NCBI RefSeq assembly: GCF_009914755.1
Contig: NC_060935.1
DNA: 64,000 bases
Origin: the human T2T-CHM13v2.0 reference genome, Homo sapiens
Reading direction: 5' to 3' (one strand)
The first letter of the stretch is position 1; each line of letters starts with the position of its first letter. The notes under the pieces are model-generated. The model searched no databases. It saw only the letters and a program-made list of their open reading frames with translations, and was not told the origin of the DNA. Below, in pieces: positions 1 through 64,000 of the stretch. Made by a program: the position numbers and the translations under genes.

Positions 1-229
1 AGGTAGATCACCTGAGGTCAGGAGTTCGAGACCAGCCTGGCCAACACAGTGAAACCCATCTCTACTAAAAATGCAAAAAGTAGCCAGGTGTGGTGGTGCG
101 TGCCTGTAATCCCAGCTACTCAGGAGACTGAGGCAGGAGAATCACTTGAATCCGGGAGGTGGAAGTTGCAGTGAGCCGAGATCGTGCCATTGCACTATAG
201 CCTGGGTGAGAGAGTGAGACTCCATCTCA

Positions 230-263
<34 letters not shown>

Positions 264-264
264 T
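1..264 (+). mobile_element. AluS (cut by window edge) with A tail and (TA)n
   Basis: Alu consensus sequence, poly-A, AT microsatellite. Confidence 0.95.
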
Positions 265-539
265 CTTTTGGAGGGGGCACATAATGCAACCCACCACATT
301 CCCCAACCTCTCCCTGCTCTCTAGCCTGTGGGTTCTTTGAAGATTGTGTCTTCATTCCACATATTTTTCTTACGTCTATTATGAACTACACCCTGTTCTA
401 GGCACTGAGGGCACATCACAGTCAAGGTCCCTACAGTTGGTGGAGCTTCTTCCTCCACATGGATTCAGACAGTAAACATTGAAGTGGCCCTTCAGTGCTG
501 AAGCCAAACACTAAGTGCATGTATGCACATACACACATA

Positions 540-1251
540 CAGTAGGCGCCCCTTAGCCATGGTTTCCCTTTCTGAGGTTTCAGCTACTCATGGTTAACTG
601 CAGTCTGAACATACTAAATGCGAAATTCCAGAAATAAACAATTTCTAGATCTTAAATGGCATGCCTTTCTCAGTGGTGTGATGAAATTTCATTCAGTCCC
701 ACTCTGTGCTGCCCAGGACTTGAATCTTACCTTTGTCCAGCCAATCCACACTGTCTACACCACCTGCCCGTTAGTGTCTCAGTAGCCGACTCAGTGATTG
801 GATCACCTGTCTCTGTATGGCAGTGCTTGTGTTCAAGTCACCCTTATTGTATTTCACAATGGCCCGAAAGCACAAGAGTAGTGACACTGGCAATTTAGAT
901 ATGCCAAAGAGAAGCCGGAATGTGCTTCCTTTAAATGAAAAAGTAAACGTTCTCAACTTAATAAGGAAAGAAAAAAAATGTATGCTGAGGTCAGACATTG
1001 GTATGGTAAGAACAAATCTTTTGTCTGTGAAATTGTGAAGAAGGCGAAAGAAATTCATGCGAGTTTTGCTGTTGCACCTCGAACTGCAAAACTGTGGCCA
1101 CAATGCATGATAAATTCTTAGCTAAGATGGAAAAGGCATTGAGTTTGTGGGTGGAGGACATGATGGCAATCAGGTGTGGTGCTATCCTCAGTTTTAGGAA
1201 CCCACTGGGGAGTCTTGGAACATATCCCTCGTGGGTAAGGGGAGGCTACTG
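540..1251 (+). mobile_element. Tigger7-derived MER44-type DNA transposon (internally deleted)
   Basis: Terminal inverted repeats cagtag..cccctta / taagggg..ctactg, TA at left end; ORFs 817-1038 and 1094-1276 read as a frameshifted pogo/CENP-B HTH N-terminus. Confidence 0.85.
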
Positions 1252-1580
1252 GATATGCGTATATATAGTCACTTAATATATATTGGATGAGGGAATGTTA
1301 ACTGGAACAGTAGAAGATGAAGGATAAATTACTACATTTCATCCAGCCAGTGCTTTCTGGCATGTTTATCAAAATGTAAAAGTGTGGTTGCTCTTTGTCC
1401 CTTGTAAAACTTTGTTCTATGGTACTTGAATTCTTATTCTCAGTTGACCTGAGGGTCAACCCAACTCCCCAGATAATACTTCTGAATATCATAAAACCAA
1501 GCTTATAAGGTGTATTCCTAATTTTTATTAAATTCAAACTTACAACTAAAGAAAACACTTGAATTCTGTTTACCTTCCAG

Positions 1581-1623
1581 GGCAGCGTCAGTTCCTCTCA
1601 GTCTCCATTTGTGCAGATGCCAG
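1581..1623 (+). CDS. POU2AF2: POU2AF2/C11orf53 (OCA-T1) internal 43-nt coding exon, GSVSSSQSPFVQMP(G); phase 0 to 1. Upstream exons carrying the OCA peptide lie outside the window
   Basis: Acceptor ccttccag|, donor |gtgagt. Splices in frame to 4259. The ATG at 1617-1619 gives 7+302+402=711 nt = 236 aa, the length of the older C11orf53 model. Confidence 0.9.
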
Positions 1624-3241
1624 GTGAGTACTTTAATTCAATAAGCAATTATTCCCTTTTGAATTTAAATCAAGCATCTGGGCTTCCATTCTTTCATAAC
1701 GACCTTACAACACTTCCAAAACTCTGCTCCTTTAAAATAGTTTTGTCTAAAATACAAAATCAGCGAAGGACAGAACTCATGCAGTAATTTCTGAATTTAA
1801 AATTCATTTTGTCTTGAAAGCAGCCCTTTTATCCCAAGCTTTTGGGGCAAAGGCAATATAAATTATGCCCTTGATACAGTTTTAAATTGTCTAAAGTTCT
1901 GACACCATGATCTGATAGATGAGGCATCTGCTTTCAAACAGAAAGGGGAAAGCGGTCTGCGAGCAGAGGGAGTCAGGCATTTGGTTCAGTATTTTGAATT
2001 CATTTCAATGCCTATGTCTCATTAAATACTCCTGTGGGGATGTAAAAGGGGAATTCCTAATAATACTGTTGGACATTCTTGTATAAACACACACCACACA
2101 GGCAAAGACAATCTCATTTAGTTCAACTCAGACGCGGCACATTCCCTAATAGTTTTATCACCTTCAGAGCTGGATAAGGGAAAGGAATAAGAGCAATCGA
2201 GGATCCCGAATATTTAAATGTCTGTATGTTGTTTCCCAATCATATATAGTGCCATTGAAATTTGGTGGCATCTCCTGCCTTCTACAGAAAAAAAAAAGAA
2301 AAATTTCCATAGCTTCTCTTTATCTAGAAATTATCCTTTCTCTTTGTACAGAGAAAATCCATGCTAAGAGAGCAGAGGCTTTTTTCTTCGTGGTTGTTTT
2401 GATTTGGAAATTGGGAGTATAGATGAGAGCCTGGAAACCTTGTTTTCATATTCTCAACCTTAACCGCTCTCATAAATATAATTTCATTGTATGAAACAGA
2501 ACCTTATTTATTTATATTAAGGTTCAGCTGCACAGATTTTTTCCCAAGGAAGTATGCTTATAATGAAAACCCTAACTTCAGCTTTCAAATGCATGAGCAG
2601 GTTAGAAGTTATAGAATGTAAGATGAAAGTGAAGTGAGTGGAGTCGTGCCACAGGTTTTGATGGGGAATTTTGATTTCTTCTTCTGGATGAATAAATTCA
2701 CATGCCATTCTTGAACACAATGTTATACTACTAGGTTTAAAGAAAATGTATAAGGCATGAGATCTGCCCCCTTGGGCTCGCAGGTTGACTGGAAAGATCA
2801 TTGTGACTCAGGTGAAAGAGGAATGAGCATAATATAAAGTGCCACATCCTGTGGAACGGGCTGGAATTCTGTGTCTATAGAATCAGAAGCTCAGAAGTGG
2901 TCTGCTGCTGTGGTTGGGGTAAGGTAAGGAAGACAGGCACTTATATCTTCTCCCCAGTTCAGCCTTTTTGTGACCTATGACCTAAGGGTGTTGGTGTTAG
3001 CATTAGATCACACCCAAGGCCAGCTGGAACAATTAAACCATCAGTTTTATAGACCTCAAGTCTATGCCCTCAAACATGTTCTGAATGATCAGTGTTTTCT
3101 GCTACAACTGAGCTACGGGGTCAGAAAGTGTTGAGCAAACACACCTTTTTCCTTGGAAACCATTTCACTGCTGGGCTTACCTTAAATGAAGCTCTTATCA
3201 GTTTCTGTCCCTCCCTCTCTCCACCAAGGAAAACTTTTTAC

Positions 3242-3530
3242 TTTTTTTTTTTTTTTTTTTGAGACGGACTCTTGCTCTGGGCGAGATCTCAGCTCACTGC
3301 AACCTCCACCTCCCGGGTTCAAGTAATTCTCCTGCCTCAGCCTCCTGAGTAACTGGGACTACAGCAGCTGTGATTACAGGCATGGTGGCCCAGCTGATTT
3401 TTGTATTGTTTTTAGTAGAGATGGGTTTTCACCATGTTGGCCAGGATGGTCTCAATCTCTTGACCTCGTGATCCGCCAGCCTGGGCCTCCCAAAGTGCTG
3501 GGATTACAGGTGTGAGCCACCGAGCCTGCC
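3242..3530 (-). mobile_element. Alu (S-type, internally rearranged)
   Basis: Poly-T start; TSD ccaccaagg(a/g)aaacttt at 3221 and 3531. Confidence 0.92.
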
Positions 3531-4258
3531 CCACCAAGGGAAACTTTATGTAGCCGGCACTGTCTTCCTAAACGTGCTGGGCCCTGGTGAGTTGAGTGAA
3601 GGAGTCCCTGAGGCCACAAGAGGGCAGCAAATAACATAAAACTCATCAAAACCCTAAAACTACAGGCCTCTAAAATTGGCTTCTGTGTGGCCATCTAATC
3701 CTAAAGAAAGTCATTTATTGATGTCTGCCAGGCGTGCGACCCAGTGTAAGGTCAATGTGTGAAGAATTAGAAGGCAGAGTACAGCCTGCCTCTTTGAGGT
3801 GGGGTTATATGTGTTACCTTATCCAGACATAGCGATCTCAGATAACAGGCCAGGAGCACCTCTTGTTAACAGTTCTATGTATATGGAGAGGTAGCTCCGA
3901 TGTTGTGAAAAAGATGCTTCCTTGGTTAAAATATGAATGCCAAGAGATTATTTCATTTATGTCTTCCTAGCACAGCGCCGGTCACCGGGAAGGTACTCAG
4001 TAAATGTGAATGAATGAACAGACACGGTACTGTCTAAAATGAACTCACCCCTAAAGGCGACAATGTTTTCAAACGTTAGTTATTTGGGCTAATGCAGGAA
4101 TATTTCACGCTTTTCAAGACATTTCTCTATTTCCATGTTAGCGTTGGAGTCAGGCACGCGTTAGTAACATCGTTTCCCAGGAAGAGACTCAGCTGCAACC
4201 GAGGCCTTGACCGCCCTGGGAGGAATTTTCTGCCCATGTGTTTTTCATTTGGCAACAG

Positions 4259-4560
4259 GTTCGCCGGTCACGTCAGGTTACTACGGTGTCAGAAGATCTT
4301 TCTTATCTGACTCAGACTTCCACAACAGTAAACAGTTTTCAAATGACGTCTACACCTCCAGCGTGGGGAAGCCGTTTCCCTGTGAGTCCTCCGCAGGGCA
4401 GAGCCATGCGGCTCTCCTGGAGCCCTACTTCCCCCAGGAGCCCTACGGAGACTACCGGCCTCCGGCGCTGACGCCCAACGCGGGCTCTCTGTTCAGCGCC
4501 TCGCCCCTACCGCCGCTCCTGCCACCGCCCTTCCCCGGAGACCCAGCTCACTTCCTATTT
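4259..4560 (+). CDS. POU2AF2: POU2AF2 penultimate coding exon (GSPVTSGYYGVRRSF...DPAHFLF)
   Basis: Acceptor ggcaacag|, donor |gtgagt; 302 nt, phase 1 to 0; CpG-rich; same frame as ORF 4207..4593; protein recognised as C11orf53. Confidence 0.95.
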
Positions 4561-5835
4561 GTGAGTATGCAGAGACCTCGTGTGAGGGAGTAAAAGAGGG
4601 GCGAGGCTCGCCCTCTGGCCAGCCGCTGTGCTTGGCATCCGGGTTGAAGCCAGGTCTGGCTCACCCTGTAGACTCCAGAGGCTGCTTTGCAGCTGCCTAG
4701 AGATGCCAGGACACCCTCCGAGGGAGCCTTGTTCAAGGATCCCTGTTAGCCATGACAGCCAGGAGCGTCTACGCAGGGCTTGGAACCGGGAGGAATGTGC
4801 AGCAGGATTTATATCCATTTTGTTAATGCTCTACTGATATTGCCTGATGTTCCCCCACCCTGTTAGTGCCAGTCGTCATCATTCCTGCAGCCCCTAAGGA
4901 AGGAACACTGAAGCTGCATCTCAGACATGCTAGGCAGTAATGAGATGGATCATAATCTCCCAAGGAGGGTACATAGGGCTCCTCTTTCTTTCCAAGTCCC
5001 CTGCCTCCCCTTCCCCACATTTTTAGCCTAAAAATCCTTGTTCTCTCTCAATCCTTCCAAACAGGTGAGTTCATAAAGATCTGAAGATTGCTAATGCTCA
5101 TAGAGAATAGTAAAGGTTTCTACCACAAAGTAATGAAGCTCTAAAGACAGGAGTTTAGACAAAAGGGAGAGGATGAGAATTCACATTATTAAGTATACTC
5201 TATGCCAGGAAATGTGATGTGTTCATTCAATACTTGCAACAACTCAGGATATATTTATGAAAGTCCCATTTTACAGATGAGCAATGTCGGGCTCAGAGTC
5301 AGGAGGAGCCACGAATGAATCCAAATCTTTCTAGCTCCAAACTTACGGGATTCCTACCTCTTTCCTCCTGCTTTAATGAGGACAGAGTGGGCTTCTCAGT
5401 CCCCTCAAAAATTCACCATGGAGTTGAAGGCCTACTCCGAGGAGTGGGCCAAGCGCTGACCTTCCCCACTGTGTAAATGGCATTCTAGGACCCAGACTAA
5501 TGGGAGACTCAAAAAGAATCCAAGACAGAGTGCATTGCACACAGTAAAATGTTGCATACATGTGCATTTTATTAGTCTCACATTTCACTCATTTAATGTT
5601 GTCTTCTGGGAAAAGGAATCTCAATATCTATAGCAAATCTAATTCTAGAGTAGGAAGGGAGGAAAACTTTCACTGCTGGTGTCAAAAGCCGGAGAGAAGA
5701 GCAGCCTGAGAGCCAGGCTTCAGGCAGCAGAGAGAGGGGACGAAGGCTGCCCTGAAGCCACAGTCTGGCAGCACACAATGTATCATCAGAGTGTCACCTA
5801 GTGAATAACCTCCGTGGCCTTTCCATTCTCCTCAG

Positions 5836-6237
5836 AGGGACTCATGGGAGCAGACGTTGCCTGACGGTCTCAGCCAGCCTGACCCTGTGTCTGCCGATGC
5901 CCTGCTGACCTTGCCACCCAGCACGAGTTGCCTCTCCCAGCTTGAGTCCGGGAGCATCGCCCAGCACAGGGGCTCAAGCTGGGGGTCATCCCTGGCTGGG
6001 GCTCAGTCATACTCGCTGCATGCTCTGGAAGATCTGCACCACACTCCGGGGTACCCTACCCCGCCTCCTTACCCCTTCACCCCTTTCATGACGGTGTCAA
6101 ATGACCTACCGCCCAAGGTGGGGCCACTCTCCCCAGATGAGGAAGCAGACACCGGTTCCCTCCATGACCCTTCCCCTTGGGTGAAAGAAGATGGGAGTAT
6201 TGCCTGGGGGTCATATGAATGCCGCAGAGCTTATTGA
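5836..6237 (+). CDS. POU2AF2: POU2AF2 terminal coding exon (RDSWEQTLPDG...WGSYECRRAY*)
   Basis: Acceptor ttctcctcag|; 402 nt ending in TGA; same frame as ORF 5857..6237. Confidence 0.95.
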   Translation, partial: RDSWEQTLPDGLSQPDPVSADALLTLPPSTSCLSQLESGSIAQHRGSSWGSSLAGAQSYSLHALEDLHHTPGYPTPPPYPFTPFMTVSNDLPPKVGPLSPDEEADTGSLHDPSPWVKEDGSIAWGSYECRRAY

Positions 6238-6408
6238 GGGGAGGGCCAAATGACTTCTGGGTTTTTCTTTAACTTGAGGTGTATTCCAAAGATCGTTTTA
6301 GGTGTGTCAGCCCATTCAGGACTGGATTTTCAGAATAAGCCTCAATGCTGCTCTTTGTTAGTGGACGAGGGCATTTATTTGTAATCCTCTCCACTGTAAC
6401 CCCACTGA

Positions 6409-6414
6409 AATAAA
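6409..6414 (+). terminator. POU2AF2 polyadenylation signal AATAAA (a second at 6987-6992)
   Basis: Canonical hexamer ~170 nt after the stop, followed by GT/T-rich sequence. Confidence 0.7.
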
Positions 6415-7024
6415 ACAGAATGTTAATTAAATGTGTCAGAGACCGTATTCTAGTAAGATAACCTTACAATGTGGTCTTTTTGGAACTGTTGTAACCCATT
6501 ACGTTCTGAATCTTCTGTTATCTTTGAAGTATCATTTTTGGCACTGATTTTTCTTAAATTACATTAAAAAGTTTATGCAGATCATAAAAGATACTGATTT
6601 TCCTGTCAGATGTTTCTTAGTTTTAAACTATGTGTATTCTGCAGTAAAAGACACTGGATAGGATATAATATAGATATGACCACATAAAACAAAACTCATT
6701 TTATAGCATGTGACTTGAAAGAGTGAAGTGTTTCATATACATATATTTATGGCTTATTATAGTGACTTGTAAAACCCCAGTTAAAAAAAAGGTACAATCT
6801 ATAAATATGTTATTGTCCATAAAATAGGATGAGATCAGGAAACTATGGCTTTGTACATAACAAAGTTATTTTTTGACTCTATCCTAAAGCCCAGAATGTC
6901 CCCAAATTAGTTCAATCCAAAAAAGTCCAAAAATTTTCTTTGATCAGTGATGGCCTTAATTAAACCAGACATTGTCTCTCTGATGGAATAAACCTACAGT
7001 TATCAGCATGAATGAGTAAAATAG

Positions 7025-7358
<334 letters not shown>

Positions 7359-8625
7359 CAAATTCATACCCTTTAAAGAAAATACAGAAAATAGGACTAA
7401 GCTGTTGGCAAGAAACAGACCACAAAACACCAAGAAGCAAAAGGACTTTGGAGAAGGACATATTGCCATGTGTGAGCCGATGGCTTGACAAACAGCACCT
7501 CCTATTTGGTGGCTTACTAGTCGGAAAAGTGCAGCTCTTACTATGTGTCAATGAAGATATTGACATCTGTAGCATGAATCTGTCCACATTGGATTGGTGT
7601 GGGTTCCTTTGCTAATTGGGTTCCCAGCATAATTCCAGCATGCCTATCTGTGGCCAAGCTCATCATACATGCCTGGTATACACTGAGACTTTGCAGATGC
7701 ATGAGTGGAGGCCCCCGGGTTGTACCTGCACCCTTCTTCTTAGCTTCCTACCACCTGTCTTTCTGCACTTCATTCTCACATCTTTTCCACCCTCTGGTCC
7801 CTCCTGATCCAATGCCATTTCTCTCCATCTTCTGGAGGCCAAGGCCTTCATTTTCCCTCTAGTTGCCCAAAGACCCTCAACACAATCTCCATCACATCCT
7901 CTGTGACTGTCCCATACTCTACCTCAGCAAGGTAGAAGCCCAGAAATTCCAACAAGGGGATTAATTCACACTTACAAGCAAATATATGATATTCCTTTTT
8001 TTTCCAGGCCTTCAAGGTATTTTCTGGTTAAGCAAACTCACTTCTAGTTTATGGAGTGCCACCAGAAATGCTTGGGTAGTGAGCTTTCGTTCACCTCATC
8101 CTTTCGGCTCCCTCCAGGCAGAGCATTCTTCAGGGAGTAGATCAAGAGTGAACGCGTGGGGCTCTCTGCTCCTGGGCAGCACTGCCAGGCCCCCTGCCCC
8201 ACTTCCTCCCCCTCCACCAGCTCCTTTGGGCAGCCTGAACTTTGCTTTGCTTAGTGCTTGCTCTTCAGTGAAAAGTGGCAACATTCACAGTGCAAGAAAG
8301 GAGCTGTTCTTTCCTAAATCCAGCATGACTTGCAACCTCAGTCTTGGTTCCCAATATGGCTGGTAGAACCATCTGTCATTCAGCAGTTACTCATACCTGA
8401 AGAGCAGGCCTGTGCATCAGAAAGAAGAGATCTGGCCCTCTCTGCAGATATAGAGGTCTTCACAAGGGTCTCAGGGTCATTTTCCTAGATTGGTGTTGTA
8501 AAGTTTAAAATGATTTGTCCTCTACTGCTTACCATTTTACTGGGTATCAGTAACACAGTAGTGGCTGTGTAAATCATGAATATGTGTCCACATAACTTTA
8601 ACTTTCATGTGATTATGACTCTGAA

Positions 8626-9450
8626 TTTTTGTTTGTTTGTTTTTTGTTTTTTTAATTATTATTATACTTTAAGTTCTAGGGTACATGTGCACAACGTGCA
8701 GGTTTGTTACATATGTATACATGTGCCATGTTGGTGTGCTGTACCCATTAACTCATCATTTACATTAGGTATATCTCCTAATGCTATCCCTCCCCGCCCC
8801 ACCCCATGACAGGCCCCGGTGTGTTATGTCCCCCTTCCTGTGTCCAAGTGTTCCCATTGTTCAATTCCCACCTATGAGTGAGAACATGCGGTGTTTGGTT
8901 TTTTGTCTTTGCAATAGTTTGCTGAGAATGATGGTTTCCAGCTTCATCCATGTCCCTACAAAGGACATGAACTCATCCTTTTGTATGGCTGCATAGTATT
9001 CCATGGTGTATATGTGCCACATTTTCTTAATCCAGTCTATCATTGTTGGACATTTGGGTTTGTTCCAAGTCTTTGCTATTGTGAGTAGTGCCACAATAAA
9101 CATACTTGTGCATGTGTCTTTATAGCAGCATGATTTATAATCCTTTGGGTGTATACCCAGTAATGGGATGGCTGGGTCAAATGGTATTTCTAGTTCTAGA
9201 TCCTTGAGGAATCGCCACACTGTCTTCCACAATGGTTGAACCAGTTTACAGTTCCACCAATAGTGTAAAAGTGTTCCCATTTCTCCACATCCTCTCCAGC
9301 ACCTGTTGTTTCCTGACTTTTTAATGATTGCCATTCTAACTGGTGTGAGATGGTATCCCATTGTGGTTTTGATTTGCATTTCTCTGATGGCCAGTGATGA
9401 TGAGCATTTTTTCATGTGTCTGTTGGCTGCATAAATGTCTTCTTTTGAGA
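8626..9450 (-). mobile_element. 5'-truncated L1PA (ORF2 C-terminus plus 3' UTR)
   Basis: ORF 8861..9490 is the L1 ORF2p C-terminus (CWRGCGE...[10 protein letters not shown]); L1PA 3' UTR and T-rich tail. Confidence 0.95.
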
Positions 9451-9778
9451 GGTGACACTGAATATTATGCATGTTCACGTGTTCCTTCATCTCCTAACAA
9501 CTTGAAGATGCACTGGCTCTCAGACAAAGAGAGCTCAACAACCAGACCTTGGAACAGAGGTAAATACAGGGAGCACGACAATGTTTACATTCTTCTTAAA
9601 GCATCCTATCCCTTTCATAGCATTTGACTAAATTAACTTATAAAAAAGAGACACACTCAGGCCCACATATGCCTGCTAGTGTCCACTTCAGTTATCTAGT
9701 CTAAAAGGGGTTTGGGGAGTAGGGCTGGTGCTAATAATTCCAAATAATAAGTGATCTTCAAGAATTCTGTTTAGTTTG

Positions 9779-10114
<336 letters not shown>

Positions 10115-10249
10115 TTAATTTGATTCTGTTTTATTGTTCAGGGAATACTTTGTTAAAAGGTGAAATCAAACTACAAAATTATGACAGGAAAATTAATTCT
10201 ATTTCCTTATCCAATCCCATTTTTCTTTCAATTCCTCTCTGTTTTCTTT

Positions 10250-10550
10250 CCTTTCTTTTTTTTTTTTTTTGAGACAGTCACCCAGGCTGGAGGAGGGTGG
10301 AGGGCAGTGACACAATCTCGGCTCACTGCAACCTCCGCCTCCCAGGTCCGAGCAATTCTCCTTCTTCAGCCACCTGAATAGCTGGGATTATAGGCATGCA
10401 CCACCACACCCAGCTAATTTTTGTATTTTTAGTAGAGATGGGGTTTCACCATGTTGGCCAGGCTGGTCTGGAACTCCTGGCCTCAAGTGACCCACCTATG
10501 TTGGTCTCCCAAAGTGCTGGGATTACAGGCGTGAGCCACCGCGCCCAGCC
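10250..10550 (-). mobile_element. AluS
   Basis: Antisense full-length Alu. Confidence 0.93.
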
Positions 10551-12024
10551 AATTTTCTACAACACGTGGGGACTAATCGCACCTTTTCATAACAATGTAC
10601 CACGCCAACATACAAAAATAGGTGCATTCTTCTCTCCCTCACCTTCCTTAAACCTGCTATTCACTGACTTACAACTTTCCTGAGAAAGTCAGAGAAAATT
10701 AAAGAGCTCTGTTTCAACACTCCATCTCTTTCAGGTCTTGTAAGGACACAGGATATATTTAAGACTTAAAGTAATCAGAGATGGTATGTCAAGTTCAAGC
10801 CACTAAAGAAAGCTGACTAGATGATAATGCCAAAAAGAAATTGAGCACAATTTGCCCATGCAAAAGCTGCAATATAGACAATCATGCCATGAAACACATG
10901 CAGTATGTAGTTGAAGGCATTTGCATTCCTCTTACAATATTACACAAACCCCCAAAAAAGGAGAGAAGAAAACTACATCTTTACCTCATTTATTTAATAA
11001 ATGATTTCAAATGATCATTATGACTTGCTATAGCTCAGTTAATAATACAATTTCATGGTACTATTGGGTAGGAGGAGAAGACAGAAGCACTCTAAAAGAA
11101 ATTGCATAAAGGGAAAATAATTACTAATGCCAATAGTAAAACATACATTGACATACATACATACATATATACATACGTACACACATGTATAAAAGTATTA
11201 TAGTATCTTTGTGATCAGTTTTTCGATATTTAATGTAAATATCTAAATAGTGTAGTCACAAGGAATAAAACATCAGTTATATTTAAAGTACCAAAATAAT
11301 GATTGATGTCTAAGGTTTAAGTCACATTACATTATAGTGATTCTACCAACCACACACCAAAATTATACTCTTTACTTAAGGCTCCATCACTGGGTTCTGT
11401 CTACAGTATCCTCTCTATGCAAAACAATATTACACTGTTCATCTCACACACCATAGACTCTAGAGAGGTTAAGTGCAAAATCACACACTCTAGACAAAGT
11501 GGTTCTCCAGCTAAAGAGACTCATGGGGAGGACTCATGAGTGGCTCACCTCTGTGTCCCAGCACCTGGCTCGAGGCCCAGAACACTGTAGATGCTCAGTA
11601 AATTTTTGTTAGATTGAAGTAAAATTATACCATAAAGATGAGTAACTTTTTAGCCCTTGGTTCTATGGGTGACAGCTCTCTGAAACCAGTATCTGAGAGG
11701 ATTCTCACCATGTTTAGTATCTAACATTAGCCATACTCTCTCCAAATTCAGACAGTAGGTGGATATTGGGCTTTAGTGGTAATATATTTAAGATGACTGG
11801 TTTAGTCTTTTTAGATACCTTTATGAAATAAAATTACTGAACCTTTGAAATAGCACAGAAAAATGTTGATATATTCATTTAGTATGTACATGTACTATGA
11901 TCTGTTGCTAAGAAATCTTATAAATAAAAGTTATTTAATGTTTGATCATTATCTCTGGTGTGACTAAAACAAGTATGATAAATCAGGAACAAGAATCCCC
12001 AAAGGTCAAGCTAAATAAACATTA

Positions 12025-12267
<243 letters not shown>

Positions 12268-12464
12268 CTAATTATAATCTCTGATAAATAACATACGTGC
12301 ATTTGTAATATGCAATGTCATTGTTAGTACAATTAAAAAAAAGAACAGTAAAAAATGTTAGAAGTTCCAAGAGGAATGAAATGTGGACCAAACATACAGT
12401 ATCTAGGAATTAGCTCTTTTGGATTAGGAAAATTGATAGATATACCTGCTAAACTTCCCCCTAA

Positions 12465-13564
<1,100 letters not shown>

Positions 13565-15303
13565 AAGAAAATATCTTAACAGGAATAATCCAAAAGTTTT
13601 AATGGTTTTAATAAGTTAATTTAGTCATAAATGAGAGATCACTCAACTGTTTTATTTCTTAAGCTTGGTAATACAGTCATAGATTTTCATCATGGTATTC
13701 TTTATATGTTTTTGTATGCCTTAAATGTTGCACAATAAAAACGTTTTAAGTAATAGAAGAGGAACTCTTCAAGCAGTGTACGGTGGTGTTTTTCTTAAAG
13801 GATGAATTATCAAATGCTTGCTCCCCATGGAAGCCTCTTAAGGAAAAGTTAAAACTTTGAATATGTCTTATGGGAAGAGACTGACGTAGCACAAATCATT
13901 AAAAAACCTTCACCTAATTGTCTTCCTGGTCATTTTCATATGGACCAAATGTTCACTCTAGGGCCCAAAAAACATTTGTTTCCTGCATGTATTCAATCTT
14001 CTGGAACTTGATATTTCCCACGAGGTTTGGTAACAGTGTCCCAAAGTCAAGGTGACAAAAGAACTTTGCATTAATAAAGACAATTTCGAGCTGTAGTCAA
14101 ATTTGGAGGGAATAAACTACCCCTTTTCCTTATACTGAAAGTCTTTTAATATGCCTGTGCCTTAGTTGAATAAAATCTCCTACGTTGGGGGGAGAAAACA
14201 ATGCTCTGCAGTGTCATTTGCATACAAGACTGCCAAAATTTTTCAGTCAAAATATTCGTTTAAAACTTTAAAAAGAAATCTATTCCATTTCCATCACTTT
14301 GGGTATGGACTGGGTATAAGAAGGTTAAGGTCAAATACAGGATTTCTGAGGTCAATGGCAAGGATAGCCAGAGATCTGAAAAACAGTGATATATGAAGAA
14401 CTAAAGAAACTGGATGAGGAGTCTCAAAAGGAGAAGGCTTGGGGTGAAGATGGGATGGGCATAACTTCTTTAGAGTTAGTACTGGACCTGGTCAGAGTAG
14501 CTAATCAGTATATGATTGTTGAATGAATGAATAAACCAATTAATGAACTAAACAAACTCACAATAGAAAAGCAGTAGTACAGAAGTAGGAGAAGAGAGTA
14601 ATTGATAGCAGAAATCAAGGTTTACTTATTTTTGTACTCCTGGTACTTGATACCATGCCTAGTGCATAGTTGGTGCCCAATTAATACATGATTGGATTAT
14701 AGCATAATCACTGATCACTACATTTAAAGCAGTCCAATAGTGGAACAGGCTGCCTCACAAATAGTGAGCTCTCGTTTCCTCTACACAGATTCTACTATGG
14801 GCCAGGATCTCAGCCAAGCAGTGGAGCCAGAGGCTGGACAGACACAAGCAGAGATTTTGGAAAAAGACTGAGTCCCTCTCAGCACTTCAAAGATCCCTTC
14901 CAACACCCAAACATCAAAAGCCATGTTATATTGCCAAGCAAGGGTGCCTATGAACGCCTGTTGAAACCCCACAACAATTTTTTCAGCCATTTATTAAAAC
15001 CCCAAAGAGACTATCAGGACTTCAGGGCAAACATCCTAGAGATAGCAATGCCCCCAGCAAGAAGAAAAGAGTTCTCAGTCTGAGAGGCACAAACTGTAAT
15101 CAGTGTAATTAACAGCTTACCCTCACCTCTAGCCAGGCGTTTCTTCAAGATTCTAGTGTTTCCAGTCCTTACAGAACATTCTCAAGTCAGCAGGCTACAC
15201 TGTCTTAGTGTCCTTGTACAAACTGATGGTAAAACAGATAGCACCCCAAAATATTTCCACATGCACAAACAACCTTGAAACGTGTGTTCGCATATCTTAC
15301 AAG

Positions 15304-15570
15304 CAGGTATTTTTCCAATGCCACTCACAGCCTATTAGTGGGTCATTAAATTAACTCAGTGACTCCCAACCAACATATATTTCCCATAAATAGAATGAAA
15401 TGGAAAAGGTGGACTAGAATAGAAAATATCAGAGTGCCTGACATATGTAGGTATATCTTGTTTCATGAAAAGTTTGTTTTAGAAATATAAATGTTGTTAT
15501 AGATACATGTGAACATGTAAAATGGATTTCTTATTGTAGGTTAAAGTCCAAAAAGTTTAAAAGCTTCTTG
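15304..15570. mobile_element. Old hAT/MER-type DNA transposon remnant
   Basis: Resembles a non-autonomous Charlie-type element (attagtgggtc...gaaaatatcagagtgc...aaaaagttt); subfamily uncertain. Confidence 0.5.
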
Positions 15571-15611
15571 TAGAAAAGATCAGGAAGACAACATCAGTAG
15601 TTAAGAGCAAA

Positions 15612-15941
<330 letters not shown>

Positions 15942-16290
15942 CTAATTCTGCTACTGATATACTCAATGATCTTGGCATGCCACTTATTCCTCTGAGCCTG
16001 TTTCCTCACCTGTGGAATGTGAATGCTATACAATATAGCACCTGATGTCCAGTAAACAATAATGAGTCTCCTATGAAGTCTTCTCTGAGTCTCCTATGAA
16101 GAACAGCCAATGCTGTGGGTACCTGGGGTCTCAGGGTTGCTCTGGGCCTGATCATCCACTCAGATCTGTAAGGAGGATTTGCAGGATCCATTTAGAAAGA
16201 TCCTCCCTTACTTCCACAAGCATGGCCTTTGGCTCTTAAATACCTGTGCTGGGGTTTTGTAATTATAGAAACAACAGGAACCAAAACTCA

Positions 16291-16665
16291 TTAATGTTGA
16301 GCTACAAACCAGAGGGAAGCTTCTTTCTCAAAACAGGGCTCAGGCCTAGAAAAATCTAGTTTTCTGAAATCGCTAGCCAGCAACAGCACTGAGATGGCCA
16401 TCCCAGAAACAAGGCCAACACAGAAGCACCCATAAAGGCTGCTGGAGGTTGGGACAAAGAGATCCTTGCTGTCCTTACAGACCCCCTGACTTCCAAGGAG
16501 CTCCCCTCTCACCCAGCCTGGCCTGCCTTCTCCACAGGGTAGCTGATCGTCAGCATCATCTTCAATGGTGTTGTCAAGAGCACTCAGTGCTCCTGCCATC
16601 CCTGTCCATCTCCACATGAAAGGAGAGGTTAGCACTCCAGCCTGGGCGACTGAGCAAGACTCCAT
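16291..16665 (-). CDS. COLCA1: COLCA1/C11orf92 124-codon ORF (MESCSVAQAGV...LWFVAQH); coding status doubtful, gene often treated as lncRNA
   Basis: 375 nt from ATG at 16665 to stop at 16291; sequence recognised as COLCA1; hydrophobic segment LYGCFCVGLVSGMAISVLLLA; first codons are Alu-derived. Confidence 0.6.
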   Translation of the reverse strand: MESCSVAQAGVLTSPFMWRWTGMAGALSALDNTIEDDADDQLPCGEGRPGWVRGELLGSQGVCKDSKDLFVPTSSSLYGCFCVGLVSGMAISVLLLASDFRKLDFSRPEPCFEKEASLWFVAQH

Positions 16666-16692
16666 CTCAAAAAAAAAAAAAAAAAAAAAATA
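16633..16692 (+). mobile_element. Extremely 5'-truncated Alu (last ~36 nt plus poly-A)
   Basis: cactccagcctgggcgactgagcaagactccatctc-A(n); perfect 15-bp TSD gaaaggagaggttag at 16618-16632 and 16693-16707. Confidence 0.92.
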
Positions 16693-18699
16693 GAAAGGAG
16701 AGGTTAGGAAGGAGATGAAGCCTGAAAGCACTGGGAGGACACCCCAGCATAGGGGAACACAGAGACACGTGAAGCCAGGGAGAAAACCAGTAGTACAGAT
16801 AAGAAATGGAAGAAAGCAATGACAGGAAGAGAGACAAAGAAACACAGAAAGAAATAAACAAAAATGCAACAAAGAAGGTTTTTAAAAGCAAATCAAAAAA
16901 TAAGAGTATAACAAAAAGGAGGAGAGCAGCGAAGAAAAGAAGTAATGGAAGACGCTATGAGGACAAGAGACCATCCCTAGATTCCAAGCTGCTTGGTTCA
17001 CTGTTCCTTCAGAGGGGGCACGGCCTAGGCACAGCGAGGAAGAAGGCATGCAGGGAGGGGAGGTGCCATCTCCACCCCCATTGTCCTTCCCCTCCTCAGG
17101 TCTGGTCCATCAGGGAAACCTAGGACACAGGCTCAGGGGCATTTGTAGAAAGAAGTTCCAGAAGCTGTCAGATTTCAATACATCCATCCTGCCCTCCACT
17201 GCCAGGTGCCACCTCAGGTGTTCCCAGGCCTGCTCCTCTGCCCCAGAGATGTGGCTTCAGCTGCCAAGCAATTCCTATCAGTCTTGTCATTCTCAGTTGC
17301 CCTTTCCCTAAGCTCTGTGTGTTTCCCTCTGTATTTGACACATTTGGGGGCACCCCAATCTTTTTCTTGAGGCCTCTGGGGCTAAACTACACTTTTTGCA
17401 TTTCTGAGAACTCAGAGAATAAACAGCAGAGGCCTAAAACCATGGACTGGTCTTGAATCCTGGAAATATCTTGGTTATTTGCAAAAGGAACCTCACCATG
17501 CCTCTCTCTTCTCTTGCTGTCCCCTTCTGTGGAGGGGGCGGGTGGCTATGAGAGGACTTGGCCTGGCACTCTCTCCCTCTGTGGACCATTCCTGTCTCCT
17601 CACCTTCCAAATCACATGGAAGAGGCACAGTAAGTACTCACAGAAGATGACCCAGTAGAATCCCAAGTCATTAGTGAGGGGCTTGGGCCTGGACCAAGGG
17701 GGAAGCCTGATCCCAAGTCCCTCCCCCTTCTCACCCCAATGGGAGAAGGCTTGAACCTAAGTCCACATCCTTTCAGTTAAAATGAGCAGGAGCCAAACTT
17801 GTCATTGTTTCCTAACATGTGCTCCTACAGCAAAAAGGCAGGGGTGGCTCTAGAAGGCGAAAAAGCAAAGAGGGCACTTCGCAGTGCGGTGGTGAAACCC
17901 AGAGTCAGAAAGTCTCCAGAGGATGAGGCTCCTGGCATCCCCAGCTCTGTGGGGAGGAGGAAAGGGTCTTAATGGGCAGTCATTCTGAGCAGAAACCCCA
18001 GTGTCGGGCCCAGGAAGAGCGGGATGAAAGGGGGAGGGAAGCCCGCTGGTAGCCAGGCGGAGCCAGAAAAATAGGAGGTGCAGAGCGAAGGCCTCTGCTA
18101 GGCCGCTGGCCTGCCACCTGGGCCCAGAGCGACTTCTTGCTGTGCCACACCCACTAGCTGCCATGTTCATTCCTCAAAACCTGAGATTTCCCCTCAAAAC
18201 ACAGATGGGGGATGCGGGAATCAGTCTGGCCAGCCAGTCTGGCTCCGGTGTTCATGGCCAGGGCAGCCTAAGTCACTCATGGCTTCTTAGCTGCCCTGAA
18301 GGCTGAAATACAGAGCATCTTTGAGGACATCTGCTCTATCTGTGGGAAGGAGGACAAAATGCTCAAACTATAATAAAAGCAAGGGCCAGGACCCAAAGGG
18401 GTCTCACTCCCTGTTTCTCTGGACTCTCTGTGGGGTGCCTGTGTGCAGGATTTCTGCAGAAGATAGTCCATTTTGTTAAGCCTTTGAATATTCAAATTGA
18501 AAGTATCGCGCAATCATTGATTGTCAAATCATGGGTTTCTAGAGGTTTTAAATACTTGGCATGAGGGGGAAAATACTCAAACCTATACCCGAAGGTATAA
18601 AACATTAATTCTGTTTGTCTCCTGTTCCAGGGACCTGGGTGCAGCCGGATGCTTTGTGAAATTTTAAAAATGTTGCATCTCTGCTTCTCTCCCTGCCCC

Positions 18700-20300
18700 A
18701 GGAGCCCTCCCAGGCGCTGAGTCCCTGCTGCTGCAGCATCCAGCCACCGACCCAGCTCCTGCTGACCACGATGTCGGGTAACTCGGCTGCTTCTCCTAGG
18801 GTCGGGTCAGGCGGGCCAGGGGCATTTCAATCCGGGTGTGTTTCCACGGCTTTTCCTGCATAGAACAGAGAGGCACAAAGTCAAGGCATGCGAGTAAGGG
18901 CCGGGGATCCGGAGAGGACGCGAGCCACGCTGTGGCCGCTCCCACTCAGCGCCTGTCCCGGAGGGCAGAGGCCCAGAGGCCGAGTTGGCCGCTCCGGACG
19001 TCCGCGTACCCCAGGCCCCCGCCCGCCCTCCCACGTATCCACTGTTGTGTCCTGAGACACGCGGTGCGGACCCTGCGCGCCCAGAAGCTGCTACGGGGGG
19101 AGCTAGAGGCTCACAGTGAGCCTGGGACGGGGGCAGAGCGCACCGACTGCACTGAGCCGAGCTGTGGCGGTCCCTGCGCGGACCCCGAGGGGCGCCCGCT
19201 GCCCGCGGAGTCCGGAGCCGATCGGGGAACGGGGTGGTGGGGCTGCGGTAGGCTGGAGCGCGGAGAGGGCGCGGCGCCTGGGCCCTGCGGGCGGGGCACG
19301 GGATTCCCTGGGTCCGGGCTAGGAAGAGCGCAATCTCCTTTCCTGGGGAGACCCTAACTCCTGGAACCCGGCTTGAGGGGGATCCCTGCTGTCCAGCTGC
19401 GGTCCCCGCAGTGACCAGGCGAGGCGCTGGCATCCTGGCACTATCTCCAGGCGCCCAGGCTGAACGCGCGGTCACCCTCGGCCGCCGCACCCAGCGCACT
19501 TCCCGGCGCGATTCCTGGACGCACACTGCAGGGTAGTGGTCAGGGCCGGAGCCGCCCCGGACTCCTGCGGCCACCTCCACCTTGAAAGCTCGCCCGGCTC
19601 GGCTTGGCCTAACAGCCAGTCCCCAACCTACTCACTGCGGCTTTTCGGGGCCCGGGGCTGAGGCTGCCCCTGCTCCCAGCGCTCAGGGGTCCCTCCCAGC
19701 GAACCCCTCTTGAGCGCGCCCGCCACCTCCCGCGAGCCGGGGCAGTCCGACCGGGCCCCGCCAGCCCCGGGGCGGCCCCTACCGAAGGGCGGCCTCCCGG
19801 CGGAGTGCAGGGTCATCGGGAGCCCCGGACGGCTTTCCCCAGCTCGCGCTGCGCGGACTCGCCCCGGAGCCTCAGTGCGCCTCGGAGAAACGCCTGCCCC
19901 AGAAAGGGAGGGGGTAGGGAGAGAGGGGAAGAAGGGGAGAGTAGGAGCGGGGGCGAAGGAGGGAGGAGGGCAAGATGGAGCGCGGAAAAGGCGGAGAAAA
20001 GGGGCGAGGGAGAGCGGGCAGAAGGCAAAGACAGAAGGGAGCGAGGGAGGGAGTTCCTCGGGCCTGGCCCCTTTACTAGGTCAGTCTGGCAGGTACCTCG
20101 CCGGCCCAGGACGGGGCTGGCCAAACCTCACCGCTTGCTCCCGGGCTGGCTTCCAGACCAAGGGCACGCAGAGGTCGGAGCCTGCCCAGAAGCCACACCT
20201 GGCCAGGTGGAGAAGGAAGGGACTCGGGACTTCCATGCTAGTGGGAACATCACAGTGGGGTGGGCTACGTCAGCCGTCATAATCAGAGAAAGCCCCCTGC
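18700..20300. promoter_or_regulatory. CpG island / bidirectional promoter region of POU2AF3 and COLCA1
   Basis: Very high GC and CpG density with GC boxes, covering POU2AF3 exon 1 and intron 1. Confidence 0.9.
18771..18777 (+). CDS. POU2AF3: POU2AF3/COLCA2 (OCA-T2) coding exon 1: ATG TCG G (M-S-)
   Basis: accacgATGTCGG|gtaact, with A at -3. The phase-1 donor joins 20716 to give MSEKPKVYQGVRVK. Total CDS 7+95+55+230+369=756 nt = 251 aa. Confidence 0.85.
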
Positions 20301-20639
20301 CCCAGGCCTGGCCCCTCCCCAGGTCCATAATACCCTCTCTCTCGGCTGTCTGGGTCTGAAAGCCAAGGTTCCCCCGACCTAATCAGAGTGGTGGGCTCCG
20401 CTGCACTGGTCTCCATATTCCAGAGCAGAAAAACCCGTTTGCTATTGGCCTAGGACTGAGGCCCAGCCAGGGGTGGATGGCCCCACAAATTTCCACGGAT
20501 TCTTTTCCTACTGGGGCTCTGAAACCTGCTCAGCCACTCTTCATTCTTTCAAGTTTGAAATGTTTGGGTTTTTACCATCCTTTGACATTTTTTGTGTGTG
20601 TTCTCCAAACTTAGAAACTTGGCTTTGGGTGCCATAGCC

Positions 20640-20647
20640 TATAAAAG
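20640..20647 (+). promoter_or_regulatory. Consensus TATA box (cTATAAAAGGGG) upstream of POU2AF3 exon 2
   Basis: Perfect TATAWAAR match 76 nt before the exon 2 acceptor; function inferred. Confidence 0.45.
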
Positions 20648-20715
20648 GGGCCCCCACTCTGCACCCTGGCACCCAGACCTTGGACTCGACCACTGACTCA
20701 GTTGCCTTTCTCCAG

Positions 20716-20810
20716 AAAAACCGAAGGTGTATCAAGGTGTCCGAGTGAAGATCACAGTGAAGGAGCTGCTGCAGCAAAGACGGGCACACCAGGCGGCCTC
20801 CGGGGGAACC
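20716..20810 (+). CDS. POU2AF3: POU2AF3 exon 2, OCA peptide (EKPKVYQGVRVKITVKELLQQRRAHQAASGGT)
   Basis: Acceptor cctttctccag| with branch-like ctgac, donor |gtaagc; motif matches the OCA-B POU-binding peptide YQGVRVK..VKELL. Confidence 0.95.
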
Positions 20811-21779
20811 GTAAGCATAAGCCCTTCCCTCATTCCCCAGCCCATGCCAGGCCTCTTTCAACGCTGTGTCTGCAAGGTGTGGAGGCCACTCAAGGCCCCA
20901 CGCACTCACCATTCCCAGACCTGGCCTTCCTCTGCTGTTCCTATGACTTCTGTACCCAGCTGCATCCCAATCGGGAAGCTACAGAGGACAGCTGGGGCAT
21001 GTTGTGGGGCTCAGGATTTGGGGGAGCCCATCCATCCCCCATGGGTGAAAGTAAAGTATAAAAAGTGCGTTGGTCCTCTGCAGGGGGAGGAGCGGCCAGC
21101 AGGTAAGTAGACATCGTTTTGTTAGGAAGACAGTGTATATATGTACAGCCCTTGCAGACCCATAGAAAATCTATCCCAGAAATTCACCTCATTTTAGGGG
21201 CCCCTTCCAGGATAGCATCTGTGTGGAACATCCTCCCTTCCCTCCTCATTCTTCTGGAACTCACCCTCTGAGATCATTTATCTGTAAATCATCAGTTACC
21301 TAAAGTATCTAGCAGAAAAGGGCCCTGTCTCTGCAGAAGAGACAGCTGGAGTACAGGACCACTTCCCTAAAATGTATCAACACCTTAAGCAGTTTCAGGT
21401 TATTACAAAATTGAACTGAGCAGTCATAAGGGTATACCCTGACACTTTATACACCTTCCTACGGTAAGTACTGCCAAAGGCACTCAGGGCAGCAACAGAA
21501 CCAAATAAACTAGGTGGGGTTATTGCCCAAGAGAGGGCAGCTCATCCCTAAAAAGCCTCAATCATACAATTGCTTGGGGGTTGGTTTGGGTGTGAACATA
21601 GGATCTGACAGCTGGGGCTCATATTGCCTCTGTTAGGATTGGCCCTTCTCCAGCCCATTGGCATCTGCCCCACGACAGTTTTTGTGCCTGATGCTGTTCA
21701 TGTGACTTCATGAAATAGGCCTTTGACAGCGGGACTTCTTGAAATGGGAGGGGGCAAATGATGTAGGGGAGGTAAACAC

Positions 21780-21990
21780 AGGTTCCAGAACCAGATGGAC
21801 TGGGCTCAGATCTCAGTTCCTCCATGGTGTGTATCCTCAAGCAAATTACCCAATTCCCCTTGCCTCTGTTTATTCGTCTTCAAATTGGGGATGATAGGAT
21901 TTTGTGAGGGTTAATCGAGTTATTGCATACAAAGCCGTTAGAAGAATGCTTTCCACATAGTGAGTGCTCAATAAATGTTAGTTGTCATTA
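21780..21990 (+). mobile_element. MIR
   Basis: MIR core and 3' end (gtgctcaataaatgttag). Confidence 0.75.
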
Positions 21991-23415
21991 TTTGAGAAAT
22001 AATAATATTATCTGGGGAAAGCAACTAATATTCCAACCAAGGATTGAAAGCCAGCTATTTGGTAATGTTTGTTCACACCCTTTGCTCAGAGTTTAGAGTT
22101 CAGATGCGAGCCAGCTGCAATTTGGCATATACAGCACATGCAGCTGGAAAAGTAAGGACCTCCATGTGCAGAATTTCAGGTAACGCATTAACACTCCCTT
22201 ACATTTCTAGAGGACTTCACAGTGGTTCTTCTTTTAAAGCACTTTTGCACAGCCACTATTTCATTTAGTTTTTATAACAACCAGCGGAGGTAAGTAGATC
22301 AGAGATCTGTACCTCGATTACAGGCAAAATTCAAAACCTTGAAGTTGCTCATGGCAACGCTAAAACTAGGACTAAGGTCTTTTTCTTAGTGTAATATAAA
22401 AACCCTTCTGTTGGCTCTTTATGCTCTAAATTCATCATTCTGCAGATCTGACGATACTAAGCAGGAGTCTGATAGCCTCAACCCCTTCAGTTCAGAGATG
22501 GTTATATAATTAACAAAACCAGGTACAAGGGAACTGGAAAATGCTTCTGGAGAAAAACATCATCAAGACTTTCATAATAAAATGTAACGTTTCCTTAAGG
22601 AGCTTTGGTACTTGCTACAGTTCTGCTCAGCTGCACCTGGAGAGCCCCATGTGAGTGTGGCACTTCTGTTGCTGCTGGGCCCTTACAGATGGGTGTGGCC
22701 ACTGTTCCCTTCTTAGCTCGCTACAGGAGCTAATGTGAGGGTAATACACTTCACTTGTGTATCTGACCAGTTTCTGTTCCCCGGAGTAGTTTGACTTATT
22801 TAAATTTTTCTGAATTCCCTCCTGAGAAATAAAGCAGGACTTCTGAACCAGTGTCTTATAGGAACAGGCAGAGTAAAGCCTGCTCTACTTTGCTTCCCTT
22901 AAGACTGCATCAGCCTATGCCCTCGCAAGCAAGCAGGTTTAACACGCATATAATTTAATTACAAAAGCCAGACGTAAAATCCCTCACTGGAAGCCATCGG
23001 ATGGATCTGGGATTCTAAAGAAGCTGTGAGAGCGTACTTAGTAGGCAAGGGTAGCAGACACCAGGGGATGATGTTGCCTGCTTCTTAGTGTAGACCTTTC
23101 TGGTATAACAGAGATGATCCCCAGTTTGTTCATTTGTTGAAGGATGCCTCTGGGAAACTTTAAGCCAAGGAGAGGGTTAATTATATCAAATACTACAAAG
23201 TGGCAAGAAATCTATCTTAATTTGTTATAAAGTCAGTGTAGTATCCACAATTCAAAATTTTAAGAAGGCAATCACGAATGGAAGTTATAGGTTGAGACAG
23301 ACATTCAGTAAAGAATTCAAATATTCTTCAAGCAGTGCCGGAAGAAACTGTGTGTATGCCGGATTGGAACACTCGATTTTAAAAAACTTATTTCAGCCAG
23401 ATCAATTTGCAAACA

Positions 23416-23450
23416 TGCGCATGCACGCACACACACAGACACACACACAC
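23416..23450. repeat. Interrupted (CA)n / alternating purine-pyrimidine tract in POU2AF3 intron 2
   Basis: tgcgcatgcacgcacacacacagacacacacacac. Confidence 0.85.
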
Positions 23451-25108
23451 TTGCCTTTGGGGTAAAAGGAAACTTGAGTTAGTCGTTATCAAAAGATATC
23501 ATTTACCTTTCTTTTTTTAAATCATTAATTTTTTAAACAGCCTTGATGTGTTTTTATAAATTGTAGACTGTGAATTTTTGTGCTGTTTGAAATCTAAGAG
23601 AGAGTTGCCTTTCTTTGTATTCTTGGAGCAAAGTAGAAAGTGAACCCATGACTAGAAAGATAATATCAAGTAGGATATTGTAAACACACCTCAGGGAGAT
23701 AACATGGGGTGGAGGCAGACAAACAGGCCAATCCGGGGGAGGAATGGAGTTAAGGAAAGCTCTACAATGAGGCAGATTTTTTAATACCCACTCCTTCCAA
23801 GTCCTTCAGCTCAAGCTGCAGCCAAATATTTGCATAAAGAGCTGGTAAAGGATTCCAGCTTCCTGGTTCATGACATTACAGCATGGATCGTTTTCAAAAT
23901 TAATACTGCCTCCTGTTTCAGCAGTGGCTGCCTGCACAGCTCTCCCTGTGGCTCAGAGTATGGGAGTGAGTATGCCCTGTAACCCAAAAGAGGTGTGGTG
24001 AGCTCGGCTTCCCAGCACAGAATCACAGAGCAATACGGGTACCTTTAAACTTTAAAGCCACACCTGAAATTTAAAAAAAAAAAAAAAATCCTAAATTACT
24101 CAGTATAATTATTAATTCAACTGAAAAATGCAGGCTGCTTTACTTTGAATAGTTAAAAAGAGCAGTCTCATAAACTTTTAAGTATTTAAATACAGTAGTT
24201 TAAATAAAAGCAACTTTTATAGATAGTAGTACAAAACATACAAAGTACTGGAATAATTCCCGACCATTAACTAGAATGAAAGTAGGTTCCAACTCACCAA
24301 CCACAGCTTTAAGAAAATATTTTCTATTTTAATATTTCATGTATACTAAGAACATGTGAATATTTTTAGCTACTCAGAATTAACAAAATTAAGAATTGTG
24401 TTCTTTGGGGAAACGACTCCCTAAGGCTAAGTAGCCAGATGGTATATGAAATTTTTGAGAAAAATAATTGACTAAGCCATAGATAGTTGAGATTAAATAA
24501 ATGTTAGTCCTTAATAATTTTAAATCGAATAGTTTAATAGGAAGCCTTTTGCTGCATTTTCTCAAACTGTTACATTTTTACCACATAAAATTATTTACAT
24601 TAATTTTTTACTAAAAATTAATCACTTTTAAAATTTAAGTAGAAGAATCTGATATTAGGAAAAAAACTCCCCAAGCAAGCAAACATAAATATTGGATCTA
24701 GATAAAACATAATATTGGTTGTATTTAAGAAGTCTGTTTTATGATTTGATTTCAGGTTTTCATTGTTCCAATGCAATTTTCCAGATTGAATCTTAAAAGG
24801 ATTATAAACGTCAAAAGGCATTTTAAATTCTACACGGACTTAATACACCTACCGCAATTCTATGCACCTGTCTTTCAAATTCTATAAAATATTTGTTGAC
24901 ACTTTCCCTTTCACTTGTTTTTTACAATATATTTTGTACAAAAATTTGTCAAACATTGAAAAAAAAAAAAGAAAGCAACTTTTTCTGAGAAGGAAGAATC
25001 TGGCTTACCTTATAGCAGAAAGAAACATAGTCCTCATCAAAATGTCTTAGCTTTCCCTTCAGAGCATTTCTTTCAGCCTGCTTCACGGTGATATTCTTGC
25101 TTTGACAG

Positions 25109-25163
25109 CGGTCCGGAGGCAGCAGTGTCCACCTTTCAGACCCAGTTGCACCATCTTCTGCAG
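25109..25163 (+). CDS. POU2AF3: POU2AF3 exon 3 (RSGGSSVHLSDPVAPSSA-G), 55 nt
   Basis: Acceptor ctttgacag|, donor cag|gtcagt; phase 0 to 1 keeps the frame between exons 2 and 4; absent from the ORF track. Confidence 0.88.
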
Positions 25164-26574
25164 GTCAGTACAGCCAGCATTAACAGTTCCCTCAAACACT
25201 CTTTCAAAAGTCCATCTCAAAAGTCTTTCAGTCTTGATTCAGGGGTTAAGATAGGCACCACCATTTAATTGGAATCCAACCAATCAGAAGGTGAAAAAGG
25301 CATAGTCACTCCACATGCAAGCCCAGCAAGAAAACAAGCATAAATGTTGTCTTCATTTCTGAATTCTCTACTCTCTGCTATATTGTCTCAAGAGTTTGTT
25401 CTTCACATTTATTCCAGTTCCTCATCGCCAAGTAACTAAACTGAACTACAAAATCAGAATTGTTCTCAGGAACTTATCTTTTTTTAGTGCACTGTTAGAT
25501 GGAATACAGAACATCCCAAGACACTCAAATAATGCCTTTGCTCTGTTCCTTTAGTTTCCAGCCGACAGGGGCTTCCCTCCCCTTCTCTGTTCCCAGAAAG
25601 CAGTTCAAACAAGTGTAGGTTTTCTCAGCCCAATAAGAATAACTCGATTACATAAACACTCCTACCTCTGCTACTCAACAGCTAAGAGTTTAAGGAGGTC
25701 GTATATAAGGAAACCTCTGCCTATGGCCTCTCCCCACTAAATGTGTCACCGTAGCTTCACCTTAAAGGAACTTGAGACCTCAAGAAGAACACAGTGTCCT
25801 TTAGTCCCTTTGATGAGCACACTCTAATCCTCTCTTCTTCCAGCATTTACAGATAATTATCACAAATTGGGCCTATTAATAATAAAATGGAAAAGGAGTA
25901 ATGTTTACTGATTATCTTTGTTTGATGTTTAACAACTTACTTTGATCACATCATGATGTTAACATGTTCACTGAGAAAACATTTTTGCTTTTTGTACTTC
26001 CGAGCCAATAGTGTTAATTGGTACTCTATGGTCCTGGTTTCCATGATTATCATTTGCATTCTCATTTAAATCACTTCTCAAAATTCTCTCCTCCAAACTT
26101 AAGTTACTGAGTAAGAGTGAAAAGTTCAAAAAAGCAATCACCATAAGTCAAAAGAATTATTTCCCGTAGCATCAGAAGTTTTCTCAAAGCCTCAACAACT
26201 TTGTCAGTTACTTCTGAGAGGTTTACGTGAACTGCCGGTAGGGGCTGGATGTCCATGGTTTTACAGCCCAAGAAAGGGGAAGTTTGAGCCATTATTTGAC
26301 TGTGACACTTGGACACAAATTGGGTCACCATCCTTTTATTTTTGCCCTAACCAGTTTTACAGCCAGTTTCCACATTATTAACCATGTTCATTTCCCTGGA
26401 GCTTGAATTAGCTAGGACAACTAAAGAGTCAAAATTGCATTCCCGTTTACTTTTCTGGATTTGTTAAGCCCCCTTTCCCCCTAGACATAGTAAATATTCA
26501 GAGTATAGATCTCCATTCAAATCTGTGTTTTGCAATTTTTATGCAAAAACCTGCCTTTTTCCTTTCTCCTCTAG

Positions 26575-26804
26575 GACTGTATTTTGAGCCTGAACCAATT
26601 TCTTCCACGCCCAATTATTTGCAACGGGGAGAATTTTCCAGTTGTGTTTCATGTGAAGAAAACTCAAGCTGCCTCGACCAGATCTTTGATTCCTACCTTC
26701 AGACAGAGATGCACCCGGAGCCTTTGCTCAATTCCACACAAAGTGCTCCACACCATTTCCCAGACAGCTTCCAGGCCACCCCTTTCTGCTTTAACCAGAG
26801 CCTG
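26575..26804 (+). CDS. POU2AF3: POU2AF3 exon 4 (GLYFEPEP...PFCFNQSL)
   Basis: Long pyrimidine tract plus ctag|, donor |gtaatt; 230 nt; the internal ATG at 26709 starts the older 154-aa COLCA2 ORF. Confidence 0.93.
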
Positions 26805-28249
26805 GTAATTTTTCTCAGTTCTTTATATACCTGATTGTGTCTAACTATGGGGTAATAGTGCTTTGTGAGTTTGCACCATCCCGTGGGAAATCATACAAAA
26901 ACTATCAGCAAGGAAATCATCCAAGGAAACAAGCAGAGAAGAATTTAAAAGTCAATGTATAGAAGTAGCCACACACTGCAGGGCATAAACCTTTGGATAC
27001 ACACGTAATTTAGATTTCCCAAGATTTAGATTTTTCGGCCACCAAGTAAGTTGGTGGGTAGCAATAAAAAGAGGTTCCTGGCAATATTCATTTAATGTTT
27101 TTTAAACTGTAAAGTCAAGAGACCTACTAATTGGAAGTCAGTGGTTTAAACAATGGCTCTTGGATTTTTTGATGGAATTTTGAGTTCTTGGAAATGGAAT
27201 TAAGGCTGTGTATATATGGTAACAAACTTCATTTCATTAGGGGGAGGTTTTGCTTTGTTTTGTCATTGAACTGGCTCTACTAACTGATAGTTTGAGTCTG
27301 CTATAAGCACAATAACTCATTTGGGTCTGAGATGGTTAGTAAAAATGAAGCCGTAATCTTTGAAAAAAATTAAATTGGTTGTTCTCGGTGGATCTCAAAT
27401 GTTTGAAAATGTGTTATCCTTCAAAATGAAGTAAGGTTTCTATTAGTGGAAACTAGTTATTTCAGTTGTCTTTTAGAGACTCACAGGTTTGTTTTGTAAA
27501 CCTTAAATTGTAAAGTTTTCTTTTTTAAGGAATGTAAATACTTTTTGCCTTTGGATTGTCAAAAGTCTGTGTGGGCATCAGACTAAATTTTAGAGCGGAT
27601 AGGAAATTAACTCTGCAGAATATGCACATTGTCACGGGGAAAATATGGGGCCCCAGTGACCCAGTTCCTTCCCAGCCTCCAAGTTAGGTTTTCTCAGTAA
27701 CAATTGTAGACTTGCTTAAGAGAAAACAGACAGTAGCTCTCACTCCAGGGAACAAGACTTTAGTGGCGAGACAGGTAGTGACACATCTTGGCATATGCCA
27801 GGGATACTCCAAGATCCTTGAGGATCCAAGTTATGCCTTTGCATGATCACCTGATTCTTCATGGTGAGGGTGTGGAGAAACATCCAGGGTGCCACCTACA
27901 GCTTAGATTGTGGCATACAGCAGGATTTGATATGCAGGTGACTTGAAGCACAATGGGATTTTGTGGTTTCAGAACGAGCACCCTCTAAAGTAGGATTATA
28001 ACAAAGGAAGCCAGTGAAGCAAGGCAATTTATTGTTTGGAAAGAAATAGGTAACTATAGATTGTGGTGTCATGAAATCATGTAGTCAGCAAATAAAATTA
28101 CTTCTGCAGACTTGGGTTGGGTGTTGTTTCGTTTGATTTGGTTTTTTACCCCTCATTTTCTCACTCTGCATTGGTAAACCCACACTGTTCAGTTCTTTGA
28201 TCCTGTCTAAGTTATTAAGCTCTTTGTTTCTTGGTTGTCATTTCTCTAG

Positions 28250-28618
28250 ATCCCAGGATCACCTTCAAATTCCTCCATTCTCTCTGGCTCCTTAGACTAC
28301 AGTTACTCGCCAGTGCAGCTGCCTTCATATGCTCCAGAGAATTACAATTCCCCTGCTTCTCTGGACACCAGAACCTGTGGCTACCCCCCAGAAGACCATT
28401 CCTACCAACACTTGTCCTCACACGCCCAGTACAGCTGCTTCTCCTCGGCCACCACCTCCATCTGCTACTGCGCATCGTGTGAGGCAGAGGACTTGGATGC
28501 TCTCCAGGCAGCAGAGTACTTCTACCCGAGCACAGACTGTGTGGACTTTGCCCCCTCAGCAGCCGCCACCAGTGATTTCTATAAGAGGGAAACAAACTGT
28601 GACATCTGCTATAGTTAA
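28250..28618 (+). CDS. POU2AF3: POU2AF3 terminal coding exon (IPGSPSNSS...TNCDICYS*)
   Basis: Acceptor tttctctag|; 369 nt to TAA; same frame as ORF 28313..28618. Confidence 0.95.
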   Translation: MPGSPSNSSILSGSLDYSYSPVQLPSYAPENYNSPASLDTRTCGYPPEDHSYQHLSSHAQYSCFSSATTSICYCASCEAEDLDALQAAEYFYPSTDCVDFAPSAAATSDFYKRETNCDICYS

Positions 28619-28893
28619 TAGAAATTACAGTAATTCAGAACATGGCATGGGTATATCTATTTTTCTACCACGTCTAGATGACACTGCAAAATATGCAACT
28701 TGGTAACACAATATCCCAAGCACAGTTTACATGTCACTATTTCCAATTTTCTGATGCTAAGCATTCATATGAAGTCCTCAGACCCGGTCACAGCGCCACT
28801 CCTACTTTGTATGCTCATAGTTTAAATTTTTGTAGGAAACTTTCAATTGTTTTACTTTTTGTATAACGAACAAATGCTGTCTCCTTTTTTACT

Positions 28894-28899
28894 AATAAA
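28894..28899 (+). terminator. POU2AF3 polyadenylation signal AATAAA
   Basis: Canonical hexamer ~275 nt after the stop, in T-rich context. Confidence 0.75.
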
Positions 28900-29045
28900 T
28901 AATTTTGTATTACTAACTGTTGGATTTTTTTTAATTTCCAGTAGTCATTTTTAATTGATTTGAACATTATCCATTAATTCTGGAAATTGCTAATTACTCT
29001 CAAGTGGTTTAATCTTATGGATTCATGAATTTAAAATTATTTTTA

Positions 29046-29364
<319 letters not shown>

Positions 29365-31069
29365 TCATTTAAAATGCAGTGAGACACCTTGGCTTCCATG
29401 GGATGGAGGGTAGGCACAGCTAGGATGTTGGAAAAGGGAAACCCTGCCTCACCTCCAGATGAGGGGGTACATCTTAGAGCAACATCACGAAAATGCATTT
29501 ATGAACCATTAGTTTCTCTTATCTAACATTAGTCAATGAAGTGTTAGGACGACCAAAAAGCTCATGTTGCCTGCAGCTATGTTAGCCTGTAGATCATTCT
29601 TTTTCCTTTCCAAAGCATTGCTTTGGAAACTTTCTGAGCAAATAGTTGATCTTTTCCTTGAGAGCTGCCATACAGTTAATGCAGCCCAAAGTTTAGAAGT
29701 CATTATTTTCTATTTCTGAATTTTTGGCTTTAGGTTCTTAAATATACATCACTTTTGTTTACACGTTGATTTATAGTATTGACTATGTTGTTTACACTTG
29801 AATTTTAGAGTTTGCTTCCTCTGATTAATCTATTTGAAGAAGCCCAGCTGTCTTTCAAGGTAAAGAGGAGTTATTTAATCTACCTATGTGGGACTAGACT
29901 GTTGAATCTTGTTTGCTGAAGGCATTAAGGCACAGGACTTAATCTCTGAAGTGAAGTCTGAAGAGCCTTTGCCACATCTCAAGTGCCAGTACAATGGCAG
30001 CAATACTGGTACCTTCAGCATTGGCCACAGGTACCATTTTCTGAGCACGTCCTATGTGCCAGAATTATGTAAGAGTATTCTCACTCGTTATCTGATTTAA
30101 TCTTCACAATACTGACAGCAAAATGAGGAGTCTGAGGCTCTGGGAAGTTAGTTCACCTGTCCAGTGTCACCCAGCCTGTAGGCACCCAAGCTTGGGTCAG
30201 AAAGATAGCAAAGCCCTGTTCCTTCCTCTCCAGGGCTGGGAAGTTTGAGCCACCATTCGTGAAAGACCATTCAGGAACCCATGGCATCATTAAATGCCAA
30301 CTTCCTCATATACACAAAGGTGTGTCCCAAAAACAATTCAGTCAGACCTCGCCAAAAGGGCCGGATTGTCCATAGGACACAGAGATGCCAGGCACAAGAG
30401 CTACCAGATTATAGGTCCTATACTCTGGGGACTCAGGAAGAAACTGACTCACCACCACTTCAGTGTGTTTCTTCCTACCAGGAAACAAATATGCTTTGGA
30501 AATGTCACCATCTGACCACCCTCCCTGGGGACTCAACTAAGGCTTGGGCAAATAGAACAAGTTGCAGCCTGCCCCATGGGATAATCGTGCCAGGGAAACA
30601 GAACAATTGCTGCCTTTCTGAGATGCCAGTAAAACTAGATTTTTAATGGCTTGAAACTAGCCTCTTGTCAGCAAGTATCTATTCACACAGACCAAAGACC
30701 CTTCATACTGTTCACCCACCACCTCACCCCCAGCAAGTGTTCCCAAGATATAGAGAGCAGAGAATCCAAAGCTGTCTAGTGGTTGGCACCAATATACCCC
30801 TTTTCTAGATGCCATTCTTTTTTTATTCCCCATGTCAGTCCTGTGGCACCTGAATCAATTCTCTTGCAGCTTAAACAGAGAGCATTTTTCTACCTCCTTA
30901 GGACTTACTCTTTCCTCGCACGCTCCTAGTTTTTCCCTAAATCTAGTGCAGAAAAGGATTCATAGAGGAATGTGAGACAAGGGTGAGCACAGCTCCTGTG
31001 CATCACGATGTGTAACTCCACCTTAAAACCGTCATTAAGAACTTGCTAGAAATTTGGGCCAATGGGTAA

Positions 31070-31670
<601 letters not shown>

Positions 31671-33159
31671 TAAGTTGATTCTGATAGAGATGATCTTCTG
31701 TTTACACTTGAAAAACACTGACATAGTCAATGTCCAGATTGTTTACTTGAAGAACCAGCAGCACAATAATAATAGCTTTACATGGATTAAGCTTTTTCTA
31801 TGGTCCGGTGCTGTGCAGATTATCTCACTTAATCCTCAAAAAAAAATCACACAAAATATGTGTTATTGTCGTCCTCATTTTTATAGATGATGAAGCTGAA
31901 GTTTGGAGAGATATGATAACTTGCTCAATATCACAGCACTGATATACCAGGAAAAGAGTTCTCTAACACAGGTGATCCGATGTTACTGCCTGAATTTCCA
32001 ATGGCCTCAGTATACTTTCCATGCATTATACACGGAAGAATAATCTTCTCTGGAATTTTATCTTTTGCCTTAAATGTCACAGGTATATCTACAACCAGTT
32101 CCTCATACCACAAATGCATTTGATAACATTATAAATGGAAGTTTACATGAAGGAATATATTTTGTTATTCAGAACCATTATGGAAATCAATAATCCACAA
32201 AATGTGAATTTAGTGCTTGCCATATGCAAGACTGATTACATGTTACATGCCTTCAAAATGCAAAGCCAAAGGTTAAAAGGGGATGTGATTTTAAAAATTT
32301 AAAATTATGAGGATTTCAGGCAGGATGGGCATGGACAGATTTTAAAATTCTTAGAAAAGTTTAGTTAGGAGTCAACTCTTGAAGCTCGAGAGAGAGGAGA
32401 CAAAGCTGAAGGTAGTAAACATTTGGAAACTATTATCTCAAGAAATTTCCAGAGCATGACATCTTGGCAGCTGGCCTAAACCAGCAGGTGAACACTTGGG
32501 AGCAAGGTATAGACAGATAAGGATAACTGAAATGATGGAGTCAGGGAGGGGAGGCTACCTATGGATAAAAAATGCTTTTAAAAATCACTCTTTACTCTAG
32601 AAAGATGAAGACTGAAAAGGGTTAGTATCAAAGCTAGTGAAATTGTGAATAATTAGGTGAAAGTAAACATGAACTTACCATTCTTTCCAAATCCTCGCAA
32701 CCTACGTAACTAACCCCATAGCAACTCACTGGTGAGGCTTTTCTGAGAAGCCCCCCTCATGGCTCCCTCCTCCTCCTACAAGTGACAGTATGGAGATGCC
32801 CTGCTAATAGCATTATTTGGTCAATGGGGTATCTCAGAGCCCTGGGGGCTAGATTTCGGGGTGGCCAGAGGGTGGCCATCCAGGGCCAGGTGGCTCTGTG
32901 CTTTAAGGCAGAGTAATTGACCTCATTTTTTATGCTTCTATAGGCCTCTGGGAAAGATGTAGAGGCTGGAAGATGAACAAACCTGAGACAACACAGCTTT
33001 GCAGGTAATAAAGCACCAAACTCAGTGAATACAGGAACCTGTGTCCATTAGGTCATACTTCAGAAAAGTTTCTTTTGCTTAATATGGATAGAGAACATAC
33101 AGTTGTTATTTGAGAAATATGGAAGCATGTGTGTGTGTATGTGTGCGTGTGTGATCTTT

Positions 33160-36100
33160 TTCATTCTTTTTCAGACAAACAAATGCTGAGAGAATTCACC
33201 ACTACCAAGCCAGCACTACAAGAACTGCCAAAAGGAGTTCTAAATCTTGAAACAAATCCTGGAAACACACCAAAACAGAACATCTTTAAAGCATAAATCT
33301 CACAGGACCTATAAAACAAAAATACAATTAAAAAAATCAAGGTATACAGGCAACAAAATCACAATAAATGGAATGGTACTTCACATCTCAATACTAACAT
33401 TGAATGTAAATGGCTTAAATGCTCCACTTAAAAGATACAGAATCACAGAATGGATAAGAATTCACCAACCAACTATCTGCTGCCTTCAAGAGACTCACCT
33501 AACACATAAGAACTCACATAAACTTAAGGAAAAGGGGCGGAAAAAACATTCCATGCAAATGGACACCAAAAGTGAGCAGCAGTAGCTATTCTTAAAACAG
33601 ACAAAACAAATTTTAAAGCAACAGTAGTTAAAAAAAAAGACCAAGAGGGACATTATATAACGAAAACAGATCTTGTCCAACAGGAAAATATCACAATCCT
33701 AAATATATATACACCTAATACTGGAGCTCCCAAATGTATAAAACAATTACTAATAGACCTAAGAAATGAGATAGACAGCAACACAATAATAGTGGCACTT
33801 CAATACTCCACTTACAGCACTAGGCAGGTCATTAAGACAGAAAGTCAACAAGGAAAAAATGGATTTAAACTATACCCTGAAAAAATGGACTTAACAGACA
33901 TTTACAGAACATTCTACCCAACAACTGCATAATATACATTCTATTCAACAGTGAGTAGAACTTTCTCCAAGATAGACCATATGATAGGCCACAAAACAAG
34001 CCTCAATAAATTTTTTTCTTTTTTAATTTTTTTATTATACTTTAAGTTCTAGGGTACATGTGCACAACGTGCAGGTTTGTTACATGTGTATACATGTGCC
34101 ATGTTGGTGTGCTGCACCCATTAACTTGTCATTTACATTAGGTATATCTCCTAATGCTATCCTTCCCCCCTCCCCCCACCCCACAACAGGCCCTGGTGTG
34201 TGATGTTCCCCTTCCTGTGTCCAAGTGTTCTCATTGTTCAATTCCCACCTATAAGTGAGAACATGCGGTGTTTGGTTTTTTGTCCTTGCGATAGTTTGCT
34301 GAGAATAATGGTTTTCAGCTTCATCCATGTCCCTACAAAGGACATGAACTCATCCTTTTTTATGGCTGCATAGTATTCCATGGTGTATATGTGCCACATT
34401 TTCTTAATCCAGTCCATCATTGTTGGACATTTGGGTTGGTTCCAAGTCCTTGCTATTGTGAGTAGTGCCGCAATAAATTTAAGAAAGTTTAAATTATATC
34501 AAGGATTCTCTCAGACCACAGTGGAATAAAACTGGAAAGCAACTTCAAAAAGAACCTTCAAAACCATGCAAATGCATGGAAATTAAACAACCTGATCCTG
34601 AATGATTATTAGGTCAAAAATGAAATCGAGATGGAAATTTAAAAATTCTTTGAACTAAACAACAATAGTGACAAAACCTATCAAAACCTCTGGGATACAG
34701 CAAAGGCAGTGCTAAGAGGAAAGTTCATAACCCTAAACACCTAAATCAAAAAGTCTGAGAGAGCACAAAAAATCTAAGGTCACACCTCAAGGAACTAGAG
34801 AAACAAGAACAAATCAAACCCAAACCCAGCAGAAGAAAGAAGATAACCAAGATCAGAGCAGAACTAAACGAAATTGAAACAAAAAAAAATACAAAAGATA
34901 AATGAAACAAAAAGCTGGTTCTTTGAAAAGACAAAATTAATAGATCATTAGCAAGATTAACCAAGAAAAGAAGAGAGAAAATCCAAATAAGTTCAATTAG
35001 AAACGAAGCAGGAAATATTACAACCGACACCACAGAAATACAAAACATCATTCAAGGCTACTATGAACACCTTCATGCACATAAACTAGAAAACCTAGAG
35101 GAGATGGATAAATTCCTGGAAATATACAACCTTCCTAGCTTAAATCAGGAAGAATAAGATACCTTGAGCAGACCAATAGCAAGCAGCGAGACTGAAACGG
35201 AAATTTAAAAATTACCAACAAAAAAATGTCCAGGACCAGAAGGATACACAGCAGAATTCTACCAGACATTCAAAGAAGAATTGGGAGCAATCCTATTGAC
35301 ACTATTCCACAAGATAGAGAAAGAGGGAACCTTCCCTAAATCATTCTGTGAAACCAGTATTGCCCTAATACCAAAACCAGCAAAGGACATAACCATAAAA
35401 GAAAACTACAGACCAATATCCCTGATGAACACAGATGCTAAAATCTTTAACTAAATACTAGCTAACCGAATCTAACTACGTATTGAAAAGATAATCCACC
35501 ATGATCAAGTGGGTTTCATACCAGGGATGCAGGGATGGTTTCAACATATGCAAGTCAAAAAATGTGATACACCATATAAACAGAATCAAAAACAAAATCA
35601 CACGATTATCTCAATAGATGCAGAAAAAGCATTTGACAAAATCCACCATTGTTTTATGACTAAAACTCTCAGCAAAATCGGCATGCAAGGGATATACCTC
35701 AATGTAATAAAAGCCATCTATGACAAACCCACAGCCAACATAATACTGCATGGGGAAAACTTGAAAGCATTCCCTCTGAGAACTGGAACAAGACAAGGAT
35801 GCCCACTCTCATCACTCCTTTTCAACATAGTGCTGGAAGTCCTGGCCAGAGCAATCAGACAAGAGAAAGAAATAAATGGCATCCAAATCAGTGAAGAGGA
35901 AGTCAAACTGTTGCCGTTTGTTGGTGATATGATTGTTTACTTAGAAAACCCTAAAGACTCCTCCAGAAAGCTCCTAGAACTGATAAAAGAATTCAGCAAA
36001 GTTTCTGAATACAAAATTAATGTATACAAATCAGTAGCTCTTCTATACACCAACAGCGACCAAGCTGAGAAACAAATCAAGAACTCAATACCTTTTACAA

Positions 36101-37229
36101 TAGCTGCAAAAATAAAATAAAATATTTAGGAATATACCTAACCAAGGAGGTGAAAGACCTCTGCAAGGAAAACTACAAAACTCTATGGAAATAAATCATA
36201 GATGACACAAACAAATGGAAACATCTCATGCTCATGGATGGGTAGAATCAATATTGTGAAAATGATCATACTGCAAAAGCAATCTACAAATTCAATGCAA
36301 TTCCCATGAAAATAACATCACCATTCTTCACAGACTTAGAAAAAACAACCCCAAAATTCCTATGGAACCAAAAAAAGAGCCCACATAGCCAAAGTAAGAC
36401 TAAGCAAAAAGAACAAATCTGGAATCATCACATTAACTGATTTCAAACTATACTATGAGGCCATAGTCACCAAAACAGCATGGTACTGGTATAAAAATAG
36501 GCACATAGACCAATGAAACAGAATAGAGAACCCAGAAATAAACCCAAATACTGCCAACTGATCTTCAACGAGGCAAACAAAAACATAAAGTGGAGAAAGG
36601 ACATCCTATTCAACAAATTGTTCTGGGATAATTGGCAAGCCACATGTAGGTGACTAAAACTGGTTCCTCATCTCTCACCTTTTACAAAAGTCAACTCTAG
36701 ATTGATCAAGGACTTAAATCCAAGACCTGAAATGATAAAAATTCCAGAAGATAACATTGGAAAGCCCCTTCTAGACATTGGCTTGAGAATAGACAATTAT
36801 CAAAAGAAGATATACAAATGGCCAACAAACATAAGAAAATATGCTCAACATCACTAATGATCAGGGAAATGCAAATCAAAACCACAATGTGATACCACCT
36901 TACTCCTGCAAGAATGGTCATAATCAAAAAATCAAAAAAAATAGATGTTGGCACGGATGTGGTGAACAAGGAACACTTACATGCTGCTGATGGGAATGTA
37001 AACTAGTATAACCACTATGGAAAACAGTGTGGAGATTCCTTAAAGAACTAAAAGTAGAACTATCATTTTATCCAGCAATCCCACCTCTGGGTATCTACCA
37101 AGAGAAAAAGAACTCATTATACAAAAAAGATACTTGCATACAAAATGTTTACAGCAGCACAAATCTCAATTGCAAAAATGTGGAACCAACCCAAATGCCC
37201 ATCAATCAACAAGTGGATAAAGAAACTGT

Positions 37230-37275
<46 letters not shown>

Positions 37276-37667
37276 ACATCATATATATATATGATGAAAT
37301 AATACTCAGCCATAAAAAGTAATGAACTAATGGCATTCTCAGCGACCTGGATGAGATTGGAGGCTACTATTCTAAGTGAAGTAACTCAGGAATGGAAAAC
37401 CAAACAGAGTATGTTCTCACTCATAAGTGGGAGCTAAGCTATGAGGATGCAAAGTCATAAGAGTAACACAATGGACTTTGAGGACTCGGGGAAAGGATGG
37501 GAAGAGGGTGAGGTATAAAAGACTACAAATTGGGTGCAGTGTATACTGCTCGGGTGATAGGTACGCCAAAATCTCACAAATCACCCCTGAAGAACTTATA
37601 CATGTAACCAAACACCACCTGTTCCCCAATAACCTATGGAAACAAAAAAAAATTTTTTAAAGAAAAT
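33160..37667 (+). mobile_element. L1PB1-like LINE (end of ORF1, decayed ORF2, 3' UTR)
   Basis: Endonuclease (33247 ORF) and RT (35509 ORF) fragments; L1PB-type 3' UTR; internal deletion near 36785; (TA)n at ~37232-37290. Confidence 0.92.
34014..34470 (-). mobile_element. Short L1PA 3' end nested antisense in the L1PB
   Basis: L1PA 3' UTR; TSD caataaattt at 34004-34013 and 34471-34480. Confidence 0.92.
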
Positions 37668-38619
37668 AAAAGTTTATTTTGCTTAATATGGATAGAGAAC
37701 ATACAATTGTTATTTGAGAAATATGAAACAGAGAGAGAGAGTGTGTGTTTGTGTGTGTGTGTGTGTGTGTGTTCCACTAGTTACCACCTGGATAATCAGG
37801 AAGAAAGAGGAGACATCGGCCCCCTAACCTGTCACAATTGGACCTGGAATGCTAAAGCGGACCTGGAATGCTAAAGCTTACCTGGGACAGTCCTAGTGAA
37901 GCCACCACTTTCCCTCCTCCATTGTGTAATTCTTGGTTGATTATCTCAGATTTTGAGAGTATTTCCTCTGTGGGTTACTGAAGTTCTAGGATTATCCTGA
38001 TGAAAGAAAAGGGGTGAATCCTGGAAAGGGATCAATTTGGGGATAGACATCACTTTCCCTAAAGGGGGATGGGGTAAAGAATTTCACTATTGCTGTACAA
38101 AGAAAGGAGTTCTCTGAAAGGAGGACTCATCAGAGGACATGGAACTGAATGAGGAATTGGAGTGCATCCTCAAATGGGCTCCCTGTGATTCTGGTATACC
38201 ATAAGGCTTTCAGTGAAAGTATAGAGAATAAAGTGAAGAAACTGCAAAGGGCAGCATGGCCTGCCCAGTTCCTCCCTCTCTGCTGAGAATCATGTGGAGC
38301 TGGTAGCATCTTATTGCAGGGAGTTGCAATCAAGGGATCATAGGAAGTGATTGTCAGCCAGTGAGGGGTGGGTGGCTCATGGAGAAGGTCAGAGTCATGG
38401 CAAAGGGCATCCGTTGAGAAGATGCAGCTCCAGGACACAGGTAGAGGACAACAACGCTTGGGAGTGAAAGAGGCTAGAGCTTGGGTCACTCAAAGAAGGA
38501 GTAACTTTAGGACAAATTCAAGAAAGTTTTTATACAGCAGGTAATAAACTTAACATCTTACCCCTGCACACTGAACATGTAAATAGTTTCAAGAAGGGTT
38601 TAGATAAATTTAAGTGATA

Positions 38620-39170
38620 ATATTTTAGGGCTGGAAAGGGATCTGGAGATCACCTACTTCAGTAGTTCTCAACCATGGCTGCACATTGCAATCACCTGAG
38701 GAGGTTTTAAAAAACATTGACGTCCAAGTCCCAGACTAATGAATCACAACCTTTGGGGTGGAACTTGGGCATTAGGATTTTTTTTAACTTTTTATTTTAA
38801 AATTGTAGGAAGTTGCAAAAATCATACATACAGTCTCATGTACCCTTCACCTAACTTCCCCCAGTGGTGATTATCATCTTAAATATAAATAAGACGATAT
38901 CAAATTCAGGAAGTTGACATTGGTACAATGCTATTAACTAGACTACAGATTATTCGTCTTTCACCATTTTTTACATGCATGCATTTATGTGTTGTAAGGG
39001 TATGTGTCTCTATGCAATAAAAATTAGTATTTTTCACAAACTCTCCAGAAGATCCTAATTCACAGTAAAGGTTGAGAACTAGGGATCTAGTCCAGCCAAT
39101 CCTCAGTTCACAGGTGAGGAAACTGAGTCCAGAATGGCAAAGTGACCTGCCCAAGCACACAATCATCTTT
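38620..39170. mobile_element. Nested MIR-type > MER5A > antisense L1M 3' fragment
   Basis: MER5A halves (~38660-38785 and ~39021-39082) split by an L1M 3' end, with MIR-like sequence outside. Confidence 0.65.
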
Positions 39171-39953
39171 TGGAGGGAAGGCAGTGGACTTTCTTAGTCC
39201 AGTGTTCTTTGCTATGCATTAAGTTACCTCTGCTCCTTTATGGGTTACAGGTCACTAATGTGCTACTTAAGAAGAGCTGATTTCTTGGGGGCAGGGTCAG
39301 GAGGTAGAAGGGCAGTGTGCCAATTTTTTAGGTTGCCTTAATTAAAAGACAAACACAAAAACACAACTTTTGGTAGTTCTTCTAACGTTATAAGGTTATT
39401 GAATGACATTTCTAAAATAAATTCATAAAAAACATGGGCCCTGGTCAATAGTAAGCACCCTCCTTCCCAACTCCCACAACAATATTAATTAGTATTATTA
39501 GAGAATTCTGGCCTAGAGGGATCACGGGTTGGGCATCCTGTCGAAATTATTTTATTCTTTGGCTTTCTCCCACTGTGGCTCCTTTTATTTGCTCCACGTT
39601 GCAGAGGGACTTCTAGCAGCTGAGGTCAGCCTCCTGATCGTCACTCCACAGAATGAGGAGCCACGGTCAAGCTTGTTAATATGACCTCCTGCCATGCTGG
39701 TCCTGGGAATATTCCTCCCTCTCCACTGGCAGCATGCAGCCAGGCAAGTGCGAGAACTGACTTACTCTCTGTGGGACTTAATGTCTTCATCTGATATGCT
39801 TTCCTGGCCTGAACAAGACACAGAAATGTTTCTTCCTTCTACAACAGCCCTCTGTTGAAAGCAGCACATCCAGGGAAGTATGTCAAAGGACTCAATGGCT
39901 CCAGCCCAAGCTCTTCTCAGCCTAAATACTTCACCTGTCTCTAGAAATCCTTC

Positions 39954-40718
39954 TGTCAGAGGTGTTTGAACCAGAGCAACTCCATCTTGAATAGGAGCTA
40001 GGTAAAATAAGGCTGAGACCTACTGGGCTGCATTCCCAGCCGGTCAGGCATTCTAAGTCACAGGATGAGATAGGAGGTCAGCACAAGATACAGGTCATAA
40101 AGACCTTGCTGATAAAACAGCTTGCAGTAAAGAAGCCAGCCAACTAACATGGTGAAACCCCATGTCTACTAAAAACACACACACAAAAAAAAAATTTGCC
40201 GGACGTGGTGGCAGGCACTTGTGGTCCCATCTACTTGGGAGGCTGAGGCAGGAGAATGCCGTGAACCCGTGAGCCGAGATCCCGCCACTGCACTCCAGCC
40301 TGGGCAAGAGAGCGAAGACTCCATCTCCAAGAAAAAAAAAAAGGAAAGAAACCGGCCAAAATCCACTAAAACCAAGAGAATGACCTCTGGTCATCCTCAC
40401 TGCTACACTCCCACCAGTGCCATGACAGTTTACAAATGCCATGACAACGTCAGGAAGTTACCCTATATGGTCTAAAAAGGGGAGGCATGAATAATCCACC
40501 CCTTGTTTAGCATATCATCAAGAAATAACCATATAAATGGGCAACCAATAGCCCTCGGGGCTGCTCTGTCTATGGAGTAGCCATTCTTTTATTCGAATAC
40601 TTTACTCTCCTAACAAACTTGCTTTCATTTTACTCTACAGACTCACCCTGAATTCTTTCTTGCACTTGCTCTAAGAACCCTCTCTTGGGGTCTGGATCCG
40701 GACCGCTTTCTGCTAACA
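39954..40718 (+). mobile_element. MER41A-type solo LTR (ERV1) interrupted by an Alu
   Basis: TG...CA termini, MER41 5' sequence tgtcagagg.gtttgaaccagagcaactccatcttg, 4-bp TSD cttc at 39950-39953 and 40719-40722. Confidence 0.9.
40144..40344 (+). mobile_element. 5'-truncated Alu inside MER41
   Basis: Starts at ctaacatggtgaaacc; TSD aaagaa(g/a)cc(a/g)gccaa at 40129 and 40345. Confidence 0.9.
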
Positions 40719-43700
40719 CTTCTACATACCACGTTTATTTGAGACAGAAAAATACAGCAAGGACATCCATCTAAACTTTGTCTGGAGTCTGGGCCCAGGG
40801 GAGCTGCAGTACATGGAGGGTCTCTGGAAGTGGGTATGGCAGATTAGCGCCTAAGCTCAACTGGCTTTCCTCCTCTGCCTCTGTTCCTGGGACTTGCTCA
40901 CGGCTCACAAGGTAGCTTCCCACTGTCAGTCCATCAGCAACAGCCAGTTAGAGTCGATTGGGTGTGAGAAGCGAGACTATTCATAAGCAGCCTGTCCCCT
41001 GTGCCACTGGCTTATTAAGCAGAGCTAGGCATAGACAGCTGGGAACTCTGGGCAGCTCCTTTAAATTTCTCTTTGAAGAATGTTAAGTATTCACCAGCAG
41101 TGAAGGTTACAAAGGCTGAAGTTTTCTCTCCACCCCCAGCATTTCCCAGGGGAGTAAAAGGAAGGATCAAAGCTACAATGGGCTTGGCTGCCCTTCTCCA
41201 GGAATGGCCGGAGGACAACTTCTGCTTGGTGAGCAGCCATTTATGCCACCCCGGTGCTGGCAGGTCACCTCTCCTGGGCTGGGGAGCAGGAGTTCAATGA
41301 TTAACTAGAGGAGGCCATCTCTGGAGGACAGAAAGAGTCTTCTGATCTGGTTAGCCATGCAGACCTGAGCCTGGATTTTCCTTCCCACTCCACTTCAAGA
41401 GAGGGGTGGGTTCATTTCCACAGTTCTCCTTCCTGCAGCAGGAAGGGAGAGTAGAAACCCAACTTCCCAGACACCAACTCCATTTCCACACAAAGCAGTA
41501 GAGCCCAGACCTAAGGGTTCTGGAGCCACACAGACCTGGTTTGAGTCCTGGTTCCATCACTTATCTGTTCTGGGACATTGGGCAAGTGCCTTAACCTTCC
41601 CGGGCTACAACTTAGTGGCGGAAATCAGTGGAGTAAAACCTCATTCAGAAAATTTTTTCAAAACTGATGTCATCCTGGGAACAACTTGCAGAATGCTATT
41701 TTTCTTGCACTGAGCAAAAAGAGGTTAGTTACACTAGGTGTCATCCCGGGGAATCAGGTCTCATCACAGGGCCCACACCATCTGAGACCTTTTCAGATCC
41801 TCTAAGATGCTGAGACAAGAAGCCATCTGGTCTTGGAGGGAATGGAGATGGTAAGAGCATTGTCAATGACATGGAAGTCTGAGAAGTGTCCTATTCATGC
41901 CTTTGGAAAAGACTTCTCTGCCTGTCTGGTTTTTATGCTCTCCCCACACTTTAGGAGAAAATAATGGTTTTGCTGACTTCATCTGGTCACCTCTGCAAAT
42001 GCCCCCAACCCCTGTTATTTTGTGTCTGCTGTGTACCAGATTCTCTGCTAGACTGCCTACATGCACTATCTCATTTCATCTCCATAACCAAACCAATGGA
42101 GTAGGTATTATTATCCCATTTTATACATGAGAAAACTAAGATTCAGATAGATTGAGTCAACTGCCCAAGGCAGTAAGTTAGAGCACCATAATTCAAACCT
42201 AACTCCGTGTAATTCCACAGCCTATTCCATAGCCTGTGTTTTCTTCCCCTAGGAAAGTTCCTGGATACTTCTGGAACAGAATTCTCCTGGGGTGAGTGGT
42301 TCACACAACTGACCCACTTCATCCCCACTCAGCAAAATGAGAGCGCCGTTGACTGACAACAAAATGCTGAACTGGAAACCTCCGCAGTAAAACGTGATGC
42401 AGAACAGAGAAAGAACTAAGATGTTCTGCACAGACGGTATCATGCCCTCTATGAGGAAACTACTCCAGCATATCTGTGTTTCAAATGATGTCTTTGAACT
42501 ATTTATGTTAAATGCCCCCCCAAAAAAATGGAAAGGCTTCTTCGTAGAGGAAAGAGCTTGAAGTTGCTAGGCTGTTCTGCCTTCAACAGGCATTTATTGT
42601 GCAGCTACAAAATGCTGCACCAAGCACTGGGCAGTGGAAAGGTGATTCAGACACAGTTCCTTTGACAAAACCTCAAAATCCCATGTGAAGTTCTCTTTTA
42701 TAAAGTAAATCAGAAAAGATTCAAAAGTTGAGGTACCAAAAAAAAATAATATAAATGCAAGTAGTAAAGCGCTATTGACTGTAAATAGAAGCACTTAATA
42801 AGTGGTTGTTGTTTCTGTTCTTCTCTCTAATAAGTGTATACAGGTGGCTAAATGCTTTTGTTGAGCTATGAGTACCTCATTCTGTGGAGTGACTCAGAAA
42901 GTCTCTAGGTGTTAGACTGGAAACAGGTGATGTTCAGTGCACGCAATGCTTGAAGTGTTCCCAGGTATTTAGTTTCAGGTAAATTTTACTGTTTAAAATA
43001 ATTGTTTTTACTTGCTATTAAGTGTGTTGACCTTGGATAATTTACTTAACCTCTCTATGCCTTGCTTCCTTTTCTGCAAAATGAGAGTAAGAAAAGTGCT
43101 TACCTCATTGGCTTTTTGTGAAATTCAATGAGTTAACACGTGGGAGAAAAGATGTTTTTAAATAATCAATTCTTAGCAGTTGGTCATTGTTATGAGTTAC
43201 ATCATGCGTAGTTAAATATTTTTTAAAAAATTAAAATTTATTTTCCTATAGGAAAAAGGAGGGACTGAATTGTGAATCCATTTTCTCTGCTTTCAGTTAT
43301 TTCTACTCCTGAGAAAAACCCTAAGCACTTAGGGTCTAGAACCACATCCCGAGACGGTGAGCTCTTCCCACATTTTCACATGTGCCTGAATCATTTGTAG
43401 GTCTCGTTCAAGCAGAGAATCTCCGGGATTCTCACTCGGGAGGTCTGGGGTCGGGCCTGAGTCCTTGCATTTCTAACAAACTCCCAGTTGATGCTGGTGC
43501 CACTGGTTCTGAATTAAGATGCTTGTTTACCTAGTGACAGCAACAAAAATTGTAGCAATGGTATCCAGAAATAAACAGCATACTTTTATAGGGCTAGTCA
43601 AATGAACCCAAACATACAAAATAAAGGCAAACCTCACAATCTTCTTGCAATGATTTATTACTCTGAGAGCTCATTTTAGGTGAGATTGTCTCCCTCCGGA

Positions 43701-43947
43701 GCCTGATTCCTAAAAGCTTTCTATGACTTTGAAATTATCGTTTTCCTTTTGGAGGTAGCACAATATAAGAGCTAAGAAGAGAATGAGAACTGGAGTCCCT
43801 CCCAGGTTTGCCCCTCTAGGTATGTAAGCTAAGGTAAACTACTTAGCCTTTCTTAAGCCTCAGTTTTCTCATTACAAATGGGCATATACGGAACATTGGC
43901 TTGCCTCCTACAGTTCTTTGAGGACTCAATGAAAATGTACGTGAAGC

Positions 43948-44377
<430 letters not shown>

Positions 44378-45458
44378 TTATCCTGGTGCCGGTGCCTGGT
44401 ACGTATCAAGGGCACCAGAACATTAGCTATTTAACCTTAAGGTTTCAAATCCACCCTTCTCTGGAGACTTCTTGTTCCCTACTCTCATGCATCTCTGCAT
44501 CATGGTCATAACCCATAGCAACGAAAAGCCAAGGTTTCACTCTTTGAAATCTGGATAATGGTATTTGTCTGCAATAATATCCTAGGAGTAGAGCTAGAGA
44601 ATTTGTTTTGGGTTTTGTTTGTTTTTGTTCATTTTTCAGACACGGTGAGTCAGAAACGTAAGGCTCAGAGATATTTTTAGTTTTTCCAGCCACTAAGAAT
44701 TCTTGTTGCCTGCAGGGAAATAAAGAAATGCAGAGAAGGGGGAGTGCTAGACTTGCCTGCTTGCTATCCAAAACCACTTCTTTCCTTTGAAAAAGGGTCT
44801 GTGCAGCCAAAACAAGCAGCGCTAACGCTGGGCTGAGAGTAGGCACCAGCCATCCAGGAAAGAGACAAGGCAACCATCAGCTACAAAAGCTGCTTCAACA
44901 GCAGACAGCTCAAAGAATCAAAAAATGCATCCCAGGAGGGCTGGGTGAGGAAAGACAGTGATCTTGCCTTGGTATTTGCAGCAAAGTCACAGACCAGGAA
45001 GGTCAAATCCTCGCTGAGAACCATGTGGACAAATGTCCAGGACATGGTCGCTGGCCTCAGGGAGCCCACAATTTTATTGAAGAAGCAAGATTGTCAGAAG
45101 TAAGGACCAAAACTCGTGTATACAGAGAAAGGAGAAAGATTGAGAGGAAAGAAGAGGAGAATCAAGGAGGCAGAGGTTAAAAGAAGGAAGGGATAGAAAA
45201 GAAAAGAAAAAGAAAGAGGGAAGGAGAGAAGGGGAAAAGTACGGACTCCGTTTCGTGACTACATCACAAGCATTGATGAAAAGAAGAGAAATCTGTGAAA
45301 ACGAGAAAGCAGGCACTGTATGTTGCATCCTGACACACAGTGAGTTGTTTAAAGTGAGGAAACAACTCACTTTAAAAGCCACAAAGAAGAGACACTCACC
45401 CAGAGACAGACTTGATGGATTTGGCAGCTTATCATACTGGGAAGGGCAGAATTGGGTT

Positions 45459-45831
45459 ATGCTATGTTTTCAATGGGTCCCCTCCAAAAGTCAGCCAATG
45501 TGATAGTATTAAGAGATGAGGCCTTTAAGAGGTGATTAGGCCATGAGAGCTCCTTCCTCGGGCTTGGAATTAAGTGTCCTTATACAGAGGTTTGGCACAA
45601 GGAGTTGGCCCCCACTTGCCCTTCCGTGTTCAGCCATGAGGACACAGTGTTCCTTCTCTCTGGAGGATGCAGCGTGAGGGCGCCATCTTGGAAGCACAGA
45701 GCAGCCATCACCAGACACCAAACCTGCTGGTGCCTTGATCTTCCCAGCCTCCAGAACTGTGAGAAATTTCTGTTCTTTACAAATTGCCTAGTCTCGGGAA
45801 TTCTGTTATAGCAGAACAAAAGGACTAAGAT
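45459..45831 (+). mobile_element. MST-type MaLR solo LTR
   Basis: tgctatg... start, gccatcttggaagc, ccagcctccagaactgtgaga, ...ggactaaga end. Confidence 0.85.
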
Positions 45832-46953
45832 AAGTTACCTTTTCTTAAAGGAAAACTTTGATAAATATTCTTTGTCCTCTATTCCTTTCACCTATACCCC
45901 ATGAAGCTGGGAGGATAAGGGGAGTAAGAGGAGGAGCTGAAACTAAGAGGTCAGCAGACCCTAAGCCCTAGTTGGAAGCCTCCAAAACTGTCAATCAAAC
46001 CACTGTGTCTCCAGCCCTGGGCCTGACTCAGGAAACCATCACCTGCCTCTTCTCCAGCCTCTTCTCTCCATCCTTGCTTGTGAAGTAGTCATGGAATACT
46101 CTCCATACTCTTTTTCCCCCCTTTCCTTCCCTCTTTTTCTTTTGTTTTCTCTCCCTTCCTTCCTTTATCCTCCTCTGCCTCCTTGATTTTCCTCTTCATC
46201 TTTCTTCTCAACCTTTCTCCTTTCTTTTTATACCCTAGTTTTATTCCTTACCTCTGACAATCTTGCTTCTTTGACAAAACATTAAACTGAGATCTCAGAC
46301 TGGCATGCAACCTGATTAGTAGAAACCTGCTCTTCCTGGCCTAGTGCAGTTCATCATGCAGCCTCTCTTCCTCTTCCCCTGGCACCTCACAGCAGTCAGC
46401 ATCCATGTGCTCCTGCTAACAAGTGCAAGGCCAAATGAAGAAAACACTAAGAATGCATTCACAAAAGTGACAGCATCTCCTCTAGCCACTTTGAATTTTC
46501 CCCTCATTTACTGAGGAAAATAAAATTCCTATTTGATCTACAGGTCTGCCACCTCTAAGGAGTCGTTCCATTTTCTGAAACCCAGAATTAACCAGAACTA
46601 CAATCCCCACTGTCACCCAATTTTGTGTTGTGTTCAGAGATGTTGGCTGGTCAGCCAGGTTTTTGAGAATAAAGCTGACTTCAGGTTGAAATAGTCAAAA
46701 TCAAAACCTTGGGCCCTTTGGACAATTCCCTAGGGACTCTTCATAAAGCCCAATAAAGGTCTCCATAGAAACACCTTGCAGCCCATTTATGAGCTTTTTT
46801 AGCAATAGCTGTCCAGAAAACTTTTACACCCCCCTGAAATAGTCAATCTACCCCATCTGCTCCATGACAACAGAAAAATGGTGCCTCATATCACTAGCCA
46901 GCATCTCGTAACACATCAGGGTTTTGGCCTGAGATTGTTCTCTGAGATACACT

Positions 46954-49900
46954 ATGCAAATATCCAGCTGGTATCACCAGACAACAGGAATTTAGTTGGG
47001 AAAGGCACAAGGATTGGGAAGTCTGAGGACGGGCTCAAGGTCTCCAACTGGACAGCCAGCTCAGGACTCCTTTGTCAGGGTCCCTGGGGACCTGGCTGAG
47101 GTTTTCAACAGGTAGGGCTTGATCCTAGTGCAACACCTTGTTCTTACCCTGGGTCTCTTAGATGAGTGATCTTGGCCAAATCACTTAAGTGATCTCAGAT
47201 TGTTTGCTCATCATGATAATAATCGTAATATTGCCAACCTCACATGGCTGTTGCGAGTGCCCAGAGAAAGAAAAGGTAAAGGAATGTGGCCCTCCTCACA
47301 TGAGAAAGGAGACTAACAGAAATTAAGGAGCTTGCCCAAGTTCACACAGGAGGCAAGCTGTGGTTTAAATCTAAGTGTATCTGACACATATTGTGTTCTG
47401 TTTCTACTAAGCTCTAGATATAAGATAAAAAATATTATGCTTATTTGCATATTGTTATGCATAATGTCCAAATGTATGCTTCATTTGCACATATGATTGC
47501 TACTGTCTCTCATCTGGGATGTAGTTCCCAGCTGGGTAATACATTTGAGCTAAACTCTCCTCAAGCCCAGCTTCAGCCCAGCAGAGAATTTTTAGGGGCG
47601 AAGTCTCATCACAACACATAGCCCTTCTGAGCAATCAGGTGAAGCATAGAGTTCCAAAAAGCCCAAACTTCACTCAAATTTCCTCTCGTAGCTCAGGATG
47701 GGAAGCTGGGGCTCTTCCAAGGGTAAGCAAGCCAGGTATCATGGCAGCTTCACACCACATTTTTGTATTCATTCTTGACCACTCCCCACCATCCCCAACC
47801 CTGCTGCCTGTGCCCTTTTCTAAAGCTCAAGACTCTCAATATTCCAGAAACAGCTAATACCATTAAAAATAGTAATTAATTTTGTGGAACACCTACCAAG
47901 GTAAGTCAGCCTCTTTATGATATTTAATATTCAACATGAAACTAAAAGTAGGGGTTTTTTAACCATTCCCATTTTATGGTCAAGGAAATGGAGGCCTGGA
48001 GAGATGAGGTGGCCCACCCAGGGTCATACAACTAAGAAAGGTAGAACAGGATTCAAATCTAGGTCCTCTTACACCAGACCCAGTGCCTGTCCCAGGGTGC
48101 CGTCAGTCCCATTGCTGCTGGAGGGCAGCATGAGTAGCACACCATCCTGCCAGCCGCCCTCTAGCCAGGGCAGACTCTCAAAATGCAAAACTTGCCAGAC
48201 AGGCAGGAATGCAAATGCACACACAGCCTGAAGTAGATCTGCCCTGACAGAAGTCACCCAGGTGGCCACTTGGCCATGGAATGTGCCCAGCTTGATAAGA
48301 AGGCAAATGCCTGGCGTCTTGCGGGGCCAGGGTGCATATCAGGTTTCATTTCTGGGCTGTGGCAAGGCAGAAGCCGTATGTGGTCTTTGCCTGCCAGGAC
48401 TGGCTGGCCCTGATGCCCACGGCCTGCCAGGCATGACAAGCCCAGCAGTCTTCCCTAACGGGGCCTTCTCTTGCCCCAAGCAACAGTCCTAATGTCTTCC
48501 AAGTTGGGCACAGTTCCACAGCCCCATAAAGCTGCAAGCCAAGGAATGCAGCTCCCTTTTACTTCTGCCTTTCTGAACTCTACCCTTCTTTCAAGGTCAG
48601 CTCAAGCCTGCCCCCCACATTACAGGTTAGGTTCAAATGCCAATTCTAGCTGTATGGCCTTGGATGACTCATTTAACATCTCTTAGTGCCCTTTTGTGAA
48701 TAAAATGGGCGTAAAAATGTCCACTCCCCAGGGCTATGGTAAGGATTGAGAGGCCCAGTGAAACTTCGCACATAGTATATGCACAGTAAATGGTAGGCAG
48801 CCCCCACTTCTCATAGTGACCTCTCTTCCCTGCATTTCAGTTTCTCTTATCACCCGCCTAATTCAACTTAGCATTTTATTAAACACTGACTCACATCTGT
48901 TTAGCTCATCATTTTCCATTCATGTGTAAGTCTCGTCTTTCTCTGATCTTCTTAGAACCAAGAACCAGGCTGTTCTTTCTCTCATTTCGCCATGGACCAC
49001 TAAGCACAGTTTGGAATCGTCACATGACTTATCAGTTGCTGCTGGTGGGTTGGAGCTCCTAAGTATATTGATAATACAGATTGAATATCCTTAATCCAAA
49101 AATCCAAAATCCAAAGTTCTCCAAAATCTGAAACGTTTTTAAGCACCAACATGATAATCAAAGAAAATGCTCATTATCACATTTCAAATTTCAGATTTTT
49201 GGATTAGGGATGCTCAAAAGGTAAGTATAATGCAAATGCTCCAAAATCTGAAAAAATCTGAAATTTAGAACATGGCTTATCCCAGGTATTTTGGATAAAG
49301 GATATTCAACATGTACTACTAAACATTCTGTAAGAGTTTTTAAGTGTTATATTGCTGTTCTGTGTGATTTACATAATTATGTTTTTAATCCTGGCAAAGT
49401 GAAATAGGTGCTGTTTTTATATCCATCCTAGAAGTAACCAAGTCTTAGGGTGGTGAATTAAAGCGTCCCTAGTCACAAGGACTGAAAATGGAAAAAGTCC
49501 GAATTTAAATCCACATTACTTCAACTCTAAAGATCATGCTTTTAACCATTATCTTAATCCCAGTAATGTAGTCAGGGCCATTCCCCTATTGGAACAGAGC
49601 GTCCCACAAAAAAAGAAAAGCACACAAAAAGTTAGAGAAAAAAAGGAAAGTTAGACAAGGAAACACCAAAACAAGCCCCAGGGAAGGCCCAGAGTTGGCT
49701 GGCAGCTTCGTCTTTGATCTAAGACTGACCCAACCATCACCCAAGCAACAGCCCCCGGTTTATTCCTGCTAAACACACTCACAGAAAACATGTCATATTC
49801 AAAAGCAGGAAAATAAAATTTCTTCTTAGAGTGTTCTTAAATGTTACCCTCTTCAACACCACAGCCTAGAAAGACCACCAGATGAGAGAGACCTAAATGA

Positions 49901-50028
49901 TTTCTATAGGAAAAAAAATCAACTTGCTTCTGAGTTATCTGCTTCATGGCAGGAACTACCAAGAAAGTGCTGGCTTCAGAGTGCTAATTCCACCTGTCTG
50001 TTACACCTCAAATTAAAACCATTTGCAT
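46954..50028. promoter_or_regulatory. Cluster of five perfect octamer motifs (ATGCAAAT/ATTTGCAT); candidate POU enhancer
   Basis: Sites at 46954, 47443, 48209, 49230 and 50021. Confidence 0.4.
49077..49313. mobile_element. Tigger4a/MER46-type MITE
   Basis: TIRs cagattgaatatcctt / aaggatattcaacatg, TA flanks, ~237 bp. Confidence 0.85.
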
Positions 50029-50429
50029 ATTGCTAGAGGGCTTTGAGATTTAGAAATCATGTGCCGTAACTTGAAAGCCAAAAAAAATCTATCAAAGCAA
50101 GCCAGGACTCGTTCCCAGGAGATATAACTGAAATTTACAAGAATCTACCCCAGTGGTTCTGGGTACTTTCCTAGCAGAGACTGTTGCTGCCTTCTGGGTC
50201 TCAGCCCAGTCTGGCCTCTCCTCTCAAGGCTACTTGGAAGGGGAACCTGGCTAGGCTTCGTCAGTCACTCCAGCTCCAAGCATGGGGCCAGCTCCAGGGT
50301 GCTTTGGGTCCTTCCTGATGCTTTTAGACTCAAGGAAGACAAAGTAGATGATCAGAGAAGGTGGCCTCAGAACCAATGTCTTAATCAGACAAGGAGCAAT
50401 TCCAAAGAGAGGTAAAAAAAGAAGAGGAG

Positions 50430-50650
50430 CTCCTGTTCTATGCCAAGCCTTTTGACAAATGTGGGCACCTTTAACTGAACCACCCACAAGCTCTGAGACC
50501 AGTATTATTATCCTCATTTTACAGATGAAGAAACTGAGGTGTAGAGAGGTAAAGTGATTTGACCAGGGTCATCAGGTTAGTAAATGGAGTCAGGGTTTGA
50601 GCCCAGGTTGACTGGGCCAGAGTTCACTTCATGACACTTGGCTGCTTTCC
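50430..50650 (-). mobile_element. MIR (one of many between 41.5 and 58.8 kb)
   Basis: Core cattttacagatgaagaaactgagg; similar cores near 42110, 43030, 47970, 51400, 53160, 54090, 56370 and 58750. Confidence 0.8.
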
Positions 50651-53309
50651 CTCAGTACATCATTCAGGCCTGAGCAGAAGCATTGCCTGCAAAGACCTCA
50701 GCCTGGCAGCTCAATTGCTTTATCCAGGGTCTGAGGACAGATGAGACCATAACTGGGGCAGAGGACCAGGTCTGCAGGCCTCAGGGATCACCGTCTTCCA
50801 TGCCCTTATGATGATGCCTGGTATCTGCCAGCCCAGACAGGGGCTGGGCATATTCCAAGGTCACAGTCCAGGACAAAGTGCACACTTAGAAAGGCCTCTG
50901 AAGCCACCTGTCCCCTGGCTCCCTGCAGGCTGCAGGAACCTGAACTTGAAAGGTCAGCCCTGGGCCCTGTTATCTCTCTCCAGGCTCCTAAGCCTGTTTA
51001 GGTCTTGGCCCCTGTCTGGTCTGGAGACAACACAGAGGAATGCAGGTGGCCGCCCAGCTTCCCCACCACCACCACCAGCCTTCCCCATCACAAACACATA
51101 CAGCACAGGCTCCTTTACTAAAAATCCATCCCTCTGTGGTAGGGAGAGATCTGAGTCTATTAAGTAATAGTAACCAGGACTCTCCATGGCCATGTGCCTC
51201 CATTTTAAAAACAGAAGAGAGCAGGCAGAAGGGAATGAACCAGTGTTGTCAACTTTTTCCCAGGCACCAGTCGTGAATATTTTATCCTTCCCAAGGACTC
51301 AGTAAAATATAGGTATGGTCATAGTAGCCCCATTTTACAAAGGCTGTTCACTATAGTGGTTCAGGGCATAGGCTCTGAAGAAAAGATTACTCGGGTTCAA
51401 ATTTTGGCACCTCTTCTTACTGCTATGTGCCTTTGAGCAAGGAACTTCACCCCTATGTGCCTCAGTTTCCACACTCATCAGATCTTCCCTGACCCCTCCT
51501 CCTGCCCCTCCCTCCCCCTCACCTCTGCTCTCTTTCTCTCCCTCTCCCTCTTCTTCTCCCTTCCCTCCTCTTTCTATGGCCCCATGCTTAGGCCTGCCTC
51601 CTGGGACAAGTCTCCAAAGCACTCTGCCATCAAAACTTACCTTTCTTGGTGTCCCGTTCTCTTACTGCCATTCTTAGAATTCCCATCTTACAGACCCCTT
51701 GTCAGGAAAGCAGACCTGATGAGCTCCAAGAAGCCAAGAAGAGGCTGTTTTGCTTCCCCTCCTGGGTAACTTTTGCGCTGGGTTTCAGCAGGGTTTACAA
51801 GCTGGAGGAAGAGGGATTAGGCCGTAGGCAATCCTTTGACACAGTGGAGTTGGGCATGGAGAGGGATGGAAGTGGGGAGACTGTGGTTTTAAGAAGCCGT
51901 GGACAAGGCTCACCATGAAGATTTCCAAGAAGCAGGCCTGGAAGGCAGGGGCCCCATTGCTTCCTCTTAAGCCAAAGATTGCCAACAGTGCCCTCATCTA
52001 CCAGGCCCAGGAGAAGACCACGACTCCTCAGGAGAGATGGGCTCAGCCCTGGTACTTGGGGACTATAAATGTTCTCAGGATTACCTTTGCTTGGATTTTC
52101 ACAAGGGCCTTTGCCTCCCCGGCCAACCTCTGTCCCACAATCAGAGTTGGCACTTGGAGCAGGGCATCCTTCACAGGTCTGTCTGGTACTTGTTGCTTCC
52201 CATTATGGTCAGGGAGGGGCCCTCTCCTGCTAAGAGACCATGGGTTAATTCTGGAGTCTTATATATCAGTCTCTTAACCTTCCCAACAAAACTGCCTGAG
52301 CCACAGAGAAACATGGACACTTGCCCAAGGCTGTGCTGCAAATAGATTTGAACTCAGATTCACCTCCAGGAACCATCATCCACTTCTATTAATTATGAGC
52401 AGTAAATTAGATAGTAACAAAGTAATGCAGCTGAAATGTAATTAGCCCATTGTCTGGAACACTTTCAGTGCTCCATAAGCATTAGCTTTTCTTATAGATA
52501 TAATTATCATCCAGTTTTTACAAAGTACTGAGACTTTGAGAGCTTCCGCAATTTTCTCAAGGTTACTCATACCAAGTCAAAGTCAGAGCCAAGATGACTA
52601 TGCCATGCTGATAGCAGGAAAATAAACGTACCAGATGAAAGCATTATTCCTTTCCTGGCATTGCCTTAATGGCCTAAAACCCTGTGCATTTGCCACACAG
52701 AATGTTAAAGGGGTTCGGGTTTAAAAGTTAGAGTAGTTCAAAGGCAAAAACATAAAAAGAATTTCTTGTGAATTTATAATTTTCATAAAAAGGTAATGAA
52801 TATCCATGCTGTCCATGTATTCTGCCTCCCGTAGGCTGGACTGAAGATAACTCAAGGTCAATGTCATGGCTTGTGGCTTATCGTTCTGCTCTGAATTTGG
52901 CTGGGTATCAAAGCCCTGCCATCCAAACCTCCCTCCAGAGGATAACACCTGAGTCTATCCCAGGTGTAGGCTTGCTGTCCCTAAAGATTTTCCAGGGAAG
53001 ACAGCCCAACCCTTCCCTGTCTTCATTTTCTCCCCGCCTAGCTAATGATTGTTGTTGTCAAGTGCTTTGTATGAACATGGCCATATGCTATAAGCTGCTC
53101 AAAAATCATCTCAACTAATCCTCACAATGGCCCTCTGAGTTATTGAGATTGTGGTCTCTATTTTGCAGGTGTAAACACTGAGGCCCATAGAGGTCATCAC
53201 CTGCCCAACTGGACAGCTGTGAAGCCACAGCTCACACCACTTGCTGCATCCTCCTGCAATTTCAGCACACTTTCTCTTGTGCTGCTCTCCCTGGAAAGAC
53301 AGTGCTTTT

Positions 53310-53980
53310 CCCCAACACGTATGTAACAATTCTTACAAAGCTATTGATTAGTGAAGCCACTTTAGAGGATCATTTGTCAATGTCTATAAAAATTAAAAAT
53401 TTGCATACTCTATCACACAGCAATTCCACCGGCATCGCCCTAGAAAAATACTCACAAAGAACACGGGGAGCTATGTCTAAGGATCTTCAATGAAGTATTG
53501 TTATAATGGACATTTAGTTACAACTTAAATGTTCACCAACTGGGTGAACATTTCCACTGACTGGGGAATGACCAGAAACAGAAAACAGAGAACTATGCTG
53601 TATAACCATCACATGAAATTCTGGGCAGCGGTAGAAAGGAATGAATGAATCTGCTCATGCTTACATGAAAAGAGACATATTGTGAAGTGAAGGAAGTTTC
53701 AGAATGAAGTTTACAAGTATGATTCCACATGTTACAGAACAACAAGAGATGTGGGTGTTTTGTATGCAGACATATACATGTATGTAAACGTATAGGAAAA
53801 GGTCTGAAATTACGCAAGCCAAACTGATAACAAAATTACCCATTGAGAAGGGGAAAGTGGTAGAAAAGAGAGAATGCTGATCAAGGGGATTCTAGCCTTA
53901 TCTGAGCTGTTTGAATTGTTTCACAAGAATAATGTATTCATGTGTTACTTGTGTGCTTATAATAAATCTAAAATAAGTTT
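53310..53980 (+). mobile_element. Ancient L1M 3' fragment
   Basis: Degenerate ORF2 C-terminus and 3' UTR similarity. Confidence 0.6.
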
Positions 53981-56900
53981 GTCCTAATTCTTTACAGTAG
54001 AGAAATGGTGGCATTTGGTGATCAAGGATGCAGTGTGGACTCAGACAGGCCTTAGCTTCCATCCCAGCTTGGCTACTCGAGAGCTGTGTGACTGTACATA
54101 AGCTACTTAAACTTTCTGTATCTCTTTAGCCTCTTCTATAGAATGAAGTTGATGACAATACCTCAGAAGATGTAGTGAGGAATTAAATGAGGTAATGCCT
54201 AAAGCTCTTATCCCTATGCCTAGAGAATAATAAGCAATCGGTCATTATTGGGAGCTTTCATTGCTCCCAAAGTCCTGTGAGGAACTGTGATTTGGGTGAC
54301 TGTGCTGGAGGAGATCTGTCAGGAAGTACTAAATAGTCCAATCCACCTCCAGGACTTCTATCAGGGGATATCAAGAGCTCATTCCTGCCCAGCACCCTAT
54401 ACACACACCCAAGGGGAGAAATGGGAGGGCAAGTGACATCCAGGAGGAAAGCTGGGTGGGAACCAAGGACGATGTGCTTGTGTGTTGAGGTCAGAGGATG
54501 CTATGGAGTAGGCCACAGAAGCCAGGACTCAGCTGCTCAGGGTCCACCATCCTGTCACCAGTGCAGCAGAGCCCAGGAATCCCCTCAGATCTGAGGGCAG
54601 ATCAGCCCTAGGGAAACCAAATCCCTAGGATGAGTCATTGGGAAATAGAAAGGGGCAAGACCCCGGCTTGGTTGAGCCTGCTGAGCGCTGGCTGAGCAGA
54701 GAAGGTAGACAGAGCAGCAGGGGCAATAAGAAAGGGCCTGGGAACATCCAATTCAGAAAACGGGGGTTTTTCCCAAAGAGTAAGGGCTAGAGCTCCCACC
54801 TTTGTCCCTTACAGCCAAGCACAGACACAAAGCACCAGCATTGCTGTGAAAGATGCAGGAGCCTGGGAGGTGCTATCCAGCATGGCATATTCATCCAAAT
54901 TCCTGGGATTGACTGTGGGACAAATAACTATGTCATGTTGCCCTTACAGCACGGGCCAGGGGCCTAACACTTTCCTTGGCACTCCTCCAGAGTCTGCAAA
55001 CACAGGCCTGAGTGCTGCCTTTACAGAGCCGAATCCTGTGCATCTTGATTAAATATTGACAATAGCTCTACCTGCCTTATCTTGATCCAGTGGAAACCCA
55101 GTCCCCGGGGAGCTGTGCAGGGCAGGATTTACCTCCCACACCAGAGCCACAGATGTCCTCCTGAACCAGCTCAGCAAACACACTGCTCTGAGGCACAAAA
55201 TCCGCATCTGTGCTCCTCAGCAAAATACGTTTTATGACTAGTTAGACCCTAAAATAAAAGTCTTCTTTAGTCATCTGGGTTTGGGTTGGGAGGTGATATT
55301 CCTGTGGAACTTAATAAATCAATCATTAACTTTCTGCCAGTGGGCTAACTTGTAAGTGGGAAAGTAGGGACTGGGAGTGGGTAGAAGGCTGGATCATCAG
55401 GCTTCCCGGTGTCTGAGGCTGCCGACAAAATCCAAGCCTATCAGCCCAGAGATCAGTGGGGCCAGCCCAGAGGTCAGAGGGAGTCTAAGAGTCCCAGGCC
55501 TCTAGCAAAAGACAGGCTTGAAGTGAAGTTACAAAGGGGCAAAGGTTATCCTCAGCTTCCAGCTGGTGCCTTTGGACCTTTCAGTGACATCCAGGACCTG
55601 GGCCTCTTCGCTGTGCTTTCCCTGAGAGCATTCCAGATCCCTGAATATTCAAGGGAAAACACAGTGAATGGGTTTAGGATGGTCAAGACTCCTGTCCTCC
55701 CTTCCTCTAAAGGGGCAGGATTGGAATAGGAGTTTCTCCCTGGAGATGCGGCGAGGAGTCCCTATATCCTAGGCTGCCTTATTAACAGAGAGCTTCGAGA
55801 TCTTCTTCACAAAGAGGGCTTCTCATGGTAGAGAGCACTCCAGCTAAGGAGGGGCAAATGTTCAGAAAGGTGATGAGCTTTGGCCCTTTTAACTCCCTCT
55901 GCAGGCATAAGCCAAGGTTTCTGCTGCACCTGGCAAAGAAGTGAATCAGATCAGAAGCACAAATGCACGGAACTGAGTTTTCTGCCTGGACAGTGTCCTA
56001 AGACTCTCTGGCAAGATCTCTGGTTTAACGACTTCCTGTACTTTCTTCATCATTTCGCCAGACAGCAGATCTCCTGAGGGCATGGGGATCCCTATGTAAG
56101 TGGAAACCCTGATCACCCCCAGTGGAATTCCAGAGTTTAGAAAGGTGGCGGCCACATCTCCCTAGAACACAGTAGACAGTTTTCTGTTCAGGGGAGAGCA
56201 CATTGGCATCAAATCCCGCAGGCTTCATAGAGAAATCCCTAAGAAAGCAGGTTTTCCTCCTCATTGTCATCACAGCCACCCATCATGCAAAACATCAGGT
56301 CCTAGGCTGAGTGCTTTGCATGCACGTTCCCATTTAATCTTCATCATAATCTCTTAAGGACCCATCTTATAAATGGGGAAACTGGGGCAGACGGGTACCA
56401 AGCAACTTGTCCTTGGTCACAGATCTACTAAGTGATAGAACCAGACTTTGAAGCTAGATCTGTCTGACCTCATAGGTCATGCTCACCATAACCAGTCACA
56501 GACTCTGAGCCAGAACGCTGAGGTTGCTATAGGAGGGAATGACTTAATATCTGCTAAATACTTTCAACAGTGCTTAACACATAGTAAGCCCTATATAAGT
56601 GCTTATTAAATAATTAGAGGCTTTGTAGGACAACAGAAGTTGACTTTGCACACCTGTGTGGCTGGGATAAACCCTATGAAAATGAATACAATGGGGCAAG
56701 ACTGAAGAGCCCCTCAGCCCTTTGTGCCTTACTCCTGACCTTACTCCTAACCCTATCTGTTGAGAAGGTGGTGATAGTCACCTCTAGCATAATTCTCACC
56801 CCAACATAGGAAGTTCTGTATGGACTTTTGCTGTCTGTCCCCTGGGCTGGAGGATCTGCAAGAGCTCCCAAGAGTGATCTGCAAGGGCTCCCAGGAGTGG

Positions 56901-58140
56901 CCCAGCCAAACCCCTTAGTCTCAGAGGCTAACACAGCTGGAGCTCATTTGCATTGGAATTGCAGGGCACTGCATCATCCAGGAGATAAGTCTGCATTATG
57001 CAAGTTACTTGTGCCAATTCTCCAGAAATTACTGAGCCACAGGGGGATTGCCTAACTGCTTAACCCTTTCCATCCAACTATAGAGCAAAAATAGACACCA
57101 CTGGTCAATGCAAAGAGTCTTCCCCAGACGTGACAACTTGATGAGCAGAGAATGACCACTCAGGACTGGTGTGACCAGTGCACACCTCTCCCAGCAGGTT
57201 TGTTCTTGCCCCACAGGGTCTAAAACCCAGCCCCTCCCTATACACACCTTCTAAAGGGGAGTGAGTTGCCTCCTGGGGATGCTCAAGGTTCACTGGAAGG
57301 GGAAGGATTTCTTCAACAGGCTTTGGGAGTTCAGAGTCATTTACTCTGGCCATATTGGGTTGGCGGGTAGCTCTCAGATAAAGTGGTATTTGAACTGGTC
57401 ATTAGATGTGAGTCAATGAGGAGAAAAAGGGCATGTCAAAAACATAGGAGCAGAAGATCACAGCTTATCTTAGGAACAGCAGATTGCAGAAGCGTAGATT
57501 ATAGCATTGGACTAGGTGGCAAATGAAAGCAAAATACAATTTTGTTAGATAAATCACCATAATGAAGCTAAGAATATCTAATAAAATCACAAGTCCATGC
57601 CTATGAGTTATGAAACTCACCATTTGAACAAAAAACAAACAAATTAATTAAAAACTACTGTTCATATTTTCTAGACAGAATATCTTCTAGTGGGCATTGG
57701 AGATTTAAAAACAAGAGGTGAGGTTGCCACAAATACAAACTCATAATGGGTATTTGCATAGCTGAGCTCCTGGGTCCAGCTGGAACAGCCAAGCCTGGGG
57801 GAACCCACAGCCTGGCCACTTAGGACATAGATTGCCAGATGAGTAGCAAGGAAGGGCTCCTGCAAGGAAAGTCAGTTTCTCCATCTGACTGGCACCTCAA
57901 GACATCAACTTCTCTTGTGGCTCCCCTAAGAAGGAGTCATGGAATCTTAGGGTAGGTAGCCCAGCAGACATCATCTTATCCTGCTCTCTGCCTCTAGGCA
58001 AAACTATAATACATACAACATAATGAAGGTAATTGGATGATGGTCATTATGTGTGTATGTTGTGACAGTGACATTTACAGCCCAGCACCTCCTTTGACAC
58101 TGACAGAACTTGCTGATTCCATTCACTCCAGTACTACTGA

Positions 58141-58522
<382 letters not shown>

Positions 58523-59679
58523 TGAACACTGTGTCTTTAGAAGACACCTTCTCCACATACACTTCCTACCTTTGCCCTCACCTATCCTGTGATTTGCTAC
58601 ACAGGATCTCTCCAATTCTCCTTCCACTTAATCTATAGAGAATGGCATAGCATAATGGTAAAGAGTCCAGGCATCAGGGTAAAACTGAGACCAGGCTGGT
58701 GCTCACTCACCACTGTGATCTTGGGACAGTCAATTAATTCCTGTGGACTCAGTTTTATCTCTGTAAAATGGAGATAACAATATTATTTATCTGTAAGATT
58801 GCTGAGAATATCAAAGGAGAGCATAGAAGCCAATTGCTTCATAAATACTGTACCATATAAACATAAAATATTACAGTATTATTTCTACTTACAAAAGTAA
58901 CAGAAGTGCCACTGGGCAAACAGTAAGCATAAGGAGACTAAAGTGTCTATATTTATATCAAGTAAAGTAGATTTCAAAACAATCAGTTTCAGCAGAGATA
59001 AAAAGGGATCTTTTACAATGATAAGACAGCCTACTCATGAGAAATGCATAATAATAATAAATGTGTATATCTCAAATAACAGAGATTCAAAATGCATGAA
59101 TCAAAAGTCAACAGAATTAAATAGAGAAATAAATTTAGAATAATAATTAGAGATTTTAACACTTTTATAAAAAATAATCAATAAATACATAGAAGACCTG
59201 AACAACACTATCACCTTGACTAAATTAATGTTTGTTAGTTAATTGTTATTAAGCACATTACACCCAACCATTACAGAATTTACTTTTTTTCAAGAGAACT
59301 TGGTATATTCCCCAATAAATACTAAATGTTTGTTCATAAAACAAGTCTCAGTACATTTAAAAAGATTGAAATCTTACAGAGTATATTTTCTAACAATGGA
59401 ATTAAATTGCAAAGAAGTAATAATGGATCTAGAAAAATGCCAAAATACTTGTAAATTAAACAGAATATATCTAAATAAATCATGGGCCACACAAGAAAGC
59501 ATAAAGAAAATTAGAAAATATTTCTAATTGAATCATAATGAAAATAAAAAATATTAAAACTTAAATGCAGCTAAGGTAGTGTTAAAGGAAATTTATAGAT
59601 TTAAATATGTATATTAGGAAAGAAAAACGATACTAAAAGAAAAATTAATGACTTCAGGCTATATCTTTAAAATATAGAT

Positions 59680-59882
59680 CAATAATTCTCAGCCAGAAAT
59701 TACTTTGTTCCCCAATAACTAAAGACATTTTTGTCTTCACAACTCAGTGGGGAAGAGCTATTGGCATCTCACGAGTAGAGGCCAGGGTTGATGCTGAACA
59801 CCCTACAATATGTAGGATAGTTCCTCACAACAAAGAATTGTCCAATCAAAAATGTCAATAGTGCCAAGGTTGAGAAACACTG
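59680..59882. mobile_element. MER20 hAT element nested in L1M
   Basis: ggcatct..gtagaggccaggg..atgct, aaaatgtcaatagtgccaaggttgagaaacactg end. Confidence 0.85.
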
Positions 59883-61034
59883 ATCTAGTTAAAGAAGAGT
59901 GAAGTAAAACCAAATTAAGTAGAAGGAAGAAATAATAAAAGATAAGAGTAGAAATCAATGAAATACAACATTGAAAAACAATAGACAACATCTGCAAAGA
60001 AAACATTTACAAAGCTGAAGCTGATTCTTTGGAAAAATCAAGAAAGATCAAGAAAATTAATAAACCCTAGCTAGATAAGTTGAGGAAAAAAAAGAGAGGG
60101 AGCTCAAGTTGCCAGTATCAGGAATGAAAGAGGAGACATCACTACAGATTCTACAGTCATTAAAAGAAAAACAATAACATAGTATTAACAACTTTATGCC
60201 AATAAATTTGACAACTTTGATGAAATGAACAAAGTCTTTGAAAAATAAAAATTACCTCAAATGACACAGGTTTTTCAGAAATCTAAGTAGTCATTTATTT
60301 ATTAAAGAAATTGAACTTGTCATCAAAAACATTTCCACAAAGAAAACTCTAGGCCCAGATTATTTCACTGGTGAATTATATCAACATTTCAGGGAAAAAG
60401 TAACACCAATCTTTTATGAACTATTGCAGAAAACAGAAAAAGAATGCTTCTTAATTCAGTTTATGCAGCTATACAAAAATCTGATAAAGACATTATGAGA
60501 AAAAAATTACAGACAAATAGTCCTCATGAATGTAGACAAAAAATCTTTACCAGAAAAATAATATGTTTTGGCTAAGTCAGATTTATCCCAGGAATGAAAG
60601 GTTAATTTAACTTTCAAAATAATCTATCAAAGTAATTCACTATATTAATGGTGAATGAGGGAGAAAATCAGCATGATCATCCCAATGGATCAAAAAAGTC
60701 ATATGACAAATTCAGCGCCACTTGTGATTTTCTTTTCTGCAAATTGGAAATAAAAGTGTACCTTTCAAGCTGATGAAGTGAAGAGTGCCCATAAAAAAAT
60801 CTACAACTAATATCACACATAATGGTGAAATACTGAGTGATTTCTCTCTAAGATTGGGAACAAAGCAACAATGCTGTCTCTCACTGCTTCTATTCATCAT
60901 TGTACTGGAGATTGGAGCCAATGAAATAAAATTTTTTTAAAAAAGAATACCAATTGGAAGGAAAAAAAAGAAGGAAAATCTCAGTTGAGACATAAAATGT
61001 TTACATATAAAAACCTAAGGAATAAAAAAAGAGC

Positions 61035-61345
61035 GGCCAGGTGCGGTGGCTCACTCCTGAAATCCCAGTACTTTGGGAGGCCAAGGCGGGTAGATCACCT
61101 GAGGTCAAGAGTTCAAGGCCAGCCTGACCCACATGGAGAAACCCCATCTCTACTAAAAATATAAAATTAGCCTGGCATGGTGGCACATGCCTGTAATCCC
61201 AGCCTCTTGGGGGCTGAGGAAGGAGGATTGCTTGAACCTGGGAGGCGAAGGTTGTGGTGAGTTGAGATCGTGCCCTTGCACTCCAGCCTGGGGGACAAGA
61301 GTGAGATTTCGTCTCAAAAATAAAATAAAATAAAGTAAAATAAAT
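61035..61345 (+). mobile_element. AluS nested in L1M
   Basis: Full Alu with (TAAAA)n tail. Confidence 0.93.
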
Positions 61346-63845
61346 AGCTACTAGAACCAACAAGTGAGCTTAGTAAGATTGCAGGATACAAGGTCAATCC
61401 ACAAAAATTAATGATATTTGTATCTACTAGTAGCAATCAGAAAATGAAATTTTTAAAAATTCTTTTTACAGAAACATAAAATACTTAGGAATAAATTTTA
61501 AAAACATGTGTATGACTTGTGCACTGAAGACTACAAAACCTTGCTGAGAAAAATTTTGAAAGATCTAAATCTGTGAAGAGACATACCTTGTTTATGGGTT
61601 GGAGGATACAACGTTTTAAGATGTCAGTTATCTAAAATTGATCTAAAGATTTATTACAATCCCAATTATAATTTCAACAGGTTTTCTTTGTAGGAATTGA
61701 CAATCTGATTCTAAAATTTATATGAAAATACAGAGAATCTAAAATGTTTAAAGTAATCTTGAAAAGAAAACAAAGAGAACTTGTTTGATTTTAAAACTTA
61801 TTTTAAAGCTATATTCATTAGTATGGTACTGGTGTAGGATAGATAAATAAATCAATAGATCAGAAAAGAGTCTAGAAATAGAATCACACATATAATTTAA
61901 TTTTCAACAAAAGCATCAGAGCAATCTAATAAAGAAAGAAAAGAGTTTTCAACAAAAATGTGCTAGACAACGAAATATCCTTAGCCTTGACTCCTGCCTC
62001 ATACCACACACACATACATACACACACACACAAAATGAATTATAAATTTAAAAGTAAAACATAAAACTATCAATCTTCTAGAAGAAAATAAGCTATCTTC
62101 ACTATTTGAGGGGCAGGCAAAGATTTCTTACATAGGAAACAGAAATACATACCCATTAAAATGATAAATTGTACTGCATTGAGTTTTAAAACTTCACAAA
62201 ATACACCAGTAGAAAAATGAATAGGCAGGCTGCAGCCTGGGAAAAAATATTCACAGAACGCATATCTGATGAAGGAATTGTATTCAGAATAGATAAAGGA
62301 CTATAATTCAATAATAAAAAGAAAAGTTGCCCTATTAAAATGTGGTCAAAAGATTTAAACAGACACTTCACAATGGAAGATAAATAAACATCAAATACAT
62401 ATATGACAAAATGTCTTTCATTAGTCATCAAAGAAATGCAAATTATAAACCAGGTGAAATACCCCAAATGTTGTTGAAGGTGTGGAATAACCAGAATTCT
62501 CATTTGTTGGTGGTGAGAGTATAAAATGGCACAACCACTTTGGAAAAAAGTCTGGCAGTTATCTTGTAAAACTAAACATATATCTACTATACAAGCCAGT
62601 GATTTCATTCTTAAGTATTTATCCAGAAGAAATAAAAAACATCTGGTCAAATATGAAAAAAAAATACTTGTTCAAGAATGTTCTTAGCAGCTGTATTCAT
62701 AATAGCCAAAAACTGGAAACAGCCCAGGTGTCGATCAATAGGAGAATAAATAATCAGAGTGTGGTAGATTCATGCAATGGAATACTATTCAGCAGAAAAG
62801 GAACTGCCTATACATGCAACAATATATGGATGAATATAGAAAAACATTATGCTAAGTGAAAGAAGAGCTACACAAAGAGCGCATGCTGTGTAATTCCATT
62901 CACCCTTATTCTACAAGCAACGCTCATCTATGGTGAAAAGAAATTGGTGGTTGCCTCTAAGGAGATAGAGGTGGAGACTGATTGATAAGGAGCACGAGGA
63001 AACTTGGGGATTAATAGTATTGTTTTGTATATTAATAGAGATTTGGGTTACACAGCATTACATATTTTCCAAAACTCACTGAATGATGTCCTTAAGATTT
63101 GTTTTTTTTGCTCTATGTAAATTTGACCTCACAATAAAAAAAGAAAGAACCTCAAGTTAATATCAGTTTAATATATACATCCTAAAGTCTTTAGGGTGAG
63201 TGCACTGATGGCTTAGCTTACTTTGAAATGCATCTAACAGAAAAATACAGAGTCAATAGATGGATTGATAGATTTCTGATCATCTAGAGCTAAATGTTCA
63301 TTGTAGAATCTAGGTGATTACAGGCATTCACTGTACAATTCTTTAAACTTTTCTGCATGTTTGAAATTTTTCATAATAAAATGATTAATAAAAAAAAGTA
63401 ACGCTGATGTGAAGTATCAAAACTCTCTATGGTAACCTCAGGGCATAAACCTAAGGAATCGAGCCCCAGTAGGTATACCTCTCCCAGCTGCTTACCAGCC
63501 CACCTGTGTCTTGAATGGGTTATCCAACACCCAAGCTTCTGATCAACCTGGACTATTGCATTGCATTTTCCCAGCAGAAGAATATGCAGGATTTTCAGTA
63601 AGACTGTGTGTACATTCTAATTTTAATAACTGCAGTTACTAGTATGATAAAGCTTCTGACAATCATATAATTTAAGTATATAAAAGGTACTTTTACTTCA
63701 GACTAAAAACTGGTGACAAAGGACTGCAATATGGAAGAAAATAATTATTTTCCAGCCAGGAGATTCTATTTCAACATCAGCTATAAGAAAAATAATTTGT
63801 ATTTAAATTTTGTTTATAAAGTGTTTCTATCATACCTGTGAGCTG

Positions 63846-63848
63846 TTT

Positions 63849-63891
<43 letters not shown>

Positions 63892-64000
63892 TTTTCAGAC
63901 GGAGTCTCGCTCTGTTGTCCAGGCTGGAGTGCAGTGGTGCAATCTCGGCTCACTGCAACCGCCTTCTCACGGGTTCAAGAGATTCTCCTGCCTCAGCCTC
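63846..64000 (-). mobile_element. Alu with (TTTA)n tail (cut by window edge)
   Basis: (attt)n microsatellite followed by an antisense Alu right arm. Confidence 0.93.

What the first reader, a model, noticed from the sequence alone, without database searches (positions are those of the whole stretch)
18771..28618. Splicing recovers a 251-aa OCA-B-like POU coactivator (POU2AF3/OCA-T2) whose OCA peptide the short ORF misses
Seen: five GT-AG exons join in frame (7+95+55+230+369 nt), starting from a 7-nt coding exon. Exon 2 (20727-20783) encodes VYQGVRVKITVKELLQQRR. Established: this matches the POU-domain/octamer-binding peptide of OCA-B (POU2AF1, YQGVRVKEPVKELL), and POU2AF2 and POU2AF3 are POU2F3 coactivators in tuft cells and tuft-like small-cell lung cancer. 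The older 154-aa COLCA2 ORF starts at 26709 and lacks the motif. This is the main system in the window; it is published, not new.
Basis: partly seen in the sequence, partly recalled or inferred. Interest (0 to 1): 0.85.

Follow-up and report, generated by a model that had tools for sequence, protein, structure and literature searches.

The report
Human POU2AF3 (OCA-T2) coactivator gene
This stretch is the already published human gene POU2AF3, whose five spliced exons encode a 251-residue helper protein that docks onto the tuft-cell transcription factor POU2F3 on DNA, so the reading is correct but not new.

Summary
The five pieces (7+95+55+230+369 nt) are all GT-AG bounded. They join to 756 nt, giving 251 aa plus TAA with no internal stop. 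Coordinates 20727-20783 encode VYQGVRVKITVKELLQQRR. The exon-2 peptide is 100% identical over 31 aa to chain B of PDB 9PFN/9PFO. It also matches POU2AF2 (9PFP, E 4e-5) and OCA-B (1CQT, E 7e-5). Those entries are crystal structures of OCA-T2 residues 1-38 with the POU2F3 POU domain and octamer DNA (PMC12755459). Co-IP, a motif mutant and a GAL4 activation assay are also published (PMC9576728).

- The three 11q23.1 paralogues share five coding exons, intron phases 1,0,1,0 and a tiny first coding exon of 16, 10 or 7 nt.
- Only exon 18735-18777 supplies an in-frame ATG. The five other annotated 5' exons are alternative first exons, and they leave a 154-aa ORF from M98.
- M98 is Met in 12 of 88 mammalian orthologue clusters, all primates, and Thr in 73.

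Verdict: already known, low interest.

The parts
18735..18777 (+). POU2AF3 exon 1: 36-nt leader plus the 7-nt coding start ATGTCGG (18771-18777). It is the only annotated 5' exon that supplies an ATG in frame with the OCA peptide.
   Evidence: Context ACCACGATGT, donor GTAACT.
20716..20810 (+). Exon 2 (95 nt), encoding the OCA peptide. VYQGVRVKITVKELLQQRR is at 20727-20783.
   Evidence: PDB 9PFN/9PFO chain B is 100% identical over 31 aa, E 7.1e-16. A published sgOCA-T2 guide maps to 20724-20743 on the minus strand.
20694..20696 (+). In-frame TGA just upstream of exon 2. It blocks read-in from the extended exon 20213-20810.
25109..25163 (+). Exon 3 (55 nt), phase 0 to 1. The paralogues have 43 nt here.
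26575..26804 (+). Exon 4 (230 nt). It contains ATG 26709-26711 (M98), the start of the 154-aa OCA-less ORF.
   Evidence: M98 is Met in 12 of 88 orthologue clusters.
28250..28916 (+). Exon 5: coding 28250-28618 (369 nt, TAA), then the 3' UTR with AATAAA at 28894-28899.
   Evidence: The exon-5 peptide is 59-100% identical in 88 mammalian protein clusters.
19113..20206 (+). Five annotated alternative first exons (19113-19247, 19465-19532, 19498-19913, 19498-20206, 19964-20079). They lie inside a CpG-rich block and none gives an OCA-bearing ORF.
   Evidence: None is preceded by AG and all are followed by GT. The longest ORF is 154 aa from M98. Over 18700-20300, GC is 0.695 and CpG o/e is 0.70.
13576..18855 (-). 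COLCA1 last exon, antisense, covering POU2AF3 exon 1.
   Evidence: Hub table. The acceptor ...TGCAG was checked.
25009..25229 (-). COLCA1 first exon, antisense, covering POU2AF3 exon 3.
   Evidence: Hub table. The donor GTAAGC was checked.

Best explanation
The interval is the human gene POU2AF3 (OCA-T2, formerly COLCA2/C11orf93).

Shown by sequence here: transcripts that start at 18735 splice a 7-nt coding exon onto exon 2, so residues 4-34 come from exon 2 and contain the OCA peptide.

Shown in print:
- The OCA peptide lies along the major groove of an octamer site (ATGCAAAT, with A at position 5). Its short helix docks on the POU-specific subdomain of POU2F3, forming a DNA-dependent ternary complex.
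- The remaining region (aa 26-251) acts as a transactivation region.

Shown by sequence here, with translation inferred: transcripts that start at the alternative first exons 19113-20079 carry exon 2 as untranslated leader. The longest ORF they leave runs from M98 and gives a 154-aa protein without the docking peptide.
For: - Exon structure and ORF.
- Identity to the crystallised OCA-T2 peptide and similarity to OCA-T1 and OCA-B.
- Structure paper, passages read (PMC12755459). The construct is UniProt A8K830-5 residues 1-38. The named contact residues V11, V17, K18, L20, L21, R24 and R25 match the window's numbering.
- Cell Discov 2022, passages read (PMC9576728). It reports co-IP with POU2F3, loss of binding and of rescue with VKELL changed to DAAPP, and GAL4-fusion activation by aa 26-251.
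- Own-genome search finds only four OCA-like peptides: this one, POU2AF2, POU2AF1 and one on chr3. They share 11 invariant columns.
- The three paralogues share five coding exons, intron phases 1,0,1,0 and first coding exons of 16, 10 and 7 nt. They give 256, 288 and 251 aa with no internal stops.
- Orthologues: 88 clusters match, and every one that carries a species name is a placental mammal. In a chosen set of 18, 15 start MSEKPK and 17 carry YQGVRVK. The mean majority fraction is 0.936 for exons 1-2.
- Composition: residues 1-40 have 8 K/R against 2 D/E. Residues 41-251 have 4 K/R against 26 D/E.
Against: - Pfam PF09310 is borderline. The 31-aa exon peptide scores 25.1 bits against a cut-off of 25.7. 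The 251-aa ape orthologue P0003 scores 22.7 bits. Only 16 of 88 orthologue clusters carry the precomputed Pfam label (my count from the table).
- The 27.3-bit genome match reads past the exon into intron.
- No RNA-seq, CAGE or ribosome data could be examined here. Use of the 18777/20716 junction therefore rests on RefSeq, UniProt, the published cDNA work and orthologue models.
- Only 19 of 88 orthologue clusters start MSEKPK, and 66 of 88 carry YQGVRVK. Many gene models miss the 7-nt exon.
- Mouse work weakens an obligatory tuft-cell role in normal gut. Full-length Pou2af3 is nearly undetectable in small-intestinal crypts (bioRxiv 10.1101/2022.10.19.512785). Pou2af3-/- mice keep their colonic tuft cells (PMC12013567).
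Confidence: 0.97

Rival explanations
1. The biologically dominant product of the locus is the OCA-less 154-aa protein (or non-coding transcripts) made from the CpG-island alternative promoters. It would have a POU-independent or competitor role, and the 251-aa coactivator would be a minority product confined to rare cell states.
For: - 5 of the 6 annotated first exons give no OCA-bearing ORF.
- The Gut 2024 paper states that only two of six Ensembl POU2AF3 transcripts encode the POU2F-interaction domain. The strongest eQTL it quotes (p=8.3e-38) is listed among four p-values in an order that places it on a non-domain POU2AF3 transcript.
- Peltekova 2013 reports isoforms of 154-379 aa and cytoplasmic staining in many cell types.
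- In mouse crypts the full-length isoform is nearly undetectable.
Against: - M98 is Met in only 12 of 88 orthologue clusters, all of them primates, and Thr in 73. In the set of 18 orthologues, 3 have no internal Met at all. A conserved 154-aa product is therefore unlikely.
- The N-terminal 34 residues are the best conserved part of the protein, 0.936 against 0.78-0.84 for the other exons.
- Growth rescue needs the intact motif.
- The analogous short Pou2af2 isoform was reported as non-functional.
Confidence: 0.1
2. OCA-T2 works mainly with POU2F1/OCT1 (or POU2F2) rather than POU2F3 outside tuft-like cells. Tuft or SCLC-P biology would then be only one of its uses.
For: - Zhou et al. note COLCA2 dependency in the myeloma line JJN-3, where POU2F1 rather than POU2F3 is expressed and essential.
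- Pou2af3-/- male mice are infertile, yet colonic tuft cells are not reduced.
- The OCA peptide is close to that of OCA-B, which binds OCT1 and OCT2.
Against: The solved complexes and the co-IP are with POU2F3. No binding data with POU2F1 or POU2F2 were seen in the passages read. This reading adds to the main explanation and does not replace it.
Confidence: 0.2
3. The five-exon ORF is a chance product of GT/AG dinucleotides and is not a real coding sequence.
For: None found. The first coding exon is only 7 nt, and its donor GTAACT is not a strong consensus.
Against: - 1 of 20000 shuffles stays open, and the other frames hold 4 and 10 stops.
- The peptide is identical to a crystallised peptide.
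- The protein is conserved across placental mammals.
- Both paralogues show the same micro-exon architecture.
Confidence: 0.01

Closest known systems
Human POU2AF3 / OCA-T2 (RefSeq NM_001271458.2; UniProt A8K830-5; PDB 9PFN, 9PFO)
   Same: It is this gene. The CDS coordinates equal the RefSeq row given by the hub. The exon-2 peptide is 100% identical over 31 aa to the PDB chain.
   Different: Nothing found.
POU2AF2 / OCA-T1 (C11orf53; PDB 9PFP). Its last three coding exons lie at 1581-6237 of this window.
   Same: It has an OCA peptide (E 4e-5), five coding exons, intron phases 1,0,1,0, a tiny first coding exon (10 nt) and the same chromosomal cluster. It is also a POU2F3 coactivator.
   Different: It is 288 aa against 251 aa. 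BLASTP similarity is limited to residues 6-77 (34.7% identity, E 9e-9), and nothing significant is seen in the C-terminal parts (E above 2). Mouse knockouts differ: Pou2af2 is needed for gut tuft cells and Pou2af3 is not.
POU2AF1 / OCA-B / OBF-1 / Bob1 (PDB 1CQT)
   Same: It has an OCA peptide (E 7e-5), the same exon plan and phases, and a first coding exon of 16 nt. Its docking mode is reported as highly similar.
   Different: It is the B-cell partner of OCT1 and OCT2. The C-terminal two thirds of the Pfam PF09310 model match only POU2AF1 exons in the genome. Similarity to POU2AF3 stops at about residue 48.
OCA motif of IkappaB-zeta (PROSITE PDOC52003, InterPro IPR047571)
   Same: The fourth OCA-like peptide in the genome is at chr3:104564918-104564995 and shares the 11 invariant columns. 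It has Ile where the others have K/R. PROSITE describes that substitution for IkappaB-zeta (PMC12807641).
   Different: The motif is internal in an ankyrin-repeat protein and is not part of a POU2AF paralogue. That the chr3 site lies in NFKBIZ is my recall plus the match to PROSITE's description. It was not taken from an annotation table.

Membership tests
POU2AF / OCA coactivator family | N-terminal OCA motif (R/K)xYQGVRVKxxVK(D/E)LLxx(K/R)R, as written in PMC9576728 | tested here: met
   The window gives K-V-YQGVRVK-IT-VKELL-QQ-RR at residues 6-25.
POU2AF / OCA coactivator family | Significant sequence similarity to the solved OCA-B peptide | tested here: met
   phmmer against PDB: 1CQT chain I at E 7e-5, 9PFP at E 4e-5, 9PFN/9PFO at E 7.1e-16.
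Pfam PF09310 (PD-C2-AF1) | Score at or above the gathering cut-off of 25.7 bits | tested here: inconclusive
   - Exon-2 peptide alone: 25.1 bits.
- Ape 251-aa orthologue P0003: 22.7 bits.
- Rat P0084: 29.9 bits.
- Pika P0054: 24.5 bits.
- Six-frame genome read that runs into intron: 27.3 bits.

The model is built on full-length OCA-B, and only its first 40-60 or so positions match.
POU2AF / OCA coactivator family | DNA-dependent ternary complex with a POU2F POU domain on octamer DNA | not testable with these tools
   Published crystal structures 9PFN/9PFO use residues 1-38 (passages of PMC12755459). The chain is identical to the window's exon-2 translation. Co-IP and a motif mutant are reported in PMC9576728.
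POU2AF / OCA coactivator family | C-terminal transactivation region | not testable with these tools
   Published GAL4 fusion of aa 26-251 activates a reporter. Here residues 41-251 have 26 D/E against 4 K/R, with 43 Ser and 16 Tyr in the whole protein. The region is conserved among orthologues at 0.78-0.84.
POU2AF / OCA coactivator family | Paralogous gene structure and position in the 11q23.1 cluster | tested here: met
   Coding exons are 16/131/43/266/315, 10/110/43/302/402 and 7/95/55/230/369 nt. All three genes have intron phases 1,0,1,0 and lie within about 135 kb on one contig.

The most novel reading that the evidence does not exclude
Primates gained an AUG at codon 98, which is Thr in 73 of 88 orthologue clusters and Met in 12, all of them primates. 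By inference this was an ACG to ATG change at a CpG.

This AUG lets transcripts from the CpG-island alternative promoters (19113-20079) make a 154-aa protein. In those transcripts the OCA exon is only leader. The 154-aa protein keeps 154 of the 226 residues of the mapped activation region but cannot dock on POU factors.

[quoted passage not shown] Promoter choice at this locus would then be a regulatory switch of its own.
Probability: 0.1. Interest if true: 0.4.

Novelty: already known. Interest (0 to 1): 0.1.

Why it matters
POU2AF3/OCA-T2 is a lineage coactivator needed by some POU2F3-type small-cell lung cancers. It is also the 3' partner in EWSR1::POU2AF3 sarcomas and sits in the 11q23.1 colorectal-cancer risk locus. 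All of this is in print, so the finding adds no new biology.

Its practical value is as a check. A reader working from raw sequence alone recovered a 7-nt first coding exon and the functional peptide correctly.

The small additions made here are the shared micro-exon and intron-phase plan of the three paralogues, the fact that only one of six first exons permits translation of the docking peptide, and the primate-restricted start codon of the old 154-aa ORF. These help in deciding which transcripts matter.

Tried and rejected
- **Chance ORF.** Rejected.
- **An in-frame ATG from other annotated 5' exons or from the extended exon 20213-20810.** None exists. The single ATG at 19975 gives a 34-aa out-of-frame ORF. 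An in-frame TGA sits at 20694.
- **Variable exons acting as internal cassettes.** One search also modelled them spliced after exon 1. One such model gives 296 aa with the OCA peptide. None of the five has an AG acceptor, so I treat them as first exons and that model as unsupported.
- **A zinc-binding cysteine cluster in the C-terminal part.** The protein has 12 Cys. Only 5 (C79, C124, C201, C203, C206) are at least 90% conserved in the 18 orthologues. The Pfam Cas_CXXC_CXXC hits are below cut-off (E 0.024, E 0.13). Not pursued further.
- **C-terminal similarity among the paralogues.** No BLASTP hit better than E 2.
- **Exon 3 in Pfam.** Its translation was too short (17 aa), so one search failed and was repeated without it.
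- **Wu et al., Nature 2022.** Not held under its DOI or PMC id. I know it only through other papers' text and reference lists.
- **A 120-kb fetch around the cluster.** A 40-kb fetch was made in its place.
- **Structure or complex prediction.** None was run, because solved structures exist.
Full report
**1. Observation**

Reading the five stretches and splicing them by coordinates confirms every number in the finding.
- The ATG at 18771 opens a 7-nt coding piece, ATGTCGG, followed by GTAACT.
- The four downstream exons (20716-20810, 25109-25163, 26575-26804, 28250-28618) are each preceded by AG. Each internal one is followed by GT.
- The joined 756 nt translate to 251 residues plus TAA, without an internal stop.
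- VYQGVRVKITVKELLQQRR is encoded at 20727-20783.
- The ATG at 26709 is codon 98, in frame, and opens 154 residues.

The open frame is not a chance effect. The two other frames of the spliced sequence hold 4 and 10 stops, and only 1 of 20000 shuffles stays open. AATAAA sits at 28894, 17 nt before the annotated 3' end. The coordinates equal the RefSeq CDS that the hub attached.

**2. What it is**

The 31 residues encoded wholly by exon 2 were searched against all PDB chains, and 3 distinct sequences matched at E up to 10:
- "POU class 2 homeobox associating factor 3" (9PFN/9PFO chain B): 100% identity over all 31 residues, E 7.1e-16.
- POU2AF2 (9PFP): E 4e-5.
- The OCA-B peptide of 1CQT: E 7e-5.

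I read passages of the paper behind 9PFN, 9PFO and 9PFP (PMC12755459). It describes crystal structures of OCA-T2 residues 1-38 (UniProt A8K830-5) with the POU2F3 DNA-binding domain and octamer DNA. The paper reports that the N-terminal coil runs along the DNA. The backbone amide of V11 bonds the adenine at octamer position 5. The helix docks on the POU-specific subdomain through V17, K18, L20, L21, R24 and R25. In the window's translation these numbers fall on exactly those residues.

Passages of PMC9576728 report three further results:
- COLCA2 co-immunoprecipitates with POU2F3.
- Changing VKELL to DAAPP reduces binding and abolishes growth rescue in NCI-H1048.
- Residues 26-251 fused to GAL4 activate a reporter.

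A published guide RNA against OCA-T2 (bioRxiv 10.1101/2024.01.21.576304) maps once in the window, at 20724-20743 on the minus strand, inside the OCA peptide. For the junction they are answered only indirectly, through the cDNA and UniProt isoform.

**3. Family and gene structure**

A six-frame search of the window's own genome with the exon-2 peptide found four places:
- this exon;
- one inside POU2AF2, upstream of the window;
- one inside POU2AF1, downstream on the minus strand;
- one on chr3.

The four peptides share 11 invariant columns: Q, G, V, R, V, K, V, K, L, L, R. The chr3 peptide has Ile where the others have K/R. PROSITE describes exactly that for the OCA motif of IkappaB-zeta (PMC12807641), so that motif is also published.

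I fetched the paralogues' first exons and located their exon edges. The exon plans are:

| Gene | Coding exons (nt) | Protein (aa) |
|---|---|---|
| POU2AF1 | 16/131/43/266/315 | 256 |
| POU2AF2 | 10/110/43/302/402 | 288 |
| POU2AF3 | 7/95/55/230/369 | 251 |

All three have GT-AG introns, no internal stops and intron phases 1,0,1,0. The odd 7-nt coding exon is therefore a family trait.

Protein similarity between the paralogues is confined to the N-terminal 40-115 residues (E 9e-9, 4e-8 and 7e-7). Nothing better than E 2 is seen further on.

Pfam PF09310 is built on full-length OCA-B and is borderline for this protein:
- 25.1 bits for the exon peptide, against a cut-off of 25.7;
- 22.7 bits for the ape full-length orthologue, 29.9 for rat and 24.5 for pika;
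- 27.3 bits for a genome read that runs into intron.

Membership therefore rests on the motif, the PDB matches, the gene structure and the published structure. It does not rest on Pfam.

**4. Orthologues**

The exon-5 peptide (122 aa) found 88 protein clusters at E up to 1e-3 among 500 candidates, at 59-100% identity. Every cluster that carries a species name is a placental mammal. That search covered only proteins of 215-2000 aa and needs shared words, so absence elsewhere is not shown.

I chose 18 clusters of about 250 aa and aligned them. Mean column identity is 79%. In that set:
- 15 of 18 start MSEKPK.
- 17 of 18 carry YQGVRVK.
- The part encoded by exons 1-2 is the best conserved, with a majority fraction of 0.936. 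Exons 3, 4 and 5 score 0.775, 0.843 and 0.818.

Over all 88 clusters, 66 carry YQGVRVK and 19 start MSEKPK. The rest are mostly gene models with other predicted N-termini. The region called "poorly conserved" in print is poorly conserved between paralogues but well conserved between orthologues.

**5. Isoform logic**

The five other annotated 5' exons (19113-19247, 19465-19532, 19498-19913, 19498-20206, 19964-20079) are each followed by GT, but none is preceded by AG. They are alternative first exons. They lie in a CpG-rich block (18700-20300: GC 0.695, CpG o/e 0.70).

None supplies an ATG in frame with exon 2. The only ATG among them, at 19975, gives 34 residues out of frame. The extended exon 20213-20810 meets an in-frame TGA at 20694. 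In all such transcripts exon 2 is leader, and the longest ORF is the 154-aa one from M98.

This agrees with three published statements:
- COLCA2 isoforms of "154 to 379 amino acids" (PMC3949167).
- A mouse short Pou2af3 isoform that lacks the binding domain (bioRxiv 10.1101/2022.10.19.512785).

What I did not see in the passages read is the state of the M98 position across orthologues. Among the 88 clusters:
- Met in 12: apes, Old World and New World monkeys, Nycticebus, and one unnamed cluster.
- Thr in 73, including tarsier and lemur.
- Ser in 1 and Ile in 1.
- Unreadable in 1.

In the set of 18, three orthologues have no internal Met at all. The 154-aa ORF is thus a primate-restricted by-product of a Thr-to-Met change, whereas the 251-aa form is the conserved one. 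I have not searched the literature for this specific point, so I do not claim it is unpublished.

**6. Surroundings**

COLCA1 runs antisense. Its first exon (25009-25229) covers POU2AF3 exon 3, and its last exon (13576-18855) covers POU2AF3 exon 1. Its splice sites check out as GTAAGC and ...TGCAG.

EWSR1::POU2AF3 sarcoma fusions join at POU2AF3 exon 2 (PMC11932835). Because exon 2 begins inside codon 3, such fusions keep the whole OCA peptide. That last step is my inference.

**7. Mechanism, shown and inferred**

Shown here: the exon structure, the ORF, the identity to the crystallised peptide, the paralogous architecture, the conservation, and the fact that only one first exon allows translation of the peptide.

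Shown in print: the DNA-dependent ternary complex, the dependence on the motif, the activation by residues 26-251, and the SCLC-P dependency.

Inferred: that scanning ribosomes on alternative-promoter transcripts start at M98, after a one-codon ATG-TGA at mRNA position 270, and that the 154-aa product has any role.

**8. Verdict**

The finding is correct in both observation and interpretation, and it describes a known, structurally solved human gene. Novelty: already known. Interest: low.

Noticed in passing
Whole window. Sites at 9372, 10919, 14216, 23828, 26052, 33553, 34566, 36869, 46954, 47443, 48209, 49230, 50021, 53399, 56946, 57752, 62436.: The consensus octamer ATGCAAAT, the site that POU2F-OCA complexes read, occurs 17 times in the window.
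- Dinucleotide shuffles give a mean of 4.67, and 0 of 100 reach 17.
- It is the most frequent of all 840 8-mers of the same composition.
- Twenty arbitrary GC-matched 10-kb stretches of the genome give 18 per 200 kb, or 5.76 per 64 kb (Poisson P about 1e-4).
- The next 40 kb towards POU2AF1 hold only 3.
- Five sites lie in 46954-50028. That cluster is not significant at the window's own density (P 0.086).
- By my recall of L1 text, about four sites (9372, 33553, 36869, 62436) lie in L1-like sequence.

This is a possible autoregulatory enhancer landscape. I did not see it described in the passages I read.
   Followed up: partly
L004 / G000 chr3:104564918-104564995 (+): A fourth OCA-like peptide in the genome (FQGVRVKNSVKELLLHIRSH) has Ile at the K/R position. 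It matches PROSITE's published OCA motif of IkappaB-zeta.
   Followed up: partly
26709-26711: The start codon of the 154-aa ORF (M98) is Met in 12 of 88 orthologue clusters, all primates, and Thr in 73. By inference this was an ACG to ATG change at a CpG.
   Followed up: yes
13576-18855 (-) and 25009-25229 (-): COLCA1 exons lie antisense over POU2AF3 exon 1 and exon 3. The spliced COLCA1 RNA holds a 124-aa ORF deep in its last exon, at mRNA position 2412, far from the first ATG. This fits its present lncRNA label.
   Followed up: partly
1581-1623, 4259-4560, 5836-6237 (+): The last three coding exons of POU2AF2 lie in the window. Joined with its two upstream exons they give 288 aa without a stop. 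Its exon 3 is 43 nt, the same length as POU2AF1 exon 3.
   Followed up: yes
19675-19874: The RefSeq 'silencer' lies inside the CpG-rich block that holds the alternative first exons of POU2AF3 and the antisense COLCA1 exons (hub table). It was not examined further.
   Followed up: no
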